Shown here: positions 1 through 64,000 of the stretch, one piece after another | How the letters are laid out: each line of letters starts with the position of its first letter | How positions within the stretch are numbered: position 1 is the stretch's first letter | DNA from: Candidatus Wolfebacteria bacterium RIFOXYB1_FULL_54_12 | GTDB taxonomy: Bacteria; Patescibacteriota; Minisyncoccia; UBA6257; UBA9933 | DNA: 64,000 nt | Direction of reading: 5' to 3' | Assembly (NCBI GenBank): GCA_001793895.1 | Contig: MGIT01000001.1 | Span: 106,508 to 170,507, forward strand | The notes under the pieces: model-generated | What the model saw: the letters and a program-made list of their open reading frames with translations, nothing else | What the model was told of the DNA's origin: nothing | Database searches by the model: none | Made by a program: the position numbers and the translations under genes

Positions 1-530
1 AAATGCCGCCACCGAATGCCCGACACCAATACGAACCCGAACCACACCGAAAACATGAGCAACACGGAACCAAGATCGGGCTGCAAATAGATAAGCGCCG
101 CGGGAATGACGAAATAAATGAACGACTTCGCAAGCGTGGAAAGCCGGGCGATGCTTCGATGGCTTTTTCTGAAAAAGCTCGCCAGCACCACGATGAGCGC
201 AAGGTTCGCAAACACCGATGCCTGAAATTGAAAAGGGCCAATGGGGATCCATGCCTTGTTTCCCCGGATCTCGGGGGCAATGACCAGCGTCAATGCCAAT
301 AATCCGATAGCCGCCGCATAAACACCGAAGATAACCCCGCGGTAGTTTGCGAACGAACGCCAATCGAAATAGGTCACAAACAGCATGAGCGCGAACCCCA
401 TACCGATAAACAACAGCTGCTTCCAAAACAAATCCAAGCTTATGCTCGCCAACTCAAGCAACCCTGCGAACGAAAGAAGCGCAACCGCGCCATTCAACTT
501 CCAATCAAAATGTCGCAAATAAGATAACAT
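1..530 (-). CDS. SEDS-family FtsW/RodA-like protein, N-terminal part (3' end runs off the window)
   Basis: Absent from the ORF track because no stop lies in the window. Own translation from the ATG at 530 gives MLSYLRHFDWKLNGAVALLSFAGLLELASISLDLFWKQLLFIGMGF...FVIPAALIYLQPDLGSVLLMF. It is multi-TM with an LQPDLGS loop typical of FtsW/RodA. Confidence 0.75.
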   Translation of the reverse strand, partial: MLSYLRHFDWKLNGAVALLSFAGLLELASISLDLFWKQLLFIGMGFALMLFVTYFDWRSFANYRGVIFGVYAAAIGLLALTLVIAPEIRGNKAWIPIGPFQFQASVFANLALIVVLASFFRKSHRSIARLSTLAKSFIYFVIPAALIYLQPDLGSVLLMFSVWFGFVLVSGIRWRH

Positions 531-558
531 GTCCTTTTAATCACCGACGCCCTCTCTT

Positions 559-628
559 TGTCATCCTGAACTCGTTTCAGGATCTTATTGTCCATAAACG
601 AGATTCCGGCTCGTAGGCCGGAATGACA
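559..628. repeat. Composite GTCAT-hairpin repeat (two units in inverted orientation)
   Basis: The sequence is tgtcatcctgaactcgtttcaggatc...gagattccggctcgtaggccggaatgaca. Its ends, tgtcat and atgaca, are inverted. Confidence 0.9.
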
Positions 629-690
629 GCTCCTAACTCAAATCCCTTATAGAATACCCGTTAAACGTACCTTTGTCATCTTTCTTGCAA

Positions 691-805
691 TGTATCGACG
701 TTCAACGTCGATACAATCAATATTTGCGTCTTGCAATAACGCAAATATTGCCATTATTTAGCCATTACTTGCTTAAATTCAATTGAGCGACATCGAATGT
801 CGCTC
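691..805. other. Three consecutive perfect hairpins in the rodA/tsaD spacer
   Basis: Hairpin 1, 691-715: tgtatcgacgt-tca-acgtcgataca. Hairpin 2, 719-749: aatatttgcgt-cttgcaata-acgcaaatatt. Hairpin 3, 785-805: gagcgacat-cga-atgtcgctc. None has a T-run. Confidence 0.7.
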
Positions 806-812
806 ATATTCA

Positions 813-1958
813 TCATAAATTCAAATCCCCATTCGCCTCAATTTTATACTTCTTGCCACGCAAATAGTCGATATATCCCGAAACGGCAATCATCAACGCA
901 TTATCGGTAGAAAATTCGCTCACGATCAACAGTGGTCGATCTTTCTTTAGCGTGAACTTCTTTTCGATTGCTTCCGTAAACAAAGCACGCAAGGTGCGGT
1001 TGGCCGAAACTCCGCCCGAGATCATAATGGACTTCGCACCGAATTCTTCTACCGCGCGGAGCGTCTTTTTGATCAGTACATCCGCCGCCGCCTTTTGAAA
1101 ACTCGCGGCAATATCCGCTTTCGGAATACTTTTCCCCGCTTTCGTCAGATCGCGGATATAATACAGCACAGAGGTCTTCAGGCCGGAAAAACTGAAATTA
1201 TAATTTTTATGCCCGATCATCGGACGCGGGAAATCGATCGCCATCGGGTTGCCATCTTTCGCCAAGCGTTCGATTTCAGGCCCGCCCGGATACGGGAGGC
1301 CAATCAAACGCGCAACCTTGTCGAACGCCTCCCCCACCGCATCGTCAACCGTCTCGCCCAATTTTTTAAAATGGGTCAGGTCGTCCATTCTCAACAAAAT
1401 GGTATGACCCCCGCTGATGATCAACGCGATCGCGGGGAATATCCCCGCATTGTCATTCCCGCGGAGGCGGGAATCCACATCCTTACTTACCAAAAAACTA
1501 TATAAGTGCCCCTCCAAATGATTAGTGGGCACCAGCGGCTTGCCATATTTGGCCGCAAGCTCCTTTGCAAATTCAATGCCGGTCCACAATGCAGGTTCCA
1601 AACCAGGCCCAACGGTCACGGTAATGAAATCTACCCGATTCATAAAATCAGCCTCCCCCGCATTGTCATTCCCGCCCTTCTCTTTGTCATTCCCGCGGAG
1701 GCGGGAATCCACCACTATTTTATCAACAATCTCTTTAAATAATAGTGGCAAATTCTCCAAATGCGCGCGCTTTGCCAATCCCGGCACTACGCCGCCATAC
1801 GGCTGGTGCAGCTTGATCTGCGACGCGACCACATCGCCATGTACCTCAAACTTCGGCTTTTCCAAACCCCCGCTCGCCGTAACAAAAGAAAGGGCTGTTT
1901 CATCACAGCTCGTTTCAATCGACAAGATATACACCTTTTGTTTCTTCTCTAAAGACAT
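813..1958 (-). CDS. tsaD: tRNA N6-adenosine threonylcarbamoyltransferase TsaD (Kae1/Gcp family) carrying two repeat-derived in-frame insertions
   Basis: Family motifs seen: ILSIETSCDETA, TVTVGPGLEPAL, NHLEGH, ISGGHT, SGGVSAN. The peptide DSRLRGND occurs twice. Confidence 0.93.
   Translation of the reverse strand: MSLEKKQKVYILSIETSCDETALSFVTASGGLEKPKFEVHGDVVASQIKLHQPYGGVVPGLAKRAHLENLPLLFKEIVDKIVVDSRLRGNDKEKGGNDNAGEADFMNRVDFITVTVGPGLEPALWTGIEFAKELAAKYGKPLVPTNHLEGHLYSFLVSKDVDSRLRGNDNAGIFPAIALIISGGHTILLRMDDLTHFKKLGETVDDAVGEAFDKVARLIGLPYPGGPEIERLAKDGNPMAIDFPRPMIGHKNYNFSFSGLKTSVLYYIRDLTKAGKSIPKADIAASFQKAAADVLIKKTLRAVEEFGAKSIMISGGVSANRTLRALFTEAIEKKFTLKKDRPLLIVSEFSTDNALMIAVSGYIDYLRGKKYKIEANGDLNL
1451..1476. 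repeat. GTCAT-hairpin unit inside the tsaD CDS
   Basis: The sequence tgtcattcccgcggaggcgggaatcc, read on the minus strand in the tsaD frame, gives VDSRLRGNDNAG. Confidence 0.9.
1664..1710. repeat. GTCAT-hairpin unit plus a half unit inside the tsaD CDS
   Basis: The sequence tgtcattcccgcccttctctttgtcattcccgcggaggcgggaatcc encodes VDSRLRGNDKEKGGNDNAG in the tsaD frame. Confidence 0.9.
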
Positions 1959-2018
1959 AGCGAAATATATTTTAGCTTATCGCACCTTGCAGAACAATGC
2001 AAAAATCCATTAGCCATA

Positions 2019-2044
2019 AAGAAGAGGGCTTTAGCCCTCTTCTT
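2019..2044 (-). terminator. Hairpin downstream of the PQ-loop gene
   Basis: The structure is aagaagagggc-ttta-gccctcttctt, an 11-bp perfect stem. Confidence 0.6.
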
Positions 2045-2079
2045 ATCCATAAACTATGAACTGTTGGCTGTGAACTTTT

Positions 2080-2376
2080 TTATATCCCCCAATGTCGTAC
2101 TCCTTTCTTTTCATAGCGGATGATGCCGGAAAGCACCAGCCCTACGCCCAAAAAACCGAACAGGTTAATAACGATCAATGCAATGTTGTGCAACAAAACG
2201 CTGTACAGTAGCAACACAAAATATCCGAATGAAAGGATGCTGTAGGTCAACAACGAAACATCCTTTGCACTGCGCCGTTTATATATTTTTAACGCTTGCG
2301 GAATATTGGCCAAACCCATAACAATTCCCATGAGTCCCGCCAATGAAGCAAATAGTTGAGTAAAGTCGATCATCAA
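2080..2376 (-). CDS. SemiSWEET / PQ-loop small membrane transporter
   Basis: 98 aa with three hydrophobic helices. The PQ motif sits in LANIPQALKIYKRRSAKDVS. Confidence 0.7.
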   Translation of the reverse strand: MMIDFTQLFASLAGLMGIVMGLANIPQALKIYKRRSAKDVSLLTYSILSFGYFVLLLYSVLLHNIALIVINLFGFLGVGLVLSGIIRYEKKGVRHWGI

Positions 2377-2380
2377 TTTC

Positions 2381-2456
2381 TGTCATTCCCGTCCGCCAGC
2401 CGGCGGAGGAATCTATTTATAGAGTACTGGATTCCGGCTCGGAGGCCGGAATGACA
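2381..2456. repeat. Composite GTCAT-hairpin repeat
   Basis: tgtcattcccgtccgccagccggcggaggaatctatttatagagtactggattccggctcggaggccggaatgaca. Confidence 0.9.
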
Positions 2457-2474
2457 ATGCGGTGCCTGCAATAA

Positions 2475-2542
2475 GCAAAATGCCCATGTGGTTGAAGGAG
2501 GATAAAAAGAGCCCTCCTCCTGATGCCACATGGGCATTTTGC
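2475..2542 (-). terminator. Long nested hairpin after ppsA
   Basis: The arms gcaaaatgcccatgtgg and ccacatgggcattttgc form a 17-bp perfect stem around an inner ggagga/tcctcc pair. Confidence 0.6.
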
Positions 2543-2548
2543 GATCAG

Positions 2549-5014
2549 TTATTTTGCTTTCTTGGCAAGTGCCGCCTCCTTCTCCGCGATAGCCATCGTA
2601 GTTTTTACCACCGTGTCGGGATTAAGCGAAATGCTTTCAATACCCGCTTCTACGAGAAACTGGGCAAAGTCCGGGTAATCGCTTGGTGCCTGTCCGCAAA
2701 TGCCGATATATTTCTTGCGGGCGATACACTTAGCAATCACATCCTTGATGAGTGTGGTTACTGCTTCATCCTTTTCGTTGGTGATATATTTAATCTTTTC
2801 ATTGCCGTCACGATCGATACCCACTGTCAGCTGGGTCAGATCGTTCGATCCAATACTCATGCCATCAAACACATCAAGAAACTTATCTGCCAAGATGACA
2901 TTTGCCGGGATTTCGCACATGACATAGGTGCGAATGCCGGTCTTTTTGCCAAGGCCGTTCTTTTCCATAATGGCAAGATTCTTTTTGCCTTCCTCGACGG
3001 TACGGCAAAACGGGATCATGACATGCACATTGTCCAAGCCCATAGCCTCGCGCACCTTTTTGATTGCCTTCAGCTCAAGCACGAATGCATCGGCAAAATC
3101 CGGATGATAATACCGCGAAGCCCCGCGCCAGCCGATCATCGGGTTTTCCTCCTTCGGTTCATACAGCTCACCGCCGATCAACGTACGGTATTCATTCGTT
3201 TTAAAATCGGAGAAACGTACGATGACCTGCTTCGGATAAAATGCCGCGCCGATCTTCGCAATGCCATAAGCAAGCTTATCGATATAGAACTGCACCTTGT
3301 CGTCGTAACCGACGGTCTTTTTGTCGATCTCGCCGACGATCTTCTTGGCGACCTTGTCGCCTTTCTTTGCCTGCGCCTGCAATTTCTTGTAGTTCAGCAA
3401 TGCGTTCGGGTGGATGCCAATCGAAGATGCAATGATGAATTCTTCACGTGCCAAACCAACGCCGCCATTCGGAAGGAACGATTTTTCAAACGCCGTATCC
3501 GGAGTCGCAATGTTCATCGTAATCTTTGTCTTCGTCTGCGGGATCTTTTTTACGTCATGCTCGCGCACGCTAAACTTCTTTGCGCCATCATAGACATATC
3601 CTTCGGTCCCTGCCGTATCAACGGTGACCAGCTTGCCGGTCTTGAGCTTTTTAGTCGCGTCAAGGCTGCCGACAATACACGGAATGCCGAGCTCGCGCGA
3701 CACAATGGCCGCATGCGATGTGCGCCCGCCCTTGTCGGTCACGATCGCGGAAGCGATCTTCATGATAGGCTCCCAATCCGGATCGGTCATGTCGGTCACC
3801 AACACTTCGCCCTGCTTGAACTGGGTAATATTCTTTACATTCATGATCATATGCACCTTGCCAGTCGCGATCTTGCTGCCCACGGAAATGCCCGTGACGA
3901 TCGGAGTGACCTTTTCTTCGAGCACATATTCCTTGACCTTGGTGAGGTCGCGTTCCGCGTGGATGGTTTCCGGTCGCGCCTGCACGATGAACAATTCACC
4001 GGTCTTGCCGTCGCGCGCCCATTCCATATCCATCGGAGTCCAACGATTGTGTACCTTGGTGTAGTGATCTTCGATCAGCACACCCCACTTTGCCAACTGC
4101 AAAACTTCCTTGTCATTCAATACAAATGAATTGCGCTCCTTCGGGCTTGTTTTTACGATCTTGGTCGACTTGGCACCCACGGACGTCGAGGTCATATAAA
4201 CCATTTTCGCATCCTTCGGCGCAAGCTTCTTGTCGATCACCGGATCCATGCCTCCGTTTTTGCCCGCCATCATCTCCTTCAAGCGCGGCTTGAATACCAA
4301 AAACTCATCGGGGGTCACTTCGCCCTGCACGATCATTTCACCCAAGCCCCACACAGCGTTGACCACGACCACATCTTTGAAGCCGGATTCGGTATCGAGC
4401 GTGAACATGACACCCGAGCTGCCAATATCGGAACGGACCATTTTTTGAACGCCCACGGACAAGGCCACCTTAAAGTGGTCGAAGCCCTTGTCGACGCGGT
4501 AGCTGGTTGCACGATCGGTAAAAAGTGACGCCATGGCGGCGCGCACGGCAAAAGAAACATCCTTTGCTCCACGGATGTTCAAAAAGGTTTCGTGCTCGCC
4601 GGCAAACGAAGCACCCGGAAGATCTTCGGCGGTCGCCGAAGAACGAACGGCAACATCTACATTCTTGCCGTATTTCTTTTCCATTTCACGATAGGCGTCT
4701 TCGATCTGCTTGCGCATATCGGCCGGAAACTCGGCTTTTTTGATCGCCTCGCGAATGAACTTGCACTTTTTCTGCAGTTGCGGAATATTCTTCGAATTAA
4801 GGTCCTTTAATGTGTCCTTGATCAACTTCTTCAAACCGGTCTCTTCCAAAAAATCGCGATAGGCTGTTGCCGTTACGATAAAACCGCCCGGGATGTTTAC
4901 CCCCTGCGGAACCAAGTGTTGTAGCATTTCGCCAAGCGATGCGTTTTTACCTCCAACCTCGCCGACATCATTGATGCCGACTTTGTCCATTTTCAGTGTA
5001 TATGATTTCTGCAT
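2549..5014 (-). CDS. ppsA: Phosphoenolpyruvate synthase (pyruvate, water dikinase)
   Basis: Motifs seen: VGGKNASLGEM, the phosphohistidine swivel TDKGGRTSHAAIVSRELGIPCIVG, and GSNDLTQ in the PEP-utilizing domain. The start may be the second Met (MDKVG). Confidence 0.93.
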   Translation of the reverse strand: MQKSYTLKMDKVGINDVGEVGGKNASLGEMLQHLVPQGVNIPGGFIVTATAYRDFLEETGLKKLIKDTLKDLNSKNIPQLQKKCKFIREAIKKAEFPADMRKQIEDAYREMEKKYGKNVDVAVRSSATAEDLPGASFAGEHETFLNIRGAKDVSFAVRAAMASLFTDRATSYRVDKGFDHFKVALSVGVQKMVRSDIGSSGVMFTLDTESGFKDVVVVNAVWGLGEMIVQGEVTPDEFLVFKPRLKEMMAGKNGGMDPVIDKKLAPKDAKMVYMTSTSVGAKSTKIVKTSPKERNSFVLNDKEVLQLAKWGVLIEDHYTKVHNRWTPMDMEWARDGKTGELFIVQARPETIHAERDLTKVKEYVLEEKVTPIVTGISVGSKIATGKVHMIMNVKNITQFKQGEVLVTDMTDPDWEPIMKIASAIVTDKGGRTSHAAIVSRELGIPCIVGSLDATKKLKTGKLVTVDTAGTEGYVYDGAKKFSVREHDVKKIPQTKTKITMNIATPDTAFEKSFLPNGGVGLAREEFIIASSIGIHPNALLNYKKLQAQAKKGDKVAKKIVGEIDKKTVGYDDKVQFYIDKLAYGIAKIGAAFYPKQVIVRFSDFKTNEYRTLIGGELYEPKEENPMIGWRGASRYYHPDFADAFVLELKAIKKVREAMGLDNVHVMIPFCRTVEEGKKNLAIMEKNGLGKKTGIRTYVMCEIPANVILADKFLDVFDGMSIGSNDLTQLTVGIDRDGNEKIKYITNEKDEAVTTLIKDVIAKCIARKKYIGICGQAPSDYPDFAQFLVEAGIESISLNPDTVVKTTMAIAEKEAALAKKAK

Positions 5015-5142
5015 ACGATAGGATTCTTAAAATGTAATTTCTTATTGGTGTATGCGCCCAGTATACTACAATCAAAACCAAAAAAATACCCCAAATCATG
5101 GGATATTTTTGTCGAATTTGGCGATCATATTCAAGGCAACGG

Positions 5143-5436
5143 TCATTCCGCAGAATTTCCATCCAGTTGGCCAAAATGTTCTTTTGTGGCTCCGCAACTT
5201 GCGCATTCGGCCGGCGATTCGTCGGAAAGCTCCACGCGACCGCACGCATCGCACTCCCAACGCTTCTTATGGCGCGGTATGTGCTCCTCGGATACATATA
5301 CGCTTCCCAAAGGCTCAAACTCGAGCTTATTGAATTCCTCGCGCAAAGCGCCACAGTTCGGACATTCCGCAGGCGGCACCATGCCGTTATAGACATGACC
5401 GCATTTCTGACATTCCCATCGTGCAAGAGTTTCCAT
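5143..5436 (-). CDS. Tandem rubredoxin-like zinc-ribbon protein
   Basis: Two copies of a W-E-C-x2-C-G ... C-x-x-C-G pattern are present: WECQKCGH..CPNCGA and WECDACGR..CASCGA. Confidence 0.7.
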   Translation of the reverse strand: METLARWECQKCGHVYNGMVPPAECPNCGALREEFNKLEFEPLGSVYVSEEHIPRHKKRWECDACGRVELSDESPAECASCGATKEHFGQLDGNSAE

Positions 5437-5543
5437 GAAAAGATAAAATTATCGATTAATACAAAGTGCGCTGCGAATATCGCATCCGCACGCATATACA
5501 GTGTACACCACGCCACGAATATCGCGCAAACGTCCGCACACGA

Positions 5544-6095
5544 TCAGCGGATATGTTTTATGGTCGATGAACGAAACCGCGGCGGCTTGCCATAAATGGC
5601 GATGCCGCGATGCGTAATGTGCGGCCCCTTCGGCCCGTTGCCCACATCATGCCAACGCTCCAGAAATTCGGCAAAGGTAAGGTAGCCGCGATTCATAAGC
5701 GAAGGATCTTCAAAAATAAACTGTTCGTCATCATACCCGATGACCACGACATAATGCCCGTCATCGTAATCGCCCTTATAGTTTTGATGCCGATGCCCGG
5801 ACCATGCCTGAATATCCACGATGACGGGTACGCTCTTATCGATGTAACCCTTGATATCCGCAATGTTCATAGCGCGCATGTCCACGGAAAATCCTTCCGC
5901 CTTGGCAAAATCCGCTATCGCTTCCGGGTCCGTTCCGTCATGCGTGGTGTGCAGGCGCTTGATGAGCTGATCTTCACGAAATTCAATGCCGTAATAATAC
6001 AAAACCGACTGCATGGCGGAATCGCCACAGGTATAATCGGTCCCCTGCCGCACCTCAGGGAAATCAAGCAACCGCGTGTTGGAATGATTGGTCAT
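5544..6095 (-). CDS. Papain-like cysteine peptidase, C39-like (C39_2-type) family
   Basis: Candidate catalytic Cys in QGTDYTCGDSAMQSVLYYYG and candidate His in DDGHYVVVIGYD. Confidence 0.7.
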   Translation of the reverse strand: MTNHSNTRLLDFPEVRQGTDYTCGDSAMQSVLYYYGIEFREDQLIKRLHTTHDGTDPEAIADFAKAEGFSVDMRAMNIADIKGYIDKSVPVIVDIQAWSGHRHQNYKGDYDDGHYVVVIGYDDEQFIFEDPSLMNRGYLTFAEFLERWHDVGNGPKGPHITHRGIAIYGKPPRFRSSTIKHIR

Positions 6096-6126
6096 GATAT
6101 ATCAATACGCCACAAACAAAACGCCG

Positions 6127-6549
6127 TCAGTTAAAACCGTGCTGGTTGAAGAAAGGGGTAAATTTCTTATCCATGCCAAGAATATGCTCCTGCAACCATG
6201 TCCCCGAATACATCGCCATCTCTTCGGCAAGTTTTTGCACATCCACGTCCGGCTTTTGTATTTCATTCATAAAACGATTCGCGATCATGTCACGATACGC
6301 ATCATGCGCGGCGACATGTGTCGCAGTGTCCTCATAGTTGAATCCCCTGAAAAAACTTTCTTCGGTACTCAAATGATACAATGCATAATCTCCAAGTTCG
6401 CCGAACAAATTGGACAAAGCTTCCCGATCCGGGCTTTTCTCCCGGGAAATCGACGCCAGTTTATTTGCAATGGCAAAAAAATGTTGATGCTGTTCATCCA
6501 CCAACTGCACACCGACGCTGTACTCCGAAGTCCAAATAAATGTATCCAT
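6127..6549 (-). CDS. Bacteriohemerythrin-like metal-binding protein
   Basis: The N-terminus FIWTSEYSVGVQLVDEQHQHFF and spaced His/Glu ligands (HLSTEE, HVAAHD) fit the family. Confidence 0.8.
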   Translation of the reverse strand: MDTFIWTSEYSVGVQLVDEQHQHFFAIANKLASISREKSPDREALSNLFGELGDYALYHLSTEESFFRGFNYEDTATHVAAHDAYRDMIANRFMNEIQKPDVDVQKLAEEMAMYSGTWLQEHILGMDKKFTPFFNQHGFN

Positions 6550-6624
6550 AAAAAAATGGGTTAATTATTAAATATTCGCCTACACTTAAGAATAGCATAA
6601 GTAATCGGAATGCTCCACACAAAA

Positions 6625-6649
6625 CAAAAAACTCCTTTCGGAGTTTTTT
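6625..6649 (-). terminator. Rho-independent terminator after tRNA-His
   Basis: The structure is aaaaaactcc-tttc-ggagtttttt. Confidence 0.75.
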
Positions 6650-6659
6650 GCATAGTGGG

Positions 6660-6732
6660 GGTGCCCAGAGGGTATCGAACCCTCGACCTTCGGTACCACA
6701 AACCGACGTTCTACCACTGAACTATGGGCACC
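6660..6732 (-). tRNA. tRNA-His (GTG)
   Basis: Reverse complement: GGTGCCCATAGTTCAGTGGTAGAACGTCGGTTTGTGGTACCGAAGGTCGAGGGTTCGATACCCTCTGGGCACC. It has the extra G-1, the anticodon loop TTGTGGT and the T-arm GAGGGTTCGATACCCTC. Confidence 0.9.
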
Positions 6733-6834
6733 ATGTACAATGTGGTCATTATAATAACCCGTTTGTTCATAAAAAACAAGCAAGAAAAAGCCCGGCCAAT
6801 AAACAGCCGGGCGTGGGTACCACAGAAACGTCAG

Positions 6835-7473
6835 TCAGAAAAGTGCACGAAAGATCCGGTCGCGCATCTTCCTATCGTCAAGTGCGATGACTTCTTCATA
6901 CAGCGTTACCAGATCATAGACCAGCTTGGCCCGATCGGTATACAACCGAAGGTCTTCGATGCGCCCGGCAGATACCATGCATTGCCCGCTCGCGGTAAAC
7001 GATGCCCGTGCGGCACTTTTTACCATGGCCAAGGTTCCGCACTCGCCTTGCATGCACTCAAGTTCATGGACCTTGTACGGAAAGCACTCGGAATGAAAAT
7101 CGCTTGCCTGAAACGCACTTTGCCCCGGATCATGCCGGATGAACTTGAATGCCTTCCCGTTTCCGGTGTAAAGAAATTTGATGTTTCCCGCGGTATCGGC
7201 CGGCGAGCTGCTCAAAGCGCCGCCGGTAAACACCGTGATGGCGACGTTGGTCGCAATACACGCTTTACCCTGACGCTCGACCGTCATAACCGTGCGTATC
7301 ACATCCGTCCTGCTTGCCCACATGGATATGGGCGTGATCGCGGCACCATTACGCAACCGCTGTCCGATCGCACGGCGGGTAAGCATTTCGATACTGCTCA
7401 ATCGCTGGGGGCTGGGATTGCCCCGCGCAGTCGCGCGCAATATCCTGCACACTCCATCCAATAAACTCTGCAT
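6835..7473 (-). CDS. Hypothetical protein (212 aa from the internal Met)
   Basis: The start MQSLLDGV at 7473 is preceded by gagaggagga. No family was recognised. The gene is visibly GC-richer than its neighbours and has shadow ORFs on the opposite strand. Confidence 0.55.
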   Translation of the reverse strand: MQSLLDGVCRILRATARGNPSPQRLSSIEMLTRRAIGQRLRNGAAITPISMWASRTDVIRTVMTVERQGKACIATNVAITVFTGGALSSSPADTAGNIKFLYTGNGKAFKFIRHDPGQSAFQASDFHSECFPYKVHELECMQGECGTLAMVKSAARASFTASGQCMVSAGRIEDLRLYTDRAKLVYDLVTLYEEVIALDDRKMRDRIFRALF

Positions 7474-7586
7474 CGACGATTCCTCCTCTCTTTCGGATTC
7501 CGTGATACTGAATATGTAAACAGAACTGCACCTATTTAACCCCACAATTATGTAAAAGTCAATAATAATCGTTTTATAACAAAAAA

Positions 7587-7613
7587 AGGGTTCCCTCACA
7601 GAATCCTTTTTTG
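7587..7613 (-). terminator. Terminator downstream of the tRNA-like RNA
   Basis: The stem agggttc/gaatcct contains one G-T pair. The loop is cctcaca, with A and T runs on both sides. Confidence 0.65.
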
Positions 7614-7631
7614 TTTATTCAAATCCCTTTC

Positions 7632-7783
7632 GGTGCCGCGGGAGGGAGTTGCCTACAAGTCTCGCTTCGCCGCCGCTCAGCGAGCTCGCAGGCCGCCCCT
7701 CGCGATGTGCCCTGCTGGGCCGCATATCGCTGCGGTCTTAAACTCCCCACGCGGGCAAAGCAGTTTGCCCGCTCCACGGCACC
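7632..7783 (-). ncRNA. Candidate 152-nt structured, tRNA-Phe-derived tRNA-like RNA (identity unknown)
   Basis: The 3' end CAACTCCCTCCCGCGGCACC is identical to the tRNA-Phe 3' end. The 5' GGTGCCGTGG pairs with the 3' CCGCGGCACC over 10 bp. GGGAGTT pairs with AACTCCC. Internal hairpins are GGGCAAA-CTGC-TTTGCCC, CCGCA-GCGATA-TGCGG and CTCGCT...AGCGAG. Confidence 0.45.
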
Positions 7784-7790
7784 AACCAGA

Positions 7791-7826
7791 TAAAAATAAA
7801 AAACATACTCCTCACAAGTATGTCTT
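7791..7826 (-). terminator. Terminator after tRNA-Phe
   Basis: The stem is acatact/agtatgt with loop cctcaca, followed by a T-run on the minus strand. Confidence 0.7.
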
Positions 7827-7850
7827 TTATTTTATTCAAATCCCTTTCGG

Positions 7851-7922
7851 TGCCGCGGGAGGGAGTTGAACCCCCGACGCTTGCCTCTTCAGGGCAACGC
7901 TCTACCGCTGAGCTACCGCGGC
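7851..7922 (-). tRNA. tRNA-Phe (GAA)
   Basis: Reverse complement: GCCGCGGTAGCTCAGCGGTAGAGCGTTGCCCTGAAGAGGCAAGCGTCGGGGGTTCAACTCCCTCCCGCGGCA. The anticodon arm is TTGCC-CTGAAGA-GGCAA. Confidence 0.9.
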
Positions 7923-7990
7923 TTATACACCTATTCAAGATGTGCAATCATTATACATGGTTGGAATTTTTTTTCAATCCCAATCCCCTG

Positions 7991-8022
7991 TTATTGGTTA
8001 TAGGTTATTAGTTATTGGTTAT
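7991..8022. repeat. GGTTAT-type low-complexity repeat
   Basis: The sequence ttattggttataggttattagttattggttat lies between tRNA-Phe and tRNA-Pro. Confidence 0.8.
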
Positions 8023-8027
8023 CTTAG

Positions 8028-8098
8028 TCGGAGAGCCGGGAATCGAACCCGGACCATATGCTCCCAAAGCATACATACTACCACTATACTACTCTCCG
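8028..8098 (-). tRNA. tRNA-Pro (TGG)
   Basis: Reverse complement: CGGAGAGTAGTATAGTGGTAGTATGTATGCTTTGGGAGCATATGGTCCGGGTTCGATTCCCGGCTCTCCGA. The anticodon arm is TATGC-TTTGGGA-GCATA. Confidence 0.88.
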
Positions 8099-8168
8099 TT
8101 TGACAACTGTTGCAGTTTGTCGCTTTCTTAGTATACTGAAATAGTCACAAAAGTAAATGCATTTGCAC

Positions 8169-8240
8169 GCCCCTGTAGTTCAATGGATAGAACAGGAGAC
8201 TTCTAATCTCCCAATATAGGTCCGATTCCTATCGGGGGCA
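8169..8240 (+). tRNA. tRNA-Arg (TCT)
   Basis: Sequence: GCCCCTGTAGTTCAATGGATAGAACAGGAGACTTCTAATCTCCCAATATAGGTCCGATTCCTATCGGGGGCA. The anticodon arm is GGAGA-CTTCTAA-TCTCC. Confidence 0.88.
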
Positions 8241-8254
8241 CAAACCAAACACAC

Positions 8255-8292
8255 AAACACCCCGATGTAAACTGAACTGCGGGGTGTTTTTT
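8255..8292. terminator. Bidirectional hairpin between tRNA-Arg and the PAS gene
   Basis: The stem acaccccg...cggggtgt is followed by tttttt. Confidence 0.65.
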
Positions 8293-8299
8293 GTATTCA

Positions 8300-10006
8300 T
8301 TAAGGGCAAATTTTGGGGGCAATATCCCGGGCAACGCCGGTAGTGCCAAGCAGCTCACCTACTTCGTTGTAAGTCGGCGTCTTGATCGTCTCTACCAAAA
8401 TAACATTACCTTTCGAGTCCGGCATGCCCTCTTCGATTCGTTTCTGCATGCGACCCTGCATAACGATCTTATCGTCAGCCATATATTTATCGGCGTACTC
8501 TTCGGGCCAGACATCGTGATCAGTCTTGCCAATGATATCCTCACGCCGTTTCCCTGCACGCGAAAGAAATGCTTCGTTGACCTCAAGATACTCGCCTGCC
8601 GCATTTTTCATCCACACCAAATCGGGAATGTTATCCAAACAAACGCGTTGCTGTAGCTGATACAGCTTCATCTTTTCCTCGGCGATAACCTGCTTGCTTA
8701 GATTCCACCCGGTACCGATGATCCCGATGTCGTTGCCCTTCGCGTCGCGCAACGGAGCAGCCGACCAGCGATACGGGATCGTTGTGCCGTCTTTTTTGAC
8801 AAGATGCGACCGAACCTCGGTATATCCTTTCACGTACGCATCATTGACCATGCCGATCACCAACGGTCGGTCGCGATCCGGAAGCAATTCAAATATCAAT
8901 TTATGGGAAAGTTCCTCCGCTGAATATCCGCTGGCGGTCTCTGCCATTCGATTCCACTTGACGATATTGCGCTCGGTATCCAATACATATACGACGTCAG
9001 GAATCGCATCCATAAGATTGCTTAGCTCGTTCAAGGATCTGCTAAGATTTTTTTCACTTTCCTGCAGATTGCGGTATGCCAATAGGCTCGTCAACCCGTC
9101 GGCCAATCGCCGGCTGATTTCCTGGAAAAGTTCCTGTTCGTCGGCCGTCCATACCCGTGGATGGGAGCACTGGTGCATGCCAAATATCCAAGGCTTGTCC
9201 AATTTTGGATGGACGGCGATAAGCATTTGAGATTGAACACCAAAGCGCCCTGTGGTAGATTTGTCTACCGGGTTTTCCGTACCGACGGTGTAGATCACCG
9301 GCTTCTGAGACGCCAAAACTTCACGCATGGCTTGGACCATGTCCGGACTATCCATCGGCACATCAATATTCAAGGCCTTGGCACCTGCATATTCCGGCTT
9401 GGTAACTTCCATGGGTATGCGATACGAGGGCGCTTCAGGATCGCACGGATAAAGAAGCCACGCTCGATCACAATCAAAAATAGAAAGTACCTTGCTGAGA
9501 ACATTGGTCAATATCTGCTCAGGATCAGTAGCCCCCTGCATTGATTGATTGATCTGATCCATGCTCTCAAAAAAGAGGCGCTTGGTCCGATCCTTTTCCT
9601 CTACATTTTTACGATCGGTAATATTGTCGAATGCGGCGGTAAAAAATCCCCGCTCGGCGCTATATACGGAAACGACGAACCACAGCTTGAACGGACTCAG
9701 ATAGATCTCTATTTTTTCCGGATTGCCGGTATCGGAGACCCGGGCATATGTTTCAAATAACTCGGGGTTGGTATTCCGTATATTAGGAACGAGCTCCGTA
9801 GCCCGCCTGCCGACAACCTGTTGTAGGCCGGTTAGCCATTCAAAAGAAGGGTTGACTTCAAGATACACAAAATCGACAGGCTTGCCCGCCTCGTCAAAAA
9901 TTATTTCACAATGGGCAAACCCGGAAAGCATGCTGTTAAACAACATTTGGTAATGTTCTATACCATGCTTCTTCATGTGATTTTTTACCTTCTCCGAGTA
10001 TTCCAT
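8300..10006 (-). CDS. Multi-sensor PAS-GAF-PAS-PAS protein with no recognisable output domain
   Basis: PAS-like blocks: MLFNSMLSGFAHCEII..VNPSFEWLTG, LMDAIPDVVYVLD..WNRMAETASGY and DNIPDLVWMKN..VNEAFLSRAG. The central segment is GAF-like. The protein ends ARDIAPKICP with no HisKA, GGDEF or HTH. Confidence 0.75.
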   Translation of the reverse strand: MEYSEKVKNHMKKHGIEHYQMLFNSMLSGFAHCEIIFDEAGKPVDFVYLEVNPSFEWLTGLQQVVGRRATELVPNIRNTNPELFETYARVSDTGNPEKIEIYLSPFKLWFVVSVYSAERGFFTAAFDNITDRKNVEEKDRTKRLFFESMDQINQSMQGATDPEQILTNVLSKVLSIFDCDRAWLLYPCDPEAPSYRIPMEVTKPEYAGAKALNIDVPMDSPDMVQAMREVLASQKPVIYTVGTENPVDKSTTGRFGVQSQMLIAVHPKLDKPWIFGMHQCSHPRVWTADEQELFQEISRRLADGLTSLLAYRNLQESEKNLSRSLNELSNLMDAIPDVVYVLDTERNIVKWNRMAETASGYSAEELSHKLIFELLPDRDRPLVIGMVNDAYVKGYTEVRSHLVKKDGTTIPYRWSAAPLRDAKGNDIGIIGTGWNLSKQVIAEEKMKLYQLQQRVCLDNIPDLVWMKNAAGEYLEVNEAFLSRAGKRREDIIGKTDHDVWPEEYADKYMADDKIVMQGRMQKRIEEGMPDSKGNVILVETIKTPTYNEVGELLGTTGVARDIAPKICP

Positions 10007-10065
10007 GATACATTCAGTATACTAAAGCAAATACCATGGGGCAAGGTCCCTGTGTGGCGGAAGCG

Positions 10066-10677
10066 TCAGAACCCCCGGTCAAATGTTGTCATTTGCTCAT
10101 TGAATGTGTCATTCAATTCATTGACCATGATCGATTCATCGTTGATCTTTTTTACCAACGCAGATACATCCGCACCAACCGCTTCCGGATCGCCGGTGAT
10201 CTTGCCTTTGATGATTACCAGCAGCTGGTTCAGATAGTCGTTATAGGTAAGCAAATGCCCTATGAGGGTGACTTCCGTACTGACCGCGCCCAAGGCCGTT
10301 TCTGCCGAAGTCTTTGGTTCAATAGAAGAAACACCGAGTGTCATGGTCTGCAGATGTCCGGACAATGCGATGGCCTTATCGCGGATCTGTCGATTGCGTT
10401 CAAGTTCCTGCTTTACCAATTCGAGCGCTTCGGCGTATTTTTTATCATTGTTCAATGCGGAAATATCGCCGATATGCTTCGCGGAATCTTTGGACATGCC
10501 AACAATGTCATGCGCAATAAGCGAAGCCTCCTGTCGCGCCTGCATGAAATCATCGGGAACCGTCTTTGTTTGGGCAAGCAAAAAGCGCCCCACAAAATAG
10601 GCAAAAAATACCATGATCAAAAGGATCACAAACAAACGGATCTTTCGGGGAACTCTAAAATACAATTCACTCATCAT
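10066..10677 (-). CDS. Hypothetical N-terminally anchored membrane protein
   Basis: One TM helix (LFVILLIMVFFAYFVGRFLL) is followed by a helical, coiled-coil-like region. The opposite-strand ORF looks like a shadow. Confidence 0.55.
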   Translation of the reverse strand: MMSELYFRVPRKIRLFVILLIMVFFAYFVGRFLLAQTKTVPDDFMQARQEASLIAHDIVGMSKDSAKHIGDISALNNDKKYAEALELVKQELERNRQIRDKAIALSGHLQTMTLGVSSIEPKTSAETALGAVSTEVTLIGHLLTYNDYLNQLLVIIKGKITGDPEAVGADVSALVKKINDESIMVNELNDTFNEQMTTFDRGF

Positions 10678-10805
10678 TAGGGATATTTAATAGCATTCCA
10701 GACCAAAAAGCAACAACGATCAAAGCAACAAGAAGTGCCAAAACCAAGCTTGTCAAGTCATTGCAAAACCGCCCCCCCTTGCCATACAATGGAAGTATTA
10801 TTGCC

Positions 10806-12167
10806 ATGTCCAAAGGAACCACCAAAGGAAATCTTGACCCAAAACTGCCGCCACAGGACATTGACGCCGAAAAGTCGGTCCTCGGTGCGTTGATGCTCGA
10901 CAAAAATGCCGTATTAAAGGTTCTCGATTTTCTCGAAGACCGGGATTTTTATATCCCCGCGCATCAAAAGATCTATCAGGCGATCATTGAGCTATTCGAA
11001 AAAAACCAGCCCATCGATGTACTGACCGTTACGACGAAGCTAAAAGATAGAAATCAAATAGATACCGTCGGCGGCTCGACCTACCTTACCGAGCTCATCA
11101 ACTCGGTTCCTTCATCCGCTCACGTGGACCACTACGGGGGCATCGTAAAGCAAAAAAAGGTATTGCGTGAATTGTTGACCACGGCCGCACGCATCAGCGA
11201 AGATGTGTTCCAAAATCAGGAAAATCCCGATGAGATGCTCGATATGATCGAGCAAAAGATCTTCGCGATCAACCAAAAGTCAAAGACATACGCATTTACG
11301 CCGATTTCCGACCACCTCAAGGCCGCGTACGAACGCATGGAAAAGAACTTAGGCATGCAAGGCCTTTCGGGCACCAGCTCGGGCTTCAAGGGGCTTGATA
11401 CGCTGCTTTCAGGGTTTCAAAAATCAGACATGATCATTCTCGGCGCGCGCCCGTCCATGGGTAAAACCGCGGTAACGCTCGACATGGTGCGCGGCGCGGC
11501 AAAGGCCGGCGCTTCGATCGCAGTGTTCTCGCTCGAAATGTCCAAAGAACAGATAATCGACCGTCTTATCGCCACCGAATCGGGCGTTCCATTGTGGAAC
11601 CTGCGCTCGGGCCGCATCACCGACGAAATGGACTTCCAAATGATCCAGGCCGCGCTCGACCGCCTATCACGCATGAAGATCTATGTCGATGACACGCCGT
11701 CCCCGACCGTACTGCAGATCCGCTCCATGGCGCGCAAACTCAAAATGGAACACGAACTCGACCTGATCGTCATCGACTATGTCCAGCTCATCCAACCGAG
11801 CCGCCACAGCGAAAACAGCGTTCAACAATTTACCGAGATCAGCCATGGCATCAAAGGCTTGGCGCGTGAATTAAATGTTCCTGTGCTTGCCTTGTCACAG
11901 TTGAGCCGTGGCGTAGAAAGCCGCGACGATAAAACACCGCGTCTTTCCGACCTGCGGGAAACCGGCTCATGGGAACAGGACGCCGACATCGTCATGTTCA
12001 TCCACCGTTTCAACCGCGATGCAAAGGACCTTATGTCAGCCGAAGAGAAAAACAAGTCGGCCCTGATCGTCACCAAACACCGCAACGGCCCACTTGGCGA
12101 TGTTCCGCTTTTGTGGAACCCGGAAAAGGTTTCCTTCACCGAAGTGGATACCGTGCATACGATTTAA
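10806..12167 (+). CDS. dnaB: Replicative DNA helicase DnaB
   Basis: Motifs seen: PPQDIDAEKSVLGALMLD, Walker A GARPSMGKTA, SLEMS and LSQLSR. The ATG at 10806 is preferred over the TTG at 10761. Confidence 0.93.
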   Translation: MSKGTTKGNLDPKLPPQDIDAEKSVLGALMLDKNAVLKVLDFLEDRDFYIPAHQKIYQAIIELFEKNQPIDVLTVTTKLKDRNQIDTVGGSTYLTELINSVPSSAHVDHYGGIVKQKKVLRELLTTAARISEDVFQNQENPDEMLDMIEQKIFAINQKSKTYAFTPISDHLKAAYERMEKNLGMQGLSGTSSGFKGLDTLLSGFQKSDMIILGARPSMGKTAVTLDMVRGAAKAGASIAVFSLEMSKEQIIDRLIATESGVPLWNLRSGRITDEMDFQMIQAALDRLSRMKIYVDDTPSPTVLQIRSMARKLKMEHELDLIVIDYVQLIQPSRHSENSVQQFTEISHGIKGLARELNVPVLALSQLSRGVESRDDKTPRLSDLRETGSWEQDADIVMFIHRFNRDAKDLMSAEEKNKSALIVTKHRNGPLGDVPLLWNPEKVSFTEVDTVHTI

Positions 12168-12271
12168 CATTGGCAGTAGGTATACAGCAGCTCGTATACC
12201 GTATAATACGGCAGCTTATTTCTATTCCTTCTTATACCGAATACTGTATACCTAATACCCGCTACTCCCCC

Positions 12272-12871
12272 ATGCTTCCCAACCAGATCCGCAACTTCAT
12301 CGACGTATTTTCAAAGCTCCCCGGCATCGGCCCGCGCCAAGCGACGCGGCTCGCTTTTTTTATGATTGGCGGAGGCAAAAGCAAAATAAATGAAACCGCG
12401 CGTGCCATCGTCGATCTCGCATCTATCAAGGTCTGCACGAACTGCTTCTTTATCCACTCCAACCAAGAAGCCTTGTGCGACATTTGCCAAAATCCCGACA
12501 GGACCAAAGAAACGATCATGATCGTTGAAAAAGAAACAGACCTTATATCCATCGAACGCACGCGTAAGTTCAAGGGCAGATATCTTATCATCGGTGAGCT
12601 CACCAAAGGCGGCATCCTCGACGCCGTGCAACGATTGCGCCTGAACCACCTAAAAGACGTCATAAAGAACCAGCTCGACGGCCAAGCCGACGAAGTAATC
12701 ATAGCCACCAACCCCACAACCTACGGCGATATGAATGCCATGGTCATCAAAAACGAACTCGAAGGATACGCGAAAAAGTTTACCCGTCTCGGCCGGGGCA
12801 TCCCGACCGGCGGCGAAATAGAATTCGCCGACGAAGATACGCTTGAGCAGGCACTCGAACGACGCATATAA
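12272..12871 (+). CDS. recR: Recombination protein RecR
   Basis: Motifs seen: FSKLPGIGPRQATRLAF, the C4 zinc finger CTNC...CDIC, and a Toprim region. The ATG at 12272 gives 199 aa. Confidence 0.92.
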   Translation: MLPNQIRNFIDVFSKLPGIGPRQATRLAFFMIGGGKSKINETARAIVDLASIKVCTNCFFIHSNQEALCDICQNPDRTKETIMIVEKETDLISIERTRKFKGRYLIIGELTKGGILDAVQRLRLNHLKDVIKNQLDGQADEVIIATNPTTYGDMNAMVIKNELEGYAKKFTRLGRGIPTGGEIEFADEDTLEQALERRI

Positions 12872-12898
12872 TGCACTAATCATATTTGTAACACAAAA

Positions 12899-12924
12899 AA
12901 AGAGGCGGATCGCTCCGCCTCTTC
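12899..12924 (+). terminator. Terminator after recR
   Basis: The structure is agaggcgga-tcgc-tccgcctct. Confidence 0.65.
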
Positions 12925-12949
12925 AACATAGGTAAACATGCTATACCCG

Positions 12950-13291
12950 CTAATGCCGGGCTTTTTCTAGCTCTCGCAGAAAATCTTCGGCCCGCCACTT
13001 GGGAAAATTAGGAATTGCCGAGAATTTATACTTGACCATGCCTTCAATAACAACATTTTTCGGAAGGCCTAACCTCTCGACGGCTTCAGATATTTCCTTG
13101 ATAATCCTTTTCACTAACGCAATAAAGCATATAGTGAACACTATCTCGTACACCGCAAAGATAGACCAAAAGCCTTCTGCAAAAGACACTTTAAAGAAGT
13201 AATGGATGAGCCAACCGAGAATTGTTGAAATGCCGCACGCCTTAATACTATCCGCAAATACCATCATCAAAAGCCGCCAGTACAAAATCAT
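12950..13291 (-). CDS. Hypothetical small membrane protein in an AT-rich patch
   Basis: Three hydrophobic segments are present. No family was recognised. Confidence 0.5.
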   Translation of the reverse strand: MILYWRLLMMVFADSIKACGISTILGWLIHYFFKVSFAEGFWSIFAVYEIVFTICFIALVKRIIKEISEAVERLGLPKNVVIEGMVKYKFSAIPNFPKWRAEDFLRELEKARH

Positions 13292-13471
13292 CGCGCATAC
13301 CTCCGTAAATAAATTAAAGTTGATAAAGTTTCTGAATATAGCATATGTTATATACTATATTTTGTCAATACCTTGTAATGGTTCAATGCCTTTGCAACAC
13401 CCTATAAACATACGAAGCAGCAAATTCGCTTCATCACAGGCTAAGCGTCCGAGGTTCTGCGCGAAAAGAAT

Positions 13472-13503
13472 AAAAAACACGACGCCCGCGCGTCGTGTTT
13501 TTT
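13472..13503 (-). terminator. Rho-independent terminator
   Basis: The structure is acacgacgc-ccgc-gcgtcgtgt with flanking A and T runs. Confidence 0.8.
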
Positions 13504-13515
13504 AAACAACTATTT

Positions 13516-13947
13516 TTATTGGGTAATGGCCGCTTGCGCCTTCATACCCCTGCCCTGTCCGCGTCCATGCATGCCCTGGCCCACGCCTCCCTGCTCGCCC
13601 AAGCCAAGCTCCTGGCGAATGGCATCTGCCTGCCCCATCAGTTTATGCATTTCGACGAATCGCCCGAAGTTGGCCTCGGTAATGCCACTTGTCATGTCGG
13701 CTCCGCGTCCGTTGCCCGGGAGTAAACTCATGGCTTCTTTCCAAGCCGTATAGTCACCAGCCTGAATGGCCGCTTCCACCGCAGTACGATGGGCTTCCAT
13801 AGCCTCACGCTGTGCCGCAACCGCCGCAGTTGGCGCAACATTGCCACCCATCATTCCTCCGCGAGCATAGGTCGTGTTTGCCGCAATCCCTGCGACGCCT
13901 GCGACAATGGCCAACCCGGCTACCCCTACTGCAATTTTTTTGTTCAT
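13516..13947 (-). CDS. Secreted Gly/Met-rich hypothetical protein
   Basis: It has the signal-like N-terminus MNKKIAVGVAGLAIVAGVAGIAA and the low-complexity tail GMHGRGQGRGM. It is the last gene of the ECF sigma cluster. Confidence 0.65.
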   Translation of the reverse strand: MNKKIAVGVAGLAIVAGVAGIAANTTYARGGMMGGNVAPTAAVAAQREAMEAHRTAVEAAIQAGDYTAWKEAMSLLPGNGRGADMTSGITEANFGRFVEMHKLMGQADAIRQELGLGEQGGVGQGMHGRGQGRGMKAQAAITQ

Positions 13948-14037
13948 AATGATATGCGTTAGATTATTTCAGGCAAAGCTACGGAGCAAAACAATGTGCA
14001 CGATCGAAAAGCAATGCAGCAAAGCCTTCATTGATTA

Positions 14038-14811
14038 CTACGAACGCAACGGCATTTTTCTTTCACGCATAAGCATCCCCCTGCCGTCAAATCGTTCGGG
14101 GATCATCATCGCGCCCTGTTTCGTCCAAGGGAACAGCTCGGTCGCGTGGAATACGCCCGGGGCAACCACGGAACCAAAAACTCGGATCCGTTCACCCGGC
14201 ACAGCCTCGATCGTTCCGCGCGAGACAACGGCATCAGTCTCGACGATCCATCTCATTCCCGTAAAATCTTCTATCGTCAGCGTAGTGGTCGCAGAGCCGG
14301 AAACAATCCTGCCGGCAATCACGCCTTCCTGCGGATGCATCCATAAGTGCATCTTGCGTGCATCCAATCCGCGATACTGCGGGACCACTTCGGCAAATCG
14401 TCGATCCACCAGCCGTCCAGCCCCGGCAGCATGCAACAATCCGCCAAGCACAATGCTAGCCAAAAAACTTGCGCCCACAATGGTCGCCATTCGATAGCGA
14501 TACCCGGCTTTGGTATGCCGCGCCTCGACATATGCCAAGGCACCGAACGCGATCATGACCAGCACCCAAACATACGGCAAGTAGGTAAACAGGAACGGGC
14601 CCGGATGCATGCGCATCATGCGCCCCATGCCTGTTTCAACCGCATCGGACAATGAAAACAAAATGACTGAAACGGATATGCCTCCGACAAGTACCGAAAG
14701 CAAAAAGGCACCGATCAGCCCCGCCTGTTGCGCAAAAAATATCCACCGGGGCAAAGGCTGTATGTTTTTCCGTTCTATGGTTTGTAAAATATTTTTGGAA
14801 AAATCTTTCAT
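14038..14811 (-). CDS. Membrane protein, putative anti-sigma factor (by position only)
   Basis: The start MKDFSKNILQ at 14811 lies 4 nt after the sigma gene stop. Several TM helices are present. Confidence 0.55.
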   Translation of the reverse strand: MKDFSKNILQTIERKNIQPLPRWIFFAQQAGLIGAFLLSVLVGGISVSVILFSLSDAVETGMGRMMRMHPGPFLFTYLPYVWVLVMIAFGALAYVEARHTKAGYRYRMATIVGASFLASIVLGGLLHAAGAGRLVDRRFAEVVPQYRGLDARKMHLWMHPQEGVIAGRIVSGSATTTLTIEDFTGMRWIVETDAVVSRGTIEAVPGERIRVFGSVVAPGVFHATELFPWTKQGAMMIPERFDGRGMLMRERKMPLRS

Positions 14812-14815
14812 AGTA

Positions 14816-15406
14816 TTAGCGGATTGTTGATAACGGACCGTCTTCGACCTTGCCCTTGAATTGCTTCTTCGCCCGATTGATAAGCGTGGCAATAGTGCCC
14901 ATCGGTTTCTGCAAAATGTCCGATATTTCGCGATAATCCTTGTCTTCAAGATATTTCAGAACAAGCACTTCACGATATTTCGGATCCATGGCATCAAGCA
15001 CAGCTCGAATGCGCATTGCGGTCATAGCACGATCCGCATCCCGTGCTACATCGACCTCGGACGCAAGCAATTCAAACACATCGTCATTCTCTTCGACCGA
15101 AACGGTCTGCGGTCGGGCGCGCCGCTTGCGGTGCTGGGATATGGTTTCGTTATGCACGATCCGGTATAGCCACGAAGAAAACTTGAGCGATGGATCAAAC
15201 CCATTCAAATTGCGATACGCGCTAATGAACGCATTTTGTAATATATCGGCAATGTCGTCATCCGAATAGCCAGAAATACGCCACACATAGCGGGCAAGTG
15301 GAGCTTCATAGCGACGGATCAAACACGCATATAGTTCACGATCCTTGAGCGTCAATGTGACCAGCTCCTCATCGGTTTTTTCGGCGCACTGCCCGTGGTC
15401 GGTCAT
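14816..15406 (-). CDS. ECF-type RNA polymerase sigma-70 family factor
   Basis: Region 2: LQNAFISAYRNL..SWLYRIVHNETISQHRK. Region 4: YREISDILQKPMGTIATLINRAKKQF. Confidence 0.88.
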   Translation of the reverse strand: MTDHGQCAEKTDEELVTLTLKDRELYACLIRRYEAPLARYVWRISGYSDDDIADILQNAFISAYRNLNGFDPSLKFSSWLYRIVHNETISQHRKRRARPQTVSVEENDDVFELLASEVDVARDADRAMTAMRIRAVLDAMDPKYREVLVLKYLEDKDYREISDILQKPMGTIATLINRAKKQFKGKVEDGPLSTIR

Positions 15407-15470
15407 ATAGTTACAGTATACTACGCTTTTCAGCAACATTTTCTTTCAGAGCTGTGCCATCCCCGCGCTC

Positions 15471-15654
15471 TGTCATTCCCGCGGAGGCGGGAATCTATTT
15501 AATACTGGATTCCCGCCTCCGCAGGGATGATACCGTCTCTAATTAATACATTACTCAGCGCATTGTCATTCCGGCCTAAGCCTGTCCGCCAACTGGAGGA
15601 AGCCGGAATCTTGTTGAAAGAACTCGAGATCCCGTGTCGAGGCACGGGATGACA
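15471..15654. repeat. Cluster of about four GTCAT-hairpin units
   Basis: The units are tgtcattcccgcggaggcgggaatc, ggattcccgcctccgcagggatga, tgtcattccggcctaagcc...ggaagccggaatc and gagatcccgtgtcgaggcacgggatgaca. Confidence 0.9.
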
Positions 15655-15749
15655 TCGGAGAGCGACACAGGAAGCAATCGGAATGAATTTATTAGGGATG
15701 GCATGGCAGCTACAAAAAATCGCCGAATATCATTCGACGATTTTTATCG

Positions 15750-16073
15750 TTAGGAAATTTTACCAATTTCTACTTCGGTATAATCCTGCCTATGCGTCTT
15801 GAACTTTCGATAGCGGTTCTTGTTGTGGTAGCGGAAGACGATCTTTTTGTCGTCCCGATCCTTGCTCAACACGGTCGCTTCGACTTTCGCATTGGCCACA
15901 TACGGAGCTCCGATGGTCGCATCGGCGCCATCTTTCTGCTCGTCGGCGACAAGCAAAACCTTATCAAAAACGAACTGCTCGCCAATGGCGGCCTCCAGTT
16001 TTTCTACTCTTAGCTTTTGTCCGGCGGAAACCTTGTACTGCTTTCCACCCGTTTCGATGACTGCAAATTTCAT
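15750..16073 (-). CDS. rplU: 50S ribosomal protein L21
   Basis: The N-terminus is MKFAVIETGGKQYKVSAGQKLRVEKL. Confidence 0.93.
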   Translation of the reverse strand: MKFAVIETGGKQYKVSAGQKLRVEKLEAAIGEQFVFDKVLLVADEQKDGADATIGAPYVANAKVEATVLSKDRDDKKIVFRYHNKNRYRKFKTHRQDYTEVEIGKIS

Positions 16074-16116
16074 ATCACTTAAAGATACCTGAAGACCCTT
16101 AAAATGTCAACAGAAT

Positions 16117-16189
16117 TGTCATTCCCGCGAAGGCGGGAATCCACTACGTTCATATAGATCCCTCCGCCAGTCGGCGGACGGGAATGACA
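16117..16189. repeat. Composite GTCAT-hairpin repeat
   Basis: tgtcattcccgcgaaggcgggaatccac...gatccctccgccagtcggcggacgggaatgaca. Confidence 0.9.
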
Positions 16190-16321
16190 GAAATAACCTG
16201 CACCCTATCCGAAAAATTGGAAAAATGCCGTCCACGCCAAGTACTTCCGCAAGCTTCGGGACACCCTCCGTTGATGTTCAATGATTTTATTTCTACCAAG
16301 GTCAAATCGGAAACAGCCTAT

Positions 16322-16897
16322 TCATAAGATGAATTTTAAGATGCTGTCACGCACGATCGGAAGTTCATAAATGCCGGCAGCTTCGCTAAAATGCCCCATG
16401 TCATGCATAACCGTAACGAAACCGCCCAAACGATCCTCAAATAACCGCTTGTTTTCATCAAGTGCAACATATGGGTCATTGTCGGAAAGGATAACGCACA
16501 ACGGACGGCATCGCTCACGCACAAAGGCAAGATTAATCGCGGTATCCAACCACGGCCTTGCGATATCCTCCTCTTCGGCGTTTTCCAGACCTTGCAACGA
16601 AAACCAGCCGGCAACAAAAATGACCGGCACAGATACGCCGTCCCCGTACAATTCCAAATAGCGCAAAATAGTCTGACACCCGATACTATGGCCAACTAAA
16701 ATATCCGTAGACCGTAACTCACCGATCTCCGTATGGAGCGCGCCGACCCACTCATCGATTGTTGGACGCATCGTATCGGGCATCGCAGGAATATGCACCG
16801 CAAGGCCATACGGCTCAAGCTGGTCCGCGAGCCATGGAAACCATTCTCGATCCGGAGCTGCGCTCCACCCATGTACGATAAATATGCGCTGTTTCAT
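16322..16897 (-). CDS. Alpha/beta serine hydrolase (YdeN/RBBP9-like)
   Basis: It contains IFIVHGW and the nucleophile elbow VGHSIGC. The ATG at 16897 gives 191 aa. Confidence 0.75.
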   Translation of the reverse strand: MKQRIFIVHGWSAAPDREWFPWLADQLEPYGLAVHIPAMPDTMRPTIDEWVGALHTEIGELRSTDILVGHSIGCQTILRYLELYGDGVSVPVIFVAGWFSLQGLENAEEEDIARPWLDTAINLAFVRERCRPLCVILSDNDPYVALDENKRLFEDRLGGFVTVMHDMGHFSEAAGIYELPIVRDSILKFIL

Positions 16898-16899
16898 GA

Positions 16900-17235
16900 T
16901 TAGAAATATAAATAATACACCACCGATCCGATGGCCAATAATGCAATGCATACCAAAACAGATAGGGCAATGATCACGCGTTCCTTTTTTGCATCTTCAG
17001 GCTTCAATTGCGCCTCTTGGGCAATGTCATTGAACACCTCATCGGCCTTTTTAAGAACATCCTCGCCGGAAACCTGGGCAGGTTTCGCATCGCCCGTCGC
17101 AAGCACCGCCTGCATGATAGCATCCACATCGGCCGGCTCGACGCCCCGATACACGAGCAGTTCACGAACCTGGTCCTGTCCGATGCCCCCCTTCAGCTGG
17201 TCTTTTGCGATTGTGATGAGTTTTTGTTTATCCAT
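16900..17235 (-). CDS. Hypothetical protein with a C-terminal TM anchor
   Basis: Its N-terminal about 45 aa (K.QL.GG...VRE.L..RG) are paralogous to the start of the next gene. Confidence 0.6.
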   Translation of the reverse strand: MDKQKLITIAKDQLKGGIGQDQVRELLVYRGVEPADVDAIMQAVLATGDAKPAQVSGEDVLKKADEVFNDIAQEAQLKPEDAKKERVIIALSVLVCIALLAIGSVVYYLYF

Positions 17236-17286
17236 GGCTAAAATCTATTTTTCTATCGTTTTATTATTATGCAAACTTCGCTTATT

Positions 17287-17356
17287 TGTCATTCCGGCCT
17301 CCGAGCCGGAATCTTACCGTTTAACCGCGAGATCCTGAATCAAGTTCAGGATGACA
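17287..17356. repeat. Composite GTCAT-hairpin repeat
   Basis: tgtcattccggcctccgagccggaatc...gagatcctgaatcaagttcaggatgaca. Confidence 0.9.
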
Positions 17357-17373
17357 GTCGTAGACGCATCATC

Positions 17374-19170
17374 CTATTTAGTTGCACTGATTTTAACCCC
17401 TAATTCCGCATACGGCGCCCGCACGGTTATCTTTCCAGTCTTTGGGTCGCGAAGCACGGAATAGCCACTCATTGTTGCCGTTCCCCTGCTCGGGTCCCGC
17501 GGCAATGCGCGCAGATACCACGGCGCAAGGCAAGACTCGATGGCATATCCGCTCGTACCCAGAACCTTTGCAGTCGTCGGCAACGGTCCGGCAGAACAAG
17601 TAAATGCGCCGTCGTTATCGGCTTCGTTTTTCTTGATGGCGTTGGTGATCGCTTCGACATCAAAACTCCTGCGGGCGTTGCGCTCCAGCGCGGTCTTCGG
17701 CGCGGGGATGCGCGCATCGCCGCCAAGCATCTGCGTGAACAACGATTGCAAAGCGCTATCGATCGATCGCGCATCTTCCGGAGGGAAAATGTCCACAGGC
17801 TTATCGAAGCTGTTACCGGTAAGCGTTACCAGAACGCTCGCACTGCGCGCGCTGTCTTGCGGATCAATCGCAATGTGCATCTGCACTTTGCGTGGCGCCC
17901 CGCCAAGTTTCCCGATCCACACGTGCAAATCATCAATGGCGACGTTGGATAGCATGTCTCGCGCTTCCGGTGAACCATTTTTTTCAAGCCAACGAATAAA
18001 AGCTTCCTTATCGAACGCAAGCACATAGTGCCGCGATGAAACACCGTCAATGACCTCGTCTGCCAATGTACTTTGCACGGTCAAAAATCGATGTTCTTTC
18101 CATGCGGCAATACTCGTACTGCGCTCCTGCTTTGAAAGCCACGGCACAAGCCCACTCGCAGGATCCGTAGGTGATCCAAACTGTTCATGCGCATCTTTGT
18201 CCGACACCATGAACCACTGTTGCTGCAATGCGCTCAAGTTGAGAAACCCAAGGCTGGGCATGGCCGTTATATTTACATAACTGACCCGGTCGATATTGTT
18301 ATAAATAAATCCAAGCGTCGCTTCGCCCACGGCCCACTTGTCCATGGTCGATACGGCGGTAAAGGCCAACCGAGGATCGCCTTCTTGCGTTCCGTCAAAA
18401 GAACCGACGATATTTGATGTAAGCGTCGCCGGCCCATCAGCGGCAAACATGCTCACGAACGGCCCTGCGGCTCCCGTCGTTGCGACCAAGCCGGTCTTTG
18501 CATTTGCCATTTCCACCACGATCTCGCTCGCGAACGTAAACGATTCCACGCTATGCAATCGCGACATAGCCCGATCGATATCCCGCTCGGGCGATATGAA
18601 ATAGGCGGCATAAGCAAACCAAATACCCAGCGCCAATACCGCAATGCCAACGATCGCAATGGCGGTAAATGTAATGATTTTTTTCTTGTTGCGAATTTCG
18701 GAAACAGGTTTTTCTGCAACAGCGGAAGCGGTTGCTTTAAAAACAGAGGCTAACGGAGGTTGCTGTATTCCATTGGCAACGGCAAACGGAACGGTAGGCT
18801 GCAAAGGTGGCACAGGGCGGACCACGCCATGCGCTTCCGTGCGTGCAGGCGCAGGCTCAGGCGACGGCACCGTCGGCTTTGTAATAGGAGCAACCGGGAC
18901 TGCTTCTTGTACCACAGGAACAATCGGTCCGGGAGCTGGCGCTGGTTTAGGTGCCGGAGTCGGCTCGGCAACGATCTCAGGGGTTGGGATGGGATCAGCA
19001 ACCACTTCCTTACGCGCCATGCCCGTAACTCCGGGCGATACCAGTTCAAATATCTCGCGTATTTCTGCTTCATCGGTTCCCCTCCTACGCAAAAACTCGC
19101 GGACTTCCGCTTCACTCACCCCTCCACCCAATTGGTTTTTCACCACTTCAATAAGCGCCTGTTGTATCAT
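17374..19170 (-). CDS. Large membrane-anchored hypothetical protein with a Pro-rich linker and a pilin-like C-terminal module
   Basis: It has the shared N-terminal module, a PTPEIVAEPTPAPKPAPAPGP linker and one TM helix. The C-terminus NARRSFDVEAITNAIKK..DNDGAF..LPRDPS resembles the globular head of type IV (pseudo)pilins. Confidence 0.65.
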   Translation of the reverse strand: MIQQALIEVVKNQLGGGVSEAEVREFLRRRGTDEAEIREIFELVSPGVTGMARKEVVADPIPTPEIVAEPTPAPKPAPAPGPIVPVVQEAVPVAPITKPTVPSPEPAPARTEAHGVVRPVPPLQPTVPFAVANGIQQPPLASVFKATASAVAEKPVSEIRNKKKIITFTAIAIVGIAVLALGIWFAYAAYFISPERDIDRAMSRLHSVESFTFASEIVVEMANAKTGLVATTGAAGPFVSMFAADGPATLTSNIVGSFDGTQEGDPRLAFTAVSTMDKWAVGEATLGFIYNNIDRVSYVNITAMPSLGFLNLSALQQQWFMVSDKDAHEQFGSPTDPASGLVPWLSKQERSTSIAAWKEHRFLTVQSTLADEVIDGVSSRHYVLAFDKEAFIRWLEKNGSPEARDMLSNVAIDDLHVWIGKLGGAPRKVQMHIAIDPQDSARSASVLVTLTGNSFDKPVDIFPPEDARSIDSALQSLFTQMLGGDARIPAPKTALERNARRSFDVEAITNAIKKNEADNDGAFTCSAGPLPTTAKVLGTSGYAIESCLAPWYLRALPRDPSRGTATMSGYSVLRDPKTGKITVRAPYAELGVKISATK

Positions 19171-19219
19171 GCCTGCTCAAAAAATAACTATACACTAAGT
19201 ATATCCGACAACGCCCAAC

Positions 19220-19264
19220 AAAACAAAAACCATGCATTAAAATGCATGGTTTTTGTTTTTGTGG
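19220..19264. repeat. 45-bp direct repeat, left copy (hairpin plus cca-proximal flank)
   Basis: The sequence aaaacaaaaaccatgcattaaaatgcatggtttttgtttttgtgg matches 21890-21934 at 41/45 positions, and the last 24 are identical. Confidence 0.85.
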
Positions 19265-19408
19265 TGTTTGTTTGAAAAAGTCAGAACCCATTTTGAGAAA
19301 GATCCCTAACCGCTCCGCTCGGGGTGCGGCGGAAAAAGAAAAAAAAAATTAGGGAGGCGGGAAGAATCCCGCGCCGTCCGAGTTAAAAAATTGGCACTGG
19401 GCGAATTT

Positions 19409-21829
19409 CTAATAAGTCGAATAGGCGTAGTCAAACACGGCATGAGCTACTGTCTCTAAACTTTTAGCACTACATTTATCGAGCGTATCGCCAGTCGTAT
19501 GATATGGCGGGTATTCAAAATCAATCAACAGGAAACTCGGAATTCCAGCTCGATTGAGCGGGGTGTGATCATCTTGGACACTTTGCCCAACCTTATCTTG
19601 AAAAACGTGGCTGTCCACTTTTTGCGCAATACTCCAAAATGCGTCCGCTTGAGACTGGGCATTTTGCACGGATGATTGCTCCTTGTAAATTCTCAAGTCT
19701 TTATCGCACACCATATCAAGAACAAGTGCGGATACCGGTATATTATTCCCATAAAGTTCGCTCAAATGTTCGGAAAAATAAGTAGAACCGAGAGGTCTCC
19801 AATTGCTATAATCACTGCCTTGATTTATATCTCCCTCTTCTCCATCAAAGAAAACGATGTCCACGCCAACACTCGGTATCACATGAGAATTGCCGAGTAT
19901 CCGCGCTAATTCCACAAGGACGGCAACACCCGAAGCAGAGTCGTTGCCCCCTGGCACTGGTTGATCTTTGTATACGTGATCCTTATCCGCAAGTTTTTTA
20001 CTGTCATAATGTGTCGCTAAAATAATGCGCCGTTCTTGGGTTGGGTATAGACGGCCTATGATATTCGATAATTTATGGATTTTACCGTCTGTCCCTTTGT
20101 AATCCCACGATTGTGTAATTACTTCGTTGGTTTGTTCTTTCATCTCCGCAATTAGAAATTTCTGCACGTTTTCATGCCCGGGTGCGCTCATGTGGCGCGG
20201 CCCATACCTTAGTTGTTGGTTTATCACGGCAAGCATTTCGTTGCCATCAATAAACGGTTTTTCCTTAAAAGTACGCCGGAGAACTTCGGACGTTAAGTAC
20301 TCAACCGGAGAAAAATTGTCGGTGAGAATTGGGTATGGAGACAAATTAAATCTGTCCAAGTTGATAACTTTATTTCGAAGCGAGCTAATGATTGAGTTCT
20401 CATTTTGCAGAATTGAAGCCGCGCTCAAATCAATTTTTTTATTACCATTCCATCCAACCAAAATAATATTTTGGGAATCTGTTTTTCCGGGAGTTTCAAC
20501 CGCAAAAAAATAACTATTTGGAAAAACACTTTGAAAAGTTTTTATCTCCGCAAAAATAAGAGATGGCTCTTGTCTTGATAAATCTCCGATTAAATTAGCG
20601 ATAAACAATCCATCGTCAGATAATTTCTCTTTTGCGATGGTAAAAAATTCCTGCGTTGTAAAGTGAGCAGGAATGGAAAAAAGAGAATGGTACGCATCGC
20701 TAAATATAAAATCATATTTTTTATTCGAATCCCAAAGCAGGCGACGACCATCTTCAGTATAATTGTATAGATTTGAATTGTCTTCTACGGCAAAATATTC
20801 TTTTGCTAATGCCAATAACGATGGTTCAATTTCTGAAACATCGAGTGTCGCGTTTGGCAACTCCGCTAAAAGGGCCTTCGGTATAGAATATGCGCCACCG
20901 CCTATAACTAAAGCATTTCGTACGTCCGGCTTGAAAACTTTGTAGAGAGAATAGTATTTCGTGTATTCATAAACGAGATCGGCCGGGTTATCCGAATCGA
21001 GAAACATCGCACCGGAACCACTCCGATCCTGTTGAAAAAATCTTGTCGGCCTGCTTTCAAACATACCATCGTAGATGGTGATTTTTTCGTAAATACCATC
21101 TTTGCTGTACAATACATCGCCTTTTGTTTGCTGAACCGCAACAATGGTAATAAGGGCTAAAGTGACAACGGCAACCAAAGACTGGGTTAGGCGTTTTTTG
21201 TCAAAACCAAATACCGTAAGTGGGATAAATCCGAGAAGGAAGAGAACAACTCCTGTGGCAATAAAAATATGGTCTATGCCAAAATTAGGTATAAGCACAA
21301 AACCCGCAAGTAGACTGCCAATGATACTCCCCAGAGTAGACCAAAAAAATATTTTACCCGAAACACTTCCCACTCCCTGCTCTGGTGCTTGAAGACTCTG
21401 TAATTTTATAGCATAGGGCGACAAAGTGCCGAGCAATAACGCAGGAACAAGGAACAGCAGCAAAGAAGAGATCAGTGGTCCGCTTGTAAGTGAAAGATTT
21501 TTGCTTAAAATTGGAAGAATTATCAAACCAAAAAAATGAAATACAAGGACAAGAAGACCGCTTACGAGAATTATCCCGAAGAACCACCGTAACGATGGGT
21601 GACGATCTGCAAATTTTCCGCCCACATAATATCCTATGCTAAGAGCTGCGAGTATAACACTTATTATACTTGATACAGTAAAAATTGTGTTTCCATAGTG
21701 AGGCGAAAGGACACGGACGGCAACGACTTCAATAATCAAAACACACGCCCCAGTGATAAATACTGAGATTGGCAGCAAATTTTGCTTTAAAAATTTGTTC
21801 ATGTATTTAATCATGGTAGCAGTTTGCAT
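19409..21829 (-). CDS. Fusion protein: polytopic membrane spermidine-synthase-like domain plus M28 peptidase/glutaminyl-cyclase-like domain
   Basis: The N-terminus has about 7 TM helices. The SAM-fold motif is ALVIGGGAYSIP. The C-terminal M28 motifs are ATHYDS, GGNDSASGVAVLVELARIL, FFDGEEG and DDHTPL. Confidence 0.8.
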   Translation of the reverse strand: MQTATMIKYMNKFLKQNLLPISVFITGACVLIIEVVAVRVLSPHYGNTIFTVSSIISVILAALSIGYYVGGKFADRHPSLRWFFGIILVSGLLVLVFHFFGLIILPILSKNLSLTSGPLISSLLLFLVPALLLGTLSPYAIKLQSLQAPEQGVGSVSGKIFFWSTLGSIIGSLLAGFVLIPNFGIDHIFIATGVVLFLLGFIPLTVFGFDKKRLTQSLVAVVTLALITIVAVQQTKGDVLYSKDGIYEKITIYDGMFESRPTRFFQQDRSGSGAMFLDSDNPADLVYEYTKYYSLYKVFKPDVRNALVIGGGAYSIPKALLAELPNATLDVSEIEPSLLALAKEYFAVEDNSNLYNYTEDGRRLLWDSNKKYDFIFSDAYHSLFSIPAHFTTQEFFTIAKEKLSDDGLFIANLIGDLSRQEPSLIFAEIKTFQSVFPNSYFFAVETPGKTDSQNIILVGWNGNKKIDLSAASILQNENSIISSLRNKVINLDRFNLSPYPILTDNFSPVEYLTSEVLRRTFKEKPFIDGNEMLAVINQQLRYGPRHMSAPGHENVQKFLIAEMKEQTNEVITQSWDYKGTDGKIHKLSNIIGRLYPTQERRIILATHYDSKKLADKDHVYKDQPVPGGNDSASGVAVLVELARILGNSHVIPSVGVDIVFFDGEEGDINQGSDYSNWRPLGSTYFSEHLSELYGNNIPVSALVLDMVCDKDLRIYKEQSSVQNAQSQADAFWSIAQKVDSHVFQDKVGQSVQDDHTPLNRAGIPSFLLIDFEYPPYHTTGDTLDKCSAKSLETVAHAVFDYAYSTY

Positions 21830-21889
21830 ATGATTAGTCTATCCGCCATTGTATTTTTTAAGCGAGGACTATTTTCAAAATATTTCACA

Positions 21890-21934
21890 AAAACAAAGAC
21901 CACGCATTTTAATGCATGGTTTTTGTTTTTGTGG
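21890..21934. repeat. 45-bp direct repeat, right copy; also the terminator hairpin after tRNA-Ala
   Basis: The sequence aaaacaaagaccacgcattttaatgcatggtttttgtttttgtgg overlaps the last 3 nt of tRNA-Ala. Confidence 0.85.
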
Positions 21935-22002
21935 ACCTAGGCGGAATCGGACCGCCGTCTCAGCAATGCGAATGCCGTGTTCTACCACTAGACTATAGGC
22001 CC
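21932..22002 (-). tRNA. tRNA-Ala (CGC)
   Basis: Reverse complement: GGGCCTATAGTCTAGTGGTAGAACACGGCATTCGCATTGCTGAGACGGCGGTCCGATTCCGCCTAGGTCCA. The G3:U70 identity pair is present, and the anticodon loop is TTCGCAT. Confidence 0.88.
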
Positions 22003-22052
22003 TTTTATTAGCCTTTTTATTATAGGGATATTGGGGTAAAAATCAACCGGAT

Positions 22053-22173
22053 TGTCATATACCGGCGTCCGCCCGCAACGATGTAGCAACTTCTGGCGGG
22101 GAGGCCGGAATCCGGTAGTATATTTCCACAAAGACACTTAGTACTCTGGATCCCGATTTTCATCGGGATGACA
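22053..22173. repeat. Degenerate GTCAT-hairpin cluster
   Basis: tgtcataccggcgtccgcccgc...ggcggggaggccggaatcc...ctggatcccgattttcatcgggatgaca. Confidence 0.8.
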
Positions 22174-22188
22174 ATACAAAAACTTGGT

Positions 22189-23457
22189 TTATTCGGGAAT
22201 TTCAACAAAATGGTAATTCTTCTTACCGCGCTTCACGATGATATATGTATTAAACAGGATATCGTCGTTACTCAATAGGGCGTCAACATCGGATATTTTC
22301 TTTCCGCTTATTTCAATCGCTCCGGATTCGATATCTTCCCGTGCCTGTCGCTTCGACAGCGGCGTCTTCCATGCAAGCGACGCGAGAAAATCGACGACGG
22401 TCATATCTTTGATGCTTGCGGCATCAATCTTTTGTACGGCAACATTCCCGACGAACAATGCTTCGCATTTCTTTTTGTCCGTCACAATCTCCGAAATATC
22501 TCCGCCAAACAGCGCCTCGGAAATATTCTGTGCCTGCTTCAGCGCTTCTTTCCCATGCACGAATTCCGTCACCGCTTCCGCAAGCGCCTTGTGTGCTTCG
22601 CGCTTCTCGGGTGCGGCCTGCAACGATCGTTCCAGTTCTGCAATTTCTTCAAGCGTCAAAAATGTATAGTATTTCAAAAATTTCACCACATCGGCGTCGT
22701 CAACATTCAACCAAAATTGGTAAAAATGATAGGGCGAGGTCAATGTCGCGTCGAGCCAAACAGCTCCCCCTTCGCTCTTGCCCATCTTCTTTCCGTCTGC
22801 CTTTGTGACGAGCGGCATGGTCAAGCCATACACTTCTTTGTGCAACGCCTTGCGAACCAACTCGATGCCCGCGGTAATATTTCCCCACTGGTCGGAACCG
22901 CCGATCTGCAATGCCACTTCGCGCGATTCATGCAGTTTCAAAAAATCATACGCCTGCAACAACATGTAGCTGAACTCGGTGAACGAGATGCCCGTTTCCA
23001 ATCGGCTCTTTACCGATTCCTTGGCAAGCATTTCATTGACGGTAAAATATTTTCCCGCATCGCGCAAAAAATCAACAAGCGGCATTTGCCCGAGCCAATC
23101 GTAATTGTTCACATATTGCGCATGTTTGAAATTAAATTGTCCGATTTGCTTTTCCAACCCGGCAGTCATCGATTCCACAACATCGCTTGTGTTAAGCGTA
23201 CGCTCCTGTGCCTTTCCGCTCGGGTCGCCGATCAGGCCCGTGGCCCCGCCCACCAGCATCACCGGCACCATGCCGGCATCCTCAAGCCGCTTGGCAAATA
23301 CGATACCCAAAAGACTGCCCACATGCAGGCTCGCCGCCGTCGGGTCGAAACCCATGTAAAACAGCCCGCCTTTGCGGTCTACGAGCGCCCGGAGCGCTTC
23401 TTCGTTGGATACCTGATAGATCAGTCCTCGTTCCTTTAATTCATCCAAAATATGCAT
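22189..23457 (-). CDS. tyrS: Tyrosine--tRNA ligase
   Basis: Motifs seen: GFDPTAASLHVGSL (HIGH-type), KMGKSEG (KMSKS-type) and a C-terminal S4-like domain. Confidence 0.93.
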   Translation of the reverse strand: MHILDELKERGLIYQVSNEEALRALVDRKGGLFYMGFDPTAASLHVGSLLGIVFAKRLEDAGMVPVMLVGGATGLIGDPSGKAQERTLNTSDVVESMTAGLEKQIGQFNFKHAQYVNNYDWLGQMPLVDFLRDAGKYFTVNEMLAKESVKSRLETGISFTEFSYMLLQAYDFLKLHESREVALQIGGSDQWGNITAGIELVRKALHKEVYGLTMPLVTKADGKKMGKSEGGAVWLDATLTSPYHFYQFWLNVDDADVVKFLKYYTFLTLEEIAELERSLQAAPEKREAHKALAEAVTEFVHGKEALKQAQNISEALFGGDISEIVTDKKKCEALFVGNVAVQKIDAASIKDMTVVDFLASLAWKTPLSKRQAREDIESGAIEISGKKISDVDALLSNDDILFNTYIIVKRGKKNYHFVEIPE

Positions 23458-23498
23458 ATGTGTGTATTGTATCGCAAAAGGCCGGCCTTATGAAAGGG

Positions 23499-24440
23499 TT
23501 ACGGCACGATGCGGATTTCCTCCTCCAAAACGATCCCATACCGCCCAAGAGCCTTCTTTTTGGCGAGCTTGATCAAGCCGATAACATCGGCAAAGGTGGC
23601 CCGGTTTCGGTTGATGAAAAAATTGGGATGCTTTTCCGATATTTCGGCGCCGCCAATGCGCGACCCCTTCAGATCAAGCCGGTCAAGCACCGCGGCAACG
23701 GGAATCACAGGAAACGGATCCACCTTGACCACGCTGGCGAATTCTTTTCGCACCTGCGGGGTGACGGATGCGACGGGAATATTTTTGAATGTGCTTCCTG
23801 CGCTCGGATATTCGAGGGGCTGAAACCGTTCACGGTATGCGATGCATCGTTCCACTTCCGCACAAACCGCTTGCTTGTCTCCCGGCGTGGCACGCACCAC
23901 GACGCTCGCAATGATCTCGTTGCCGTTGCGCTTGAATACGCTATCGCGGTAACCAAACGCACATTCTGCGGCACTGCGAACACGGCGCTCTACCATTCCC
24001 GCTGCGCGATCATAAAAAATACTTTCCACCGAAACAACGCAGTCTTTCATTTCCCCGCCAAAGCACCCCGCATTCCCAAACACCGCACCGCCGACCGTAC
24101 CGGGCAACCCGCCTGCCCATGCAAGATCGTCGAGCCCCTGCGCCAAATGATAACGGACCGCATCCTGCATGGATGTCCCGGCGGAAATGCGCACGCCTCC
24201 CGCCTCTTTACGAATGTGCTTGTTTACATATTGCATGATCAATCCATCGTAACCCCGTTCGGAAAAAAGCATGTTCGTACCGGCTCCCAAAAAAAGAAAC
24301 GGGATACGACGCGCAAACGCCCATCGCACGGCACCGACGATATCGTGCGCGTTCTGCGGCTCGCAAAAATACCGGGCCTTTCCGCCGATCCGGTAATGCA
24401 TGCGCCGTGCAAGTGAAATGTTTCTTCGAATGGCTATCAT
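23499..24440 (-). CDS. murB: UDP-N-acetylenolpyruvoylglucosamine reductase MurB
   Basis: The FAD-binding motif is FLGAGTNMLF. The C-terminus has GGAEISEKHPNFFIN. Confidence 0.9.
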   Translation of the reverse strand: MIAIRRNISLARRMHYRIGGKARYFCEPQNAHDIVGAVRWAFARRIPFLFLGAGTNMLFSERGYDGLIMQYVNKHIRKEAGGVRISAGTSMQDAVRYHLAQGLDDLAWAGGLPGTVGGAVFGNAGCFGGEMKDCVVSVESIFYDRAAGMVERRVRSAAECAFGYRDSVFKRNGNEIIASVVVRATPGDKQAVCAEVERCIAYRERFQPLEYPSAGSTFKNIPVASVTPQVRKEFASVVKVDPFPVIPVAAVLDRLDLKGSRIGGAEISEKHPNFFINRNRATFADVIGLIKLAKKKALGRYGIVLEEEIRIVP

Positions 24441-26632
24441 GAGAGTTTCTTTCCGCTCCAGCGCAACAACAGCGCGTTAGCCGCAACGACCACCGTACTC
24501 AACGACATGAGCGCCGCAGAAAGGGCAGGCGAAAGCACGATCCCCTGCGAATGCAGTACGCCCGCGGCAAGTGGAATGGCAATCACATTATATCCGGTCG
24601 CCCAAAACAGGTTCTGCAACATCTTGCGATAGGTCAATCGGGACAGTTCAAATATCTTTGCCACATCGCGCGGATCGCTCTTGGCCAAAATGATCCCCGC
24701 GGATTCGATGGCCACGTTCGTACCGGCACCGATGGCGACCCCGACGTTCGCCTGCATCAATGCAGGCGCATCGTTGATGCCGTCACCGACCATGGCAACG
24801 CGATAGCCCTGTTCCTGATACTTTTTAACCTTCTCGACTTTTTCATGTGGCGATATGCGGAAAAAATATTCCTCAATGCCGAGATCTTGCGCGACCCACT
24901 CGGCAACCTCCTCGGAGTCACCCGTCATCATGATCGGCTTGATGCCGAGGCGCTTTAATGTTTCGATCGCTTCTTTTGATTCCGGGCGGATGACATCGGC
25001 AAGCGCAATGACACCGATCGGCGCGTCATCCACTACGACGTACACGATGGTCTGCCCTTTGCCCGCGAGCAATGCAACTTCTTGGCGCACTTCTTGTGGC
25101 ATTTGGTCGACGATCTTTGCCCCTACAAGCGCTTCTCCGCCCACTTCCACACGAAGCCCGCGCAATGTACCCCGCACACCCTTGCCGGGCAATCGCTCGA
25201 AGCCGGTCACCAGAAACAGTTCAATCTCGCGTTGCCGCGCTTCCGCCACGATCGCGCGGGAAACGGGATGTTCCGAAGCGGTATCAACCGAAGCGGCAAG
25301 CCGCAATATGTTTTCTTCGACACGAGATTCCACTACACCCTGCGCATCACCCTCAACAGTTTCTTTTTCAAACGGAATGATCTTGTGGACTCCATATGCA
25401 CCGGCGGTCAATGTGCCGGTCTTATCAAACAGCACCATGTCGATGGTTCGCGCGGCCTCAAGTGCAAGCCGATCTTTGACAAACAACCCGTTGCGCGAAG
25501 CAAGTGAAGTCGATATGGCGACCACCAACGGCACGGCAAGCCCAAGTGCGTGCGGACACGCCACCACCAACACTGCGACGACCCGACCCAATACGAACGA
25601 AGGGTCGGCGCCCAATGTACTCCAAACAATCGCAGTGGCCAACGCGGCAGTAATGGCGATTCCGGTCAAATAAGAAGCGGCCCTGTCGGCGAGAATCTGC
25701 ATATGCGATTTTGACATCTGCGCCTTGACGACCAAACGCATGACACCCGCCAAAAAAGTATTCCCTCCGATTTGGGTAATGCGTATGACCAACCGGCCAT
25801 CTGCATTGATGGTGCCTGCAACGACCCCGCCGTCTATCCGCTTCGCAATAGGAGCCGACTCGCCCGTGATCATGGCCTCGTTGACCTGCGATTCCCCTTC
25901 GACGACAATTCCATCTGCCGGTATTTTCCCGCCCGGCTTCACCACGACCATGTCGCCTAAGTTCAGTTCATCCAACGTCACGGTCTTGGTCTCTTTTCCT
26001 GCGACGACCTCGGCGGTATCGGGCAGCAGCGCGGCAAGCGTCTGCAACGCACGTTGCGCGGTATCGATGGAACGCATTTCTATATAATGTCCAAGCAACA
26101 TGATGGTGATCAATGTTGCAAGCTCCCAAAACAAACCATGCGGATCGCCGGTGGCAAACACATACACGCTATAGGCATACGCATTAATGATCGCAAGTGA
26201 AATGAGCGTCATCATTCCCGGAACCTTTGCGCGCAATTCACGCACGGCGCCGACAAGAAAGATCCACCCGGCATAAACAAACACAATGGACCCAAGCGCG
26301 GGCGCAAGATAACGCACGCCACGAAACACAGGCACAGAAAACCCAAATAACGTCTCAGGGAGTTCGGAATACAATACGATCGGAATGGTCAATGCAAGCG
26401 AAATCCAGAATTTTTTCAAAAATGAACCGGCGGTATGGCCGGCATGTGCATCATGCACCGGAGCCTGTTCGCCCGGCAGCGCGTGGTCAACAAACCCGCG
26501 AACGGTCAATACCATGCCGCACTTCGGACAATTGCCCGCGCGCTCGGAAGAAACATCGGGATGCATGGGGCAAGTATATTCGACTACCGGATCATTCAGG
26601 AGATCGTGGACCATATTACAGCAGTATACCAT
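24437..26632 (-). CDS. Heavy-metal (Cu-type) P1B ATPase with a CPH motif
   Basis: Motifs seen: the N-terminal CPMHPDV..CPKCGM metal-binding ribbon, TGES, the transmembrane CPH motif in VVACPHALGLA, DKTGTLT and GDGINDAPAL. Confidence 0.9.
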   Translation of the reverse strand: MVYCCNMVHDLLNDPVVEYTCPMHPDVSSERAGNCPKCGMVLTVRGFVDHALPGEQAPVHDAHAGHTAGSFLKKFWISLALTIPIVLYSELPETLFGFSVPVFRGVRYLAPALGSIVFVYAGWIFLVGAVRELRAKVPGMMTLISLAIINAYAYSVYVFATGDPHGLFWELATLITIMLLGHYIEMRSIDTAQRALQTLAALLPDTAEVVAGKETKTVTLDELNLGDMVVVKPGGKIPADGIVVEGESQVNEAMITGESAPIAKRIDGGVVAGTINADGRLVIRITQIGGNTFLAGVMRLVVKAQMSKSHMQILADRAASYLTGIAITAALATAIVWSTLGADPSFVLGRVVAVLVVACPHALGLAVPLVVAISTSLASRNGLFVKDRLALEAARTIDMVLFDKTGTLTAGAYGVHKIIPFEKETVEGDAQGVVESRVEENILRLAASVDTASEHPVSRAIVAEARQREIELFLVTGFERLPGKGVRGTLRGLRVEVGGEALVGAKIVDQMPQEVRQEVALLAGKGQTIVYVVVDDAPIGVIALADVIRPESKEAIETLKRLGIKPIMMTGDSEEVAEWVAQDLGIEEYFFRISPHEKVEKVKKYQEQGYRVAMVGDGINDAPALMQANVGVAIGAGTNVAIESAGIILAKSDPRDVAKIFELSRLTYRKMLQNLFWATGYNVIAIPLAAGVLHSQGIVLSPALSAALMSLSTVVVAANALLLRWSGKKLS

Positions 26633-26665
26633 ACCGAATAAGCCCTTAAAACCGTCCCTTGTGGC

Positions 26666-27760
26666 TCAACGCATAACCCCACCTCCGATGACAACTCCAT
26701 CGGCATCGTAAAATACGGCAGATTGTCCCACGGCAACAAACCGTTGCGGTTCATCGAATTGCAACCGATAGGCCTCACCATCGGCGACCAATGTCGCCGC
26801 AAACAACGGCTGGCGATAGCGGATGCGCACCATGACCGGAATGGACTTCGGGGGGGCTATGGCGCACATGCCCATGAAATTAAGTTCAACAAGGCCAATA
26901 TCCGCACATGCCTGCTCAAGCAAATGATCATCATGCGAAACCGTGATGACATTGCTTGCGACATCTTTTTTGACCACAAAATACGCCGGTCCGCCCCCGA
27001 CATGCAATCCGTGCCGTTGCCCGATGGTATAAAACCACACACCCTCGTGCTCGCCCACCTTCACTCCGTCGACGGTAACAATGTCGCCCTTCCGTTTCGG
27101 CAGATACTGTTCCAAAAATTCACGCAACGATATCTTCCCCAAAAAACAAATACCTTGGGAATCTTTTTTCTGCGCCGTCGGAAGTCCCGCGGCCGCCGCA
27201 ATCTCCCTGATCTTCGGCTTTTCATAGGCACCGATCGGAAACAAACAATGCCGCAGTTGCTCCTGCGTAAGCGTCCACAAAAAATAACTCTGATCTTTAT
27301 TCCCATCAATCCCTTTCTGTAATGAGTAAGTAGTTTCCTGTTTTTTGTTATCGGTTATAGGTTGTAGGTTATAGGTTGCGCTTCGCGCATAATGCCCCGT
27401 CGCCACATAATCAGCCCCCAACGCAAGCGCCTTTTGCAAAAACACGCCAAACTTGATTTCCTTGTTGCACATCACATCCGGGTTCGGGGTAATGCCGTTG
27501 CGATACCCGTTGACCAAATATTCCACCACGAATTGTTTGTATTCTTCTTCAAGATCGATGACATAAAACGGGATGCCCAAATGTTCGGCAACGCGCCGCG
27601 CATCTTCCGCTTCGCGGTCTTGGCATCCGTCCATGTTATATCCTTTAATGAACGCGCCGATCACATCATAAGTCCCCTGCTCGCGCAACAAAAAAGCGGC
27701 GACACTCGAATCGACGCCGCCCGACATCATGACAAATACTTTTGGCTTTAAACCATTCAT
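26666..27760 (-). CDS. mnmA: tRNA 2-thiouridine(34) synthase MnmA with a repeat-derived in-frame insertion
   Basis: Motifs seen: the PP-loop MMSGGVDSSVAA, ATGHYAR and NKDQSYFLW. The segment ATYNLQPITDNKKQETTY is encoded by the GGTTAT repeat. Confidence 0.92.
   Translation of the reverse strand: MNGLKPKVFVMMSGGVDSSVAAFLLREQGTYDVIGAFIKGYNMDGCQDREAEDARRVAEHLGIPFYVIDLEEEYKQFVVEYLVNGYRNGITPNPDVMCNKEIKFGVFLQKALALGADYVATGHYARSATYNLQPITDNKKQETTYSLQKGIDGNKDQSYFLWTLTQEQLRHCLFPIGAYEKPKIREIAAAAGLPTAQKKDSQGICFLGKISLREFLEQYLPKRKGDIVTVDGVKVGEHEGVWFYTIGQRHGLHVGGGPAYFVVKKDVASNVITVSHDDHLLEQACADIGLVELNFMGMCAIAPPKSIPVMVRIRYRQPLFAATLVADGEAYRLQFDEPQRFVAVGQSAVFYDADGVVIGGGVMR
27347..27378. repeat. GGTTAT-type repeat inside the mnmA CDS
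   Basis: gttatcggttataggttgtaggttataggttg. Confidence 0.8.
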
Positions 27761-27817
27761 ACTATCGGAAGCCTACCAAAAAAGACATAAAAGTAAACCC
27801 CCGCCGGTAAGGTGGGT

Positions 27818-28432
27818 TTATATGATGATGCTTGTCAGGCTTAATGCGGCAATAATGTATCCGGTCGATACAAGCGCGATTGCATACCCGATAAAAAACG
27901 GCAGGCCGAGCGCCGTATATGCTTCGCGCAAAAAAATGTCACGAATGAGGCTGATGACGACCACAGACAAAAACACGGCCGGCACGAACACCACAAAATG
28001 CGGCCACCCGACAACAAGTGCCAGCAACGCCCCAAGTTCCACTTCGCCTTCTTCAAAATAACGCGGATTATGCGCTCGCAACGCGCGCAGTACCGCAAAA
28101 AACAGCAAGGCCGCACCGATGGACACGATCGCGTTGAGCCAAAAATGGGTCCAACTGTAGTGCAACAGAACGGCAACGCTTTGATGTGGCGGCAGAAAAA
28201 ATCGCGTAAGTTCGGTTCGCATCCATGCATAATATTGCAATGCCGTTCGCACCCCCGCGAACAATAATCGAAAGACCGCGACGCCGAATGCAAATCGCAA
28301 GAATATGCGCCGTCTATCCGCCATTGGCCTGTAATACATAACGCATACCGCAATGGCAACCGCAAAAAGAGCGCCGGTGCGCACCCAATCGATCGAAGAA
28401 GAGAATAGAAACTGTAAAAATGATTCGCGCAT
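27818..28432 (-). CDS. Polytopic membrane protein, function unknown
   Basis: There are six or so hydrophobic helices. EGEVELGALLALVVGW vaguely recalls A24 prepilin peptidases, but the catalytic Asp motifs are not seen. Confidence 0.55.
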   Translation of the reverse strand: MRESFLQFLFSSSIDWVRTGALFAVAIAVCVMYYRPMADRRRIFLRFAFGVAVFRLLFAGVRTALQYYAWMRTELTRFFLPPHQSVAVLLHYSWTHFWLNAIVSIGAALLFFAVLRALRAHNPRYFEEGEVELGALLALVVGWPHFVVFVPAVFLSVVVISLIRDIFLREAYTALGLPFFIGYAIALVSTGYIIAALSLTSIII

Positions 28433-28439
28433 GCGATCG

Positions 28440-29009
28440 TTACGCTTTTTCCACGCGCTCGGCGTACTCGCCAGTCTGCGTATTTACACGAATGATGTCG
28501 TTTTCGTTGATGAACATGGGTACATTCACCTTTGCGCCTGATTCAAGGACCACGACCTTAGTGCCGCCTTGTGCGGTATTGCCCTTGATGGCCGGAGGAG
28601 CTTCCGCAACCCGGTATTCCATTTTGACCGGCAACCGCACGGCGAATATCTTTTCGTTAAAAATAAGGGCGACCACTTCCATATCCGCCTTTAGAAAATC
28701 TTTTTGATCGCCGACAGTTTCTTCGGTCAAGCTGAACCGCTTGCCCGGATTTGCCGATTCGCAAAACCAAAACTCGCCTTTACTTGCATACAGATATTTC
28801 GATTTCAATTCTTCCACTTCGGCTTCTTCAAATTCGTCGGCCGGCTTAAAGTTGCGCGACAGCACCTGGCCGGTGCGCAGATTCTTCAATTTCGTCTGCA
28901 CGGAAGAACCTCCCCGTCCGACGTGCTGATGCGATATCTCGATCACGGTGAACGGATCTCCGTCCATAATGATAGAACTTCCTTTTTCCAAGTCGTTGAT
29001 GTCAAGCAT
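28440..29009 (-). CDS. efp: Elongation factor P
   Basis: The sequence contains DLEKGSSIIMDGDPFTVIEISHQHVGRGGSSVQTKLKNLRTG. Confidence 0.93.
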   Translation of the reverse strand: MLDINDLEKGSSIIMDGDPFTVIEISHQHVGRGGSSVQTKLKNLRTGQVLSRNFKPADEFEEAEVEELKSKYLYASKGEFWFCESANPGKRFSLTEETVGDQKDFLKADMEVVALIFNEKIFAVRLPVKMEYRVAEAPPAIKGNTAQGGTKVVVLESGAKVNVPMFINENDIIRVNTQTGEYAERVEKA

Positions 29010-29026
29010 GTATTGTTTATAATCTC

Positions 29027-29088
29027 TGTCATTCCCGCGGAGGCGGGAATCTATTTAATACTGGATTCCCGCCTCCGCGGGAATGACA
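29027..29088. repeat. Archetypal 62-bp composite GTCAT-hairpin element
   Basis: The sequence is tgtcattcccgcggaggcgggaatctatttaatactggattcccgcctccgcgggaatgaca. It consists of two inverted units around a tatttaatactgg core. Confidence 0.95.
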
Positions 29089-29106
29089 ACCTTTCTGATT
29101 CACTTA

Positions 29107-30858
29107 TTACAAATCCCCCTTCTCGCTCTTGTGTGGTTGCTTTGGTCGTTCTTCGGGGGTAGCTTCTTTTCTTTTTTGTAATGATTCTTCGATTGCCTTT
29201 TTCAGGTCATCAATATTGACCGCCTTTTTCTCGAACACATGTTTTGGCCTATCCTGCGGCATACTGCGAAGTCTATCGTCCATCGCTGGGCGATGCGGCA
29301 CAGGGCTGGCGCCACGATCTCCGCTAAATGGCCGCACGCTCGTCGGCCTATCGGTCAACGGCCCGTCCTGGGATGCCCGCGCAAACGACGGTCTGTCCTG
29401 CCTGCCCGCCGTAGTGTTAGCGGAGGAGGAATCCGCCGGCTGGCGGACGAAGGGTTTACGCTCGAAAGAAGGCTTCGGCGCTTGCGCACGAGGGGTTAGA
29501 GTCGAGCTCAACGACCGCTCGTCACGGCGCATAACCTTATCTGCCATGGATGTCTTACCCGACCCCATATATTCCTTGGCGATCATTTCATCCACCAACG
29601 CCTTAGGCATGGAATAATTTCTGCGGGAGTTTTCAATAATGACATCCTCGTAATTCGGCTGCGGGATTGGATACGGCGGCAAGGTCTCTGCCGAAAATGG
29701 TCTCGATGCCTGGCCGTCAACCAACAATTTAAGGTAAATATGCCGGTTTGACAAGCCGATCATATCTTGCGGCGTAAACTCGGGTTCGAATTCCTTTTCA
29801 AAAAATACGGCGTCGATGGCGCCAACGCGAAACATAGCCAAGGTGCCAATGTTGCCGACGATTGCCTCTGCAAGCCCTTCTTCTTTTTTAAGCTGATCGA
29901 CATACTGGTGGGCCAGCGTCAAGCCAAGTCCGTATTTGCGCGCCTCGGCGAAGATCTTCGTAAATGAACCGGTAGAAAAGTTTTGAAACTCGTCGATGTA
30001 CAAAAAGAACGGCCTGCGTTCGCTCTCGGGAATATCGATGCGGCTCATGGCGGCAAGCTGGATTTTGGTAATGATCATGGCGCCGAGCAATGCGGAATTG
30101 TCTTCGCCGAGACGGCCCTGCGAAAGATTGCAGATCAATATCTTGCCTTCATCCATTGCCTTGCGCATGTCGATGGTCGACTTCGGCTGGCCGATGATGT
30201 TACGGATGACCGGATTGGAACTGAACTGCCCTACCTTGTTCTGCAACGGTGCAATGGCCTCGGTCATGAACTTGTCGGTATATTTTGCAAATTCGTTTTC
30301 CCAGAACGACTTAATGACCGGGTCCTTTAAATTGGAAACGACCTTCAGGCGGTACTCTTTCTCCGCAAGCATGCGCATAATACTCAGTAAGGTCGTTCCC
30401 GGATATTCCAAAAGCGCCAACAGGGTATTGTTCAAAATATATTCCATGCGCGCAGACCATGCGTCCACCCAGATTTTTTGAAACACACCCATCACCGCCG
30501 ACGCGACAAGGTGCGCATGTTCGTCACCGACGCGTTCAAGCGGATTAAATCCGACCGGATTTTCGATATCGGCCGGATTGACATAAATGACATCCTTGAT
30601 GCGGTCTTCTGGCACATGCTTAAGCAACTCTTCGACGAATTCGCCATGCGGGTCGAGCACGGCAACACCAAATCCGTTCTTGATGTCGTTGATCATCAAG
30701 TTTTTCATCATGGTGGTCTTACCCGTGCCGCTCTTCCCGACGATGTACATATGCCGCAGGCGGTCGTTCATTTTGATGCCAAAATTAACGCTTTGATTGC
30801 GAAAATTCGTCTTTGCAAAAATTGAAATTTCTTTGTTGCTCATAGGGCTATTTGTCAT
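29107..30858 (-). CDS. VirD4/TraD/TrwB-like (type IV coupling protein-like) P-loop ATPase with a disordered C-terminal tail and no N-terminal TM segment
   Basis: Walker A is in VGKSGTGKTT and Walker B in FFLYIDEFQNF. LTLAHQYVDQL and GNIGTLAMFRVG are also present. The last about 150 aa are P/R/S-rich low complexity. Confidence 0.75.
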   Translation of the reverse strand: MTNSPMSNKEISIFAKTNFRNQSVNFGIKMNDRLRHMYIVGKSGTGKTTMMKNLMINDIKNGFGVAVLDPHGEFVEELLKHVPEDRIKDVIYVNPADIENPVGFNPLERVGDEHAHLVASAVMGVFQKIWVDAWSARMEYILNNTLLALLEYPGTTLLSIMRMLAEKEYRLKVVSNLKDPVIKSFWENEFAKYTDKFMTEAIAPLQNKVGQFSSNPVIRNIIGQPKSTIDMRKAMDEGKILICNLSQGRLGEDNSALLGAMIITKIQLAAMSRIDIPESERRPFFLYIDEFQNFSTGSFTKIFAEARKYGLGLTLAHQYVDQLKKEEGLAEAIVGNIGTLAMFRVGAIDAVFFEKEFEPEFTPQDMIGLSNRHIYLKLLVDGQASRPFSAETLPPYPIPQPNYEDVIIENSRRNYSMPKALVDEMIAKEYMGSGKTSMADKVMRRDERSLSSTLTPRAQAPKPSFERKPFVRQPADSSSANTTAGRQDRPSFARASQDGPLTDRPTSVRPFSGDRGASPVPHRPAMDDRLRSMPQDRPKHVFEKKAVNIDDLKKAIEESLQKRKEATPEERPKQPHKSEKGDL

Positions 30859-30990
30859 TCCGAATTTATTTCGGAATCTCGTGGTAAAATGCCAAGATCC
30901 TGTATCCGTCAGCCGACGAACGGAAGGATCTGTTTTGCATTGTCATACCGGCGGGTGAGGGCCTGTCCTCGACCTGATCGGGGACCTGTC
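30853..30990. repeat. GTCAT-hairpin units, partly degenerate
   Basis: tgtcattccgaatttatttcggaatc; gatcctgtatccgtcagccgacgaacggaaggatc; tgtcataccggcgggtgagggcc... Confidence 0.8.
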
Positions 30991-31028
30991 AATTTCGTGC
31001 GATACGCACACCATAATAATGCATTCTA

Positions 31029-31120
31029 ATTCCGTTATCCGTTATCGGTCATCCGTTTTCGTTTTCGGTTATAGGTTATTAGTTGTAGGTTTTAGGTTAT
31101 TGGTTATCAGTCATTGGTTA
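31029..31120. repeat. CCGTTAT/GGTTAT repeat tract downstream of the 447-aa gene (includes its stop codon)
   Basis: attccgttatccgttatcggtcatccgttttcgttttcggttataggttattagttgtaggttttaggttattggttatcagtcattggtta. Confidence 0.85.
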
Positions 31121-32461
31121 TTCTATCGGCAAATTCTCCGGAGGCTCGCCTTTCTTTGCCTCGATACGGCGCATACTCGGCGCGGTAACCAACGATGACG
31201 GAACATGGTAAAGCGTAGCCAACTCTTCTATGGAAAAGACGGGAGCCTTCTTTATCATGATCCGCTGGCGGTATGCAAAGAACATTGCCCTCTTTTTCAA
31301 AAATTCCTGATGCTTTTTCCACGCCGGAAACAGCCATGCCTTGAAACCTTTCGGCGGGTTTACCGACGTATCCCTGTTTGGCTTGAACGAATTGATATGC
31401 TGGGAACCGAATTGCTTGAATGAGCCGATGATCCCCCCTATATAGGACTTATGAAACGTTTCCTGCCGATCGATAAACACTGCACGCACGCTCACTTCAT
31501 AGCACAGTTTGGATATTTTTCCTTCAATGCCTTCAAGTACTTCCTTTTCAGAAAAGCTCAAAGACGCAATCGTCTTGGGTGGAGCGTCGGATTTTTTCGG
31601 CGGCTCGGGCCATTCCGGAGTGCTTATGAATACAAGAAAAAAATTCTTGATCCACATGACAAGATGATCAAATATGCTCAATTTAGGAGCGACCTTCACC
31701 TCACGGCCTAACATTTTATCGACGATCGCCTGTCCCTTCTTTTTGTAGTCGCTCGTTTTTTCGCCGGTCGGCTTGGATATATATTGCACGAAGATCATTT
31801 CATTCTCGCGGAGCTTCGACATGGTTTCCAAAATGACCGTAAGCGGATCAAGTCGTTGCTCTTCCTCTTTCTCTTCAAAATAGGCGTATGTCTTAATCGG
31901 ATATGCGCTGTCTTTGTCGAGAACCATATCGACGCCCCATACATCATAAACATCGTTGGGCAACATCATCGGCAAGAAGCTGAGATAGTCTTCGACAAGG
32001 GCTATTTCCGCGGCGGGATATTGCGCAAACAATGCGGACTCCACCAAATTGCGGTGCTCGGCAGGTACGCGCACATAAAAATATACACCGCCGCTTCGCC
32101 CGACCATTTCAAACGAAAGGGCGTTTTGAACCTTCCCTTTGATATTTTCATCCCACCATTTGATCTCGCCGGCATAGGTGCCATGTACCGTGGCAAACAC
32201 CTGTTCCATGGATTTCGGACTGCGCAAATTTTCCTTGGGGATGCGCAATTCAAGCACGACCCACTTTTGCGCCTTCTTTGCCGCTTTTTTGTTCGAGTCG
32301 ATGTACAGGTCCCAAAGATAGAACGCCAAAACAACCGGAACGACGGCCCACCATACGTACGAAAAGACCTCGCCAATGCTTTGCGCAATGCCAAGGATGA
32401 TATTCTGCACGACCGGTGTGATCGAAAAATAGTCCAGTAGAAAGTCTGAAATGTTTGCCAT
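31118..32461 (-). CDS. Membrane protein (N-terminal TM hairpin plus large soluble domain), partner of the T4CP-like ATPase
   Basis: The TM region is VVQNIILGIAQSIGEVFSYVWWAVVPVVLAFYLWDLYI, followed by VLELRIPKENLRSPKSMEQVFATVHG. No family was recognised. Confidence 0.7.
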   Translation of the reverse strand: MANISDFLLDYFSITPVVQNIILGIAQSIGEVFSYVWWAVVPVVLAFYLWDLYIDSNKKAAKKAQKWVVLELRIPKENLRSPKSMEQVFATVHGTYAGEIKWWDENIKGKVQNALSFEMVGRSGGVYFYVRVPAEHRNLVESALFAQYPAAEIALVEDYLSFLPMMLPNDVYDVWGVDMVLDKDSAYPIKTYAYFEEKEEEQRLDPLTVILETMSKLRENEMIFVQYISKPTGEKTSDYKKKGQAIVDKMLGREVKVAPKLSIFDHLVMWIKNFFLVFISTPEWPEPPKKSDAPPKTIASLSFSEKEVLEGIEGKISKLCYEVSVRAVFIDRQETFHKSYIGGIIGSFKQFGSQHINSFKPNRDTSVNPPKGFKAWLFPAWKKHQEFLKKRAMFFAYRQRIMIKKAPVFSIEELATLYHVPSSLVTAPSMRRIEAKKGEPPENLPIE

Positions 32462-32523
32462 GTATCTCTTTTAGTATATCGCAAAATGGTCCAACAAAAA
32501 AGAGACACTCGTCTCTTTTTTGC

Positions 32524-32575
32524 ATTCCGTTATCCGTTATCCGTTTTCGGTTATTGGTTATTGGTTATCCGTTAT
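32524..32575. repeat. CCGTTAT/GGTTAT repeat tract upstream of the 447-aa gene
   Basis: The sequence attccgttatccgttatccgttttcggttattggttattggttatccgttat is in the same orientation as 31029-31120 and shares its first 18 nt. Confidence 0.85.
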
Positions 32576-33619
32576 TTACGCAACATGATATGTTCCGTTG
32601 TCCAATCGTTTGAAATATTTTTTGTTCTGCAAGTTAAGCAGAATGGTGTTTTCCTTCAAGAATCGCTGAGAGGAAACCAACTGCACGACCTCATGCTGGG
32701 CAAGCGGGCCATTGTCAACAAGCACCTGCTTGATGACGTCCTTTGCCGTACCCGGGAAAAATCCATGCTCGGTCAAACCATACATACCGCGACCTACAAG
32801 GACAAATCGTCCATCCTTGATCAATTCATTATGGATCGTCTGTGCATACACCGGCTTTTTATCGAACCCGACCGAATTGATCGTAGTGGCGATATCGCGG
32901 AAGTGCATCGGCTTGCCATGCTTGCGCAAGATAAGATATGCCTTTGCGCGCGCGGTCTTCGGCGTGATCTCTTCCCAATGGGAAAGACCAAAGTCGGAAT
33001 ACGGATTCACGGAAAACTGTTTCGAGATGCCGAGGTAGTTCATGCCGACGGCGCGGTCGACGTTCGAAGCGGTCGCAACCTGCTTGAAGTGCGGATCGAA
33101 TTGACCCTTGAAGACTATTTCTTCTTTCTTGCCGCCAAAGAACTTGACCGCCTTTTCAATGAAAGTCTCTGCCTTTTTGACGACAGCCTTGTCCGAAGCC
33201 CAAAACCCATAGGAATGATCGCTTTCAGCATGGTACATCGGCTCGCCGGCAATGCGGAAAAGGAAGCGGAACTGATACTTGTTCACGGTCGCATCTTTCA
33301 ACACCGTGCGCATGTCTTCGACAAAATCATCTTCCTTGCGAACGCCGCCCAAGGCAACGAGTTGCTCCTTGGCGATTTGCACCAGGCGATCGCCGCCTGC
33401 ATCGCTAAAACGTTCCCGCGCCAAACGAAGCCCTTCTGCCTCTATCTGGCGCACGCGCTCACGGGTAATGCCGTTGCGTTCGCCGAGTTCCTGCAGGGTC
33501 TTTTCCTGTCCATCGCGAAGTCCAAAACGTTCCTCGACTATTTCTCGCTGTCGAGCGGACAATGCGTGCGTTACCTGTTCGATGATATTGCCTGTGTTCT
33601 TCATAAGAGTTGAATCCAA
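32576..33619 (-). CDS. Sigma-70 region-4 domain fused to a C-terminal HARE-HTH-like domain
   Basis: N-terminus: LSARQREIVEERFGLRDGQEKTLQELGERNGITRERVRQIEAEGLRLAR. C-terminus: AYLILRKHGKPMHFRDIATTIN...IHNELIKDGRFVLVGRGMYGL. Confidence 0.75.
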   Translation of the reverse strand: MDSTLMKNTGNIIEQVTHALSARQREIVEERFGLRDGQEKTLQELGERNGITRERVRQIEAEGLRLARERFSDAGGDRLVQIAKEQLVALGGVRKEDDFVEDMRTVLKDATVNKYQFRFLFRIAGEPMYHAESDHSYGFWASDKAVVKKAETFIEKAVKFFGGKKEEIVFKGQFDPHFKQVATASNVDRAVGMNYLGISKQFSVNPYSDFGLSHWEEITPKTARAKAYLILRKHGKPMHFRDIATTINSVGFDKKPVYAQTIHNELIKDGRFVLVGRGMYGLTEHGFFPGTAKDVIKQVLVDNGPLAQHEVVQLVSSQRFLKENTILLNLQNKKYFKRLDNGTYHVA

Positions 33620-33634
33620 TCTACCGATTAGTGA

Positions 33635-34534
33635 TTAAACTTTACTTAATTTACGGGATAATGTCAAGAGGGGGCTCGCCACGAAGATCGAGGAGTAAGT
33701 TCCCATGGCAATGCCGATCAATAGGGTCAAAACAAAGTACTGCAAGGTAGCGGGCCCGTAAAAATACATAGCCACCAAAACAATCAAAACGGTCAATGAC
33801 GTGTTAATGGAACGGGCGATCGTTTGGTTGACGCTCTTATTTACGACGTCGGAAAACGAAGTATTCCCGCTGTGGTTAAGCACGTTTTCACGGATCCGAT
33901 CAAACACCACAATGGTGTCGTGAACGGAAAAGCCCATGACCACAAGCAACGCGACGATGAAATTCGTGTCGATCTCGACGCCAAACTTCCAACCCAAAAA
34001 GGCAAAGAAGCCTGCGGGTACGATCACGTCATGCAACAAGGTGATCAGCGTGATGATGCCGTACTTCCATGATTTCACCGGATAGGAAACCTTACGGAAC
34101 GCATAGGTCACGTACAGTGAGATGCCCAAAACGACATACAGCATTGCCCACAATGCCTTGTTGCGCAATTCCTGCCCCACGGTCGCACCGATGGACTGAA
34201 ACTGTCCTTCTTCGATGATTCCAAAGCGGGTGCGCATATCCTGCAAGTGCTGTTGATGTACGACCTCGGAAATGGCCGGCATGCGGATCAAATAGCTTCC
34301 ATCTTCGACGGGAAACATGGTGAAATTTTTATCTTCGAGCGTGGTGCCCAAAAAATCTTTCAGTGCGGTTTCGTTCATGACGACCTCGCCGGAAACCTGC
34401 CTTACCTGCCACATCGTTCCCCCGCGGAAATCAATGCCGGTCTTCAGACCGAATATGGCGAGCGCGGCGATGCTCACGATAATCAAGATCGTCGAGAAGC
34501 CGAGAAACCATGCTTTGTGTTTTATGATATTCAT
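33635..34534 (-). CDS. secF: Protein translocase subunit SecF
   Basis: It contains GIDFRGGT, six TM helices and FDRIREN. Confidence 0.9.
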   Translation of the reverse strand: MNIIKHKAWFLGFSTILIIVSIAALAIFGLKTGIDFRGGTMWQVRQVSGEVVMNETALKDFLGTTLEDKNFTMFPVEDGSYLIRMPAISEVVHQQHLQDMRTRFGIIEEGQFQSIGATVGQELRNKALWAMLYVVLGISLYVTYAFRKVSYPVKSWKYGIITLITLLHDVIVPAGFFAFLGWKFGVEIDTNFIVALLVVMGFSVHDTIVVFDRIRENVLNHSGNTSFSDVVNKSVNQTIARSINTSLTVLIVLVAMYFYGPATLQYFVLTLLIGIAMGTYSSIFVASPLLTLSRKLSKV

Positions 34535-34555
34535 AGACCGATTAAATGATGACGA

Positions 34556-35800
34556 TTAGTGCTTCTTTGTTTTTAGCGAAAACACATGCATGAGCAACCG
34601 GGTCACGGTAATGGCCGAGAACATGCTGACCAATACGCCGATGCCGAGTGTCAACGCAAATCCTTTCACAAAGCTGGATGTGGTAAAGAACAGAATCAAG
34701 CAGGTAATGCCCGTTGAAACGTTCGAATCGCGAATGGAAGACCACGCACGACGAAACCCTTCTTCAACCGCGGCCGATTTGGAAAGCCCGCGCTTCAGCT
34801 CTTCTTTGGTGCGCTCGAAAATAAGGATGTTCGCGTCCACGGCCATGCCGATGGAAAGTATGTAGCCCGCAATACCCGCAAGGGTCATGGTAATGCCCAA
34901 TTTGAAGATCGCGGCGGACAGTGCGATGTAAATGACCAATGCAACGGACGAATAGAGACCAAACCCGCGATAGTACGCGAGCATAAACAATATGATGGCG
35001 ATGGTGCCAAGATACCCGGCCTTGATCGCGTTCTTCAGCGATTCCTGGCCAAGGCTTGCGCCGACGGTCTGCTGGCTGATGAGCGACATCGGAGCGGACA
35101 ATGCGCCCGCGTTAAAACGCTCCACCATTTTGCGCGCTTCATCGGAAGTGAATTTGCCCGTGATCTGTGCGGTTCCGCCGGAGATCTTTTCCCGTACGGT
35201 CGGCACTTCGATAGGCTCTCCATCCAAAAAGATCGCAATCGGTTTGCCGATGTTGCGGGCGGTCAATTCTTCAAACAACGCGGCGCCTTCGTCATTGAAT
35301 TCAAGGCTTACGCTCGGCGTGCCAAGCGTTTGATCGAACGTCATCTGCGCATTTTTCAAATAACGGCCGGTGAGGCTGGTCGGCAAAAATGCGGTCGATG
35401 TGCCGACCTCATACACCTCACGAAAATCAAGCATCGGAGTTTCGCCGATCTGCTTGATGGCCTCCTCTACGGGAATGCCCGCGAGCTCCACGATCAATCG
35501 ATGCGACTCGCCTTCTTTCGCGGTAACGACCTGCGGCTCGCTGACGCCGAACATATTCACGCGACGTTCGATGACATCCTTGAGTCCGTTCATGACGGAA
35601 TCGCGATCTTTTACTTCGACGCTGGACATGTCGACCTCGTATACCAAATGGGAACCACCTACCAGATCAAGCCCCAGCCTCCATGGAGCGATCCTTGAAC
35701 CAAAATCAAACGGTTTTTTCGATATTGGGAGAACAAACACTGCGGCCAACACGGCCACAACGGCAATACCGGTTAAGATAAGTTTTGCGTATGTTTTCAC
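34556..35800 (-). CDS. secD: Protein translocase subunit SecD
   Basis: It contains LGLDLVGGSHLVYEVD, ISQQTVGASLG and a C-terminal 6-TM bundle with VDANILIFERTKEE. Confidence 0.9.
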   Translation of the reverse strand: MKTYAKLILTGIAVVAVLAAVFVLPISKKPFDFGSRIAPWRLGLDLVGGSHLVYEVDMSSVEVKDRDSVMNGLKDVIERRVNMFGVSEPQVVTAKEGESHRLIVELAGIPVEEAIKQIGETPMLDFREVYEVGTSTAFLPTSLTGRYLKNAQMTFDQTLGTPSVSLEFNDEGAALFEELTARNIGKPIAIFLDGEPIEVPTVREKISGGTAQITGKFTSDEARKMVERFNAGALSAPMSLISQQTVGASLGQESLKNAIKAGYLGTIAIILFMLAYYRGFGLYSSVALVIYIALSAAIFKLGITMTLAGIAGYILSIGMAVDANILIFERTKEELKRGLSKSAAVEEGFRRAWSSIRDSNVSTGITCLILFFTTSSFVKGFALTLGIGVLVSMFSAITVTRLLMHVFSLKTKKH

Positions 35801-35849
35801 GATGAAAAGAATATATCACAAAAAATAAAAGGGTGCAAGAAACGGCGCA

Positions 35850-35874
35850 AAAAAAGAGGGGCCGAAGCCCCTCC
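35850..35874 (-). terminator. Terminator after the GC-rich orphan gene
   Basis: The structure is gaggggc-cgaa-gcccctc with a T-run on the minus strand. Confidence 0.7.
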
Positions 35875-35899
35875 ATATGGTTTTACCGGTAGACCGGTG

Positions 35900-36940
35900 T
35901 TACGCCGCCGTAGCGCGGCGCCCCGCGACCACAGCCGCACTAAGAACGCGAATGAATTTGTCGGAAAATACCAACAGTTCGCCCGCAAGGTTCTTGTCGC
36001 TTGCGTCGCGACGGAACGATGAGAGGGAAATCCACGTCCCCTTGTGTTCGTTCATCCACGCCAACGTGCCGGCGCCCTTGCCGATCTTGATGATCGTCAT
36101 CTCGCCACCCTTGCCGATCTTTTTCTGTTCGACAGCGACGAGCGCCGCTCCGGCGCGGAAGACCTTTCCCTTGACCTCCCGATGGGGGAGGTTGAGGACG
36201 TAGGTTCCGACAATGCCTTTCCGCATATTGCCAAGATCGGCCTCTCCACTTTGCAGGATGTGGTCGATCTCGGCCTGCTCGGCCTTGCCGTCGTTTTTCT
36301 TGACAGCGCCGATGAACTTGCGCAACTCCGCTTCGAGCGCGCGTTGCGGGGCACCGGTGTGGACCGACAGATATGCCTTCTTGGCATAGAACAAGGTCCC
36401 CGAGGGGTACTTGTTGTCGGCAACACGGAAAGCCTGCTTCTCGGCATCGGTCGGTTCGCGGAACCGTCCGATCTCCACGGCACGCGCCAGAAAAGCGAGC
36501 GCGTTTTCTGCGCTGGCCACGCCAGAGCGGATCTCTTCAATGAAGAGCGCGAACCGCAAAGACTTCTGCAGCTCTTCATCGCCCGCGCCGAGGATCTTTT
36601 CCTCCTCGGCCTTGAGCTTCTTAAGCTCGGCGACATCACTGGAAGTCAGCATGCCACCACGCTCCTTGACCAGATTGATCTGGAGCTGGCGGGCGCGGAT
36701 CATAATGATCTTCTGCGCCGCCTTTTGGGCATACGCGCTACGCCCGCGCGCTTCCTTGATCTGCTCCTCAATGTCGTCATCACTGACGACCGCCACCTGA
36801 ATGGCGTCGAGGTCGGGCAGAACGGGTTTTACTTTTTCCTTGCTCCTCTTTGCGAGGGCAAGTTCAAACTGCTGGGCAAGCGGGGCGGTAAGTTTCTTGG
36901 TGGGGCCTTGGGGATCGGTTGATGCGGTTGATGCGTTCAT
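35900..36940 (-). CDS. Hypothetical protein (346 aa), visibly GC-richer than its neighbours
   Basis: A GGAGG lies 8 nt upstream of the ATG. The sequence is helical and charged. No family was recognised. Long shadow ORFs on other frames are typical of high GC. Confidence 0.65.
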   Translation of the reverse strand: MNASTASTDPQGPTKKLTAPLAQQFELALAKRSKEKVKPVLPDLDAIQVAVVSDDDIEEQIKEARGRSAYAQKAAQKIIMIRARQLQINLVKERGGMLTSSDVAELKKLKAEEEKILGAGDEELQKSLRFALFIEEIRSGVASAENALAFLARAVEIGRFREPTDAEKQAFRVADNKYPSGTLFYAKKAYLSVHTGAPQRALEAELRKFIGAVKKNDGKAEQAEIDHILQSGEADLGNMRKGIVGTYVLNLPHREVKGKVFRAGAALVAVEQKKIGKGGEMTIIKIGKGAGTLAWMNEHKGTWISLSSFRRDASDKNLAGELLVFSDKFIRVLSAAVVAGRRATAA

Positions 36941-37070
36941 CGTTCTTCCTCCGTTGTTTTTCTTCCAAACTTCCTTGGTTTCTTCCTGTAAACAACATTC
37001 CGATAATTAGCACTCTCCGATAATTCACCTCCTTGGTATATGGTTTTGTAAACGAACTGCGTATATTTAA

Positions 37071-37099
37071 ATTAAAGCATATTTGTGGCAATAAGTCAA
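37071..37099 (-). promoter_or_regulatory. Sigma-70-like promoter for the orphan gene
   Basis: On the minus strand the pattern reads TTGACT-17 nt-TTTAAT. The downstream leader carries 2x AATTATCGGA and 2x ACCAAGGA. Confidence 0.5.
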
Positions 37100-37115
37100 T
37101 ACCGCCAAAAAACGC

Positions 37116-37658
37116 TTAGAATGGCCCAAAATTGAAGGTCGCCCGTTCCGGCTCGTCGCTCCCCCACTGCGGAACCAACAAATAGCCCTGCGCGCGGGCA
37201 AGCTCATATAGATCTTTTGTTATGCGCACATCGTGCAAACAATAATCGGCAAGCTCCTCCAGCCTGCCCTCGCGATACATCACCGGAGCCTCAAGGCTAT
37301 GGTGCGTTTTTTGCGTTCCCAAATTTATTTTTGCCAAAAGATCCAAGCTGATCCGTCTTCCTAATTGCATTTCAATGTCATCGAGCAGATCGATGCGCGG
37401 CACGCCGAACAGGTTGAACTTGCAGTGCTTATTCAATACGGGAATGTCGAATCGGGTAATACTGAACCCGATGATGCATTCGGCATCGCGTAACAGTTCA
37501 CTGCATTCGATCATGTGGTGCTCGTCGAACGAAATATATTTGTCTTGCGCGTAGGAAAAAAGACCCACCACGGAAACCTGCAGGTCGTTGAAATTATCCC
37601 GCCCCACCTCGGCGAGCGTATTTTTTGTCTCGATGTCGAAAACGATAAAGTCGCGCAT
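37116..37658 (-). CDS. DEDD-type 3'-5' exonuclease (RNase H-like superfamily)
   Basis: Exo motifs seen: FDIETK, GFSITRFDIPVL and YCLHDV. The ATG at 37658 is preferred; the longer ORF reads through a repeat. Confidence 0.75.
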   Translation of the reverse strand: MRDFIVFDIETKNTLAEVGRDNFNDLQVSVVGLFSYAQDKYISFDEHHMIECSELLRDAECIIGFSITRFDIPVLNKHCKFNLFGVPRIDLLDDIEMQLGRRISLDLLAKINLGTQKTHHSLEAPVMYREGRLEELADYCLHDVRITKDLYELARAQGYLLVPQWGSDEPERATFNFGPF

Positions 37659-37668
37659 ACATAAAAAT

Positions 37669-37699
37669 AACCTATGACCCATAACCAACAACCCATAAC
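37669..37699. repeat. GGTTAT-type repeat (reverse orientation)
   Basis: aacctatgacccataaccaacaacccataac. Confidence 0.75.
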
Positions 37700-37741
37700 A
37701 AAAGAAATCGGGATGCAAGGGTGAAACAGAAAGCAAACATA

Positions 37742-37846
37742 TGTCATCCTGATCCGTCAGCCGACGGATTCAGGATCTCCCCGCAAAAACACGAGATTCC
37801 GGCTCCCCGTATCGTGGTACGGGGCAGGCTCCGGGCCAGAATGACA
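37742..37846. repeat. GTCAT-hairpin cluster
   Basis: tgtcatcctgatccgtcagccgacggattcaggatc...gagattccggctccccgtatcgtggtacggggcaggctccgggccagaatgaca. Confidence 0.85.
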
Positions 37847-37865
37847 ACACATAAGAGTCGATACC

Positions 37866-38825
37866 TTACTTAATACCCCTCTTAAGCACTGTTGTCAATT
37901 TTTTCAATTGCGCATCATAGGTGGCCTTGTCGCGCGCTTCCACATTTAACCGAACTAACGATTCGGTATTGGAAAGCCGCACGTTGAACCACCAATCGGG
38001 ATCGGCAAAGTCCATGGCAATGCCATCGATCTTCGATATAGCCTTTGCGTCTTTTTTATATGTCCGTTCTATGTGCGCAAACAATCCGGCGGGCGCAATG
38101 GAAGACGAAACAGGGACATTGATCTCCGGCGACCGATACGTTTCCGGCAAGAGGTCTACGAATTCCGACAGCGCATACGGCAATCGCGCAAGCGCGTTCA
38201 GCACCGCGACGGCCGCCATGATGCCCGAATCGCAATAAAAAAAGTTTTTAAAATAATAGTGCCCCGATCGCTCGCACCCGAATTCGGCGCCATTTTTCCG
38301 CATGGCGTGTTTCATGGCGTAATGCCCTGTCTTGCCCGCAATGCGTTTTGCGCCAAGCAGCGACTCGTCCCGAGTGAAATCGAGGGATTGCCGACGCACA
38401 AGCCATCCGTCTTTTGCATCGGTCACAAATCGATTCGGACGCAAGGACCACAGCAACAGATACGCCACGACATCCGGGTCCACAAAACGACCCTTGTCGT
38501 CGACGAAGAAAACACGGTCTCCATCCGCATCAAAGATGACACCTATATCGGCACCATTGGAAACAACGCTCTTTTGTAACGCGCGCAACGAACCGGCATG
38601 CAACGGATCCGGCGCATGATTCGGGAAGTTCCCATCAGGCTGACCATTCAAAATAGCCCATTCCCTTTTTTCCTTTTTCCTTTTTCCTTTTTCCCTGAGT
38701 GCCTCCATGATCGGCCCTGTAGCCCCGCTGGAACAATCAAAAACAACATCAAGCGTTTTTGCATCGTCGCGCAAAAACCCGTTCAAAAACGAAACATATT
38801 CATCGACAAAGGGTGAGGTATTCAT
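37866..38825 (-). CDS. Phosphomannomutase/phosphoglucomutase family protein lacking N-terminal domain I (possible gene remnant)
   Basis: Present: the metal loop FDADGDR, the sugar loop GCERSGH and the phosphate-binding VRLSNTESLVRLNVEA. No TASHNP-type phosphoserine loop is seen. The ORF starts where domain II normally begins. Confidence 0.7.
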   Translation of the reverse strand: MNTSPFVDEYVSFLNGFLRDDAKTLDVVFDCSSGATGPIMEALREKGKRKKEKREWAILNGQPDGNFPNHAPDPLHAGSLRALQKSVVSNGADIGVIFDADGDRVFFVDDKGRFVDPDVVAYLLLWSLRPNRFVTDAKDGWLVRRQSLDFTRDESLLGAKRIAGKTGHYAMKHAMRKNGAEFGCERSGHYYFKNFFYCDSGIMAAVAVLNALARLPYALSEFVDLLPETYRSPEINVPVSSSIAPAGLFAHIERTYKKDAKAISKIDGIAMDFADPDWWFNVRLSNTESLVRLNVEARDKATYDAQLKKLTTVLKRGIK

Positions 38826-38874
38826 GCTTAAATATTGACTAATCCAGGAAAGTAGCCTACGATTACTTATATCA

Positions 38875-39414
38875 CTACGAAAAAGACCCTTGCAAGGTTC
38901 CGTCCTTGCCGGGGGCTTTTTTATTTAGTTCTATTTTATGCCGCACATCATGGCAATACACGATCGGCGCATCCGTTCGCTTCAACAGGATCGAGCACTT
39001 CTCGACCTTGCTCGGAGAAATAACCACTTCTAACTTTTCTTTCGTCTGCAAAAATTTTACCAGCCCGGCGTAATCACCATCGCTCGTGACAAGGACTTGT
39101 TTGTCGCAATTATTCTCAAATGCATCTACTGACGATTGCAATACGAGATCGGCATCGCAATTTCCCTTAGCCTCGCCCGAGCCATTATAAACGACCTCCT
39201 TGAATATCAATGTAAAGCCTGCCTTTTGCAAAGCGGTATAAAGATCTTTTTGCTTGGGAACAAGCCCTATAAAATAATACGCACAAACAACGCCATACTT
39301 ATCCGAAAGCCACCTTCTTAAGCGATACATGTCAACGCTCCAGCCGTCATTGCCCGTTCCGCGATACAAATTATTCCCGTCAATATACGCAAAATTTTTC
39401 TTGTAGCGATTCAT
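38875..39414 (-). CDS. NYN-domain (LabA-like) putative ribonuclease
   Basis: It contains FAYIDGNNLYRG and LVTSDGDYAGLV. The ATG at 39414 gives 179 aa. Confidence 0.75.
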   Translation of the reverse strand: MNRYKKNFAYIDGNNLYRGTGNDGWSVDMYRLRRWLSDKYGVVCAYYFIGLVPKQKDLYTALQKAGFTLIFKEVVYNGSGEAKGNCDADLVLQSSVDAFENNCDKQVLVTSDGDYAGLVKFLQTKEKLEVVISPSKVEKCSILLKRTDAPIVYCHDVRHKIELNKKAPGKDGTLQGSFS

Positions 39415-39500
39415 GCCATACTCAGTATACCAAAAATAAAACCAAAGCCCCATGTCAAACTCAAAAACCAATCGTAAAAAATAGCACCCCCACGCTCATC

Positions 39501-39536
39501 TGGTGTCCAAAATGACGATCGTCATTTTGGACACCA
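39501..39536. repeat. Perfect 36-bp palindrome upstream of the NYN gene
   Basis: The sequence tggtgtccaaaatgacga|tcgtcattttggacacca has no spacer and no mismatch. Confidence 0.95.
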
Positions 39537-39566
39537 AATTGAATTGTAGGTCTCGATACTATGCAA

Positions 39567-39597
39567 TAAAAAAAGCCACGGGATGTCCGTGGCTTTT
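39567..39597 (-). terminator. Terminator after the 112-aa gene
   Basis: The structure is gccacgg-gatgt-ccgtggc with a T-run on the minus strand. Confidence 0.7.
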
Positions 39598-39618
39598 GCG
39601 CAATGGAACGTCGACACC

Positions 39619-39957
39619 TTATTCATGCATGTCGGATAAAAACCCTTCTGAGTAATTAGCAGGCTTAGGCATCATTTTGGTCGCCTCCGCCATAAGCTCC
39701 TCGATCAACTGCCCAAGAAACAAATAGCACGCGTTCATATCGGTCCCGTCGGAAGGCATGGCGGTGCGAATCTCTGACAAATGACGCGCCGCGACGACAA
39801 GATATTCCGCCGACTGCCATTCCGACATGCGCAGCAGATTCCCAAGCTCGAAAAGTTCTTTTTCATGCGCCTGCGATACACGCACCCGCTGTGCCTTCGC
39901 TTTCATCAGCTTGATAACCCCGAGATACAACGGCAACTTCCCTTCGATTGTATGCAT
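39619..39957 (-). CDS. Hypothetical all-helical protein (112 aa)
   Basis: This is an ORF with a downstream terminator. No family was recognised. Confidence 0.55.
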   Translation of the reverse strand: MHTIEGKLPLYLGVIKLMKAKAQRVRVSQAHEKELFELGNLLRMSEWQSAEYLVVAARHLSEIRTAMPSDGTDMNACYLFLGQLIEELMAEATKMMPKPANYSEGFLSDMHE

Positions 39958-40116
39958 ACCGGCTCCTCCTTTCTGCGCTAATGATGAATAATGGAATAGT
40001 ACTAAGCCCAGTAAAGCGCATAGTGGAAGAACTTGTCAAATCCCGTAACCTACAAAAAATCGGAACATCTGTCCCGATTTTTAACATTATACAACCCTCC
40101 TATATCTTATGAAGCG

Positions 40117-40199
40117 CCAAACGGGGACATGGTCCGGAAACCCAAACGGAAGCGCAGCGCGAAGCGCGTGAGCGGGTTGACGGGCATGTCCTCGTTTGG
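40117..40199 (-). other. GC-rich 83-nt structured element directly after the mreB stop
   Basis: A 15-bp closing stem (ccaaacggggacatg / catgtcctcgtttgg, one G-U pair) encloses a 53-nt GC-rich core. A separate terminator follows at about 40055-40082. Confidence 0.4.
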
Positions 40200-40211
40200 G
40201 CGCCCCCACAC

Positions 40212-41219
40212 TTAACGCTTATTCAACAGCGTCCGCTTGTACACATCCAAATGGGTCAATATAAGCCCAGCGCCTTTTGCCACACAGAACAGCGGCTCTT
40301 CGGCGACATAGGCATTCACGCCCAACATGCGCTTCAGGAAGTCGGCCAAATACGGGATTTGCGCTCCGCCACCGGAAATGATAATACCTTTTTCCATGAC
40401 ATCAGCGACCAGTTCGGGCGGCGTTTCATTGAACACGTTCTGTACTTCACTTGCAATGTCGAGCAGGTACGGATGGATCGCTTCTGCGACCTCGTTCGAT
40501 GTGACCATGATATCTTTCGGCAATCCGGTAATAAGGTCGCGCCCGCGCACTTCCATAGTGCGCTTGTCTTTGGTCGTCAATGCGGAACCGATCTGGATCT
40601 TGATCGCTTCGGATGTTTGCTGTCCTATGGAAAGCGAATATTTTTTCTTGATGTAGTCGACGATGGCCATATCGAACTTGTTTCCCGCCACGCGCAAGCT
40701 CGCCCATGACACGATGCCGCCCAGCGAAACAACCGCAGTTTCGGTAGTACCGCCGCCGATATTGATGATCATGTTGCCCGCATGGGAATTGATCGGAATG
40801 CCCGCGCCCAATGCGGCGAGCATCGGTTCACGCACGATATAGGCTTCGCGTGCGCCCGCTTCCTTTGCGGCATTGATCACCGCGCGGCGTTCCGTTTGCG
40901 TAATGCCGGCCGGGACGGAAATGACGATGTCCGGCTTAAACACGTTAAATGACCCGATGGCCTTGTTGATGAAATATTTCAACATCGCCTTGGTAATATA
41001 GTAGTCGGCGATGACACCATCACGTAACGGCTGATAGGCCACAATGTCGCTCGGCGTTCTGCCGATCATTTCCTTTGCCTCCCTGCCGACGGCAAGCACC
41101 GTATTGTCGGGCGCGCTCAACGCAACGATGGTCGGTTCGTTAATGACAAATCCCTTCCCTTCCACAAATACGATGGTATTTGCGGTTCCCAAATCGATTC
41201 CAATTTTTCGTGTAAACAT
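40212..41219 (-). CDS. mreB: Rod-shape-determining protein MreB
   Basis: It contains IGIDLGTANTIVF, NIGGGTTE and IISGGGA. Confidence 0.93.
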   Translation of the reverse strand: MFTRKIGIDLGTANTIVFVEGKGFVINEPTIVALSAPDNTVLAVGREAKEMIGRTPSDIVAYQPLRDGVIADYYITKAMLKYFINKAIGSFNVFKPDIVISVPAGITQTERRAVINAAKEAGAREAYIVREPMLAALGAGIPINSHAGNMIINIGGGTTETAVVSLGGIVSWASLRVAGNKFDMAIVDYIKKKYSLSIGQQTSEAIKIQIGSALTTKDKRTMEVRGRDLITGLPKDIMVTSNEVAEAIHPYLLDIASEVQNVFNETPPELVADVMEKGIIISGGGAQIPYLADFLKRMLGVNAYVAEEPLFCVAKGAGLILTHLDVYKRTLLNKR

Positions 41220-41354
41220 GCGATTATTTCTTAAAAACGGGCTGATGCATAACGCAAAATCACCCGCGATATACTTGGTTATACTACTCGATACTACCCT
41301 TTTTTCCCCGATTGCACAAATCGCTCCCTCCTGCGCAGAAATTAAAAACGATCG

Positions 41355-42653
41355 TCAATCAACCCGCCGTATATCCGCCCCGATAGCACGCAATCGGGTA
41401 TCAAGATCTTCGTATCCCCGATCGATCTCTTCAATCCCCTCGATAGTCGATTCACCTTCGGCAACCAATGCGGCGATCATGTGCGCCATGCCGGCACGCA
41501 AATCGCGCACCTTGAGCGTGATGCCGGTAAGCGGCGTAGGCCCGGAAACAATGGCGCTATGCGGATGTCCTTGCCCATTATAACGACACGGCAGTTCGCC
41601 TAAACATTTGGAGAAGACTGCGATGTTCGCCCCCATAGCCCTCAATTCTTCAGCATAGCCAAATCGATCCTCATAGACGGTCTCGTGTATGACGGACGTA
41701 CCCACTGCTTGCGTCAACAAAATCAAAAATGGCTGTTGCCAATCGGTCATGAATCCGGGGTGCGTATCGGTTTCCACTTCGCTTGCCACCAGTCCATCTT
41801 TACGGAAAAAGGTAATGCCGTCGTCTTCGATACGGTACTCCCCGCCGATCTTGCGGACCGCATTCAAAAATGTGATCAGATCTTTTTGCACGGCGTTCTT
41901 TACTGTTACCTCGTTGCCCGGAAACGCCAGCCCAAGACAGGCGAACGAAACCGCCTCGTTGCGGTCGGGAAGAATGCGATGGCGCGCGCCATGCATTTTT
42001 TTGACGCCTTCAATATAAATCGTACGGTCGGAACCAAGTCCGATGATCGCGCCCATTTTTTGCAAAAGCAAAATAATGTCCATGATCTCGGGCTCGACGG
42101 CCGCGTTATGAATGACCGTGCGCCCCTTCGCCAACACGGATGCCAGTATAATATTTTCCGTGGCACCGACACTCGGATAACGCAGCGTGATCGTCGCGCC
42201 TGTCAATCCGTTCGGAGCGCTGGCGTAGAAAAATTTGTCGTCATGCGTGATCTCGGCGCCGAGCTGCTTCAATCCGTCGAGATGAATGTCGACCGGCCGG
42301 GCGCCGATCTTGTCGCCGCCCAACACGGGAACCTCCGCCTTGCCGACGCGGTTCAACAGCGGCCCAAGCGCAAGGATCGGAATGCGATTTCTGCGGGTCA
42401 ATTGCGTTACCCGATGACTTTTTATATTCGGAGTGCACAGACGCGCAGTGGAGCCGTCAATGGTCACGGTTGCCCCGATATGCTCGCACAGCTCTTTTGT
42501 GATCTCCGTATCTCCTATCGACGGAAAGTTTTCCAGCACGCATTCTTCGTCGGTAAGAAGCGACGCGATCATCATTTTCGTCGTGGCATTTTTCGAACCT
42601 TTGACCTCGATAGTCCCCCGCAATGGCTTCCCTCCGTTGATAATAAACCGCAT
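41355..42653 (-). CDS. murA: UDP-N-acetylglucosamine 1-carboxyvinyltransferase MurA
   Basis: The N-terminus is MRFIINGGKPLRGTIEVKGSKNA. The ATG at 42653 gives 432 aa. Confidence 0.92.
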   Translation of the reverse strand: MRFIINGGKPLRGTIEVKGSKNATTKMMIASLLTDEECVLENFPSIGDTEITKELCEHIGATVTIDGSTARLCTPNIKSHRVTQLTRRNRIPILALGPLLNRVGKAEVPVLGGDKIGARPVDIHLDGLKQLGAEITHDDKFFYASAPNGLTGATITLRYPSVGATENIILASVLAKGRTVIHNAAVEPEIMDIILLLQKMGAIIGLGSDRTIYIEGVKKMHGARHRILPDRNEAVSFACLGLAFPGNEVTVKNAVQKDLITFLNAVRKIGGEYRIEDDGITFFRKDGLVASEVETDTHPGFMTDWQQPFLILLTQAVGTSVIHETVYEDRFGYAEELRAMGANIAVFSKCLGELPCRYNGQGHPHSAIVSGPTPLTGITLKVRDLRAGMAHMIAALVAEGESTIEGIEEIDRGYEDLDTRLRAIGADIRRVD

Positions 42654-42728
42654 GGATTGTTGCTTAATTAGTGTTTTTATACTATAACATATATATTGCA
42701 AACGCAAAAAATTGCACAATAAGACACC

Positions 42729-44015
42729 ATGCCCCATAAGACACGCTTAATCCTTTTCTATCTGTTCGTAGCCGCTTTTCTCATGGGAGGAACCGGGGTG
42801 CTCCTCTACTCATACGGATGGCGATTTTCCACCGAAACAAGGATGTTTCAAAAAATCGGTGCGATCTATATCAAAACGAATGTCCGCGATGCCGCCATTA
42901 CGATAAATGGAAAACCGTACAAGGATGCGTCGGGCATCCTGCAAAGCGGCACGCTCATATCAAATTTACTACCCAAAACATATCGGGTGGAAATTACAAA
43001 AGATGGTTACCATACCTACCGCAAAACCCTTACGGTAAAACCATCGCAGGTAGAGGAGCTGTTGAACGTCCAACTTATTCCAAAAACCCCTGAGTCGGCA
43101 TTCGTGGCGCCAACCAAAGGAACGCGCTTTATCGACGCAACCCGATCGGCGGATAAAATGATCCTGCAAGATGCCGCGACCGGAATCTATTATTTGTACG
43201 ATAAGGCAAACGCGTCCAGCACGCTCAACCTAAGCCTTGCCGCTGCCAATGCACAACGGGGACTAAAGATCAAAAAGGTCATGTTCGTTCCGTTCAAGCC
43301 GACCCAGTTCATCATCGAAGACGCAACCGGCCTCAAGTTGTTCGATTCCGAAAAAAAGACGGTCGAGGTCTTGCTCAAAGGATCGCTCGCCACATGGGGC
43401 ATGCAAGATTCGACGATCGTCGGAGTTGAGCTGGTTGGCACCGGCGCACGACCGCGCACGCAAAAGGCATTCACGCTCAATCTGATCTTCAAGTCAAAGG
43501 CCTTGCTCGATGAATTGAACGCGCGCATGGCAACCACGACCGTCATTACGGCACTGTCCACGACCGGAAGCGGATCAATGGCGTTTTCCGACACGGCATA
43601 TGCGTTGTCTCTATTCGACCCAAAAACAAAGACGATCCGACGCGTTTCAAGCAATGTAACCTCGTTTACATTCTCTCCGGATGGAAAAAAGTTGGCCTTT
43701 GTCGAAGCAACCGGCGAAGCAGGTGTGCTGTTCATCGAAGATTTCAATGGCGACATCCGCAAAAAGGCGGGCGAACTCATTCCTATTACACTGCCACAAG
43801 AAAAACCGGTACAAACCGTTCGCTGGCATAGGGATTCCTATCACCTGTTGATCGAATGGACCGGCGAACTTGCGATCACGGAATTAGACGACCGAAAACC
43901 CCTAAATACATTTCCCCTCATAAGCGGGTTCACCGACTATCGCTATATTGCTGAAAACGATTTTGTTTATTTCATCGACAATAAAGGTATCCATACAATA
44001 CGCATAGAGCGTTAA
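42729..44015 (+). CDS. Membrane-anchored PEGA-domain protein with TolB-like beta-propeller repeats
   Basis: It has an N-terminal TM helix. The PEGA block is RDAAITINGKPY...LPKTYRVEITKDGYHTY. FSPDGKKLAFVE is also present. Confidence 0.7.
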   Translation: MPHKTRLILFYLFVAAFLMGGTGVLLYSYGWRFSTETRMFQKIGAIYIKTNVRDAAITINGKPYKDASGILQSGTLISNLLPKTYRVEITKDGYHTYRKTLTVKPSQVEELLNVQLIPKTPESAFVAPTKGTRFIDATRSADKMILQDAATGIYYLYDKANASSTLNLSLAAANAQRGLKIKKVMFVPFKPTQFIIEDATGLKLFDSEKKTVEVLLKGSLATWGMQDSTIVGVELVGTGARPRTQKAFTLNLIFKSKALLDELNARMATTTVITALSTTGSGSMAFSDTAYALSLFDPKTKTIRRVSSNVTSFTFSPDGKKLAFVEATGEAGVLFIEDFNGDIRKKAGELIPITLPQEKPVQTVRWHRDSYHLLIEWTGELAITELDDRKPLNTFPLISGFTDYRYIAENDFVYFIDNKGIHTIRIER

Positions 44016-45317
44016 ATGCGTACGACAATCCGTCTTCACTGCGCAATAACGCCCACCCCCATCATGCAAACCATCCGAACAACGACCGGCATCCTTATCG
44101 CAGCCCCGCTTCTTTTTTGGGGTGGATGGAACATCGGCAAAGCGGTCTATCCGGAACCCGCACAACAACTGGCGGCACAGTCGCAAGTGGCGACACTTTC
44201 ACGCCGGCTGATCGCCATGTCGCAAGAAGAAACACAAAAGAACATTTGCGCAGAAACGCTGCAATTGGCAGACGAAGCCGACCGGCATTACTGTTTTGAA
44301 GCCCCAAAATTGACCGAACAAAAAGGAGCGCAGATCGATCTTACGACGCAAAAGATTATTTTGTTTGAAAACGGAAAGATCGTCGACATACTGCCCGTCG
44401 CCTATCAATCGCCGGAAAACGTATGGTTTCAAACGCCGACGGGTTACTTCCGCGTGGGGTTTATGAACGAAAAGCACCGGTCTTCATTGTTTCCGGTCAA
44501 TATGCCCTATGCGATCCAGATAACCGAAGACTTTTTCATGCATGAGATCCCATTTTATGACGATGGCACAAAAGTGACATCGAAGTTCAGCGGCGGATGC
44601 CTGCGCTTCGAAACGGATATCGCAAAACGCTTGTTCGCTTTTTTGGATCGCGGCGACCAGCTTGTCATTTATAAGACCTTCGGAGACCGAACGATCAAAC
44701 CGACCTTACATGCGCCTGTAGCCATGGATCAATTCTGGATTCGTCAGCGGTTCTATAGCCCATTGCGATCCTTGTGGAATTACTCGGGTAACCTCGACAA
44801 ACTCATGCTCGATTACGATGAACACGCGGGCGTAGACCTTGCTCCGAACCGCGATGCGACGAACCTTAGCGCATATGCGATAACTGACGGAACGGTCATG
44901 CGAGTACAACCGAACGATGGAACGGATCATGGCATGGGAGCAACGGTCATCGTCGAACACACTATTGACGGGAAAACGCTTTACGGCGTCTATGCGCATC
45001 TTGCCTCGATAGCCGCATCGATCACGGAAGGCTGCACGGTACACGCCGGCGACACACTCGGAACGGTCGGTAACAGCGCCTATGACTGCCAAAACAACTG
45101 GAAAGTCGGTACCGATGGATGCGACAGCACCAACCCTGATGACATTCATTTGCATTTTGAATTGAAGACGAAGCCGGTATTGGAAAATCCCGAAGGCGAC
45201 GAAGCATGCAAACTGAAGACGACAGGCGAACCGCACGCGTGTTATGGCTACACGCCGGGCGATCCGCGCGATTACGGCTACCTCGATCCGATCAAGGAGC
45301 TATTCGATAAACAATGA
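44016..45317 (+). CDS. Fusion of an L,D-transpeptidase (YkuD) domain and an M23 (LytM) metallopeptidase domain
   Basis: YkuD: FMHEIPFYDDG...SGGCLRF. M23: HAGVDLAP, YAHL and HLHFEL. An alternative start lies at 44064. Confidence 0.8.
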   Translation: MRTTIRLHCAITPTPIMQTIRTTTGILIAAPLLFWGGWNIGKAVYPEPAQQLAAQSQVATLSRRLIAMSQEETQKNICAETLQLADEADRHYCFEAPKLTEQKGAQIDLTTQKIILFENGKIVDILPVAYQSPENVWFQTPTGYFRVGFMNEKHRSSLFPVNMPYAIQITEDFFMHEIPFYDDGTKVTSKFSGGCLRFETDIAKRLFAFLDRGDQLVIYKTFGDRTIKPTLHAPVAMDQFWIRQRFYSPLRSLWNYSGNLDKLMLDYDEHAGVDLAPNRDATNLSAYAITDGTVMRVQPNDGTDHGMGATVIVEHTIDGKTLYGVYAHLASIAASITEGCTVHAGDTLGTVGNSAYDCQNNWKVGTDGCDSTNPDDIHLHFELKTKPVLENPEGDEACKLKTTGEPHACYGYTPGDPRDYGYLDPIKELFDKQ

Positions 45318-45326
45318 GTTTCAATT

Positions 45327-45496
45327 TGTCATTCCGAGCCTGCTGTCATCCTGAACTCGTTTCAGGATCTCGCGTACAAACAGTGAGCTTCTGAAATAAA
45401 TTCAGAATGACACTTTAAAAAATATTGTCATTCCCGTCCGCCCACCAGCAGAGGAATCCAGTACCCCGCATTGTCATTCCCGCGAAAGCGGGAATC
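45327..45496. repeat. Cluster of about five GTCAT-hairpin units
   Basis: tgtcattccgagcc; tgtcatcctgaactcgtttcaggatc; ttctgaaataaattcagaatgaca; tgtcattcccgtccgcccaccagcagaggaatcc; tgtcattcccgcgaaagcgggaatc. Confidence 0.9.
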
Positions 45497-45513
45497 TAGT
45501 ACACTAAAAAAGG

Positions 45514-46236
45514 ATGTACCAAATAAACACCGCACAATTCACCGGCCCCATAGAAACACTGCTCGAAATGATCGAGGCGCGCAAATTGGAGATCACACAA
45601 GTGAGTCTTGCTTTGGTGACCGATGATTTTCTTAAATTCGTACAGGAAATGAATCTGTCGGGCAAGGAGCGCAACGAAGCGGAAATTCGGTTTCTTTCGG
45701 ACTTTGTCGCAATCGCATCGCGCCTATTATTGATCAAATCAAAAGCACTTCTTCCCTCGCTTGAATTATCGACTGAAGATCAGGAAGATATCAAAGATCT
45801 CGAACATCGCTTGAAGTTCTACCAACAATTCAAACCTGCCATGGTACATGTAAAAACGCTCTATGAACAAGAATCGGTGGCGGTCGCGCGTCCGCTTTTG
45901 CTCGGCCGGCCGACCATTTTCTACCCATCACCCGAAATAACACCGTCAACAATGCACGCGGCGATGGCAACCCTATTCGAAACCCTTAAAGCCGCGGCAC
46001 TTGAGTTCAAAAAGGTTGAGAACACGGTAGTAAGGCTCGAAGAAAAGATCGAGGAAATACTCATGAAGGTTACTGCGGGCATAAAAAGCTTCGGCAACCT
46101 GATCAATGAAAAATCAAAGAAGGAGGTCGTGGTCCTCTTTCTTGCGCTGCTTCACCTGCTACGCGACCAACATATTCACGTGGAACAACCCGACCGCTTC
46201 GGCGACATCGCCATCAAAAAATCCCCCCACGAATGA
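45514..46236 (+). CDS. scpA: Segregation and condensation protein A
   Basis: The N-terminus contains FTGPIETLLEMIEARKLEITQVSLALVTDDFLKFV. Confidence 0.88.
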   Translation: MYQINTAQFTGPIETLLEMIEARKLEITQVSLALVTDDFLKFVQEMNLSGKERNEAEIRFLSDFVAIASRLLLIKSKALLPSLELSTEDQEDIKDLEHRLKFYQQFKPAMVHVKTLYEQESVAVARPLLLGRPTIFYPSPEITPSTMHAAMATLFETLKAAALEFKKVENTVVRLEEKIEEILMKVTAGIKSFGNLINEKSKKEVVVLFLALLHLLRDQHIHVEQPDRFGDIAIKKSPHE

Positions 46237-46243
46237 TGCGGAT

Positions 46244-46291
46244 AAAAAACGCTTAATAATATTGCTATAGCAATATTATTAAGCGTTTTTT
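46244..46291 (+). terminator. Long perfect hairpin after scpA
   Basis: aaaaaacgcttaataatattgc-tata-gcaatattattaagcgtttttt. Confidence 0.8.
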
Positions 46292-46339
46292 ATTTCAGAA
46301 TTTCTCTGACTCTTGTCGCAGTCATCCATGTCACCGCCC

Positions 46340-46393
46340 TTATACCCTTTGGTGATAGAATATATCCACGATCAGGCGGTTATCGGGTTTCAT
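46340..46393. repeat. Displaced 54-bp copy of the SDR gene 3' end (direct repeat of 47039-47092)
   Basis: The copies match at 51/54 nt. The displaced copy still reads MKPDNRLIVDIFYHQRV-stop on the minus strand, against ...MKPDNRLIVDTFYHQRV-stop in the SDR gene. Confidence 0.9.
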
Positions 46394-46394
46394 A

Positions 46395-47021
46395 TTACAT
46401 CGGTATTAGTTTAGCGCCCTCACTTTGTATCTTCTTATATATTCTTTCTATTCCATCAATATGTCTCACCCCTCTTTCATTATTACCCGCTTGCGCTTCA
46501 TGAATATTTTTTATCCAATCTTTTAACATTAGGATGCCTCCTTGCTTAATCAACTCATAAAGATCCTTTGGTTTCACCATAATTACAAGAGACTCTCCTA
46601 ATTTATTAATTCCACTCTCATACTCATCAACTTCTTTATCAGAAAATTTATTCGACGCCAGCGCCATATAAATACCATCACTTTCATTAGATAACCCGAA
46701 GAAATGGACTAAGGAATTTCTAAGATGCCAAAGACGTTCACTGCTTAATTTATGCCACCGTGTATTTTTAACATATTCCACATTTTGGCCTATTAAACAA
46801 AATGTACGGAGCCAAGAAGTAAACCGCTTGCTTTGTGTTTCGCATTTTCCATCATATTCATACCAGTAACTTGCAAGAATATCTAACAAGCTAAAAACAA
46901 TTATCGCTTGAATTCTAGGAGAAGAAGGATAATCACATAAAAAAATACTGTTGATATCTCTTATCACATCGTTAATGAAATCAACCACCTCCTTCTTCCG
47001 CTCATTATGCTTTTCAATCAT
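46395..47021 (-). CDS. Hypothetical protein with an Rx4H motif (HEPN-like, tentative) on an AT-rich cassette
   Basis: The motif WHLRNSLVHFFGL (R-N-S-L-V-H) lies in a helical protein. The gene is visibly AT-rich. The ORF nearly fills the 645-bp insert. The ATG at 47021 is preferred over the TTG at 47030. Confidence 0.6.
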   Translation of the reverse strand: MIEKHNERKKEVVDFINDVIRDINSIFLCDYPSSPRIQAIIVFSLLDILASYWYEYDGKCETQSKRFTSWLRTFCLIGQNVEYVKNTRWHKLSSERLWHLRNSLVHFFGLSNESDGIYMALASNKFSDKEVDEYESGINKLGESLVIMVKPKDLYELIKQGGILMLKDWIKNIHEAQAGNNERGVRHIDGIERIYKKIQSEGAKLIPM

Positions 47022-47038
47022 TTGAACCAAATATAATA

Positions 47039-47770
47039 TTATACCCTTTGATGATAGAATGTATCCACGATTAGGCGGTTATCGGGTTTCATTTCTCCGA
47101 TGACCGTCTTGTAAATGACCTCCGCGACATCTGCGGGCGTATGGTGCGCCTCTGTGCCTTTGAACAGTTCTTTGAACATGTTCGTCCCTACTGACCCGGG
47201 GGTAATGGTGATCACATCGATCCCCGACTGCACCAGCTCGGCCGACAACGCCTGCGTAAACGCGATCACGCCGGCCTTGGTCGCCGAATAGACGGCAAGC
47301 TCGGGAATGCCACAGAGTCCCGCTCCCGATGAAATATTAATGATGCATTTTCGTTTCACGGTACAACCGTCATGATCGGTTTCCGCAACGCCGGTATCCA
47401 TGCTCTTCAAAGCCTCCTGCGTAACAATAAACATGCCGCCCAGGTTCACATTGACCATGCTTTGCCACTCGGCTTCCGTCGTATCCGCAAATCGCTTGCG
47501 CTGGGCAACGCCCGCATTGTTGATAAGCACATCGATGCCGCCAAAACGCTTCTTCGCTTCCGCAATGGCAAGGGCGACCTGCGCCCGATCGCACACATCC
47601 CCTTCTATGACCAATGTGCGATCAATAGGAAGCGTCATCGCTTCCGAGCTTGTCGCACCATGGGAATAAATGACAACATTCGCACCTTCGGCAATGAACT
47701 TTTTCGCGGTTTCCAATCCGATGCCCGTCGCCCCACCGGTAATGAATACTGTCTTTCCTTTGATATCCAT
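47039..47770 (-). CDS. Short-chain dehydrogenase/reductase (SDR)
   Basis: It contains ITGGATGIGLE (TGxxxGxG), NNAG and YSATKAG (YxxxK). The ATG at 47770 is preferred; the longer ORF reads into a repeat. Confidence 0.88.
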   Translation of the reverse strand: MDIKGKTVFITGGATGIGLETAKKFIAEGANVVIYSHGATSSEAMTLPIDRTLVIEGDVCDRAQVALAIAEAKKRFGGIDVLINNAGVAQRKRFADTTEAEWQSMVNVNLGGMFIVTQEALKSMDTGVAETDHDGCTVKRKCIINISSGAGLCGIPELAVYSATKAGVIAFTQALSAELVQSGIDVITITPGSVGTNMFKELFKGTEAHHTPADVAEVIYKTVIGEMKPDNRLIVDTFYHQRV

Positions 47771-47796
47771 AATGGTATTAGTATAGCATAACTTTT

Positions 47797-47904
47797 TGTC
47801 ATTCCGGCGGAGGCCGGAATGACAACATAAGAAGTTTGTCATCCTGAACTCGTTTCAGGATCTCATGGTAGTGCGATGAGATTCCGGCCTCCGCCGGAAT
47901 GACA
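47797..47904. repeat. Three GTCAT-hairpin units
   Basis: tgtcattccggcggaggccggaatgaca; tgtcatcctgaactcgtttcaggatc; gagattccggcctccgccggaatgaca. Confidence 0.95.
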
Positions 47905-48016
47905 AATGCGCGGTTCTATTAATAGAACCGCGCATTCACCACCCTCCCACAAAAACAAAGAATCCGCTCGTCCATCAAATGGCGGACGAACAGATCCGGT
48001 AGAATTTCGCATCCCT

Positions 48017-48045
48017 GTTATTAGTTATAGGTTGCTGGTTGTTAG
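48017..48045. repeat. GGTTAT-type repeat
   Basis: gttattagttataggttgctggttgttag. Confidence 0.7.
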
Positions 48046-48048
48046 CCT

Positions 48049-48091
48049 GAAGTCAAATAAAAAACGCCTATGGCGTTTTTTATTTGACTTC
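48049..48091 (-). terminator. 20-bp perfect hairpin overlapping the rplK stop
   Basis: gaagtcaaataaaaaacgcc-tat-ggcgttttttatttgacttc. Confidence 0.8.
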
Positions 48092-48502
48092 GATTCCCAT
48101 CGATCGGGCTGCGCCCTTGATGATCTTTGCGGCCTGCTCGACGTCTTCAGTGTTAAGATCCACCATTTTCTTTTCGGCGATCTCACGCACCTGCGCCTCG
48201 GTAACGGTTCCCACCTTGATCTTCAGCGGATTCGCCGATCCCTTGGCGACGCCTGCCGCTTTGCGCAACAGATCGGATGCCGGGGAGGTCTTCAGCTTGA
48301 AGTCGAAGGTTCGATCTTCATAGATGTTGATCTCTGCGGGAATGATGCTTCCGACCATATCTTTGGTCGCTTCGTTGAACTGCTGGCAGAACTGCGCGAT
48401 ATTCACGCCGTGCTGACCCAATGCCGGACCAATCGGAGGAGCAGGGTTTGCCGCGCCACCCGGGATCTGAAGCTTAATGATAGTTTTGATTGCTTTTGCC
48501 AT
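48080..48502 (-). CDS. rplK: 50S ribosomal protein L11
   Basis: The N-terminus is [35 protein letters not shown]. Confidence 0.95.
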
Positions 48503-48609
48503 ACTGTATATGAATTATGAATACTAAATAATGGATTATGGTAAGGAATATGTCAAGAATCTCATCTGCATTCATTCATTATTCATGATTCATGCTTCTT
48601 GATTCACGC

Positions 48610-49206
48610 TTATATTTTTTGCAACTGCAACGAGTCCAACTCGACCGCAGTCTCTCGCCCGAAGATCGGCACAAGTACCTTGATCTTTGCGTGCTCCTGA
48701 TCGATATCGGATATCTTTCCTTCGTAGTCTTTGAACGGTCCGTCGGTGATCTTTACGATATCGCCAACGACATAATCCAAGGTAATTTTCTTCTCGCCAC
48801 CTTCCATGCGGGCGAGCAGAAAATCAACCTCTTCCTTCGACAACGGCGTCGGCTCGGTAGAATCCGATCCGACAAAACCGGTAACGCGCGGCGTATTGCG
48901 CACGACATACCATGAGTCTTCGCCCATGATCATGTCAACAAGCACATACCCGGGATAGATCTTTTCCTCGACTTCCTTGCGCTTTCCGTTCTTGATCTTG
49001 ATGCTCTTTTCCTTGGGAACGACGACGTTAAAGATCTTGTCATCCATTTCCAAAGAATCGACGCGCTGTTTCAAATAGCGCGCGACGGCATCTTCGTAGC
49101 CGGAATAGGTGTGCACGGCATACCAATGCCGCTCCCCTTTTTGGGAAAGTTCCTTTTTCTTCTCGGCCTTCTTTTCCGAAGTCGGTTGTGATGTTGTTTC
49201 AGTCAT
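48610..49206 (-). CDS. nusG: Transcription termination/antitermination factor NusG
   Basis: The NGN domain has HWYAVHTYSGYE. The KOW domain has GDIVKITDGPFKDYEGKISDI. Confidence 0.93.
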   Translation of the reverse strand: MTETTSQPTSEKKAEKKKELSQKGERHWYAVHTYSGYEDAVARYLKQRVDSLEMDDKIFNVVVPKEKSIKIKNGKRKEVEEKIYPGYVLVDMIMGEDSWYVVRNTPRVTGFVGSDSTEPTPLSKEEVDFLLARMEGGEKKITLDYVVGDIVKITDGPFKDYEGKISDIDQEHAKIKVLVPIFGRETAVELDSLQLQKI

Positions 49207-49243
49207 GAATAATGTGCATTAATGCGCCACGCGCAATTCTTTG

Positions 49244-49429
49244 TTATATGAAGTACTGGACAAGCGCATAATTAAATACCATGTCCAATACACCCAAAAA
49301 GACGGCGAATATGAGCGAAAGTCCAATAACCATGCCGGTTAATCGAATGGTCTCCTGCCGGGTTGGCCAATTGACCCGCTTGAATTCGAGCTGCGACTCC
49401 TGAAAATACGAGGTAAGACGTGAAAACAT
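49244..49429 (-). CDS. secE: Preprotein translocase subunit SecE
   Basis: It has EFKRVNWPTRQE plus a single TM helix. It lies in the conserved secE-nusG-rplK order. Confidence 0.85.
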   Translation of the reverse strand: MFSRLTSYFQESQLEFKRVNWPTRQETIRLTGMVIGLSLIFAVFLGVLDMVFNYALVQYFI

Positions 49430-49490
49430 AAGAATATAATAAGTTAGACAGTAATTACCATACACTAAACCTTGAGAAAATGCAAGCCAT

Positions 49491-51494
49491 TTAAGTTATA
49501 TCCAAGTTGCGCACCAATGTTGCATTTGACTGGATGAACTGCTTGCGTGGCGCGACTTCGTCGCCCATCAATATCTCAAACAATCGATCGGCTTCCTGAG
49601 CGTCATCGATCTCAACCTGAAGCAACGTACGGAACTCCGGATTCATAGTCGTTTCCCAAAGCTGGTCGGGGTTCATTTCACCAAGACCCTTATAGCGCTG
49701 CACATTTACGTTCGACTCGCTCTTTTTACCGGCGGTCATTTCCGAAACGGCCTTGTCTTTTTGCTCGGGCGTGTACACATAGCGCACATCCTTACCAAGC
49801 TGGAGGCGGAACAATGGCGGCTGTGCAATGTACAAGAAACCTCCATCGATCACCGGGCGGAAGAAACGATAGAACAAGGTCAATAACAATGTTCGAATGT
49901 GCGCTCCATCAGTATCGGCGTCGGTCATGATGACAACTTTATGGTACCGCAACTTCTCGATATCAAAGCTATCGGAAATGGCAGTGCCGAGCGCAATGAC
50001 CAATGACTTGATTTCGTTATTGACAAGCATCTTGTCGAGCCGCGCGCGCTCGACGTTCAAGATCTTTCCCTTAAGCGGAAGAATGGCCTGGAACCGGCGA
50101 TCACGACCCTGCTTGGCCGAGCCTCCGGCAGAATCGCCTTCGACTATGTACAGCTCGGAATCAGCAGCTTTGCGACTGGAACAATCGGCAAGCTTCCCCG
50201 GCAGAGTCATACCCTCGAGCATGCCTTTGCGCAACACGGTATCCTTTGCGGCTTTTGCGGCCTTACGGGCCTTTTGGGCCAAGATACATTTTTCGATGAT
50301 CGCTTTGCCATCACCCGAATATTTTTCAAAGTATTCCTTTAGCGCTTCAGAGAGCACGGACTCCACTGCTCCGCGCGCTGCCGGCGTTCCTAAGCGGGCC
50401 TTGGTCTGCCCCTCGAATTGCGGATCGCGCAGCTTCACGGAGATGATCGCCGTAATACCCTCGCGCACATCATCGCCGGTCAAGTTATCTTCCGTTCCTT
50501 TTAATGCATTTATGTTGCGCGCGAATTCATTCAACGCGCGCGTCAGGGCCGTGCGAAAACCGGTCACATGCATACCGCCATCCGATGTATAGATATTGTT
50601 TGCAAAACTCAACTCACGAGCATCAGGGTCGTCGTTATAAATAAATGCCGCCTCAACATCAATACTCTCGTAACTTTTATGCGCATAGAAAGTCTCCTTG
50701 TGCACTGGGGTATGATTGCGATTTACATAACGGACGAACGAAATAAGTCCCCCTTCAAAATAGAAGGAGTAATAGAATGGAAGATCCTCTCGATCATCAA
50801 CGATCTCGATGCGGATCCCTTTGGTCAAAAACGCCTGTTGGCGCAAATGGCTTACGATTTCTTTGCGGTCGAATTCGAGCGTGGAGAAAATGGACCCGTC
50901 CGGCTTAAATAAGACCTTTGTTCCGTTGGCCGTGCACTTACCCGCTTTCTTTACATCGTATTGCGGTTTGCCGATCTTATATTCCTGCACATACATCGTG
51001 CCTTCTTTGCACACTTCGATCTTCATCCATGTCGAAAGTGCGTTTACGACCGAAAGGCCCACGCCGTGCAGACCGCCGGAAACCTTGTACGAATCGCCGT
51101 CAAACTTACCGCCGGCATGTAATGTAGTAGCCGCGGTTTCGAGTGCGGATTTTTTTGTCTTCGGGTGAATGTCTACGGGGATACCGCGCCCATCGTCGGC
51201 AACCGTAACCGTGCCGTCTTTCAACAGCTCTACCTTAATGCTCTTGGCATACCCAGCCATGGCTTCATCGAGCGAGTTGTCAAACACCTCCCAGATCAAA
51301 TGATGCAATCCCTGTTCGCCGGTCGAACCGATATACATACCGGGGCGCTTGCGCACCGGCTCCAATCCTTCGAGTACCTGAATATCCTTCGCGCTATACG
51401 AAGCATTCCCCCTGTTGTCGGTCGGTTCGTCCAACTTTTTGGCAGCCGCTTTCCGAGGCTTTTCTTCTTCTATGTTTTCTGCTTTTTTCGCCAT
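49491..51494 (-). CDS. gyrB: DNA gyrase subunit B
   Basis: It contains GLHHLIWEVFDNSLDE, GGLHGVG, the Toprim motif EGDSAGGSA and IMTDADTDGAHI. Confidence 0.95.
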   Translation of the reverse strand: MAKKAENIEEEKPRKAAAKKLDEPTDNRGNASYSAKDIQVLEGLEPVRKRPGMYIGSTGEQGLHHLIWEVFDNSLDEAMAGYAKSIKVELLKDGTVTVADDGRGIPVDIHPKTKKSALETAATTLHAGGKFDGDSYKVSGGLHGVGLSVVNALSTWMKIEVCKEGTMYVQEYKIGKPQYDVKKAGKCTANGTKVLFKPDGSIFSTLEFDRKEIVSHLRQQAFLTKGIRIEIVDDREDLPFYYSFYFEGGLISFVRYVNRNHTPVHKETFYAHKSYESIDVEAAFIYNDDPDARELSFANNIYTSDGGMHVTGFRTALTRALNEFARNINALKGTEDNLTGDDVREGITAIISVKLRDPQFEGQTKARLGTPAARGAVESVLSEALKEYFEKYSGDGKAIIEKCILAQKARKAAKAAKDTVLRKGMLEGMTLPGKLADCSSRKAADSELYIVEGDSAGGSAKQGRDRRFQAILPLKGKILNVERARLDKMLVNNEIKSLVIALGTAISDSFDIEKLRYHKVVIMTDADTDGAHIRTLLLTLFYRFFRPVIDGGFLYIAQPPLFRLQLGKDVRYVYTPEQKDKAVSEMTAGKKSESNVNVQRYKGLGEMNPDQLWETTMNPEFRTLLQVEIDDAQEADRLFEILMGDEVAPRKQFIQSNATLVRNLDIT

Positions 51495-51538
51495 GTCTTA
51501 GAAAATAAAAGGCCATTGTCTGGCGCTTATGTAAATTC

Positions 51539-51564
51539 TGTCATTCCCGCGGAGGCGGGAATCC
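51539..51564. repeat. Single GTCAT-hairpin unit
   Basis: tgtcattcccgcggaggcgggaatcc. Confidence 0.9.
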
Positions 51565-51653
51565 ATTACCATTATGATAGCAAAAACGAGCCAAAAAAGC
51601 CAGCGGCCAGAGGAGTAAAGCCCCTTCAAAACAACCGGGACGCTACAACAAAA

Positions 51654-51695
51654 AAAGCCCGATGGCACACCCTATAAAGGTGCCCACCGGGCTTT
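51654..51695 (-). terminator. Terminator after the 202-aa orphan
   Basis: The outer stem is aaagcccg/cgggcttt, with a T-run on the minus strand. Confidence 0.65.
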
Positions 51696-51714
51696 GCCCT
51701 AAAAAGAAAGGGGG

Positions 51715-52323
51715 CTATTCCAATGCCAACGGGATGCAGGAAGGGACGTCTATTTCACAACCCTCCCGATCCAAACAGATCGTGGTCCAATTGACCTCCG
51801 GCGAATATGATTTTCCAATGATCAAGCAACCCGTCGCCAGCACATTGCCCTCAGTCAGCTCATTCGGAAACTTGGACCGTTTATTACTTCGCAGGGCAAT
51901 CGGAAGTCGAGGAGCCAACTCCACCCAGCCGGTTTTATCAAGACGGATAAGAACCGAGCTATTAAACCCCCTGCGCGGAGCTTCAACGACGATCTCACCA
52001 CTACCTGTTAAAATATCTCCCGGCATAAGCGCCCGCGGCTGGGAAATTGTCGGCGTGCGCAACATGCTTGAACCGTTGCTCTTTTGCCTCTCGTAATATT
52101 CGCGAAGATCGTATGAACGCTCGTGGATCTCGTCGGGCCAACCGGGAGTTTCCAGCTCGGCCAGTCTTCCCGCTCTCATAAGGATCATTGTATTGCTTTT
52201 GCTATCAGCAAAAACGATCCCGACATGATCGCAGGCCTTGTTAGTCCGGATGACGCAATGCTTTCCTTTGTGCTCGCCCGAAATAATACGAAATACCTTA
52301 CTGTCCGGCCTAATGATAGACAT
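51715..52323 (-). CDS. Hypothetical protein (202 aa)
   Basis: The ATG at 52323 is preceded by gaggagg. No family was recognised. Confidence 0.55.
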   Translation of the reverse strand: MSIIRPDSKVFRIISGEHKGKHCVIRTNKACDHVGIVFADSKSNTMILMRAGRLAELETPGWPDEIHERSYDLREYYERQKSNGSSMLRTPTISQPRALMPGDILTGSGEIVVEAPRRGFNSSVLIRLDKTGWVELAPRLPIALRSNKRSKFPNELTEGNVLATGCLIIGKSYSPEVNWTTICLDREGCEIDVPSCIPLALE

Positions 52324-52426
52324 GCCCACACCCTCCTCTTTCTATGGATATATATGTAAAATAAGAGCTAACTCAAACTAACACCTGCGTTGCGCACTGT
52401 CAAACGATATTTAAAAAAATATTTTG

Positions 52427-52497
52427 AGCGGGTAAAGGGAATCGAACCCTCGCTTCAACCTTGGGAAGGTTGCGCACTACCACTATGCAATACCCGC
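52427..52497 (-). tRNA. tRNA-Gly (CCC)
   Basis: Reverse complement: GCGGGTATTGCATAGTGGTAGTGCGCAACCTTCCCAAGGTTGAAGCGAGGGTTCGATTCCCTTTACCCGCT. The anticodon arm is CAACC-TTCCCAA-GGTTG. Confidence 0.88.
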
Positions 52498-52748
52498 AAA
52501 AACGATACAGGCATTATAAAGAACAACCGGACAAAAGTGAAGTCATGGAAATAAAAAAACGACCTCTATGGTCGACGCGAATAAAGAAAACAAACCCGGT
52601 TGATGGCGATCGAACGAACCCAGTATTCCACGCAAGAAGAATGTAAGAATTCCCATATGAAATTGTCTGCCCATGCGCACAATAAAATACTGTATTTAGT
52701 ATAGGGCAACCAAATAAGATATACAACACCCGCACACCTTTTCTGTAA

Positions 52749-53289
52749 CCCCGGCGGAGCTCGCCACGTGGAAAGTAGAAACTTTCTTTACGTGGGCCGG
52801 AGGAGTCCAGCGTTTTCCGCGATAGCGGTAGCTGGACATTCAGACCCTAACAATGCCGGGAATGACGATGCGAGATTGGGTGTCATCCCCGTCCGTCCGC
52901 CAGCCGGCGGACGGAGGGATCCATGGTTTTTGCAGTAGTAGGGCTGGGATACCCAGACTCTGGATTCCCGTTTTCACGGGAATGACAATACCGAGGTGAC
53001 AAAGCAAGAAAATACTCATACAAAAAGGTTGTGACCCCGGCGGAGCTCGCCACGTGGTCCGCCAATGGCGGATCGGAATGACACCATCCACGCATTGTCA
53101 TGTCGACGCCTACCCGCCTTGGTCGGGAAGGCCGGTATCCGGTGTCTTGCATTGTCATTCCGAGAGTAGCGGAGCGGAGCCAAGGAATCTGTTTTTAGTA
53201 CGGATCCCTGCTCCACCTCCGCCAGCTGGCGGATATGGCGGCACGCGGTCGATTTAATTCCGCTTCGCTATATTGCACTCGGGATGACA
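52749..53289. repeat. About 540-bp non-coding tract built from degenerate GTCAT-hairpin units plus a 23-bp duplicate
   Basis: Units include ccgggaatgac, tgtcatccccgtccgtccgccagccggcggacggagggatcc, ctggattcccgttttcacgggaatgaca, ggatcggaatgaca, tgtcatgtcgacgcc, tgtcattccgagagtagcggagcggagccaaggaatc and ctcgggatgaca. The 23-mer ccccggcggagctcgccacgtgg occurs at 52749 and at 53035. Confidence 0.85.
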
Positions 53290-53397
53290 GAAAGAACTGC
53301 TATCGAATTAGTAAACAATTTGCCGTGTTTATTACCACCGCTTGAATTCGTTTGGTATGCGCGTTAGCTAAGCAATAATTGACTACAGCCAATAAGT

Positions 53398-53470
53398 GTT
53401 CTATACTTGTTCTATATTAGAATAAATACATTGAATACTGCTCACGTTTTATTGTTCTATCTACGTTCTA
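53398..53470 (+). promoter_or_regulatory. Candidate operator: two pairs of GTTCTA direct repeats with 11-bp phasing
   Basis: GTTCTA occurs at 53398, 53409, 53454 and 53465. The TTCTA-TAT-TAGAA palindrome lies at 53410-53422. The start codon is at 53477. Confidence 0.5.
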
Positions 53471-53476
53471 ACATAT

Positions 53477-53938
53477 ATGTCCATAACAAAAACACAAAAA
53501 CAAATATTGGATATCTTTGAAAAAAATGGCGGGGCACTTCCTTCGTTTCGCGAAATAGCCCGTCAGATTGGAGTGTCGTCGACAAACACTGTCTCCTATC
53601 ATATAGAGCGCCTGCGAAAGAATGGCTACCTCGATATCGGACACTCCCCCCAAGGGATGGCAAACCTGTCACTTAAAACGATTCTTGCCTTGGATGCGAA
53701 GCCGGGAGTCTACGTGGTTCTCTGCGCGAACAAACCATTTTATATTGGGTCGTCCACGAACATCCGAAAGGACATTCTTGAAACGGTCATTGGCATAGAC
53801 CGGTCCCCGTTTCCACAGATCGTCGGCAAGCCGGAAGAACTGTCCATTGCCTACCACATCATCGAAAGCGAACCCGAACGGGCCGACCTCAAACAATACC
53901 TGCTCGAATTTTACCAAGCCAAGGGCATCGACATATGA
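53477..53938 (+). CDS. LexA-type winged-HTH domain fused to a GIY-YIG-like module
   Basis: N-terminus: TKTQKQILDIFEKNGGALPSFREIARQIGVSSTNTVSYHIERLRKNGYL. C-terminus: PGVYVVLCANKPFYIGSSTNIRKD. The GVY and YIG motifs are separated by 8 residues and followed by Arg. No S24 peptidase domain is present. Confidence 0.7.
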   Translation: MSITKTQKQILDIFEKNGGALPSFREIARQIGVSSTNTVSYHIERLRKNGYLDIGHSPQGMANLSLKTILALDAKPGVYVVLCANKPFYIGSSTNIRKDILETVIGIDRSPFPQIVGKPEELSIAYHIIESEPERADLKQYLLEFYQAKGIDI

Positions 53939-53943
53939 ACAAT

Positions 53944-53974
53944 AAAACGGTCCGCCAACATGGCGGACCGTTTT
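53944..53974. terminator. Bidirectional terminator between the wHTH gene and mraY
   Basis: The structure is cggtccgcca-aca-tggcggaccg with A and T runs on both sides. Confidence 0.8.
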
Positions 53975-53984
53975 ATTGTTTTTA

Positions 53985-55064
53985 TTAATACAGGAACTTG
54001 CTCAAGAAATACAGAATCAGACCAAGCCCGGAGAAAATCGATGACAACAACCAGAAGCGCATCGTGATCTGGCTCTCGCTCCACCCCAACGCTTCGAAGT
54101 GATGGTGGATCGGAGCGGCGAGAAACACTTTTTTCCCGTGACGCAACTTTTTTGAGGTCAGCTGTATGATGACCGACAACGATTCGATAACGAGCACAAT
54201 GCCGATGATCGGAAGCAGTACGACCGAGTTGGTCAGGAACGCGATCACGGCAAGCACCGCCGTAAGCCCAAGGATGCCCGTCTCGCCCATATAAAACTTT
54301 GCGGGCGGTACATTGTACCACAGGTAGGTCAACATCGCCCCGACAATGATCACGATCAAGGTAACCAGGTCATACAATCCGCGCGAATATGCAATGACGC
54401 CAAAGGATATGAAGATGGGGGTCAACACGCCCGCCGACAATCCATCAAGTCCATCCACGACGCCGCTCGAAAACGTGGCGAGCATCGTCAACACGAACAG
54501 CACCATGTACAATCCGTCGATCTCGATATTGCCATGAAACGGAATGTAAATGCTGCTCCAGCCGAGCTTGAAATGAAACCACCACGCGCCCACGAATGCG
54601 ATCAGACAAACGATGGCCAATCGCCACTTAAAACGAAGGCCTCCGCTGATATAGTTTCCGCTGTTGCGTACCGTCATAATATCGTCGACCAACCCAAGTA
54701 GCGAGGCGGCGATCAACGTGAACAACGGAAGCCATGTCTGCGAACGGCTTAGAAAATTGACTTGTTCGGAAAGCGGGTATGGAAGCACCTGCACCAAAAT
54801 AAGATCGAGTATGGCGATCGCCAATACGGTTCCCCATATCAAAATGCCACCCATGCGCGGCGTGGTAACTTCTTTCTTTGCATGAAACTTCTGAAATATC
54901 GGCGTGGCATAACCGCCGATGGATAATTCCTTTGGCTTCTTTTTCCACGCCTTGTATTTATAAAGAAAATGGATCAGTACCGGGGCAAACAAAATGGCGA
55001 CAAGAAATGATGCCATAAAAAAACTGAGGAACTTTACGATAAGGAATGCGTGTGTCAGATACAT
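53985..55064 (-). CDS. mraY: Phospho-N-acetylmuramoyl-pentapeptide transferase MraY
   Basis: It has ten or so TM helices, GLVDD, and PIHHHFE in the C-terminal region. Confidence 0.92.
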   Translation of the reverse strand: MYLTHAFLIVKFLSFFMASFLVAILFAPVLIHFLYKYKAWKKKPKELSIGGYATPIFQKFHAKKEVTTPRMGGILIWGTVLAIAILDLILVQVLPYPLSEQVNFLSRSQTWLPLFTLIAASLLGLVDDIMTVRNSGNYISGGLRFKWRLAIVCLIAFVGAWWFHFKLGWSSIYIPFHGNIEIDGLYMVLFVLTMLATFSSGVVDGLDGLSAGVLTPIFISFGVIAYSRGLYDLVTLIVIIVGAMLTYLWYNVPPAKFYMGETGILGLTAVLAVIAFLTNSVVLLPIIGIVLVIESLSVIIQLTSKKLRHGKKVFLAAPIHHHFEALGWSESQITMRFWLLSSIFSGLGLILYFLSKFLY

Positions 55065-56008
55065 TTGAGCAGTGTTTTTGTTTCGCCAAATCGATCGGGG
55101 CTCCCCAGGACGATGATCGTGAACGGTTGGCCATTATGCGTAAATACGGAAAGCAGATTTCCATTTCCCTCAGCTTCGACGATGTAGCCTGTCTTTCCTC
55201 CAAGAAATGCAGCCTGTCCGGCAAAATCATTAATGGTGGTAATGACGCGCTTACGATTCGTATTCAGATCGACGATCGTCGCCTTGCGCTGGCTGGAGAT
55301 TTTCAAAATGTCCGGGTGGATCGCATGCAGATACCCCGCCAATTTATACAGATCGCTCGGAGTTGATTGGTTCAAAGGAGACAAGCCCGATGGGTCGACG
55401 TAATGCGTGCTCAGCATACGCAGCTCCTGTGCCTTTACGTTCATGCGCCGAATAAATGCGTCCCTGCCATATGACTGGGCAAACACCTCTGCGGCATCAT
55501 TACTTGAAGACAACAGCATGGCCGCAAGCAGGTCATCTCCCGCAAACGATTCCCCTGTTTTAAAACCGCCGGCATCTCCCTCGGTCTTGACCGCTGCTTC
55601 CGTAACGGTAAAATCCTGATCGTTCATGCCGAGATCGGTTGCAACGATGGCGGTCATCAACTTGGTGATCGATGCGATGGGCCATCGACCTTCCGCTTTC
55701 CGCTCAAAAAAAACTTCGTCACTATTAAGATAGCTCGCCAACCCTTCCCGCATGCCCACGCCAGCCCCGCACTGTTGATCCGAGTCTACCGCAGGAGGAG
55801 GCACAAAAGCACCCTGTGCGGCAAGCTCGGGAGCAACACCTTCGGTAACAATGATTGGCGACCAGTCGGACTCCGAATCGGAAATGCTATCTTTCACGAC
55901 GGCGGTTTGGTCGATAATGTAATGGTTTCCTTCTTCTCCCATTGCCTTGAACACCACTAACGAAAGTGATGCGAAAAGGATAAGGAGTATGATTCGGCTC
56001 TTTCTCAT
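55055..56008 (-). CDS. D-alanyl-D-alanine carboxypeptidase (serine peptidase S11)
   Basis: Motifs seen: SxxK (ASITKLMT), SxN (LSSSND) and KTG (GGKTGYI). An N-terminal signal or anchor is present. Confidence 0.88.
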   Translation of the reverse strand: MRKSRIILLILFASLSLVVFKAMGEEGNHYIIDQTAVVKDSISDSESDWSPIIVTEGVAPELAAQGAFVPPPAVDSDQQCGAGVGMREGLASYLNSDEVFFERKAEGRWPIASITKLMTAIVATDLGMNDQDFTVTEAAVKTEGDAGGFKTGESFAGDDLLAAMLLSSSNDAAEVFAQSYGRDAFIRRMNVKAQELRMLSTHYVDPSGLSPLNQSTPSDLYKLAGYLHAIHPDILKISSQRKATIVDLNTNRKRVITTINDFAGQAAFLGGKTGYIVEAEGNGNLLSVFTHNGQPFTIIVLGSPDRFGETKTLLKCI

Positions 56009-56088
56009 GAAGATTATTTCGGTTCAGGGGAACAAAATGACGCACATTTCACGCTATATTCATTCTACCAAAAGTACCGGGGATAATC

Positions 56089-56112
56089 AAAAGGCCGCAA
56101 AAGTGGCCTTTT
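56089..56112 (-). terminator. Hairpin after scpB
   Basis: The structure is aaggcc-gcaaaagt-ggcctt with T-runs. Confidence 0.55.
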
Positions 56113-56137
56113 CTGAGTTCATAGACAAACAAACACG

Positions 56138-56737
56138 TTATGCTTCGACTTCCGAAGAGATGGCCTTATATTTTTGATAATCAGGGAGATCTTCGATGGA
56201 AGAAACGCCCAGATGCTTAAGCAGGTCGAAGCTGACACGATATGCGACGACATGCGGACTTTGCGGATCGGAGGTCTTTTCAACCAATCCACGCATCAAT
56301 AAATTGCGAACCGAATAAGAAGAATTGACTCCACGCAGATAATCCACCCGCGCACGGGAAATGGGCCCCAAATATGCGATCAACGAAAGTGTTTCAAGTG
56401 CGGCAGGCGTAAGCTTTTCTTCGAACTCATCCTTTACCAAATGCTCCACCATAGAAGCAAACGTCGGCTTGGTGGCCAACTGCACCCGCGATTCTTGACG
56501 CACAAGCATCAAGCCGCGTTCTGCGTGTTCCAAATGTCCGGCAAGCGTGGCAATCGCCTGTTCGACATCCTGCTTTTCCGCCTTAAGCACCGATGATATC
56601 TTTTTGACATCCAACGGATCTCCATGCACGAACAAAAGCGCCTCAAGGGCGGCGACAAGCCCTTCGGCAGGCTCAGGGTAGGACCGCTCGCTTTTGCTCG
56701 AGGCGGACGGATTGGACTGTTCGGGATCAATAGACAT
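56138..56737 (-). CDS. scpB: Segregation and condensation protein B
   Basis: It contains LEALLFVHGDPLDVKKIS and ETLSLIAYLGPISRARVDYLRGVNS. The ATG at 56737 follows aggagg. Confidence 0.88.
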   Translation of the reverse strand: MSIDPEQSNPSASSKSERSYPEPAEGLVAALEALLFVHGDPLDVKKISSVLKAEKQDVEQAIATLAGHLEHAERGLMLVRQESRVQLATKPTFASMVEHLVKDEFEEKLTPAALETLSLIAYLGPISRARVDYLRGVNSSYSVRNLLMRGLVEKTSDPQSPHVVAYRVSFDLLKHLGVSSIEDLPDYQKYKAISSEVEA

Positions 56738-56804
56738 AAGATAATTTCCTCCTTTATGACGATTATAGTACAATTAACGCAAAGAAAAAAGACTTCTCTG
56801 CTCT

Positions 56805-57374
56805 ATGCACGCTCCGCTCACATCTGATTTTTTCAATAGGCCAACTCCCCTTGTCGCCGAAGCGCTCATAGGCAAATTTTTAATCCGTGAATACGACGGG
56901 CATCTTTGGACGCTCATGATAACCGAGGTCGAGGCATATGACGGCCCCGACGACAAGGCATCACATGCACACAAGGGACGCACACCACGTACCGAACCCA
57001 TGTTCGCCCATGCGGGTTCGCTCTATGTCTACCTCGTCTATGGCATGCACTGGATGCTGAACATCGTAACCGGCCCAAAAGATTATCCCGCCGCGATATT
57101 GATCCGGAGCGCACTCATCATGCTTCCGACCGGAGAAATTGAACACATTGACGGCCCGGCAAAACTCACAAAGTTTTTAAGAATAGGAAAGAAATATGAT
57201 GCACTTGAAGCAACGGAACAAAACGGCATTTGGTTCGAAGACCGGGGCATTACCATCCCGCCGGAGCATATCATCCGCAAAAAACGCATCGGCGTAGACT
57301 ATGCCGCAGAATGGAAAGATGCGCTCTACAACTTTAGCATTGCGGTCGTAAAGAATAGGCACCCCGCAGACTGA
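56805..57374 (+). CDS. DNA-3-methyladenine glycosylase (Mpg/AAG family)
   Basis: It contains FFNRPTPLVAEALIGKFL, EVEAYDGPDDKASHA and YGMHWMLNIVTG. Confidence 0.88.
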   Translation: MHAPLTSDFFNRPTPLVAEALIGKFLIREYDGHLWTLMITEVEAYDGPDDKASHAHKGRTPRTEPMFAHAGSLYVYLVYGMHWMLNIVTGPKDYPAAILIRSALIMLPTGEIEHIDGPAKLTKFLRIGKKYDALEATEQNGIWFEDRGITIPPEHIIRKKRIGVDYAAEWKDALYNFSIAVVKNRHPAD

Positions 57375-57383
57375 CCGCCACGA

Positions 57384-59093
57384 TCACGCAAACCGCCTTG
57401 CATCGCCAAGTGCATGCTCCTGTTCTCTCTGCTCCTTCTTAAGATCAGAGAATGTCTTTGCGGTCCAACGCTTTGTCTTTACTACGTCGGCTATCCAATT
57501 GCCGCCCAAAAGATGGGGCATCATGACATAATCGGCACCGGCCCGATACAGGATATCCATATCCGGATATTGCGCCGCATTGGCGACGATCAGGGTCGTT
57601 CCGCCCGATTTACGGATGTGGTTGATCAAGCTGATCTGGTCATCGGTTGATGGCAAGGTCATGACCAGAAGCTTGCCGTTCGCCAATGGAAGATCCTGCA
57701 CAAACTCAATATCGCCGATATCACCAAAAAAAGAAGGGATCTTTTGGCGCCGCAAATGCTTTATGGCGGACGGATCAAAATCCACTACTGCAAATTTCAC
57801 GCGCATATCCTGCAATGCTTCGCAGACCCTGCGCCCGATGCGATGATAGCCGACGACCCATGCGTCGTACATGACAGGAACTTGATTGTCCTGCCGATGC
57901 TTATCTTTTCCGAACAAATTAAATACCGGCAATAGGACGTTATAGATCCGCTCGCTGTAGGTAATAAGATAGGAAGAAATGAAGATGGTCGAAAGCGCCA
58001 CGATTGTAAAAATAGGCAGCTCCGTGCCGGAAAGATGCCCCATTTGTTCGCCCGTAAACAAAATGACAAATCCGAATTCACTGACCTGAGCGGCCGTCAC
58101 CCCTGCCAAAAAACTATTTCGCCGGGTAAACTTAAGGCTTCTAAAAAGCAGGTAGAGCACAAGTGGATTGCCGATCAAAATAAATAGGGAAAGAATTACG
58201 CCGGGGAACCAAATCGAAGCAACGCTTGCAAATGCCATTTTACTGCCCAATACCACAAAGAACAGTACAAGGAAAAAATCCCGCAACGGCTTGATGCGAC
58301 TCCCTATTTCCGGCTGATACGGCGACGATCCAAGCGAAAGGCCGGCGGCTATCGCCCCAAGCTCGACGGAAAATCCGGAAAGGTAAATGAGGCTCGAAAT
58401 GCCAAAACACCACGTGATCGTAAATATGAAAAGCAATTCGCTCGAATAGGATACCTTGTCCAATATTCTTGGCAGGAGATATTTTGAGGCAGCCACGACA
58501 AGGGTGATTATCAGGAAAATCTTTACGATAAGCATTCCCAATGAATCCATGATCGCTCCTTCATATTTTAAAATGCCTATTGCGACCAAAATGAGTACCG
58601 CAATGATATCTTGGACCAGCATGAGTCCGATCGTATATTTTCCATAAATGGTCTCCGTATCTTTTTTGTCCGTCAAAAACTTCATGATGATAATGGTGCT
58701 GGAAAATGTCATCGCCGCCGCCAAATAGATCGATGCCGTTACGGACATGCCCATTGCCAACAAAATAAGGGCGCCAATGACACCCGTAAATACGACTTGC
58801 CCCGCACCGGTAATAAAAGAGACTCTGCCGATGCTCTTTAGATGGTTGAAGTTCAGGTTGAGTCCGATGACAAAAAGTAGCAGCACCACGCCAAACTGGG
58901 CGAACACCTCATACAGATCCTTCCCGCCATGCAGCAGGTTAAAGAACATCGGCCCCGCTATGATGCCGGCTACGATATATGCAATGATCAACGGCTGTTT
59001 TAATAACCGCACCAAAAAAGCGATGGACACGGTCAGCGCAAGCAACGTGCTTAGTTGTAAGAAAATATTTCCTTCCATACCATTAAAACTCAC
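57384..59093 (-). CDS. CPA2-type cation:proton antiporter with a C-terminal RCK/TrkA-N domain
   Basis: It has about 12 TM helices. The Rossmann-like segment is AWVVGYHRIGRRVCEAL. Confidence 0.85.
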   Translation of the reverse strand: MSFNGMEGNIFLQLSTLLALTVSIAFLVRLLKQPLIIAYIVAGIIAGPMFFNLLHGGKDLYEVFAQFGVVLLLFVIGLNLNFNHLKSIGRVSFITGAGQVVFTGVIGALILLAMGMSVTASIYLAAAMTFSSTIIIMKFLTDKKDTETIYGKYTIGLMLVQDIIAVLILVAIGILKYEGAIMDSLGMLIVKIFLIITLVVAASKYLLPRILDKVSYSSELLFIFTITWCFGISSLIYLSGFSVELGAIAAGLSLGSSPYQPEIGSRIKPLRDFFLVLFFVVLGSKMAFASVASIWFPGVILSLFILIGNPLVLYLLFRSLKFTRRNSFLAGVTAAQVSEFGFVILFTGEQMGHLSGTELPIFTIVALSTIFISSYLITYSERIYNVLLPVFNLFGKDKHRQDNQVPVMYDAWVVGYHRIGRRVCEALQDMRVKFAVVDFDPSAIKHLRRQKIPSFFGDIGDIEFVQDLPLANGKLLVMTLPSTDDQISLINHIRKSGGTTLIVANAAQYPDMDILYRAGADYVMMPHLLGGNWIADVVKTKRWTAKTFSDLKKEQREQEHALGDARRFA

Positions 59094-59154
59094 TCCATTC
59101 TATCATACCTAACACCCTTTTAAAAACAGGCTCGCACGTGCTTCAGGAGGATTC

Positions 59155-60033
59155 TTATCGGTAATATGCCCTGTTTTCCGACCGCAGATCGACATATCCG
59201 AGCTTGCTCCAACTGCCCGATCGTTTTATGGCCTCAATGGCACTCAGCGCAAAATCAGGGTCTGTGTGGAGCGAGAAATAAAGCGTGGGGTCCGAAACGG
59301 AATCGGCAGACGCCTCCTCGAGCGCAAGATCGCGAATGGATACTGTTTTCGTATTGATGTCGGCAGCTTCCAAAAGAGCAAAGATCTTGACCAAATTGAC
59401 GAACAGGCGATCGGAAAGTATCTTATCGCGCAATTCAAGCGCGCGCCCCGTAGAATCATGCACCCGATTGAACAACTCGCTTTGTACATGCGGCGCCTTG
59501 GCAAACAAAACGCCATCGCGATCAAACCAATAACATTCATCTGCATGGTCATTGGCGGCAATACCGCTATCGATCGCGGTCGCACCGCCATCATCCTCGA
59601 TCGGCTGAGTAACGCCCTCGCTTCCCGCTCCGCACCATACGCCAAATTTTTCACGCACATCAATGGTGATTCTTATCGCGCGACGTACGGGGTCCTTTTG
59701 CAAGCGCAATGTCTTGAATTGCGGATTCGCAGCAAGAAACTCCTCCATATCGGAACTCCACGCAAGCATGTTATCCGCTCCCAAAAATCGGAATGCCAAC
59801 GAATGCGCACGGGAAAACACTTCCATGTCGCGAAGCACCTGCTCGCCGTAAATAGCCGGTACACCGGAAACCTCCTTGGCACGAACCGTAAAAAGTCCCG
59901 ATTGCTTTACGGCAAGCAGCGCCAATCCGACCAATAACAAAAAAACAACACCGGCAACGGCGATGAAATATTTTTTACGTGCATCCCGTTTGTCGCGCTT
60001 TTTGCGCAGATCGGTAGGCCGCCGAATGTTCAT
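59155..60033 (-). CDS. FtsQ/DivIB-like cell-division protein (POTRA domain)
   Basis: It has a basic N-terminus, one TM helix and then FTVRAKEVSGV. The ATG at 60033 is preferred. Confidence 0.65.
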   Translation of the reverse strand: MNIRRPTDLRKKRDKRDARKKYFIAVAGVVFLLLVGLALLAVKQSGLFTVRAKEVSGVPAIYGEQVLRDMEVFSRAHSLAFRFLGADNMLAWSSDMEEFLAANPQFKTLRLQKDPVRRAIRITIDVREKFGVWCGAGSEGVTQPIEDDGGATAIDSGIAANDHADECYWFDRDGVLFAKAPHVQSELFNRVHDSTGRALELRDKILSDRLFVNLVKIFALLEAADINTKTVSIRDLALEEASADSVSDPTLYFSLHTDPDFALSAIEAIKRSGSWSKLGYVDLRSENRAYYR

Positions 60034-60114
60034 ACGATACAGTATAGCATGCATTGTTATTCCAGTGAACGCATGAATGACACGCTCACATGCTTCATGG
60101 TACAATAGAATCAT

Positions 60115-61170
60115 ATGGAACATACGGATAGCTTTGTATCGGTCGTCAGAAAGGCACTACCCGCCACGGTAACGATCGTCGTATCGAAAAAATTTGGTGA
60201 AATAGAAAAAGAGGCAACGGAACAGTACCCGGATATCCCGTTGTGGCTCAAGCGACGCGAGCTCGGATTTTTGAAGCAGCAAACGGATAAGCGCGGCATG
60301 TTGAAGGTCGGGAATGGATCGGGGTTCATCATCGATCCGTCGGGAATCGTGGTCAGTAATCGGCACATCGTAAGCGATGTGAAAAACGCCTACACCGTCA
60401 TCACCAATGACGGACAAAAATATCAGGCAAAAATACTTGCACGCGACCCGTTGAGTGATATCGCCATCTTGAAGATCGACAATGGGGCTACATTCCCCTT
60501 TCTCTCCTTGGGCGACTCGGCACACCTTGAGCTGGGCGAACCCGTCATAACCGTAGGCAATGCGCTTGGCATGTTCCAAAACACCGTTTCCAAAGGAATC
60601 ATTTCCGGCCTCTCCCGGGCGATCACTGCGCAAATAGACGCACGTTCCCCCATTCAAGAGATCCACGGACTCATTCAAACCGATGCGGCGATCAACCCGG
60701 GTAACTCGGGAGGTCCGCTGATAAACAGCGCCGGAAAGGTCATCGGCATCAACGTAGCCATCATACAAGGCGCGCAAAACATCGGTTTTGCATTACCGAT
60801 CAACACGCTCAAAAGGGATCTTATCGATCTACAGCACTATGGCCGCATTCGCCAACCGTTTCTCGGAGTGCACTACGTTACGGTCACGGAAAACATGCAA
60901 GATAAATTAAAACTCCCCGCCGATCATGGCGCGCTTGTAGTAAGTCCGAGCCCCTACATGAAGAGCGTCATCGATAAAAGCCCCGCGGCCATTGCCGGAC
61001 TCAAAGAACACGACCTAATCGTAGAGTGCAATAAGGAGCTGATCAGCGGCGAAAAACCACTCGGCGAGCTGCTCGAGAAATACGAGGTGGGAGACACCAT
61101 TCATCTCACGGTATTGCGCAAAAACCGCACGCTTTCCCTGTCCGCAAAATTGACGGAGAAAAATGGCTGA
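60115..61170 (+). CDS. HtrA/DegP-family serine protease with a PDZ domain
   Basis: The catalytic triad context is NRHIV, DIAILK and NPGNSGGPL. A C-terminal PDZ domain is present. Confidence 0.9.
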   Translation: MEHTDSFVSVVRKALPATVTIVVSKKFGEIEKEATEQYPDIPLWLKRRELGFLKQQTDKRGMLKVGNGSGFIIDPSGIVVSNRHIVSDVKNAYTVITNDGQKYQAKILARDPLSDIAILKIDNGATFPFLSLGDSAHLELGEPVITVGNALGMFQNTVSKGIISGLSRAITAQIDARSPIQEIHGLIQTDAAINPGNSGGPLINSAGKVIGINVAIIQGAQNIGFALPINTLKRDLIDLQHYGRIRQPFLGVHYVTVTENMQDKLKLPADHGALVVSPSPYMKSVIDKSPAAIAGLKEHDLIVECNKELISGEKPLGELLEKYEVGDTIHLTVLRKNRTLSLSAKLTEKNG

Positions 61171-61173
61171 CGC

Positions 61174-61205
61174 AAAAAACAGCGACGAGAGTCGCTGTTT
61201 TTTTA
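61174..61205. terminator. Bidirectional terminator
   Basis: The structure is aacagcgac-gaga-gtcgctgtt with flanking A and T runs. Confidence 0.8.
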
Positions 61206-61216
61206 TGCAAAGGCGA

Positions 61217-61339
61217 TCATTCAAACAATCCCCGCACCACAGGGACGACGCCCGCAAGCTCGGCGAAATGCCGGACAACATACAGCGCGACACCCGCAAT
61301 GATGATCCACGCGATGATCGTACCAAGATATTTCGTCAT
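61217..61339 (-). CDS. Possible 40-aa single-TM peptide overlapping the leuS stop (ATGA)
   Basis: Own translation gives MTKYLGTIIAWIIIAGVALYVVRHFAELAGVVPVVRGLFE. It is below the ORF-track size cut-off. Confidence 0.35.
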   Translation of the reverse strand: MTKYLGTIIAWIIIAGVALYVVRHFAELAGVVPVVRGLFE

Positions 61340-64000
61340 GACTCAATAACAAGATTAATGAGACGGTCGGGCACAAAAATGACCTTTTTGATTTGCATGC
61401 CGGGAGCGGCATCGAACACCTTTTTCGAAGCAAGCGCAAGTTCACGCGCACGCTCCTGCGTGATTCCCTTCGATACGCGCACGGTATCGCGCGTCTTTCC
61501 GTTGATCTGCACTACCAATTCAAATTCGTCTTCAGCCACCAGCCGGGTATTGTATTTAGGCCATGCCGCAATGTGAACGGACGTCTTTTTTCCCAGCACG
61601 CTCCGATATAGCTCTTCGGAAAAATGCGGGGCAAAAGGGGCAAGCATGATCAGAAATTGCTCCAGCGTTTCGGCATCGATCGCATCGCGTCGGTCTTCCA
61701 TGGCGTTGAGCAGTATCATCAACGCACTGACTGCCGTATTAAACCGAAACTCGCCGACATCTTCCCCTACCTTTTTAATGGTCTGATGCAATATCTTTTT
61801 CAATGAGGCACTCGCAGCAACCTGCCTTGCGGAAGATGCGTGCTTCCTATGCGCGTCAAACAGCCGCTCGACGCGTTGCAAAAACCGGGCAATGCCGACC
61901 ATTCCTCCGGGTTGCCATGGCCCGCCCTGATCATACGGCCCCATAAAACACAGGTACATGCGCACGGCATCGGCACCAAACGTATCCACCAGATCATCAG
62001 GATCGATGACATTGCCTTTCGACTTGGACATTTTCTGTCCATCGGGACCGAGAATCGTGCCTTGGTGCCGCAGCGCAGTAAACGGCTCTTTAAACTTAAA
62101 AAGCTTAAGGTCATGCAATACCTTGGTAAAGAAACGTGCGTAGAGCAAATGCATTACGGAATGCTCGGCTCCGCCGACATACATATCGGCCGGCAACCAC
62201 GCCGCAAGCTTCTTTTCATCGGCAAACCGCTTCGCATTATGCGGGTCGGGATAGCGCAGATAATACCACGACGAACACATGAACGTGTCCATGGTATCGG
62301 TCTCGCGCGCACCCTTTCCTTTGCATCGCGGGCAGGGAGCATTCACGAATGCTTTCGAATGCGCCAAGGGTGATTTTCCTTCTTCGGTCGGCAAATAGTT
62401 TTTTACCGTCGGCAACAACACCGGAAGCGCTTTTTCGGTAACACCGATCCAGCCGGGGTTTGCGAGTTCGCCTTTGGTAAACTCGCCCTTTTTATATTCA
62501 CCTGATTCGATGCGCGCCTTGCAATGTGCGCAAAATACAAGCGGAATGGGAGAGCCCCAATAGCGCTGGCGCGATATGAGCCAATCACGGAGCTTATAAT
62601 TTACCTTCCCCGTTCCGCGCCGCTCATGCTCAAGCCACGCCGTCATATGCGTGCGGGCCGCGGCCGAATCCATGCCGGTAAACGATTCGGAATCGACAAG
62701 TACGCCGTCTTCGGCCATGCACCCGTCGGCTGGCGCGGCATCTTTTGCGACAACAGAGGTCTTGATAGGCAGCTTGAACTGCTTCGCAAATGCAAGATCA
62801 CGCTCGTCATGCGCGGGAACGGCCATAACGGCACCCGTACCATAGCCACCCAAAACATAGTCGGCAACAAATACCGGCACGCGCTCGCCCGTAAATGGAT
62901 TGATCGCCTTGATCCCTTGCAACTCGACGCCGGTCTTTTTCTTTTCTTCGATCATGCGCTCGCGCTCCAACTTTTTACGCGCCTTTGCGACATATGCGGA
63001 AACCTCCTTGCCATTCGTTATTTGTTTTTGCAATGCGCCGATAAGCCGGTGTTCGGGAGCGACCACAACGTACGTACAGCCAAAAATGGTATCCACACGC
63101 GTAGTGAACACGTCGATGGAATCATCGACGACCGCCATATGATACATCCACATATCGGTATCATCGGCAACCTTCCTGTCGTAGTACCTGGAATATGTAT
63201 CATAGAACTCCTTTCGACTTTTAAATTTCTCGTGCCCTTCATGCGTTTCGGACACCTGTTTCATCGTTGTCTTTACCACCTTGGTGATGCGCGCCAACGC
63301 AAAGCGTTCTTTGCTTGCGTGGTTGACGAGCTGCACGATATCACCGACTTTTACCTTTTTCGGCTCAAGCCGATACGTGATGTTTTTTTCACCGGACAAC
63401 ACTAATGGAATAAGATGCGGCATGAACTTGAATGTTTCCTTGGAAATAGCCGCGTCAATCCCGTCGATCATGAACTTGACTGTCGTACCTTCGGATTTGC
63501 CGATCCAATTGCGCTGCATGGCCTTGGTCTTTTCCGGCCAATCAAGTCCGTCCAGATCCTGCAATAAACGCTCCGCATAATCGGTGATCTTCAAAAGCCA
63601 CTGGTCGATGTCGCGTTGAACGACCTCCGCTCCGCACCGGTCGCACTTGCCGTCGATGACCTGTTCATTTGCAAGAACGGTCCGATCCTTCGGACACCAG
63701 TTCGCTTTCGCCTTTGTGCGGTACGCAAGTCCTGCATGGAACAACTGCAGAAACATCCATTGCGTCCATTTGTAATATTCCGGGTCGGCGGTAATGACAC
63801 GCCGATCCCAATCGTACATCGTGCCCATGTTCTCCAGCTGGGCCGTCATGGTCTTGATATTCTTGTACGTCCACGTCTTCGGATGAATGCCTCGTTTGAT
63901 GGCCGCATTTTCTGCGGGCAGACCAAACGCATCAAACCCGATTGGAGAGAGTACATTGAAACCGCTCATGCGCTTGAACCGCGTAAAAACATCCGCAGGA
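61336..64000 (-). CDS. leuS: Leucine--tRNA ligase (5' end beyond the window) with an ASCH-like insertion
   Basis: It contains FDAFGLPAEN, VFTTRVDTIFG and KMSKSKGN. The frame stays open upstream of the Met at 63969 (..ADVFTRFKRMSGFNVL). Confidence 0.93.
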   Translation of the reverse strand, partial: PADVFTRFKRMSGFNVLSPIGFDAFGLPAENAAIKRGIHPKTWTYKNIKTMTAQLENMGTMYDWDRRVITADPEYYKWTQWMFLQLFHAGLAYRTKAKANWCPKDRTVLANEQVIDGKCDRCGAEVVQRDIDQWLLKITDYAERLLQDLDGLDWPEKTKAMQRNWIGKSEGTTVKFMIDGIDAAISKETFKFMPHLIPLVLSGEKNITYRLEPKKVKVGDIVQLVNHASKERFALARITKVVKTTMKQVSETHEGHEKFKSRKEFYDTYSRYYDRKVADDTDMWMYHMAVVDDSIDVFTTRVDTIFGCTYVVVAPEHRLIGALQKQITNGKEVSAYVAKARKKLERERMIEEKKKTGVELQGIKAINPFTGERVPVFVADYVLGGYGTGAVMAVPAHDERDLAFAKQFKLPIKTSVVAKDAAPADGCMAEDGVLVDSESFTGMDSAAARTHMTAWLEHERRGTGKVNYKLRDWLISRQRYWGSPIPLVFCAHCKARIESGEYKKGEFTKGELANPGWIGVTEKALPVLLPTVKNYLPTEEGKSPLAHSKAFVNAPCPRCKGKGARETDTMDTFMCSSWYYLRYPDPHNAKRFADEKKLAAWLPADMYVGGAEHSVMHLLYARFFTKVLHDLKLFKFKEPFTALRHQGTILGPDGQKMSKSKGNVIDPDDLVDTFGADAVRMYLCFMGPYDQGGPWQPGGMVGIARFLQRVERLFDAHRKHASSARQVAASASLKKILHQTIKKVGEDVGEFRFNTAVSALMILLNAMEDRRDAIDAETLEQFLIMLAPFAPHFSEELYRSVLGKKTSVHIAAWPKYNTRLVAEDEFELVVQINGKTRDTVRVSKGITQERARELALASKKVFDAAPGMQIKKVIFVPDRLINLVIES

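What the first reader, a model, noticed from the sequence alone, without database searches (positions are those of the whole stretch)
19220..21934. A single-gene AT-rich islet beside tRNA-Ala, flanked by 45-bp direct repeats
Positions 19220-19264 and 21890-21934 are direct repeats matching at 41/45, with the last 24 nt identical. The right copy overlaps the last 3 nt of tRNA-Ala and forms its terminator hairpin. Between the copies lies one gene, visibly AT-richer than its neighbours. It encodes an 806-aa fusion of a polytopic spermidine-synthase-like domain with an M28 peptidase/glutaminyl-cyclase-like domain. The geometry is that of a tRNA-adjacent insertion, yet no recombinase is present.
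Basis: partly seen in the sequence, partly recalled or inferred. Interest (0 to 1): 0.55.

Follow-up and report, generated by a model that had tools for sequence, protein, structure and literature searches.

The report
Foreign single-gene insert beside tRNA-Ala
One foreign gene for a membrane-anchored enzyme was inserted just after a tRNA gene of a tiny groundwater bacterium, duplicating 45 bases of the landing site, and close relatives still carry the untouched site; a second insertion of the same style lies elsewhere in the window, and the mechanism is unknown.

Summary
The window comes from a Candidatus Wolfebacteria genome (CPR/Patescibacteria, Rifle groundwater).

- **The insert.** The 2,625 nt at 19265-21889 carry one gene with its own promoter-like and terminator-like signals. 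GC is 0.41 against 0.50 for the window, and GC3 is 0.37 against 0.57.
- **The empty site.** A sister lineage (TyrRS 93% identical) and an outgroup (84%) are collinear but have tRNA-Ala, one hairpin copy, then the 598-aa gene. The 45-nt repeat is therefore a duplication of the tRNA-Ala terminator hairpin made at insertion. Two further relatives carry different single genes at the same spot, so the site is a hotspot.
- **The gene.** It encodes a fused MFS/spermidine-synthase-like plus M28/glutaminyl-cyclase-like protein. Its 75-87% identical copies keep about 0.40-0.44 GC in hosts of 0.35-0.52 GC and sit in unrelated contexts.
- **Family pattern.** In 33 of 73 non-Acidobacteriota loci the gene abuts the 3' end of a tRNA, about 13-fold above background.
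- **Recombinase.** None was found in the islet or in the ORFs screened across the 64 kb.
- **A second case.** A verified AT-rich single-gene insert (46394-47038) has a 54-nt, non-palindromic target duplication.
- **Mechanism.** It is unresolved. I favour a trans-acting, widely staggered integration.

The parts
21931..22002 (-). tRNA-Ala (anticodon CGC). The insertion lies immediately 3' of it.
   Evidence: ARAGORN and Rfam tRNA, 57 bits. It is conserved with its promoter in relatives L094, L174, L176 and L177.
21890..21934 (-). tRNA-proximal copy of the 45-nt duplicated target. It comprises the last 3 nt of the tRNA plus the terminator hairpin. It carries 2 stem substitutions and a loop change relative to the other copy.
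   Evidence: hairpin -27.3 kcal/mol, z -7.7; terminator-like site.
19265..21889 (-). Inserted DNA (2,625 nt, GC 0.409). It is absent from the sister and outgroup lineages.
   Evidence: Alignment A2 and blastn of L094 against the window; GC.
21848..21878 (-). Promoter-like signal carried by the insert: TTGAAA, 19 nt, TACAAT, ending 18 nt before the ATG. The block just upstream of the ATG is homologous to that of other copies of the gene.
   Evidence: Read from the sequence; upstream alignment of cassette copies; nucleotide homology to other copies starts 20-40 nt upstream of the ATG. The 19-nt spacer is longer than the consensus scan allows, so this is an inference.
19409..21829 (-). The only gene of the islet. 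It encodes an 806-aa membrane protein: a polytopic N-terminus and spermidine-synthase-like domain (NF037959, residues 28-512) fused to an M28/glutaminyl-cyclase-like domain (residues 521-804).
   Evidence: The M28 metal ligands and the catalytic EE motif are invariant in 22 homologues.
19335..19376 (-). The insert's own terminator-like element: a GC-rich hairpin (GGCGCGGGA..TCCCGCC) followed by a run of 10 T.
   Evidence: Read from the sequence. The fold is not better than shuffles (z -1.0), so this is tentative.
19372..19405 (-). Downstream arm of a degenerate inverted repeat that brackets the ORF. Its partner is at 21840-21868. The same pair is a perfect inverted repeat of at least 30 nt in the closest homologue's contig.
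   Evidence: L178 ends; alignments of upstream and downstream blocks. Function unknown.
21840..21868 (-). Upstream arm of the ORF-bracketing inverted repeat (agTCCTCGCTtAAAAAAtacaATGGCGGATAg).
19220..19264 (-). Distal copy of the 45-nt duplicated target. It is followed by the original downstream sequence: the promoter and start of the 598-aa gene. It is essentially identical to the single copy in the sister lineage.
   Evidence: (hairpin -27.7 kcal/mol, z -5.0).
17374..19170 (-). Lineage-specific 598-aa gene. In relatives it directly follows tRNA-Ala and its hairpin.
22189..23457 (-). Tyrosyl-tRNA synthetase, the conserved upstream anchor used to find the relatives.

Best explanation
**Shown.** The 2.6-kb segment 19265-21889 is a horizontally acquired single-gene cassette. 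It entered the Wolfebacteria chromosome immediately 3' of tRNA-Ala(cgc), after this lineage split from its sister lineage. The 45-nt repeat is a duplication of the landing site: the tRNA's last 3 nt plus its terminator hairpin. This leaves the tRNA with a terminator and the downstream 598-aa gene with its promoter. The site is a recurrent single-gene insertion hotspot in this clade. The gene encodes a membrane-anchored spermidine-synthase-like/glutaminyl-cyclase-like enzyme. It is widely exchanged among CPR bacteria and usually lands at the 3' flank of tRNA genes.

**Inferred.** The cassette is not self-mobile. It was joined to the target by an enzyme acting in trans, through strand transfers staggered by about 45 bp on the two target strands. 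Gap filling then produced a long target-site duplication. The same process would have made the 54-nt duplication around the second islet of the window.
For: **Empty site at base resolution.** L094 has one hairpin copy between tRNA-Ala and the 598-aa gene. Window homology to L094 breaks exactly at the inner ends of the two copies.

**Polarity.** Four relatives with TyrRS 84-93% identical all lack the gene at this site. Two are empty. One carries a 222-aa SEC-C-motif gene (GC 0.37 against 0.51-0.54). One carries a 108-aa gene.

**Foreign composition.** GC3 is 0.374 against 0.572 +/- 0.068. The closest copies (75-87% amino-acid identity) keep GC 0.40-0.44 in hosts ranging from 0.335 to 0.52, and sit in non-syntenic contexts.

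**Family-wide tRNA association.** There are 0.94 tRNA per kb within 350 nt of the gene ends, against about 0.07 per kb at 1-6 kb (Poisson P 1e-34). 40 of 46 nearby tRNAs present their 3' end to the gene (P 3e-7). The tRNA identities are varied. The TyrRS control gives 0.056 per kb.

**No recombinase found in the window**.

**De novo duplication rather than an att mimic.**
- A second insert (46394-47038, one 208-aa ORF, GC 0.34) is flanked by a 54-nt duplicate of the last 17 codons plus stop of an SDR gene.
- Sister and outgroup have single-copy empty sites there.
- That repeat is not a palindrome.
- Its two copies share a derived base absent from both relatives.

**Precedent.** IS1549 and IS1634 make long, variable target duplications of 8-514 bp (PMC2266710).
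Against: - No enzyme has been identified; only 64 kb of the genome could be inspected.
- The insert ends show only weak, gapped terminal inverted repeats. The two verified inserts share no end motifs (reading).
- Repeat lengths differ: 45 and 54 nt here, with candidates of 21-76 nt elsewhere. That fits a fixed molecular ruler poorly.
- All substitutions between the two 45-nt copies lie in the insert-proximal arm of the tRNA-side copy, while the distal copy equals the ancestral sequence. That is also the pattern expected from classical attP x attB integration.
- Among about 80 other loci of the gene family, none shows a comparable flanking duplication. The long duplication is therefore not a constant companion of this gene.
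Confidence: 0.5

Rival explanations
1. Classical site-specific (Campbell-type) integration. A circular element carrying an attP that mimics the tRNA-Ala 3' flank recombined with the chromosome through a tyrosine or serine recombinase. That recombinase is encoded elsewhere or has since been lost. The islet is then a cis-mobilisable remnant, like a CIME or the cargo left behind by tycheposon-type elements.
For: - The position is at a tRNA 3' end.
- The tRNA-proximal copy is the diverged one and the distal copy equals the ancestral sequence, as expected for attL and attR.
- Other copies of the gene show tRNA 3'-end fragments nearby: L013, a 21-nt fragment upstream with the full tRNA-Leu downstream; L182, a 16-nt tRNA-Phe fragment; and L017.
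- In L179/L180 the gene sits in a low-GC block after tRNA-Ser, together with a serine recombinase and a GIY-YIG gene.
- The window also holds a 44-nt repeat made of 20 nt of tRNA-Phe plus trailer.
Against: - The identity block covers a lineage-specific terminator and only 3 nt of the tRNA. An incoming foreign element would have had to carry 45 nt of this clade's private sequence.
- The second islet would need its own attP with 54 nt of this lineage's SDR gene. Its insert is an ORF with only 1 and 17 nt to spare, leaving no room for decayed element genes.
- The two copies of the 54-nt repeat share a lineage-specific derived base.
- No integrase was found in the window.
- No viral contig carries the gene or the hairpin.
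Confidence: 0.25
2. Enzyme-free capture by replication or repair. DNA taken up by natural transformation was copied into the chromosome by template switching at a stalled fork (MMBIR/FoSTeS-like). The stall would occur at the hairpin or at a highly transcribed gene end. Re-entry upstream of the exit point then duplicated 45-54 nt.
For: - The duplication lengths are variable: 45, 54, and candidates of 21-76 nt.
- There are no convincing terminal inverted repeats or shared end motifs.
- Insertion sites are at gene 3' ends, terminators and tRNA genes, which are plausible fork or transcription obstacles.
- A/T-tract low-complexity similarity exists at the junctions (CAAACAAACA|CCACAAAAACAAAAAC).
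- Patescibacteria are naturally transformable (my own knowledge of published work on Saccharibacteria, not tested here).
Against: - No clear microhomology is seen at the junctions of the second islet.
- The model does not by itself explain the 13-fold, orientation-specific clustering of one gene family at tRNA 3' ends across many CPR lineages.
- The inserts are neat single transcription units, not random fragments.
Confidence: 0.17
3. This is not a gain but a loss. The gene was ancestral at this site, and relatives lost it by recombination between the two 45-nt repeats.
For: Recombination between 45-nt direct repeats would leave exactly the single-copy site seen in L094.
Against: - All four relatives, including outgroups, lack it. 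Two of them have other genes at the site.
- The gene's GC3 is 2.9 SD below the window mean.
- The origin of the repeats would still need an insertion event.
Confidence: 0.04
4. There is nothing special: two unrelated terminators that happen to look alike, or an assembly chimera.
For: CPR terminators share A-tract/T-tract arms such as AAAACAAAAAC...GTTTTTGTTTT.
Against: - The GC-containing stem is identical and private to this locus.
- The empty site holds one copy.
- Both junctions are identical in seven independent assemblies.
Confidence: 0.01

Closest known systems
tRNA-associated genomic islands and their cargo remnants, e.g. tycheposon-shaped islands of Prochlorococcus (bioRxiv 10.1101/2020.12.28.424599)
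   Same: - Foreign-composition cargo sits at the 3' side of a tRNA gene in a streamlined genome.
- The same tRNA site is hit repeatedly in related lineages.
- Direct repeats flank the cargo.
- Cargo can persist without the integration module.
   Different: - Tycheposons carry a tyrosine or large serine recombinase, and their repeats are partial tRNA copies.
- Here no recombinase is present.
- The repeat is the terminator downstream of the tRNA, with only 3 nt of tRNA.
- The unit is a single gene.
CIMEs (cis-mobilisable elements flanked by att sites but lacking integrase; known from Streptococcus ICESt-type elements; from my own knowledge)
   Same: Flanking direct repeats, no recombination genes, and presumed dependence on a trans-acting enzyme.
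   Different: - CIME att sites are those of a cognate ICE present in the same species, and none is known here.
- The repeat here is demonstrably a copy of the local target, not a conserved att sequence.
IS1634 / IS1549 (IS1634 family), transposases that create long, variable direct repeats of 8-514 bp (PMC2266710)
   Same: Target duplications of tens of base pairs with variable length; the mechanism is unexplained even for the known elements.
   Different: Those are autonomous insertion sequences with a DDE transposase and terminal inverted repeats. The islet has neither a transposase nor convincing terminal repeats.
Integron gene cassettes, and pdif/Xer-dependent modules (IMEX; from my own knowledge)
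   Same: Single-gene modules bounded by imperfect palindromes. They are moved by a recombinase that is not part of the module.
   Different: - No attC architecture: no R''/R' core pair, no extrahelical bases.
- No integron integrase and no array.
- Not at dif.
- The second islet's repeat is not palindromic at all.
Cas1-family integration: CRISPR repeat duplication, and casposons at tRNA 3' ends with 14-15-bp duplications (from my own knowledge)
   Same: Integration duplicates a whole, often palindromic, target segment of tens of base pairs through widely staggered strand transfers. Casposons prefer tRNA 3' ends.
   Different: - No cas1 or casposon genes were seen.
- The insert is 2.6 kb of ordinary gene.
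- The duplication is longer than for casposons.
NF037959 fused MFS/spermidine synthase proteins, and bacterial type II glutaminyl cyclases (PDB 6qro, 3gux, 4fuu)
   Same: The N-terminal 512 residues match the NCBIfam model end to end. The C-terminal 285 residues align with solved bacterial glutaminyl cyclases/M28 exopeptidases, with all metal ligands kept.
   Different: No paper on this three-part fusion turned up in two literature searches. Its substrate is unknown.

Membership tests
tRNA-targeting integrative island (integrase type) | Integrase or recombinase gene inside the element | tested here: not met
   One ORF only, with no recombinase domain. None was found elsewhere among the ORFs screened in the 64-kb window.
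tRNA-targeting integrative island (integrase type) | Flanking direct repeats that are a copy of the 3' part of the tRNA gene | tested here: not met
   The repeat overlaps only 3-4 nt of tRNA-Ala. The remaining 41-42 nt are the downstream terminator hairpin.
tRNA-targeting integrative island (integrase type) | Occupied and empty alleles in related genomes, plus foreign composition | tested here: met
   L094 and L174 are empty. GC3 is 0.374 against 0.572 +/- 0.068.
CIME / integrase-less cis-mobilisable element | att-type direct repeats flanking DNA without recombination genes | tested here: met
CIME / integrase-less cis-mobilisable element | A cognate autonomous element with the same att site in the same species | not testable with these tools
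   Only 64 kb of the genome is available. No viral contig carries the hairpin.
Transposon / insertion sequence | Transposase gene | tested here: not met
Transposon / insertion sequence | Terminal inverted repeats abutting the target duplication | tested here: inconclusive
   Only a gapped, roughly 15/20 match (TGT..TTTGAAAA.AGTC) is present at the two insert ends (I1; reading). The conserved ORF-bracketing inverted repeat lies 21 and 107 nt inside the ends.
Transposon / insertion sequence | Target-site duplication | tested here: met
   45 nt, shown to be a copy of the single-copy target. This is far longer than the usual 2-14 bp, but within the range reported for IS1634/IS1549.
Integron gene cassette | attC site (R''-L''...L'-R' with a GTTRRRY core and extrahelical bases) and an integron integrase or array | tested here: not met
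   The hairpin is a near-perfect 20-bp stem with a 2-4-nt loop. GCCCAAC is present on one side, but no GTTRRRY partner is on the other (reading). There is no integrase and no array.
Casposon / Cas1-mediated integration | cas1 (casposase) gene, terminal inverted repeats and a 14-15-bp duplication | tested here: not met
   No such gene is in the islet or window. The duplication is 45 nt.
NF037959 fused MFS/spermidine synthase | Full-length match above the curated cut-off | tested here: met
   246 bits against a cut-off of 40, covering model positions 2-480 of 480.
Peptidase M28 / type II glutaminyl cyclase fold | Domain match above cut-off, with metal ligands and the catalytic Glu conserved | tested here: met
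   PF04389 scores 99 bits against a cut-off of 21. The best PDB hits are 3gux and 6qro. H607, D630, E664/E665, D705 and H755 are invariant or nearly so in 22 homologues. Whether it acts as a cyclase or a peptidase cannot be told from sequence.

The most novel reading that the evidence does not exclude
CPR (Patescibacteria) genomes may gain single genes through a so-far undescribed cassette-insertion process. The cassette carries no recombinase. The process copies about 45-55 bp of the target at the 3' end of a tRNA or protein gene, so neither neighbour is damaged. It would be responsible for the striking clustering of a widely exchanged surface-enzyme gene at tRNA 3' flanks. The enzyme could be an unrecognised integrase with a long molecular ruler, in the manner of Cas1 or IS1634-type transposases.
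Probability: 0.22. Interest if true: 0.8.

Novelty: new variant of a known kind. Interest (0 to 1): 0.6.

Why it matters
How the ultra-small, mobile-element-poor CPR bacteria exchange genes is largely unknown. This window gives two base-resolved gain events with matching empty sites. Both are neat single-gene insertions with unusually long target duplications and no recombinase in the insert. It also shows that one conserved membrane enzyme gene is scattered across many CPR lineages, almost always at tRNA 3' flanks. If these share one mechanism, it is a route of gene flux that current island and transposon finders would miss. It could be studied in the few cultivable, naturally transformable Patescibacteria. 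If not, the locus is still a clean textbook example of a tRNA-flank hotspot in an uncultivated lineage.

Tried and rejected
1. **Viral carriers.** I searched IMG/VR for the gene and for the hairpin as a possible phage attP and found nothing.
2. **Same signature in other loci.** I scanned 80 other loci of the gene family for flanking direct repeats. Only the window locus is significant. The long duplication therefore does not travel with the gene.
3. **Homology of the insert's non-coding ends.** I compared the head and tail of the insert with all fetched loci and found no match.
4. **Invertible segment.** The two loops are AA and TT, and the inverted alignment is 43/45. I considered lox- or hix-like sites in inverted orientation and rejected the idea. 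All seven independent contigs that span both junctions show one orientation. Each loop is also one mutation away from a symmetric TTTAAA centre, and loops differ among relatives too.
5. **Fold-back or donor-allele origin of the tRNA-side copy.** I considered that its insert-proximal arm was made by fold-back copying or came from a donor allele. The signal rests on 2-5 bases and is not decisive.
6. **Integron attC reading.** Rejected; see the membership test.
7. **A false lead in the wider repeat scan.** The scan turned up L163. It proved to be a pilin locus with repeated DNA-uptake-sequence-like terminators, probably Neisseriaceae. This warns that repeated terminators are not always target duplications, so I count only cases with an empty site.
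8. **Identity as evidence of transfer.** Identity of the fusion protein alone cannot prove transfer. Core proteins of genus-level relatives are 76-93% identical, which is similar to the 85-87% of the best fusion homologues. The transfer argument rests on composition, absence from relatives and lack of synteny.
9. **Defence function.** A PADLOC scan of the inserted proteins gave nothing for either window gene.
Full report
**1. The observation**

The 45-nt repeat is real. Positions 19220-19264 and 21890-21934 match at 41/45, with the last 24 nt identical. No shuffle of the window yields two matches to the core.

tRNA-Ala(cgc) occupies 21931-22002 on the minus strand, so the right copy overlaps its last 3-4 nt.

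Each copy is a near-perfect palindrome that folds as RNA at about -27 kcal/mol (z -7.7 and -5.0). Both are picked up as terminator-like sites.

Between the copies lies a single ORF (19409-21829, minus strand, 806 aa).
- It matches NF037959, fused MFS/spermidine synthase, end to end (246 bits).
- It also matches Peptidase_M28.
- Its C-terminal 285 residues are closest to solved bacterial glutaminyl cyclases (3gux, 6qro, 4fuu).
- The M28 metal ligands and the EE motif are invariant among homologues.

Gene GC is 0.408 and GC3 is 0.374. The window mean GC3 is 0.572 +/- 0.068 over 50 ORFs, which makes this gene the second lowest. Both junctions recur base for base in seven independent contigs from three archives.

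**2. Source and relatives**

The flanking 598-aa protein is named in NCBI as a hypothetical protein of Candidatus Wolfebacteria bacterium RIFOXYB2_FULL_49_7. The contigs come from Rifle groundwater.

A metagenome scan with the adjacent TyrRS found L094. L094 is collinear with window 12326-27780 at 85-97% nucleotide identity, and its core proteins are 85-99% identical.

In L094, tRNA-Ala is followed by one copy of the hairpin (CCACAAAAACAAAAACCATGCATTTAAAATGCATGGTTTTTGTTTT). The homologue of the 598-aa gene follows 91 nt after the tRNA. In alignment A2 the window's tRNA side follows L094 to the end of the hairpin and then departs. The window's 598-aa side joins L094 again exactly at the start of the hairpin. 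The 2,625 nt at 19265-21889 are therefore an insertion accompanied by a 45-nt duplication of the target.

Three further syntenic relatives were found through the 598-aa protein (TyrRS 84-88% identical).
- L174 is empty, and its single hairpin shows compensatory stem changes.
- L176 has a 222-aa SEC-C-motif gene (GC 0.37 against 0.51-0.54) inserted directly after the tRNA.
- L177 has a 108-aa gene between two different hairpins.

Absence is thus ancestral. The gene was gained after the split from the L094 lineage, and the tRNA-Ala 3' flank is a hotspot hit at least three times within a genus-level clade.

**3. The gene as a traveller**

More than 120 full-length homologues with 57-87% identity exist in many CPR groups. 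A genome scan also found copies labelled Acidobacteriota and other phyla, as well as unfused versions of about 510 aa.

The closest copies (75-87% identity) sit in unrelated neighbourhoods. They keep GC 0.40-0.44 whether the host flank is 0.335 (L014, +0.07) or 0.52 (window and L013, -0.10 to -0.12).

Nucleotide homology among copies covers the ORF, 20-40 nt upstream of the ATG and about 8 nt downstream.

L011 and L182 are related genomes that share the block TPR-MurJ-LepA-DivIC-Grx-small ORF-tRNA-Phe-HSP20, yet they hold the gene at different places. In L182 it follows tRNA-Phe, where L011 is empty.

Identity alone does not prove transfer, because core proteins of the relatives are 76-93% identical. 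The case rests on composition, absence from four relatives and lack of synteny.

**4. Family-wide link to tRNA 3' ends**

In 74 non-Acidobacteriota loci there are 46 tRNA genes within 350 nt of the gene's ends. That is 0.94 per kb against about 0.07 per kb at 1-6 kb; 3.6 were expected (P 1e-34).

40 of the 46 present their 3' end to the gene, either upstream on the same strand or downstream on the opposite strand (P 3e-7). 33 of 73 loci have such a tRNA, and the tRNA identities are varied. 80 TyrRS control loci give 0.056 per kb.

Some loci also show orphan tRNA 3' fragments (L013, L017, L182). In L179/L180 the gene lies in a low-GC block after tRNA-Ser with a serine recombinase and a GIY-YIG gene. 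Related loci are not independent, so these counts overstate the number of events. Even so, the diversity of tRNAs requires many separate landings.

**5. What made the duplication**

No recombinase, transposase or Cas gene was found in the islet or in the ORFs I screened across the window.

A whole-window repeat scan then revealed a second case. A 54-nt repeat (46340-46393 / 47039-47092, 94% identical) brackets exactly the lowest-GC ORF of the window (208 aa, GC 0.34, no Pfam or PADLOC hit).
- The repeat is the last 17 codons plus the stop codon of an SDR gene.
- The sister (L184, SDR 95%) and the outgroup (L185, 80%) have SDR and ScpA adjacent, with one copy of that sequence.
- This repeat is not palindromic.
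- Its two copies share a derived base that both relatives lack.

These points argue for copying of the local target at insertion rather than an imported att mimic. They also indicate that the hairpin nature of the tRNA-Ala repeat is incidental.

Making such a duplication de novo needs one of two things. One is strand transfers staggered by 45-54 bp followed by gap filling, as transposases and Cas1-type integrases do on a smaller scale. IS1549 and IS1634 do so with 8-514-bp duplications (PMC2266710). The other is replicative template switching.

Campbell-type recombination can only propagate a cassette that is already joined to a target copy. Points in its favour are that the diverged copy is the tRNA-proximal one, and that tRNA fragments occur at other copies of the gene.

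My estimates are 0.5 for the package of proven insertion plus a trans-acting staggered integration, about 0.25 for the integrase/att model, and about 0.17 for template switching.

**6. Comparison with known systems**

Functionally this is a tRNA-flank genomic islet. The nearest described systems are tRNA-anchored islands built by tycheposons, CIMEs, integron or pdif-type single-gene modules, and long-duplication IS elements.

It fails the defining tests of each: no recombinase or transposase, no partial-tRNA att, no attC, no clear terminal repeats. I therefore file it as a new variant of a known kind rather than as a member of any one family.

**7. Limits**

- Only 64 kb of the genome was visible.
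- The additional long-repeat candidates in other loci lack empty-site controls, and one of them (L163) was a false lead.

Noticed in passing
window 46340-47092: A second single-gene AT-rich islet. The 645-nt insert (46394-47038) carries one 208-aa ORF with no family match (GC 0.34, GC3 0.30). It is flanked by a 54-nt direct repeat (94% identical) that copies the last 17 codons plus stop of the SDR gene (47039-47800, minus strand). Sister and outgroup contigs (L184, L185) have SDR next to ScpA with a single copy.
   Followed up: yes
window 7608-7868: A 44-nt direct repeat (95% identical) made of about 20 nt of the tRNA-Phe 3' end plus a 24-nt trailer brackets a 173-nt GC-rich non-coding insert. 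Similar arrangements occur in L032 (tRNA-Gly, 44-nt repeat, 151-nt insert) and L182 (a 16-nt tRNA-Phe fragment 160 nt downstream). The inserts share no detectable sequence similarity.
   Followed up: partly
window 52744-53057: A 28-nt direct repeat (96% identical) brackets 258 nt composed of short palindromic repeat units, about 250 nt from tRNA-Gly(ccc).
   Followed up: no
window 557-628, 1444-1713, 2381-2456, 15464-15654, 16110-16145, 29020-29110, 37742-37805, 45342-45500, 47790-47905, 51532-51567, 52881-52988, 53134-53161: A dispersed family of short palindromic units (TGTCATTCCCGCGGAGGCGGGAATC... and variants ending GGAATGACA) sits in intergenic spacers. The TyrRS-tRNA-Ala spacer (22050-22162) holds such units and is non-homologous to the same spacer in the sister contig L094.
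   Followed up: no
L178 1-71 and 2466-2497; window 21840-21868 and 19372-19405: The ORF of the fusion gene is bracketed by an inverted repeat. It is perfect over at least 30 nt in the closest homologue's contig, which ends exactly at the repeat. It is degenerate but recognisable in the window, L013, L014, L015 and L182, with at least one compensatory change (TCCTC/GAGGA to TCATC/GATGA). Its role is unknown: cassette ends, operator or something else.
   Followed up: partly
L024 6828-7489; L074 7596-8410: Directly downstream of the MFS/spermidine-synthase gene in two distant loci lies a single ORF (190 and 219 aa, 30% identical to each other) with a PaaX_M/Cas2-like domain. Each is bracketed by two 100% identical perfect palindromes of 36-37 nt that share the core ACGATCGT. 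In L074 the unit lies next to the 3' end of tRNA-Leu.
   Followed up: partly
L024 5033-5064 and 5864-5895: A 32-nt palindrome (ACCCTTCACCTTTAGTTAAAGGTGAAGGGTTT) occurs twice inside the intact fusion ORF, which is 819 aa instead of about 797. These look like in-frame palindromic insertions.
   Followed up: no
L180 47-122 and 1749-1824: A 76-nt direct repeat (91% identical, containing the hairpin GAAACGCCGCAGGCGTTTC) brackets a serine-recombinase gene (PF00239) plus a 99-aa ORF. It lies just upstream of a copy of the fusion gene. In L179 the recombinase looks degraded.
   Followed up: partly
L174 6726-6858: The first 20-21 nt of tRNA-Ala, together with its promoter, are duplicated about 112 nt upstream of the intact tRNA. 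They bracket a hairpin-containing insert of about 91 nt, which amounts to an insertion inside the tRNA gene healed by duplication.
   Followed up: no
L051 5842-5919 and 7582-7659: A 78-nt inverted repeat (88% identical) brackets an unfused copy of the gene. That copy itself lies between two converging tRNA-Leu genes (tag and taa).
   Followed up: no
L184 1-2170 versus window 49491-51494: The sister lineage's GyrB carries an intein (1,099 aa, Intein_splicing domain), whereas the window's GyrB (667 aa) has none.
   Followed up: no
L013 whole contig: The NCBI contig JBCLGP010000002.1 is a near-perfect palindrome of itself, with two inverted copies of the fusion gene and of the T4SS-pilin genes. 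This is probably an assembly artefact.
   Followed up: no
L163 5468-7513: A TyrRS locus from the metagenome scan is probably Neisseriaceae rather than CPR. Two pilin genes are bracketed by 47-nt repeats containing a DNA-uptake-sequence-like hairpin (AGGTCGTCTGAA). Repeated terminators can therefore mimic target duplications.
   Followed up: partly

What the first reader, a model, noticed from the sequence alone, without database searches (positions are those of the whole stretch)
27347..32575. A second repeat family (GGTTAT/CCGTTAT) brackets one gene and is translated inside mnmA
T/G-rich tracts built from GGTTAT(T/A) and CCGTTAT occur at 7991, 27347, 31029, 32524, 37669 (reverse orientation) and 48017. 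The two longest copies, 32524-32575 and 31029-31120, are in the same orientation. They share the opening attccgttatccgttatc and sit immediately upstream and downstream of the 447-aa membrane gene, so that gene is bracketed by direct repeats. The copy at 27347-27378 lies inside mnmA. There it encodes ATYNLQPITDNKKQETTY between the conserved ATGHYAR and KDQSYFLW blocks, again in frame. On the minus-strand mRNAs the tracts read as AUAACC-type C/A-rich unstructured runs, so a role as a protein-binding or spacing element is conceivable. That role is speculation.
Basis: seen in the sequence. Interest (0 to 1): 0.5.

Follow-up and report, generated by a model that had tools for sequence, protein, structure and literature searches.

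The report
Seven-base tandem repeats in a Wolfebacteria genome
The GGTTAT/CCGTTAT tracts are real tandem arrays of a 7-base unit, a repeat class already known from cyanobacteria and giant sulfur bacteria; here they sit in a tiny-genome groundwater bacterium, mostly right at gene ends, once translated as a harmless surface loop of the enzyme MnmA, and they do not mark a mobile gene.

Summary
Six sites carry tandem heptamers that read ATAACCN/ATAACGG on the gene-sense (minus) strand: 16 motif hits against 0.23 expected. Period 7 is the only tandem period enriched in the window. In 738 kb of related CPR DNA, 21 arrays have period 7 and at most 2 have any other period from 4 to 12. Firmicutes controls have none.

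The unit differs by about one base from the TAACTGA heptamer of Beggiatoaceae, cyanobacteria and Bacteroidetes.

Most intergenic arrays abut gene ends. The mnmA copy is an exact 10-residue in-frame insertion at a beta-hairpin tip, and the single unit whose TAA would be in frame reads CAA.

"Bracketing" of the 447-aa gene (DUF8128) does not indicate mobility. The gene keeps its synteny in every relative examined, and the two flanking arrays occupy old post-stop sites with 0 to 13 units.

New here: many CPR mnmA genes carry in-frame heptamer arrays in this same loop, with different units. An apparent unit swap between 96.6%-identical genomes is a recombination patch.

Best reading: slippage-driven heptanucleotide simple-sequence repeats, tolerated wherever sequence is unconstrained. 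An RNA-level function is not excluded. This is a new member of a known kind, of moderate interest.

The parts
7990..8022 (-). Heptamer array, 4.7 units (sense ATAACCA ATAACTA ATAACCT ATAACCA ATAAC). It lies in the spacer between tRNA-Pro (8027-8098) and tRNA-Phe (7849-7922) and starts 4 nt after the tRNA-Pro 3' end.
   Evidence: unstructured as RNA (MFE -0.8 kcal/mol, z +1.0)
27329..27377 (-). In-frame heptamer array inside mnmA. The core is 27347-27377 (AACCTAT AACCTAC AACCTAT AACCGAT AAC, encoding TYNLQPITDN). Three degenerate AAC-phased units follow at 27329-27349 (KKQETT). The + strand G at 27364 turns the only in-frame TAA into CAA.
   Evidence: exact 10-aa gap against 9hlv/2hma; beta-hairpin tip, lowest pLDDT block
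26666..27760 (-). mnmA, tRNA 2-thiouridine(34) synthase. The public gene call starts at 27727.
   Evidence: residues invariant across homologs are retained
31031..31122 (-). Compound heptamer array of about 13 units (ATAACCN units followed by A(A/T)AACGG units). It overlaps the TAA stop (31118-31120) of the DUF8128 gene.
   Evidence: the orthologous site has about 3 units in L093, 5.6 in L095 and none in L085, L089 and L092
31118..32461 (-). 447-aa DUF8128 gene lying between the two long arrays. Its synteny is conserved in relatives, so it is not a mobile cassette.
32526..32575 (-). Heptamer array, 7.1 units. It begins directly after the TAA stop (32576-32578) of the sigma-r4/HARE-HTH gene and is followed by a terminator hairpin.
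   Evidence: the orthologous site has 3 units in L092, about 2.5 degenerate units in L093 and none in L085 and L089
32494..32523 (-). Terminator-like hairpin (13-bp stem plus a U run) directly downstream of the array. This is context, not part of the repeat.
   Evidence: conserved in L092 and L085
37667..37701 (+). The only copy with ATAACC on the + strand, so it reads GGTTAT on the mRNA-sense strand. It has 4-5 units and ends 8 nt upstream of the ATG (37658) of an RNase-H-like gene.
48017..48045 (-). Degenerate 4-unit copy (CTAACAA CCAGCAA CCTATAA CTAATAAC) just downstream of the rplK terminator hairpin.
38667..38694 (-). Heptamer array with a different unit, (GGAAAAA)x4. It lies in frame in the phosphoglucomutase-family gene and encodes KGKRKKEKRE, giving a segment at least 5 aa longer than in solved PGM structures.
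48574..48606 (-). Heptamer array with a different unit (sense CATGAAT, 4.7 units). It starts 3 nt after the nusG stop (48610-48612), in the nusG-rplK spacer.

Best explanation
The tracts are heptanucleotide long simple-sequence repeats: tandem arrays of a 7-nt unit (sense ATAACCN/ATAACGG, about one base away from the TAACTGA heptamer). They belong to the repeat class known as STRR or heptamer direct repeats in cyanobacteria, Beggiatoaceae, Xanthomonas and Bacteroidetes. Inferred mechanism: slipped-strand mispairing during replication or repair adds, removes and homogenises units in 7-nt steps, and homologous recombination shuffles array alleles between lineages. Arrays persist only where sequence is nearly free to vary: directly after stop codons and tRNA 3' ends, just before start codons, and at a solvent-exposed beta-hairpin tip of MnmA. 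In MnmA, selection demands only an open frame and hydrophilic residues, which fits the TAA-to-CAA change in the in-frame unit and the A-rich sense orientation. The two arrays flanking the DUF8128 gene are independent, old post-stop arrays and do not mark a mobile unit. Shown here: periodicity, excess over chance, gene-end placement, copy-number differences at orthologous sites, the in-frame insertion at the hairpin tip, stop-codon repair, and a recombination mosaic. Inferred: slippage as the generator, and near-neutrality.
For: Only period 7 is enriched. The window has 4 arrays under uniform relaxed criteria and none of any other period from 4 to 12. The CPR pool has 21 against at most 2; the Firmicutes pool has 0. 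Motif hits are 16 against 0.23 expected. Copy number differs at the same site in relatives: 7/3/~2.5/0 units after the sigma-like gene's stop and 13/5.6/~3/0 at the DUF8128 stop. In the window, 4 of 6 intergenic arrays start 0-5 nt after the upstream gene or tRNA end, and one ends 8 nt before a start codon. In other CPR loci, 7 of 15 intergenic arrays overlap the upstream stop. The mnmA insertion matches an exact 10-aa gap against solved MnmA. It sits at the tip of hairpin E125-132/E142-149, the lowest-confidence block of a model with pLDDT 88. Only the in-frame TAA is changed to CAA. The loop of CPR mnmA shows a pooled lag-7 identity of 0.37 against 0.25-0.32 at other lags, and 0.21 in Firmicutes. 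Even loops that look non-repetitive are decayed arrays. The loop 'unit swap' between L209 and L211 (96.6% identical) lies in a patch of about 90-120 nt with about 50% identity that also covers conserved codons, which indicates a recombination import. The literature reports a heptamer excess with a slippage hypothesis, stops in all three frames, overlap of ORF ends, and indels in 7-nt increments between strains.
Against: The same unit recurs at six sites in 64 kb. ATAACY units are kept at the same two intergenic sites in relatives whose DUF8128 proteins are only 48-72% identical. That is more conservation than free drift predicts, although seeding from the conserved ...GAA-TAA-C gene end could explain it. 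Orientation is biased: 5 of 6 sense in the window and about 10 of 12 when relatives are included, though some of those are orthologous sites and not independent. No copy-number polymorphism was seen, but the four available assemblies are 100.000% identical over 13-14 kb, so this is uninformative. mnmA carries about 14 times more arrays per kb than other coding sequence, and permissiveness alone explains this only weakly. The L095/L096 spacer swap has identical flanks.
Confidence: 0.6

Rival explanations
1. The arrays are RNA-level cis-elements: unstructured, A/C-rich, G-poor single-stranded tracts in 3' UTRs, operon spacers and leaders. They would bind a single-strand RNA-binding protein (S1-, CSP- or KH-type), or act as insulating, standby or Rho-loading spacers. 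This matches the post-transcriptional network proposed for TAACTGA repeats in Beggiatoaceae.
For: The sense orientation is preferred. The arrays are G-poor (0-18% G) and predicted to be unstructured. They abut stop and start codons. The ATAACY unit is retained at orthologous post-stop sites in distant relatives, while the mnmA loop unit drifts freely. A similar proposal exists in PMC4679880.
Against: Close relatives lack the arrays at the same sites with no other change to the locus (L085, L089). One copy is antisense. The same unit is tolerated inside a coding loop, where relatives use unrelated units. In coding regions the A-rich sense bias is explained by protein-level selection for hydrophilic residues. 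No binding factor has been identified.
Confidence: 0.25
2. The array polarity works at the DNA level. The arrays would be polar, replication-oriented motifs or binding sites for a nucleoid or segregation protein, co-oriented with the replichore.
For: GC skew is uniformly negative across the window, and 5 of 6 arrays share one orientation.
Against: Gene orientation and replication direction are confounded here, because nearly all genes are on the minus strand. Units differ between genomes and between arrays within a genome, which argues against a single DNA-binding specificity. One array lies inside a gene.
Confidence: 0.06
3. The mnmA array is a contingency (phase-variation) tract. Gain or loss of one 7-nt unit would switch MnmA on or off, as with the AAGACTC heptanucleotide tract of E. 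coli neuO.
For: A 7-nt unit inside a coding region shifts the frame unless the change is a multiple of three units. Some CPR mnmA arrays are nearly perfect, for example L011 GTATCAA x4.1 at 100% and L079 at 96%. The neuO precedent is in PMC13001214.
Against: The window's array is short and imperfect (4.4 units, 87% matches). Nearly all homologs retrieved are full length and in frame across the loop; the one exception, P0022, is frameshifted near the C-terminus, away from any array. The insert length is held at 10 aa in the close clade. No variant was seen in four assemblies, though they are identical strains. mnmA is a housekeeping gene.
Confidence: 0.04
4. The two long direct repeats delimit a mobile or recombining cassette that carries the 447-aa gene.
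For: There is an 18-nt exact match, plus a similar compound structure, on both sides of the gene in the same orientation.
Against: The gene is present in the same synteny in every relative examined, with or without arrays. There is no integrase or transposase, no terminal inverted repeats and no empty site. Each array belongs to its own upstream gene's stop codon.
Confidence: 0.02

Closest known systems
TAACTGA heptamer direct repeats of marine Beggiatoaceae, also found in some Cyanobacteria and Bacteroidetes (MacGregor 2015, PMC4679880)
   Same: They are tandem 7-nt units. (TAACTGA)n is the same string as (ATAACTG)n, so the window's ATAACC[A/T/G] unit differs at about one position, and L095 contains an exact TAACTGA. 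The forward orientation gives stops in all three frames. Arrays overlap the ends of upstream ORFs or sit a few nt from start codons. They are unstructured as RNA, and translation gives ...ITDN....
   Different: In the Beggiatoaceae genome (BOGUAY) most sets end about 1 nt upstream of start codons. Here most begin at the upstream stop codon or tRNA end. In BOGUAY the ORF-internal sets are in reverse orientation. Here the forward, stop-containing unit sits inside mnmA with the in-frame stop mutated. The host is a CPR bacterium, a group not named in that paper.
Cyanobacterial STRR and heptamer long simple-sequence repeats generally (Mrazek et al. 2007, as summarised in PMC4679880 and PMC4692102; Xanthomonas/Nostoc GGGNATC repeats)
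   Same: Period 7 is specifically over-represented among tandem repeats. Several unit families coexist in one genome. Arrays are mostly intergenic. Length and sequence vary between close relatives at conserved positions. Occasional inverted pairs occur.
   Different: The units here are A/C-rich and not G-rich, so no G-quadruplex potential exists. Within the sampled CPR loci a large share of arrays lie in frame inside genes. Mrazek et al. instead noted that coding repeats mostly have units that are multiples of three.
neuO heptanucleotide (AAGACTC) tract of E. coli K1 (PMC13001214)
   Same: It is a heptanucleotide tandem repeat inside a coding sequence, translated as a 7-residue periodic peptide and in frame only at certain copy numbers.
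   Different: The neuO tract is long (3-53 units), perfect, hypervariable and demonstrably phase variable. The mnmA array is short and imperfect, its length is conserved among relatives, and it shows no variation in the available data.

Membership tests
Heptanucleotide long simple-sequence repeats (STRR / TAACTGA-type direct repeats) | Head-to-tail tandem copies of a 7-nt unit, three or more copies | tested here: met
   TRF gives period 7 with 4.4-13 copies at the cited sites; motif hits are 16 against 0.23 expected
Heptanucleotide long simple-sequence repeats (STRR / TAACTGA-type direct repeats) | Period 7 specifically in excess over neighbouring periods | tested here: met
   In the window only period 7 is found; shuffles give 0. 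The CPR pool has 21 arrays of period 7 against at most 2 for any period from 4 to 12; Firmicutes have 0
Heptanucleotide long simple-sequence repeats (STRR / TAACTGA-type direct repeats) | The same unit dispersed at several loci of one genome, mostly intergenic and close to ORF boundaries | tested here: met
   Six ATAACCN sites in 64 kb, five of them intergenic; four start 0-5 nt after a gene or tRNA end and one ends 8 nt before a start codon
Heptanucleotide long simple-sequence repeats (STRR / TAACTGA-type direct repeats) | Copy number differs between related genomes at the same site | tested here: met
   7/3/~2.5/0 units and 13/5.6/~3/0 units at the two post-stop sites. Strain-level 7-nt step polymorphism was not observable because the available assemblies are 100% identical
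Phase-variable contingency locus (neuO-type coding heptanucleotide tract) | Copy-number heterogeneity within or between strains that switches the reading frame | tested here: inconclusive
   Four assemblies carry identical arrays but are identical strains. Homologs are in frame across the loop and the insert is held at 10 aa in the close clade. No read-level data were available
Phase-variable contingency locus (neuO-type coding heptanucleotide tract) | A long, near-perfect repeat tract | tested here: not met
   4.4 core units at 87% matches
Mobile cassette or transposon delimited by direct repeats | Presence/absence polymorphism of the enclosed gene between relatives | tested here: not met
   DUF8128 is present in the same synteny in L085, L089, L092, L093 and L095
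Mobile cassette or transposon delimited by direct repeats | Associated recombinase or terminal inverted repeats | tested here: not met
   The neighbours are a sigma-r4/HARE-HTH protein and a TrwB-like ATPase, with no recombinase domains; the flanks outside the arrays do not align
REP/BIME/MITE-type palindromic interspersed elements | An imperfect palindrome that forms a stable hairpin | tested here: not met
   The window's arrays fold no better than shuffles at the tRNA spacer (z +1.0) and only weakly elsewhere. Only the forward-plus-inverted array pairs in L095 and L096 form hairpins
Rho-utilisation (rut) type C-rich, G-poor unstructured tract | Rho-dependent termination downstream of the tract | not testable with these tools
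   The composition fits (C 20-32%, G 0-18%), but an intrinsic terminator already follows the 32526 array and no transcript data exist

The most novel reading that the evidence does not exclude
The heptamer arrays are not passive microsatellites. They would be a functional, polar RNA signal system in CPR bacteria: AUAACC-type tracts at gene ends recognised by a single-strand RNA-binding protein, as proposed but never shown for TAACTGA in Beggiatoaceae. The array resident in the MnmA hairpin would be maintained by selection across Paceibacteria as an evolvable module, rather than merely tolerated.
Probability: 0.18. Interest if true: 0.65.

Novelty: new member of a known kind. Interest (0 to 1): 0.42.

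Why it matters
This extends the puzzling bacterial excess of 7-base tandem repeats to the Candidate Phyla Radiation. I found no prior description of it there in the searched library.

It also gives a clean natural example of such repeats being translated. The beta-hairpin loop of the conserved tRNA-thiolating enzyme MnmA carries a heptamer array in many CPR lineages (10 of 51 loops have lag-7 identity of at least 0.5). The array's unit sequence drifts or is exchanged by recombination while the period persists, and the insert length is held at 10 aa in the window's close clade.

That makes the locus a tractable case for studying concerted evolution inside a gene, and for studying how new protein loop sequence is born from simple repeats.

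For annotation, it warns that direct repeats flanking a gene in these genomes need not indicate mobility.

Tried and rejected
1. **Mobile cassette.** Rejected by conserved synteny in five relatives.
2. **Composite element of array plus the neighbouring CCGTCAGCCGACGG hairpin element.** The flanks of the three candidate sites do not align.
3. **Autoregulation of mnmA through codons read by s2U34 tRNAs.** The Lys/Glu/Gln codon fraction is 28.3% in mnmA arrays and 27.7% in arrays in other genes, so there is no support.
4. **Active rewriting of array units.** This was suggested by unit swaps between near-identical genomes. For mnmA (L209 against L211, 96.6% identity) the swapped tract is a patch of about 90-120 nt with about 50% identity that also covers conserved codons, so it is a recombination import. 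The L095/L096 spacer swap remains compatible with a short import.
5. **Strain-level copy-number polymorphism.** The four assemblies are 100.000% identical, so the test is uninformative.
6. **Known RNA families.** Rfam finds only the six tRNAs.
7. **Viral or mobile source.** ATAACC x3 occurs in 109 stretches of viral contigs, including giant-virus MAGs. This shows a widespread repeat unit, not a specific vector; it was not followed further.
8. **Stop-containing units at post-stop sites as evidence of function.** I judged this circular, because an array overlapping an ORF end necessarily supplies the stop.
9. **Shared 3' end of the arrays** (ATAAC followed by GG or AGGG). Noted, but too weak to interpret.

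Full report
**Source and setting.** The window is the reverse complement of part of a 120.6-kb metagenomic scaffold (ENA ERZ28563683, ANAN16-1 scaffold_93). Locus L081 is identical to it. Its MnmA is identical to a protein named Candidatus Wolfebacteria bacterium MnmA (OGM93172.1). The organism is therefore a Candidate Phyla Radiation (Patescibacteria/Paceibacteria) bacterium from groundwater. Nearly all genes lie on the minus strand and GC skew is uniformly negative.

**Check of the observation.** All six tracts are present.
- Tandem Repeats Finder calls period-7 arrays at 7990-8022, 27347-27377, 31031-31122 and 32526-32575.
- The reverse-oriented copy lies at 37667-37701 and a degenerate copy at 48017-48045.
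- GGTTATNGGTTAT with up to 1 mismatch gives 16 hits against 0.23 expected. CCGTTATCCGTTAT gives 7 against 0.37.
- The 18-mer ATTCCGTTATCCGTTATC occurs only at 31029 and 32524.
- Four independent assemblies contain the same arrays, so they are not artefacts.
- Two more heptamer arrays with other units exist: (GGAAAAA)4 at 38667-38694 and (CATGAAT)4.7 at 48574-48606.

Read on the gene-sense strand, the unit is ATAACCN, grading into A(T/A)AACGG. Under uniform criteria, period 7 is the only tandem period from 4 to 12 found in the window; shuffles give none. In 738 kb of CPR loci fetched around mnmA there are 21 strict period-7 arrays, against at most 2 for any other period. In 553 kb of Firmicutes loci there are none.

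**Placement of the arrays.**
- The 32526 array begins directly after the TAA stop of the sigma-r4/HARE-HTH gene and is followed by a terminator hairpin.
- The 31031 array contains the TAA stop of the DUF8128 gene in its first unit.
- The CATGAAT array starts 3 nt after the nusG stop.
- The 7990 array starts 4 nt after tRNA-Pro, in the tRNA-Pro/tRNA-Phe spacer.
- The one antisense copy ends 8 nt before the ATG of an RNase-H-like gene.
- The 48017 copy follows the rplK terminator.

In other CPR loci, 7 of 15 co-oriented intergenic arrays overlap the upstream stop, and 6 end within 10 nt of the next start. In sense orientation the window's arrays are 45-55% A, 20-32% C and 0-18% G. They carry stop codons in all three frames, or in two frames for the degenerate 48017 copy, and they are predicted to be unstructured.

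**The mnmA copy.** Against solved MnmA structures (9hlv, 2hma), the window protein has a gap of exactly 10 residues opposite TYNLQPITDN, which is 30 nt and coincides with the array. An AlphaFold2 model (mean pLDDT 88) places these residues at the tip of a beta-hairpin (strands 125-132 and 142-149). The 131-140 block has the lowest confidence, 63. Residues invariant across homologs are retained. Each ATAACCN unit contains TAA. In the four core units only one TAA would fall in frame, and that one reads CAA (+ strand G at 27364). The AAC phase continues, degenerate, through KKQETT.

**The bracketing idea.** The 447-aa gene is a DUF8128 protein. The order sigma-r4/HARE-HTH, DUF8128, TrwB-like ATPase, EF-P is conserved in relatives whose DUF8128 is 91% (L093), 76% (L089), 72% (L092) and 48% (L095) identical, and also in L085. 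The table gives the number of ATAACC-type units at the orthologous positions.

| Site | Window | L092 | L093 | L095 | L085, L089 |
|---|---|---|---|---|---|
| After the sigma-like gene's stop | 7 | 3 | ~2.5 (degenerate) | 0 | 0 |
| At the DUF8128 stop | 13 | 0 | ~3 | 5.6 (plus an inverted array) | 0 |

The two arrays are therefore separate, old, expandable post-stop arrays, and the gene is not a cassette. Their shared compound 3' part may reflect exchange between arrays, but nothing suggests mobility of the gene.

**A wider pattern found on the way.** In MnmA homologs, the same loop carries peptides with a 7-residue period. These are translations of other heptamers: IQNSKFKIQN, ISNFKFQISN, ISNFEFLISK, KYEIRNME, MRHATCDMQH and ITDNQQPITNN.
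- DNA from relatives confirms the arrays: ACGAAAT in L087, AATTTCA in L092, AGGAAAA-like in L085, and a decayed CAAGNNN array in L089. All begin at the codon after His-Tyr-Ala/Val.
- In the close clade the periodic insert is 10 aa whatever the unit, and sister taxa can differ in unit.
- Across 51 CPR mnmA genes the loop is 15-61 aa long and its pooled lag-7 identity is 0.37, against 0.25-0.32 at other lags. In 35 Firmicutes genes the loop is 18-21 aa and lag-7 identity is 0.21.
- Some CPR genes have arrays at two or three loops.
- mnmA holds about 18 of about 34 coding arrays in roughly 6% of the sampled DNA, an excess of about 14-fold.

**Is there an active rewriting process?** Two cases suggested unit swaps between very close genomes.
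- L095 and L096 are 97.8% identical. They differ completely in the DUF8128-ATPase spacer: (ATAACTN)5 plus an inverted copy in L095, against (AAAACAT)5 plus an inverted copy in L096. Both spacers fold into long hairpins.
- Within one 90%-identity MnmA cluster, some members have ILNFKFEILNE and others ITDNHQLITNN.
- For the second case the DNA settles the matter. L209 and L211 are 96.6% identical, but a patch of about 90-120 nt starting at the array is only about 50% identical. That patch also covers conserved codons downstream, the signature of a recombination import from a diverged allele.

I therefore do not invoke rewriting. The L095/L096 case is compatible with a short import, but this is not proven.

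**Comparison with what is known.** Heptanucleotide repeats are reported as the most abundant long simple-sequence repeats in many prokaryotes. One hypothesis is that 7 nt matches the stretch held by the DNA polymerase and so favours slippage (Mrazek et al. 2007, as summarised in PMC4679880 and PMC4692102).

The closest described family is the TAACTGA direct repeat of marine Beggiatoaceae, some cyanobacteria and Bacteroidetes. (TAACTGA)n equals (ATAACTG)n, about one base away from the unit here. That paper also notes stops in all three frames, overlap of upstream ORF ends, a lack of RNA structure, the translation LITDN, and strain differences in 7-nt increments. Nostoc heptamers near promoters and start codons have been suggested to be regulatory. 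neuO shows a coding heptanucleotide tract acting as a phase switch.

I found no paper in the searched library linking heptamer repeats with CPR.

**Mechanism and confidence.** I favour slippage-generated and slippage-homogenised heptanucleotide repeats, retained where constraint is lowest and occasionally exchanged by recombination (confidence 0.6).

An RNA-level function is the main rival (0.25). It is supported by the sense bias, the G-poor unstructured composition, the gene-end placement, and retention of ATAACY units at the same intergenic sites in distant relatives. It is weakened by clean absence of the arrays in close relatives, and by the same unit being tolerated inside a coding loop.

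A test for autoregulation through MnmA-dependent codons was negative. Phase variation, a DNA-level polar motif and a mobile cassette are each unlikely.

**Verdict.** This is a new member of a known kind, with a noteworthy extension: resident in-frame heptamer arrays in the MnmA hairpin across CPR lineages.

Noticed in passing
window 30906-30919 and 37754-37767, plus weaker copies (2393, 16164, 29433, 52897, 53219, 62723): A second small repeat family with a palindromic core CCGTCAGCCGACGG: 16 hits at up to 3 mismatches against 4.9 expected. It lies in intergenic DNA next to three of the heptamer arrays. Relatives carry analogous hairpin elements (for example tcattcccgcggaggcgggaatga) at the same spacers. 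The flanks do not align with the arrays as a composite element.
   Followed up: partly
L095:9280-9382 against L096:3128-3232: Two groundwater strains 97.8% identical overall have completely different DUF8128-ATPase spacers. Each is built as a forward heptamer array plus its inverted copy, forming a long hairpin, but with different units (ATAACTN against AAAACAT).
   Followed up: partly
L209:10348-10435 against L211:8251-8347 (mnmA loop): Genomes 96.6% identical carry different loop alleles (ATTTTAA-type against ATAACC-type array) within a patch of about 90-120 nt of about 50% identity. This is a recombination mosaic whose 5' junction coincides with the start of the array.
   Followed up: yes
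L008, L017 and protein P0033, same MnmA loop: A different, conserved insertion of about 45 aa (…FRKQH..P.RK…S.RS..SG.KL.GL…) occupies the same hairpin loop in three distant CPR MnmA proteins. It may be a translated interspersed element.
   Followed up: no
L095:305-1318: One 337-aa ORF contains five separate heptamer arrays with different units (GAATTAT, AATCCGC, AAGAATT, CATAATT, ATGAATT), so the protein is largely built from translated heptamer repeats.
   Followed up: no
window 37866-38825 and 38875-39471 (minus strand): The phosphoglucomutase-family gene appears split. Domains II-IV are in a 319-aa ORF that aligns to residues 182-466 of solved PGMs, with a separate 198-aa ORF upstream. The relative L085 also has a 310-aa product with domains II-IV only, so the split seems conserved.
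   Followed up: partly
Viral contigs, loci L100-L179 and beyond: Exact ATAACCNATAACCNATAACC arrays occur in 109 stretches of viral contigs, including several giant-virus MAGs. Some have five or more consecutive matches or inverted pairs.
   Followed up: no
L085:10001-11182: The mnmA of this 77% relative is read as 393 aa with an aberrant C-terminus running into the next gene. This is probably a frameshift, possibly an assembly error in a long-read contig, and is unrelated to the array.
   Followed up: no
window 20001-22000: G+C content drops to 0.40, against about 0.49-0.52 elsewhere, within the 806-aa gene (19409-21829) and near tRNA-Ala.
   Followed up: no
window array 3' ends (7985-7995, 31031-31040, 32526-32535, 37694-37720, 48010-48020); L092, L093: In the ATAACC orientation, most arrays end in ATAAC followed by GG or AGGG(AT), for example ATAACGGAAT or ATAACAGGGAT. 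This is a weak shared terminal signature of unknown meaning.
   Followed up: partly

What the first reader, a model, noticed from the sequence alone, without database searches (positions are those of the whole stretch)
46340..47092. A tight AT-rich cassette encoding an Rx4H (HEPN-like) protein, inserted at the 3' end of an SDR gene with a 54-bp target duplication
The last 54 nt of the SDR gene (47039-47092, encoding MKPDNRLIVDTFYHQRV-stop) are repeated at 46340-46393. The copies match at 51/54, and the displaced copy is still in frame as MKPDNRLIVDIFYHQRV-stop. The 645 bp between them are strikingly AT-rich. They consist almost only of one ORF, with 1 nt after its stop and 17 nt before its ATG. 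The 208-aa helical protein contains WHLRNSLVHFFGL, an R-x4-H motif with Asn after the Arg. That is the signature of HEPN RNases used in abortive-infection and toxin systems. Restoring the 3' end of a protein-coding target while displacing the original is typical of site-specific integrative elements, but no integrase or antitoxin is present. This may be a cassette mobilised in trans, or a minimal defence islet.
Basis: partly seen in the sequence, partly recalled or inferred. Interest (0 to 1): 0.75.

Follow-up and report, generated by a model that had tools for sequence, protein, structure and literature searches.

The report
HEPN RNase gene inserted after SDR
A small, AT-rich foreign gene for a predicted HEPN-type RNase (a probable defence or toxin-like enzyme from a family with no database annotation) was inserted right after a dehydrogenase gene of a Wolfebacteria genome, duplicating 54 bases of the target; the insertion is real, but nothing shows that it is a self-mobile cassette.

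Summary
A 54-nt direct repeat (51/54) brackets 645 bp of 34% GC DNA in a 50% GC genome. That DNA holds one 208-aa ORF, 17 nt after the SDR stop codon and 1 nt before the second repeat copy. A sister species (Wolfebacteria RIFOXYD12_FULL_48_21, about 92% nt identity) has the empty site: one 54-mer, then the same spacer, terminator and scpA. So this is a 699-bp insertion with target duplication, not a decayed second SDR gene.

The mobile-cassette reading is not supported. There is no recombinase and no attC. Other lineages carry unrelated genes at this site without repeats, and most relatives elsewhere lack flanking repeats. One relative, and a second low-GC gene in this window, do show 42-45-nt flanking repeats. 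The integration mechanism remains open.

The parts
47039..47770 (-). Target gene: short-chain dehydrogenase/reductase (SDR, 243 aa), intact
   Evidence: Pfam adh_short, E 7e-51. Orthologues of 72-95% aa identity are 243 aa long or within five residues of that, and 17 of the 18 end in HQRV or a one-residue variant (HERV, HQMV, HQRA).
47039..47092 (-). Repeat copy 1 (DR1): the last 17 codons plus stop of the SDR gene, now in use
   Evidence: It carries one private synonymous change (CTA) relative to DR2 and three outgroups.
46394..47038 (.). Inserted foreign DNA, 645 bp, GC 0.338
   Evidence: Absent from sister species L016/L061. blastn alignments of the two flanks both end on the single 54-mer of L016. 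Composition.
46395..47021 (-). ORF for a 208-aa HEPN-superfamily protein (P0001; NCBI 'hypothetical protein A2333_00460')
46704..46721 (-). Codons for R101-N-S-L-V-H106, the predicted RNase active-site motif
   Evidence: R and H are each kept in 120 of 121 members. Position 102 is N, C or S in 116 of 121.
46340..46393 (-). Repeat copy 2 (DR2): displaced, non-functional copy of the SDR 3' end
   Evidence: It carries a private non-synonymous change (Thr to Ile). It is contiguous with the spacer that follows the SDR stop in the empty site.
46242..46293 (.). Host bidirectional terminator hairpin (26 + 26 nt, perfect), shared by the SDR-HEPN unit and convergent scpA; not part of the insert
   Evidence: (I2). 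The stretch 46242-46290 is 100% identical in the empty-site genome (49 nt).
47038..47067 (-). Promoter-like match TGGATA-18-TATAAT; the -10 hexamer is completed by the first base of the insert. Consensus match only.
   Evidence: 2 sites found against 4.7 expected in shuffles, so not significant. DR2 and the empty site read TATAAG at this place.

Best explanation
Shown: in the lineage of Candidatus Wolfebacteria RIFOXYB2_FULL_49_7, 645 bp of foreign low-GC DNA was inserted at the 3' end of the SDR gene. The insertion duplicated the last 54 nt of that gene. The SDR ORF stays intact on copy 1, and copy 2 is a relic.

Inferred from sequence, model and family: the cargo is one gene for a stand-alone HEPN-superfamily protein. 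It has a four-helix core with a helical insert. An acidic residue (D/E47) sits in helix 2, and R101-N-x3-H106 sits at the end of helix 3. A beta-hairpin and C-terminal helices follow, much as in AbiV.

Inferred function: it is most likely a metal-independent endoribonuclease that acts as a dimer, as a single-gene defence or toxin-like enzyme. It would be kept harmless until triggered, or be checked by an unidentified RNA or host factor.

Inferred expression: it has almost no 5' leader and no terminator of its own. It is probably read through from the SDR promoter and ended at the host terminator.

Inferred origin: it is not self-mobile. The duplication is most simply the by-product of a single recombination event, later fixed in the species. 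One route is a single crossover between the chromosome and a small circular molecule carrying a short stretch of SDR homology. Others are one-sided-homology illegitimate recombination or template switching.
For: Insertion:
- The empty site is present in L016/L061. The flanks are 91-93% identical, and both alignments end on the one 54-mer.
- All contigs read that carry the identical SDR or P0001 also carry the insert, and the ten loci examined have identical repeats. The contigs come from several samples.
- DR1 and DR2 share A6 and A33, which all three outgroups lack. Each copy also has a private change, synonymous in the used copy and non-synonymous in the relic.
- Composition is foreign: GC 0.34 against 0.50, and GC3 0.30 against 0.55-0.62.

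HEPN assignment:
- N80, R101 and H106 are each kept in 120 of 121 members, and D/E47 in 119 of 121.
- In the model (pLDDT 96.7, pTM 0.91) the motif lies at the C-terminal end of helix 94-107, followed by a loop. That is where PMC3710099 places Rx4-6H, with a polar residue after the R.
- Individual members give marginal hits to four Pfam HEPN families. The RiboL-PSP alignment ends on the motif histidine.

Stand-alone status: the upstream and downstream neighbours differ in all nine contexts examined.

Recombinase-free route: single crossovers of circular molecules that carry partial homology leave the insert flanked by a duplication of the homologous segment (PMC3240628).
Against: - No curated HEPN model reaches its threshold.
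- RNase activity, dimerisation and any defence phenotype are untested.
- There are no homologues in the phage, plasmid or viral-contig collections, and no PADLOC hit. The defence role therefore rests on analogy alone.
- The repeat ends exactly at the stop codon. That is what an element-borne copy evolved to restore the gene would look like, and a one-off accident does not predict it.
- A relative in another genome (L013), and a second low-GC gene in this window, are also flanked by 42-45-nt repeats. This hints at a recurrent mechanism.
Confidence: 0.6

Rival explanations
1. It is a site-specific integrative cassette, or the stripped remnant of a larger integrative element. Its attP mimics the last 54 nt of the SDR gene, and a recombinase encoded elsewhere moves it.
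For: - The repeat reconstitutes the 3' end of the target gene and stops exactly at the stop codon.
- The cargo is foreign in composition.
- A homologue in L013 sits in a 0.36-GC segment between 42-nt repeats in a 0.48-0.51-GC context.
- A second low-GC gene in this window (19409-21829) lies between two copies of a 45-nt hairpin next to tRNA-Ala.
- The cargo is a tightly packed ORF with no room for a promoter of its own, like the defence cassettes of chromosomal integrons (10.1101/2024.07.02.601686, listed; abstract only).
Against: - No recombinase is adjacent, and there is no attC-like palindrome or terminal inverted repeat inside the 645 bp.
- The same site is empty in L016. It holds unrelated native-GC genes without repeats in L115 and L017.
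- Five of the seven family contexts with DNA readable on both sides have no flanking repeat.
- DR1 and DR2 share lineage-specific substitutions.
- All contigs read for this species carry the insert with identical repeats, and no excised variant was seen.
Confidence: 0.22
2. The gene is a housekeeping or regulatory RNA-processing HEPN protein of Patescibacteria, for example a ribosome-associated RNase. On this view it is not a defence or toxin gene, and it spread by ordinary horizontal transfer.
For: - 25 of 121 members carry an N-terminal SEC-C zinc motif. From my own knowledge, this motif mediates ribosome and SecB binding in SecA.
- The gene is fixed and intact in the species, although the neighbouring relic repeat has changed.
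- It sits in housekeeping neighbourhoods: rplK-SDR-scpA, after a PBP, and after tRNA and ribosomal-protein genes.
Against: - Distribution is patchy. It is absent from the sister species and from two other Wolfebacteria lineages at this locus.
- GC is always low (0.31-0.36), whatever the host GC (0.34-0.51).
- Context varies in every case. These are the marks of an accessory, horizontally moving gene.
Confidence: 0.15
3. The 54-nt copy is the remnant of a second, decayed SDR gene or of a local tandem duplication, and the ORF between the copies is incidental.
For: The displaced copy is still in frame.
Against: - The sister genome has a single 54-mer directly joined to the same downstream spacer.
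- No SDR similarity exists upstream of the relic copy.
- The intervening ORF has 217 family representatives with conserved catalytic residues.
Confidence: 0.02

Closest known systems
AbiV (Lactococcus), a stand-alone HEPN RNase of an abortive-infection / type III toxin-antitoxin system (PDB 9bj5; bioRxiv 10.1101/2024.05.05.592566)
   Same: - Length is about 200 aa, built on a four-helix HEPN core with extra helices.
- An R-N-x-H-type motif lies mid-protein (AbiV 91-RNHKSKH-97; here 101-RNSLVH-106).
- A beta-hairpin lies downstream of the motif (AbiV 141-151; here strands 117-121 and 145-149).
- It is a single protein gene without a protein partner.
   Different: - There is no sequence match to any curated HEPN or Abi model, AbiV included.
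- Identity is only 10%.
- The spacing here is strictly Rx4H.
- AbiV needs the abiV2 RNA antitoxin. The 645-bp insert here has no room for a separate RNA gene.
- No phage phenotype is known.
HEPN toxins of HEPN-MNT (type VII) toxin-antitoxin pairs (PDB 8xdj, 7ae2, 5yep)
   Different: - No MNT nucleotidyltransferase gene lies next to this gene in any of the nine contexts.
- This protein is about 70-80 residues longer, with an inserted hairpin and two long C-terminal helices.
Genomic islands and integrative elements that insert into the 3' end of a gene and carry a replacement 3' end (tRNA/tmRNA-type att sites)
   Same: - An imperfect direct repeat of about 50 nt reconstitutes the target's 3' end.
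- The cargo has foreign base composition.
- A displaced original end remains.
   Different: - There is no integrase, and the insert is only 645 bp.
- The target is a protein-coding gene of a single lineage.
- No second occupant or second occupied genome was found.
- The repeat copies are each other's closest relatives.
Campbell-type single crossover, or homology-facilitated illegitimate recombination, of incoming DNA (PMC3240628)
   Same: This route needs no dedicated recombinase. It leaves the insert flanked by a duplication of the short homologous segment.
   Different: - The duplications reported there are 109-950 bp; here it is 54 bp.
- The donor molecule is hypothetical.
- This route does not explain why the repeat ends exactly at the stop codon.
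Integron gene cassettes carrying streamlined defence genes
   Same: The cargo is a single ORF packed to within a few bases of its boundaries, with no room for a promoter of its own, and is expressed from upstream.
   Different: There is no attC, no intI and no cassette array. The boundaries are copies of the target gene, not of a recombination site.

Membership tests
HEPN superfamily (Anantharaman et al. 2013, PMC3710099) | Conserved Rx4-6H motif with a polar residue (N/D/H) after the R | tested here: met
   R101 and H106 are each kept in 120 of 121 members. Position 102 is N in 75, C in 24 and S in 17.
HEPN superfamily | Motif located at the end of core helix 3 and the start of the following loop | tested here: met
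   In the AF2 model (pLDDT 96.7), helix 94-107 ends with R101..H106 and is followed by a loop at 108-116. Helices 63-91 form an insert between helix 2 (35-57) and helix 3, as the family description allows.
HEPN superfamily | Up-and-down four-helix bundle fold matching solved HEPN domains | tested here: inconclusive
HEPN superfamily | Conserved acidic residue in helix 2 near the active site | tested here: met
   D/E at position 47 in 119 of 121 members, inside helix 35-57. It is not in the Ex3[KR] form.
HEPN superfamily | Significant sequence match to a curated HEPN model | tested here: not met
   No Pfam, NCBIfam or PADLOC hit for this protein. Other members give only marginal hits to HEPN_Cthe2314, HEPN_Apea, pEK499_p136 and RiboL-PSP (E 0.006-0.02).
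HEPN superfamily | Metal-independent RNase activity from a composite dimer active site | not testable with these tools
   This needs biochemistry or a dimer structure.
HEPN-MNT or other protein toxin-antitoxin pair | Conserved adjacent antitoxin gene | tested here: not met
   Neighbours differ in every context: SDR, two unrelated TM proteins, a PBP, a 220-aa protein with no Pfam hit, or none.
Site-specific integrative element at a gene 3' end | Direct repeats (attL/attR) that include the target's 3' end, with an empty attB in relatives | tested here: met
Site-specific integrative element at a gene 3' end | An integrase or recombinase, carried by the element or demonstrably acting in trans | tested here: not met
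   None lies within the 645 bp or among the adjacent genes. The rest of the genome was not available.
Site-specific integrative element at a gene 3' end | Recurrent use of the same att site (other genomes, other cargo, or excised forms) | tested here: not met
   L016/L061 are empty. L115 and L017/L062 hold unrelated genes without repeats. All contigs read for this species are occupied, and the ten loci examined have identical repeats.
Integron cassette | attC recombination site at the 3' end of the ORF and an intI/attI platform | tested here: not met
   Only 1 nt separates the stop codon from the repeat copy. No imperfect palindrome belongs to the insert.

The most novel reading that the evidence does not exclude
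Some Patescibacteria may gain single accessory genes through a cassette-like route that needs no element-encoded recombinase. The route would duplicate about 40-55 nt of the sequence at the 3' end of the upstream gene, keeping that gene and its terminator in service.

Three cases fit. The first is the HEPN gene here (54 nt). The second is its homologue in L013 (42 nt). The third is the low-GC 806-aa gene at 19409-21829 in this window (45-nt hairpin next to tRNA-Ala).

The HEPN family would then be a recurrent, possibly selfish or defensive, cargo of that route.
Probability: 0.15. Interest if true: 0.7.

Novelty: new member of a known kind. Interest (0 to 1): 0.42.

Why it matters
- It adds a well-defined family to the HEPN RNases, one that current annotation resources miss. 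The family has 217 representative clusters, invariant N, R and H residues, and a confident model. The few members that carry an organism name are all from Patescibacteria, whose defence and toxin repertoire is poorly known.
- The locus is a clean natural before-and-after pair: occupied and empty sites in species that co-occur in the same groundwater sample. It can be used to study how reduced genomes take up single genes without disrupting neighbours.
- If the long target duplications prove to be recurrent, they would point to an undescribed integration route.
- As it stands, the insertion is one fixed event and the function rests on analogy.

Tried and rejected
Protein searches with no useful result:
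- Pfam, NCBIfam and PADLOC gave no hit for the protein. PHROGs gave one weak hit of unknown function.
- A Pfam scan of a family consensus sequence added nothing.
- Profile searches of PDB sequences returned only spurious matches (NQO1, a designed repeat protein).
- Foldseek against PDB found nothing with E below 1. The afdb50 library was unavailable.

Mobile-element collections:
- tblastn against the phage and plasmid collections found no match.
- A viral-contig scan with alignment A1 found no relative.

RNA: Rfam over 45000-48500 gave only sub-threshold miRNA-like matches to the terminator hairpin.

Repeats and neighbours in related loci:
- Flanking repeats were sought in seven family contexts readable on both sides. 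Only the window and L013 have them.
- The partner proteins of L011 and L012 are not homologous to each other and have no Pfam hit. A conserved two-gene system is therefore rejected.

Ideas considered and dropped:
- A resemblance of the left junction (GGGTATAA|TATTATATTTGGTTCAAAT) to a dif/Xer site was judged by eye only. The similarity is weak and the sequence is AT-rich, so I did not pursue it.
- The promoter-like TGGATA-18-TATAAT at the junction is not above shuffle expectation.
- Mismatch counts in sliding 90-nt windows across the SDR gene against L016 are uneven and highest in the last window, but with so few mismatches per window no mosaic could be called.

Full report
**1. Observation**

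The window comes from Candidatus Wolfebacteria RIFOXYB2_FULL_49_7; the 208-aa protein is NCBI 'hypothetical protein A2333_00460'. The repeat is as described. Positions 46340-46393 and 47039-47092 match at 51/54, and chance expects about 4e-18 such pairs in 64 kb.

On the minus strand, copy 1 (DR1) is the last 17 codons plus stop of a 243-aa SDR gene (Pfam adh_short, E 7e-51). Copy 2 (DR2) reads the same peptide with Thr changed to Ile. The other two differences are synonymous.

The 645 bp between the copies have GC 0.338. The window has GC 0.496, and 645-nt windows have sd 0.040, so this is the lowest value in the window. GC3 is 0.30, against 0.62 for SDR and 0.55 for scpA.

The segment holds one ORF (47021..46395). 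It has 17 nt before its ATG and 1 nt after its stop. RNSLVH is encoded at 46704-46721.

**2. It is a real insertion**

A scan of one genome per species with the SDR protein found two close relatives, and the same two loci turned up in JGI metagenomes.

In Wolfebacteria RIFOXYD12_FULL_48_21 (L016, identical in L061) the SDR gene is 94% identical in protein. It ends in a single 54-mer that runs straight into the spacer, the perfect 26+26-nt terminator hairpin and the convergent scpA gene, which lie downstream of DR2 in the window.

blastn aligns window 47785-47039 to L016 3989-4732 (91.2%). It aligns window 46393-45514 to L016 4679-5557 (93.2%). Both alignments end on the same 54 nt of L016. The event is therefore a 699-bp gain: 645 bp of foreign DNA plus one extra copy of the target. 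The 'decayed second SDR gene' alternative is excluded.

All contigs read that carry the identical SDR or the identical 208-aa protein have the insert. The ten loci examined have identical repeats. The contigs come from several samples. One of them (L111) comes from the same JGI sample as the empty-site species (L061). The insert is therefore fixed in this species.

**3. History of the repeat**

I aligned the two copies with three outgroups (L016, L115, L017). DR1 and DR2 share two substitutions (A6, A33) that all outgroups lack. DR1 has one private synonymous change. DR2 has one private non-synonymous change. The third difference is ambiguous.

The copies are thus each other's closest relatives. 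That fits duplication of the lineage's own sequence, or a donor from the same lineage, followed by divergence. Selection would then act only on the copy in use. It argues against an attP imported from a distant host, though an element long resident in this lineage is not excluded.

The copies differ at 3 of 54 sites, against 62 of 732 across the SDR gene between the two species. The event is therefore not recent, yet the ORF is intact with every family-conserved residue. This suggests that the gene is maintained by selection.

**4. The same site in other lineages**

- In L115 (SDR 86% identical) a 139-aa ORF with no Pfam hit sits between SDR and scpA; I take it for a membrane protein by eye. 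It has native GC and no repeats.
- In the complete genome GW2011_GWB1_47_1 (L017/L062) a 161-aa protein with no Pfam hit and a PNPOx-family protein follow SDR, again without repeats.

The SDR-scpA spacer is a variable spot. I found no second occupant bracketed by the 54-mer.

**5. The protein**

Word-indexed searches found only six relatives. An exhaustive profile search of 1.84 billion representatives found 217 proteins at E of 1e-3 or better, and 46 at 1e-30 or better. The named members come from Wolfebacteria, Buchananbacteria and 'Patescibacteria group'.

In an alignment of 121 full-length members:
- N80, R101 and H106 are each kept in 120 sequences.
- Position 102 is N, C or S in 116.
- D/E47 is kept in 119, and E/D22 in 116 of 120.

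With this alignment AlphaFold2 gives pLDDT 96.7 and pTM 0.91. The model reads as follows:
- helix 2-28;
- helix 35-57, which carries D47;
- a helical insert at 63-91, which carries N80;
- helix 94-107, which ends with R101..H106;
- a loop, a two-stranded hairpin (117-121 and 145-149) enclosing helix 128-141, and two long C-terminal helices.

This matches the published HEPN description. [quoted passage not shown] It also notes an acidic residue in helix 2 and inserts between helices 2 and 3 (PMC3710099).

The scores are low, and DinB-like bundles are interleaved among the hits. Foldseek finds nothing with E below 1. No curated model reaches threshold. Only marginal single-member hits to four Pfam HEPN families appear, one of which ends exactly on the motif histidine.

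I conclude that this is a divergent, unannotated HEPN family. Fold-level membership is likely but not proven. Twenty-five of the 121 members add an N-terminal SEC-C zinc motif; the window protein does not.

**6. Context of relatives**

Nine contexts were read. The neighbours differ in every one:
- SDR (window);
- two mutually unrelated upstream proteins that I take for membrane proteins by eye (L011, L012);
- a PBP whose stop lies 1 nt before the ATG (L103);
- a 220-aa protein with no Pfam hit (L107);
- or no close neighbour.

There is no conserved protein partner. The gene is usually appended within 0-17 nt of an upstream gene.

Its GC is 0.31-0.36 whatever the host GC (0.34-0.51). It is absent from the phage, plasmid and viral-contig collections.

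Flanking repeats were sought in every context with DNA on both sides. Only the window (54 nt) and L013 have them. In L013 the repeat is 39-42 nt at 86-87% identity and bounds a 0.36-GC segment in a 0.48-0.51-GC contig.

**7. How it most likely works**

Shown: the insertion, the target duplication, its fixation in the species, and conservation of the catalytic-type residues.

Inferred:
- The protein is a metal-independent endoribonuclease, active as a dimer like other HEPN proteins.
- The best functional analogue is AbiV. It is a roughly 200-aa stand-alone HEPN RNase with a mid-protein RN..H motif and a dimerising beta-hairpin. It degrades rRNA in vitro and is restrained by an RNA antitoxin (10.1101/2024.05.05.592566).
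- With a 17-nt leader and no terminator of its own, the gene is probably co-transcribed with SDR and ended at the host hairpin. A junction-created TGGATA-18-TATAAT is only a consensus match.

For integration I favour a single recombinase-independent event. Single crossovers between a chromosome and a circular molecule carrying partial homology leave exactly this architecture (PMC3240628). One-sided-homology illegitimate recombination or template switching would also do.

The main rival is a trans-mobilised cassette, or the remnant of a larger element. Three things keep it alive. The repeat ends exactly at the stop codon. L013 shows a similar architecture. A second low-GC gene in this window lies between 45-nt repeats (section 8).

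**8. Second case in the window**

The 806-aa ORF at 19409-21829 (minus strand) combines an N-terminal region with a sub-threshold MFS_1 match, a spermine-synthase domain and an M28 peptidase domain. It lies in the only other strongly low-GC stretch of the window, at 0.36-0.41.

It is bracketed by two copies of a 45-nt hairpin (19220-19264 and 21890-21934, 91% identical). The hairpin occurs nowhere else in the window. One copy abuts the 3' end of tRNA-Ala. I could not look for an empty site.

**9. Verdict**

The HEPN reading is well supported at motif and topology level. The 'mobile cassette' reading is unproven and, on present evidence, less likely than a single fixed event.

In kind, this is a new family within a known superfamily, delivered by an insertion whose mechanism is unresolved.

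Noticed in passing
window 19220-21934: The second low-GC segment of the window (GC 0.36-0.41 against 0.50) holds one 806-aa ORF on the minus strand at 19409-21829. The protein combines an N-terminal region with a sub-threshold MFS_1 match, a Spermine_synth domain and a Peptidase_M28 domain. Two copies of a 45-nt hairpin flank it (19220-19264 and 21890-21934, 91% identical), and the hairpin occurs nowhere else in the window. One copy abuts the 3' end of tRNA-Ala(cgc) at 21931-22002. The architecture is the same as for the HEPN insert.
   Followed up: partly
L013 189-1135 (GCA_044343095.1, JAZHCL011221823.1): A homologue (P0006, 43% identical) lies in a 0.36-GC segment bounded by 42-nt direct repeats (86% identical; 189-230 and 1094-1135). 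The surrounding contig has GC 0.48-0.51. The repeat contains TTGACA and lies upstream of a trypsin-TPR gene. This may be a second insertion with a long target duplication.
   Followed up: partly
window 1450-1478, 1684-1712, 15470-15498, 16116-16144, 45471-45499, 47796-47824, 51538-51566; also 47795-47906: A dispersed palindromic element, TTGTCATTCC(C/G)GCGGAGGC(C/G)GGAAT(GACAA), is present in at least seven places; those near this locus lie between genes. It includes a 26-nt perfect inverted pair upstream of the SDR gene. A second 28-nt element, TGTCATCCTGAACTCGTTTCAGGATCTC, occurs at 45344 and 47837. Both look REP- or MITE-like.
   Followed up: no
L006 1-2411 (ENA ERZ28563792, scaffold_371): A strain with the same SDR-HEPN arrangement has a gyrB gene interrupted by an intein (Intein_splicing domain, 1099-aa product). 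In the window gyrB is 667 aa and has no intein.
   Followed up: no
L103 4997-5003 (ENA ERZ25039512, contig_30050): Another homologue (P0222, GC 0.31 in a 0.49-GC locus) starts 1 nt after the stop codon of a class A penicillin-binding protein gene, with no flanking repeat. The last 25 nt or so of the PBP gene are also AT-rich, so the insertion may have replaced its 3' end.
   Followed up: no
L011 4829-6645 (GCA_042570545.1): Here the homologue overlaps (ATGA) an upstream 179-aa ORF that I take for a membrane protein by eye. The pair sits just downstream of a cluster of four tRNA genes (Thr, Tyr, Thr, Trp). L012 has a different 209-aa ORF, also membrane-like by eye, in the same upstream position.
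   Followed up: partly
family alignment A2 (25 of 121 members): Many relatives carry a roughly 40-residue N-terminal extension with a SEC-C zinc-binding motif (PF02810). I have not seen this fusion described for HEPN proteins, and PMC3710099 does not mention it. It may point to ribosome association.
   Followed up: partly
window 7608-7651 / 7825-7868 and 52744-52771 / 53030-53057: Two further short direct-repeat pairs (44 nt at 95%, and 28 nt at 96%) lie near tRNA genes (tRNA-Phe at 7849-7922, tRNA-Gly at 52426-52497).
   Followed up: no
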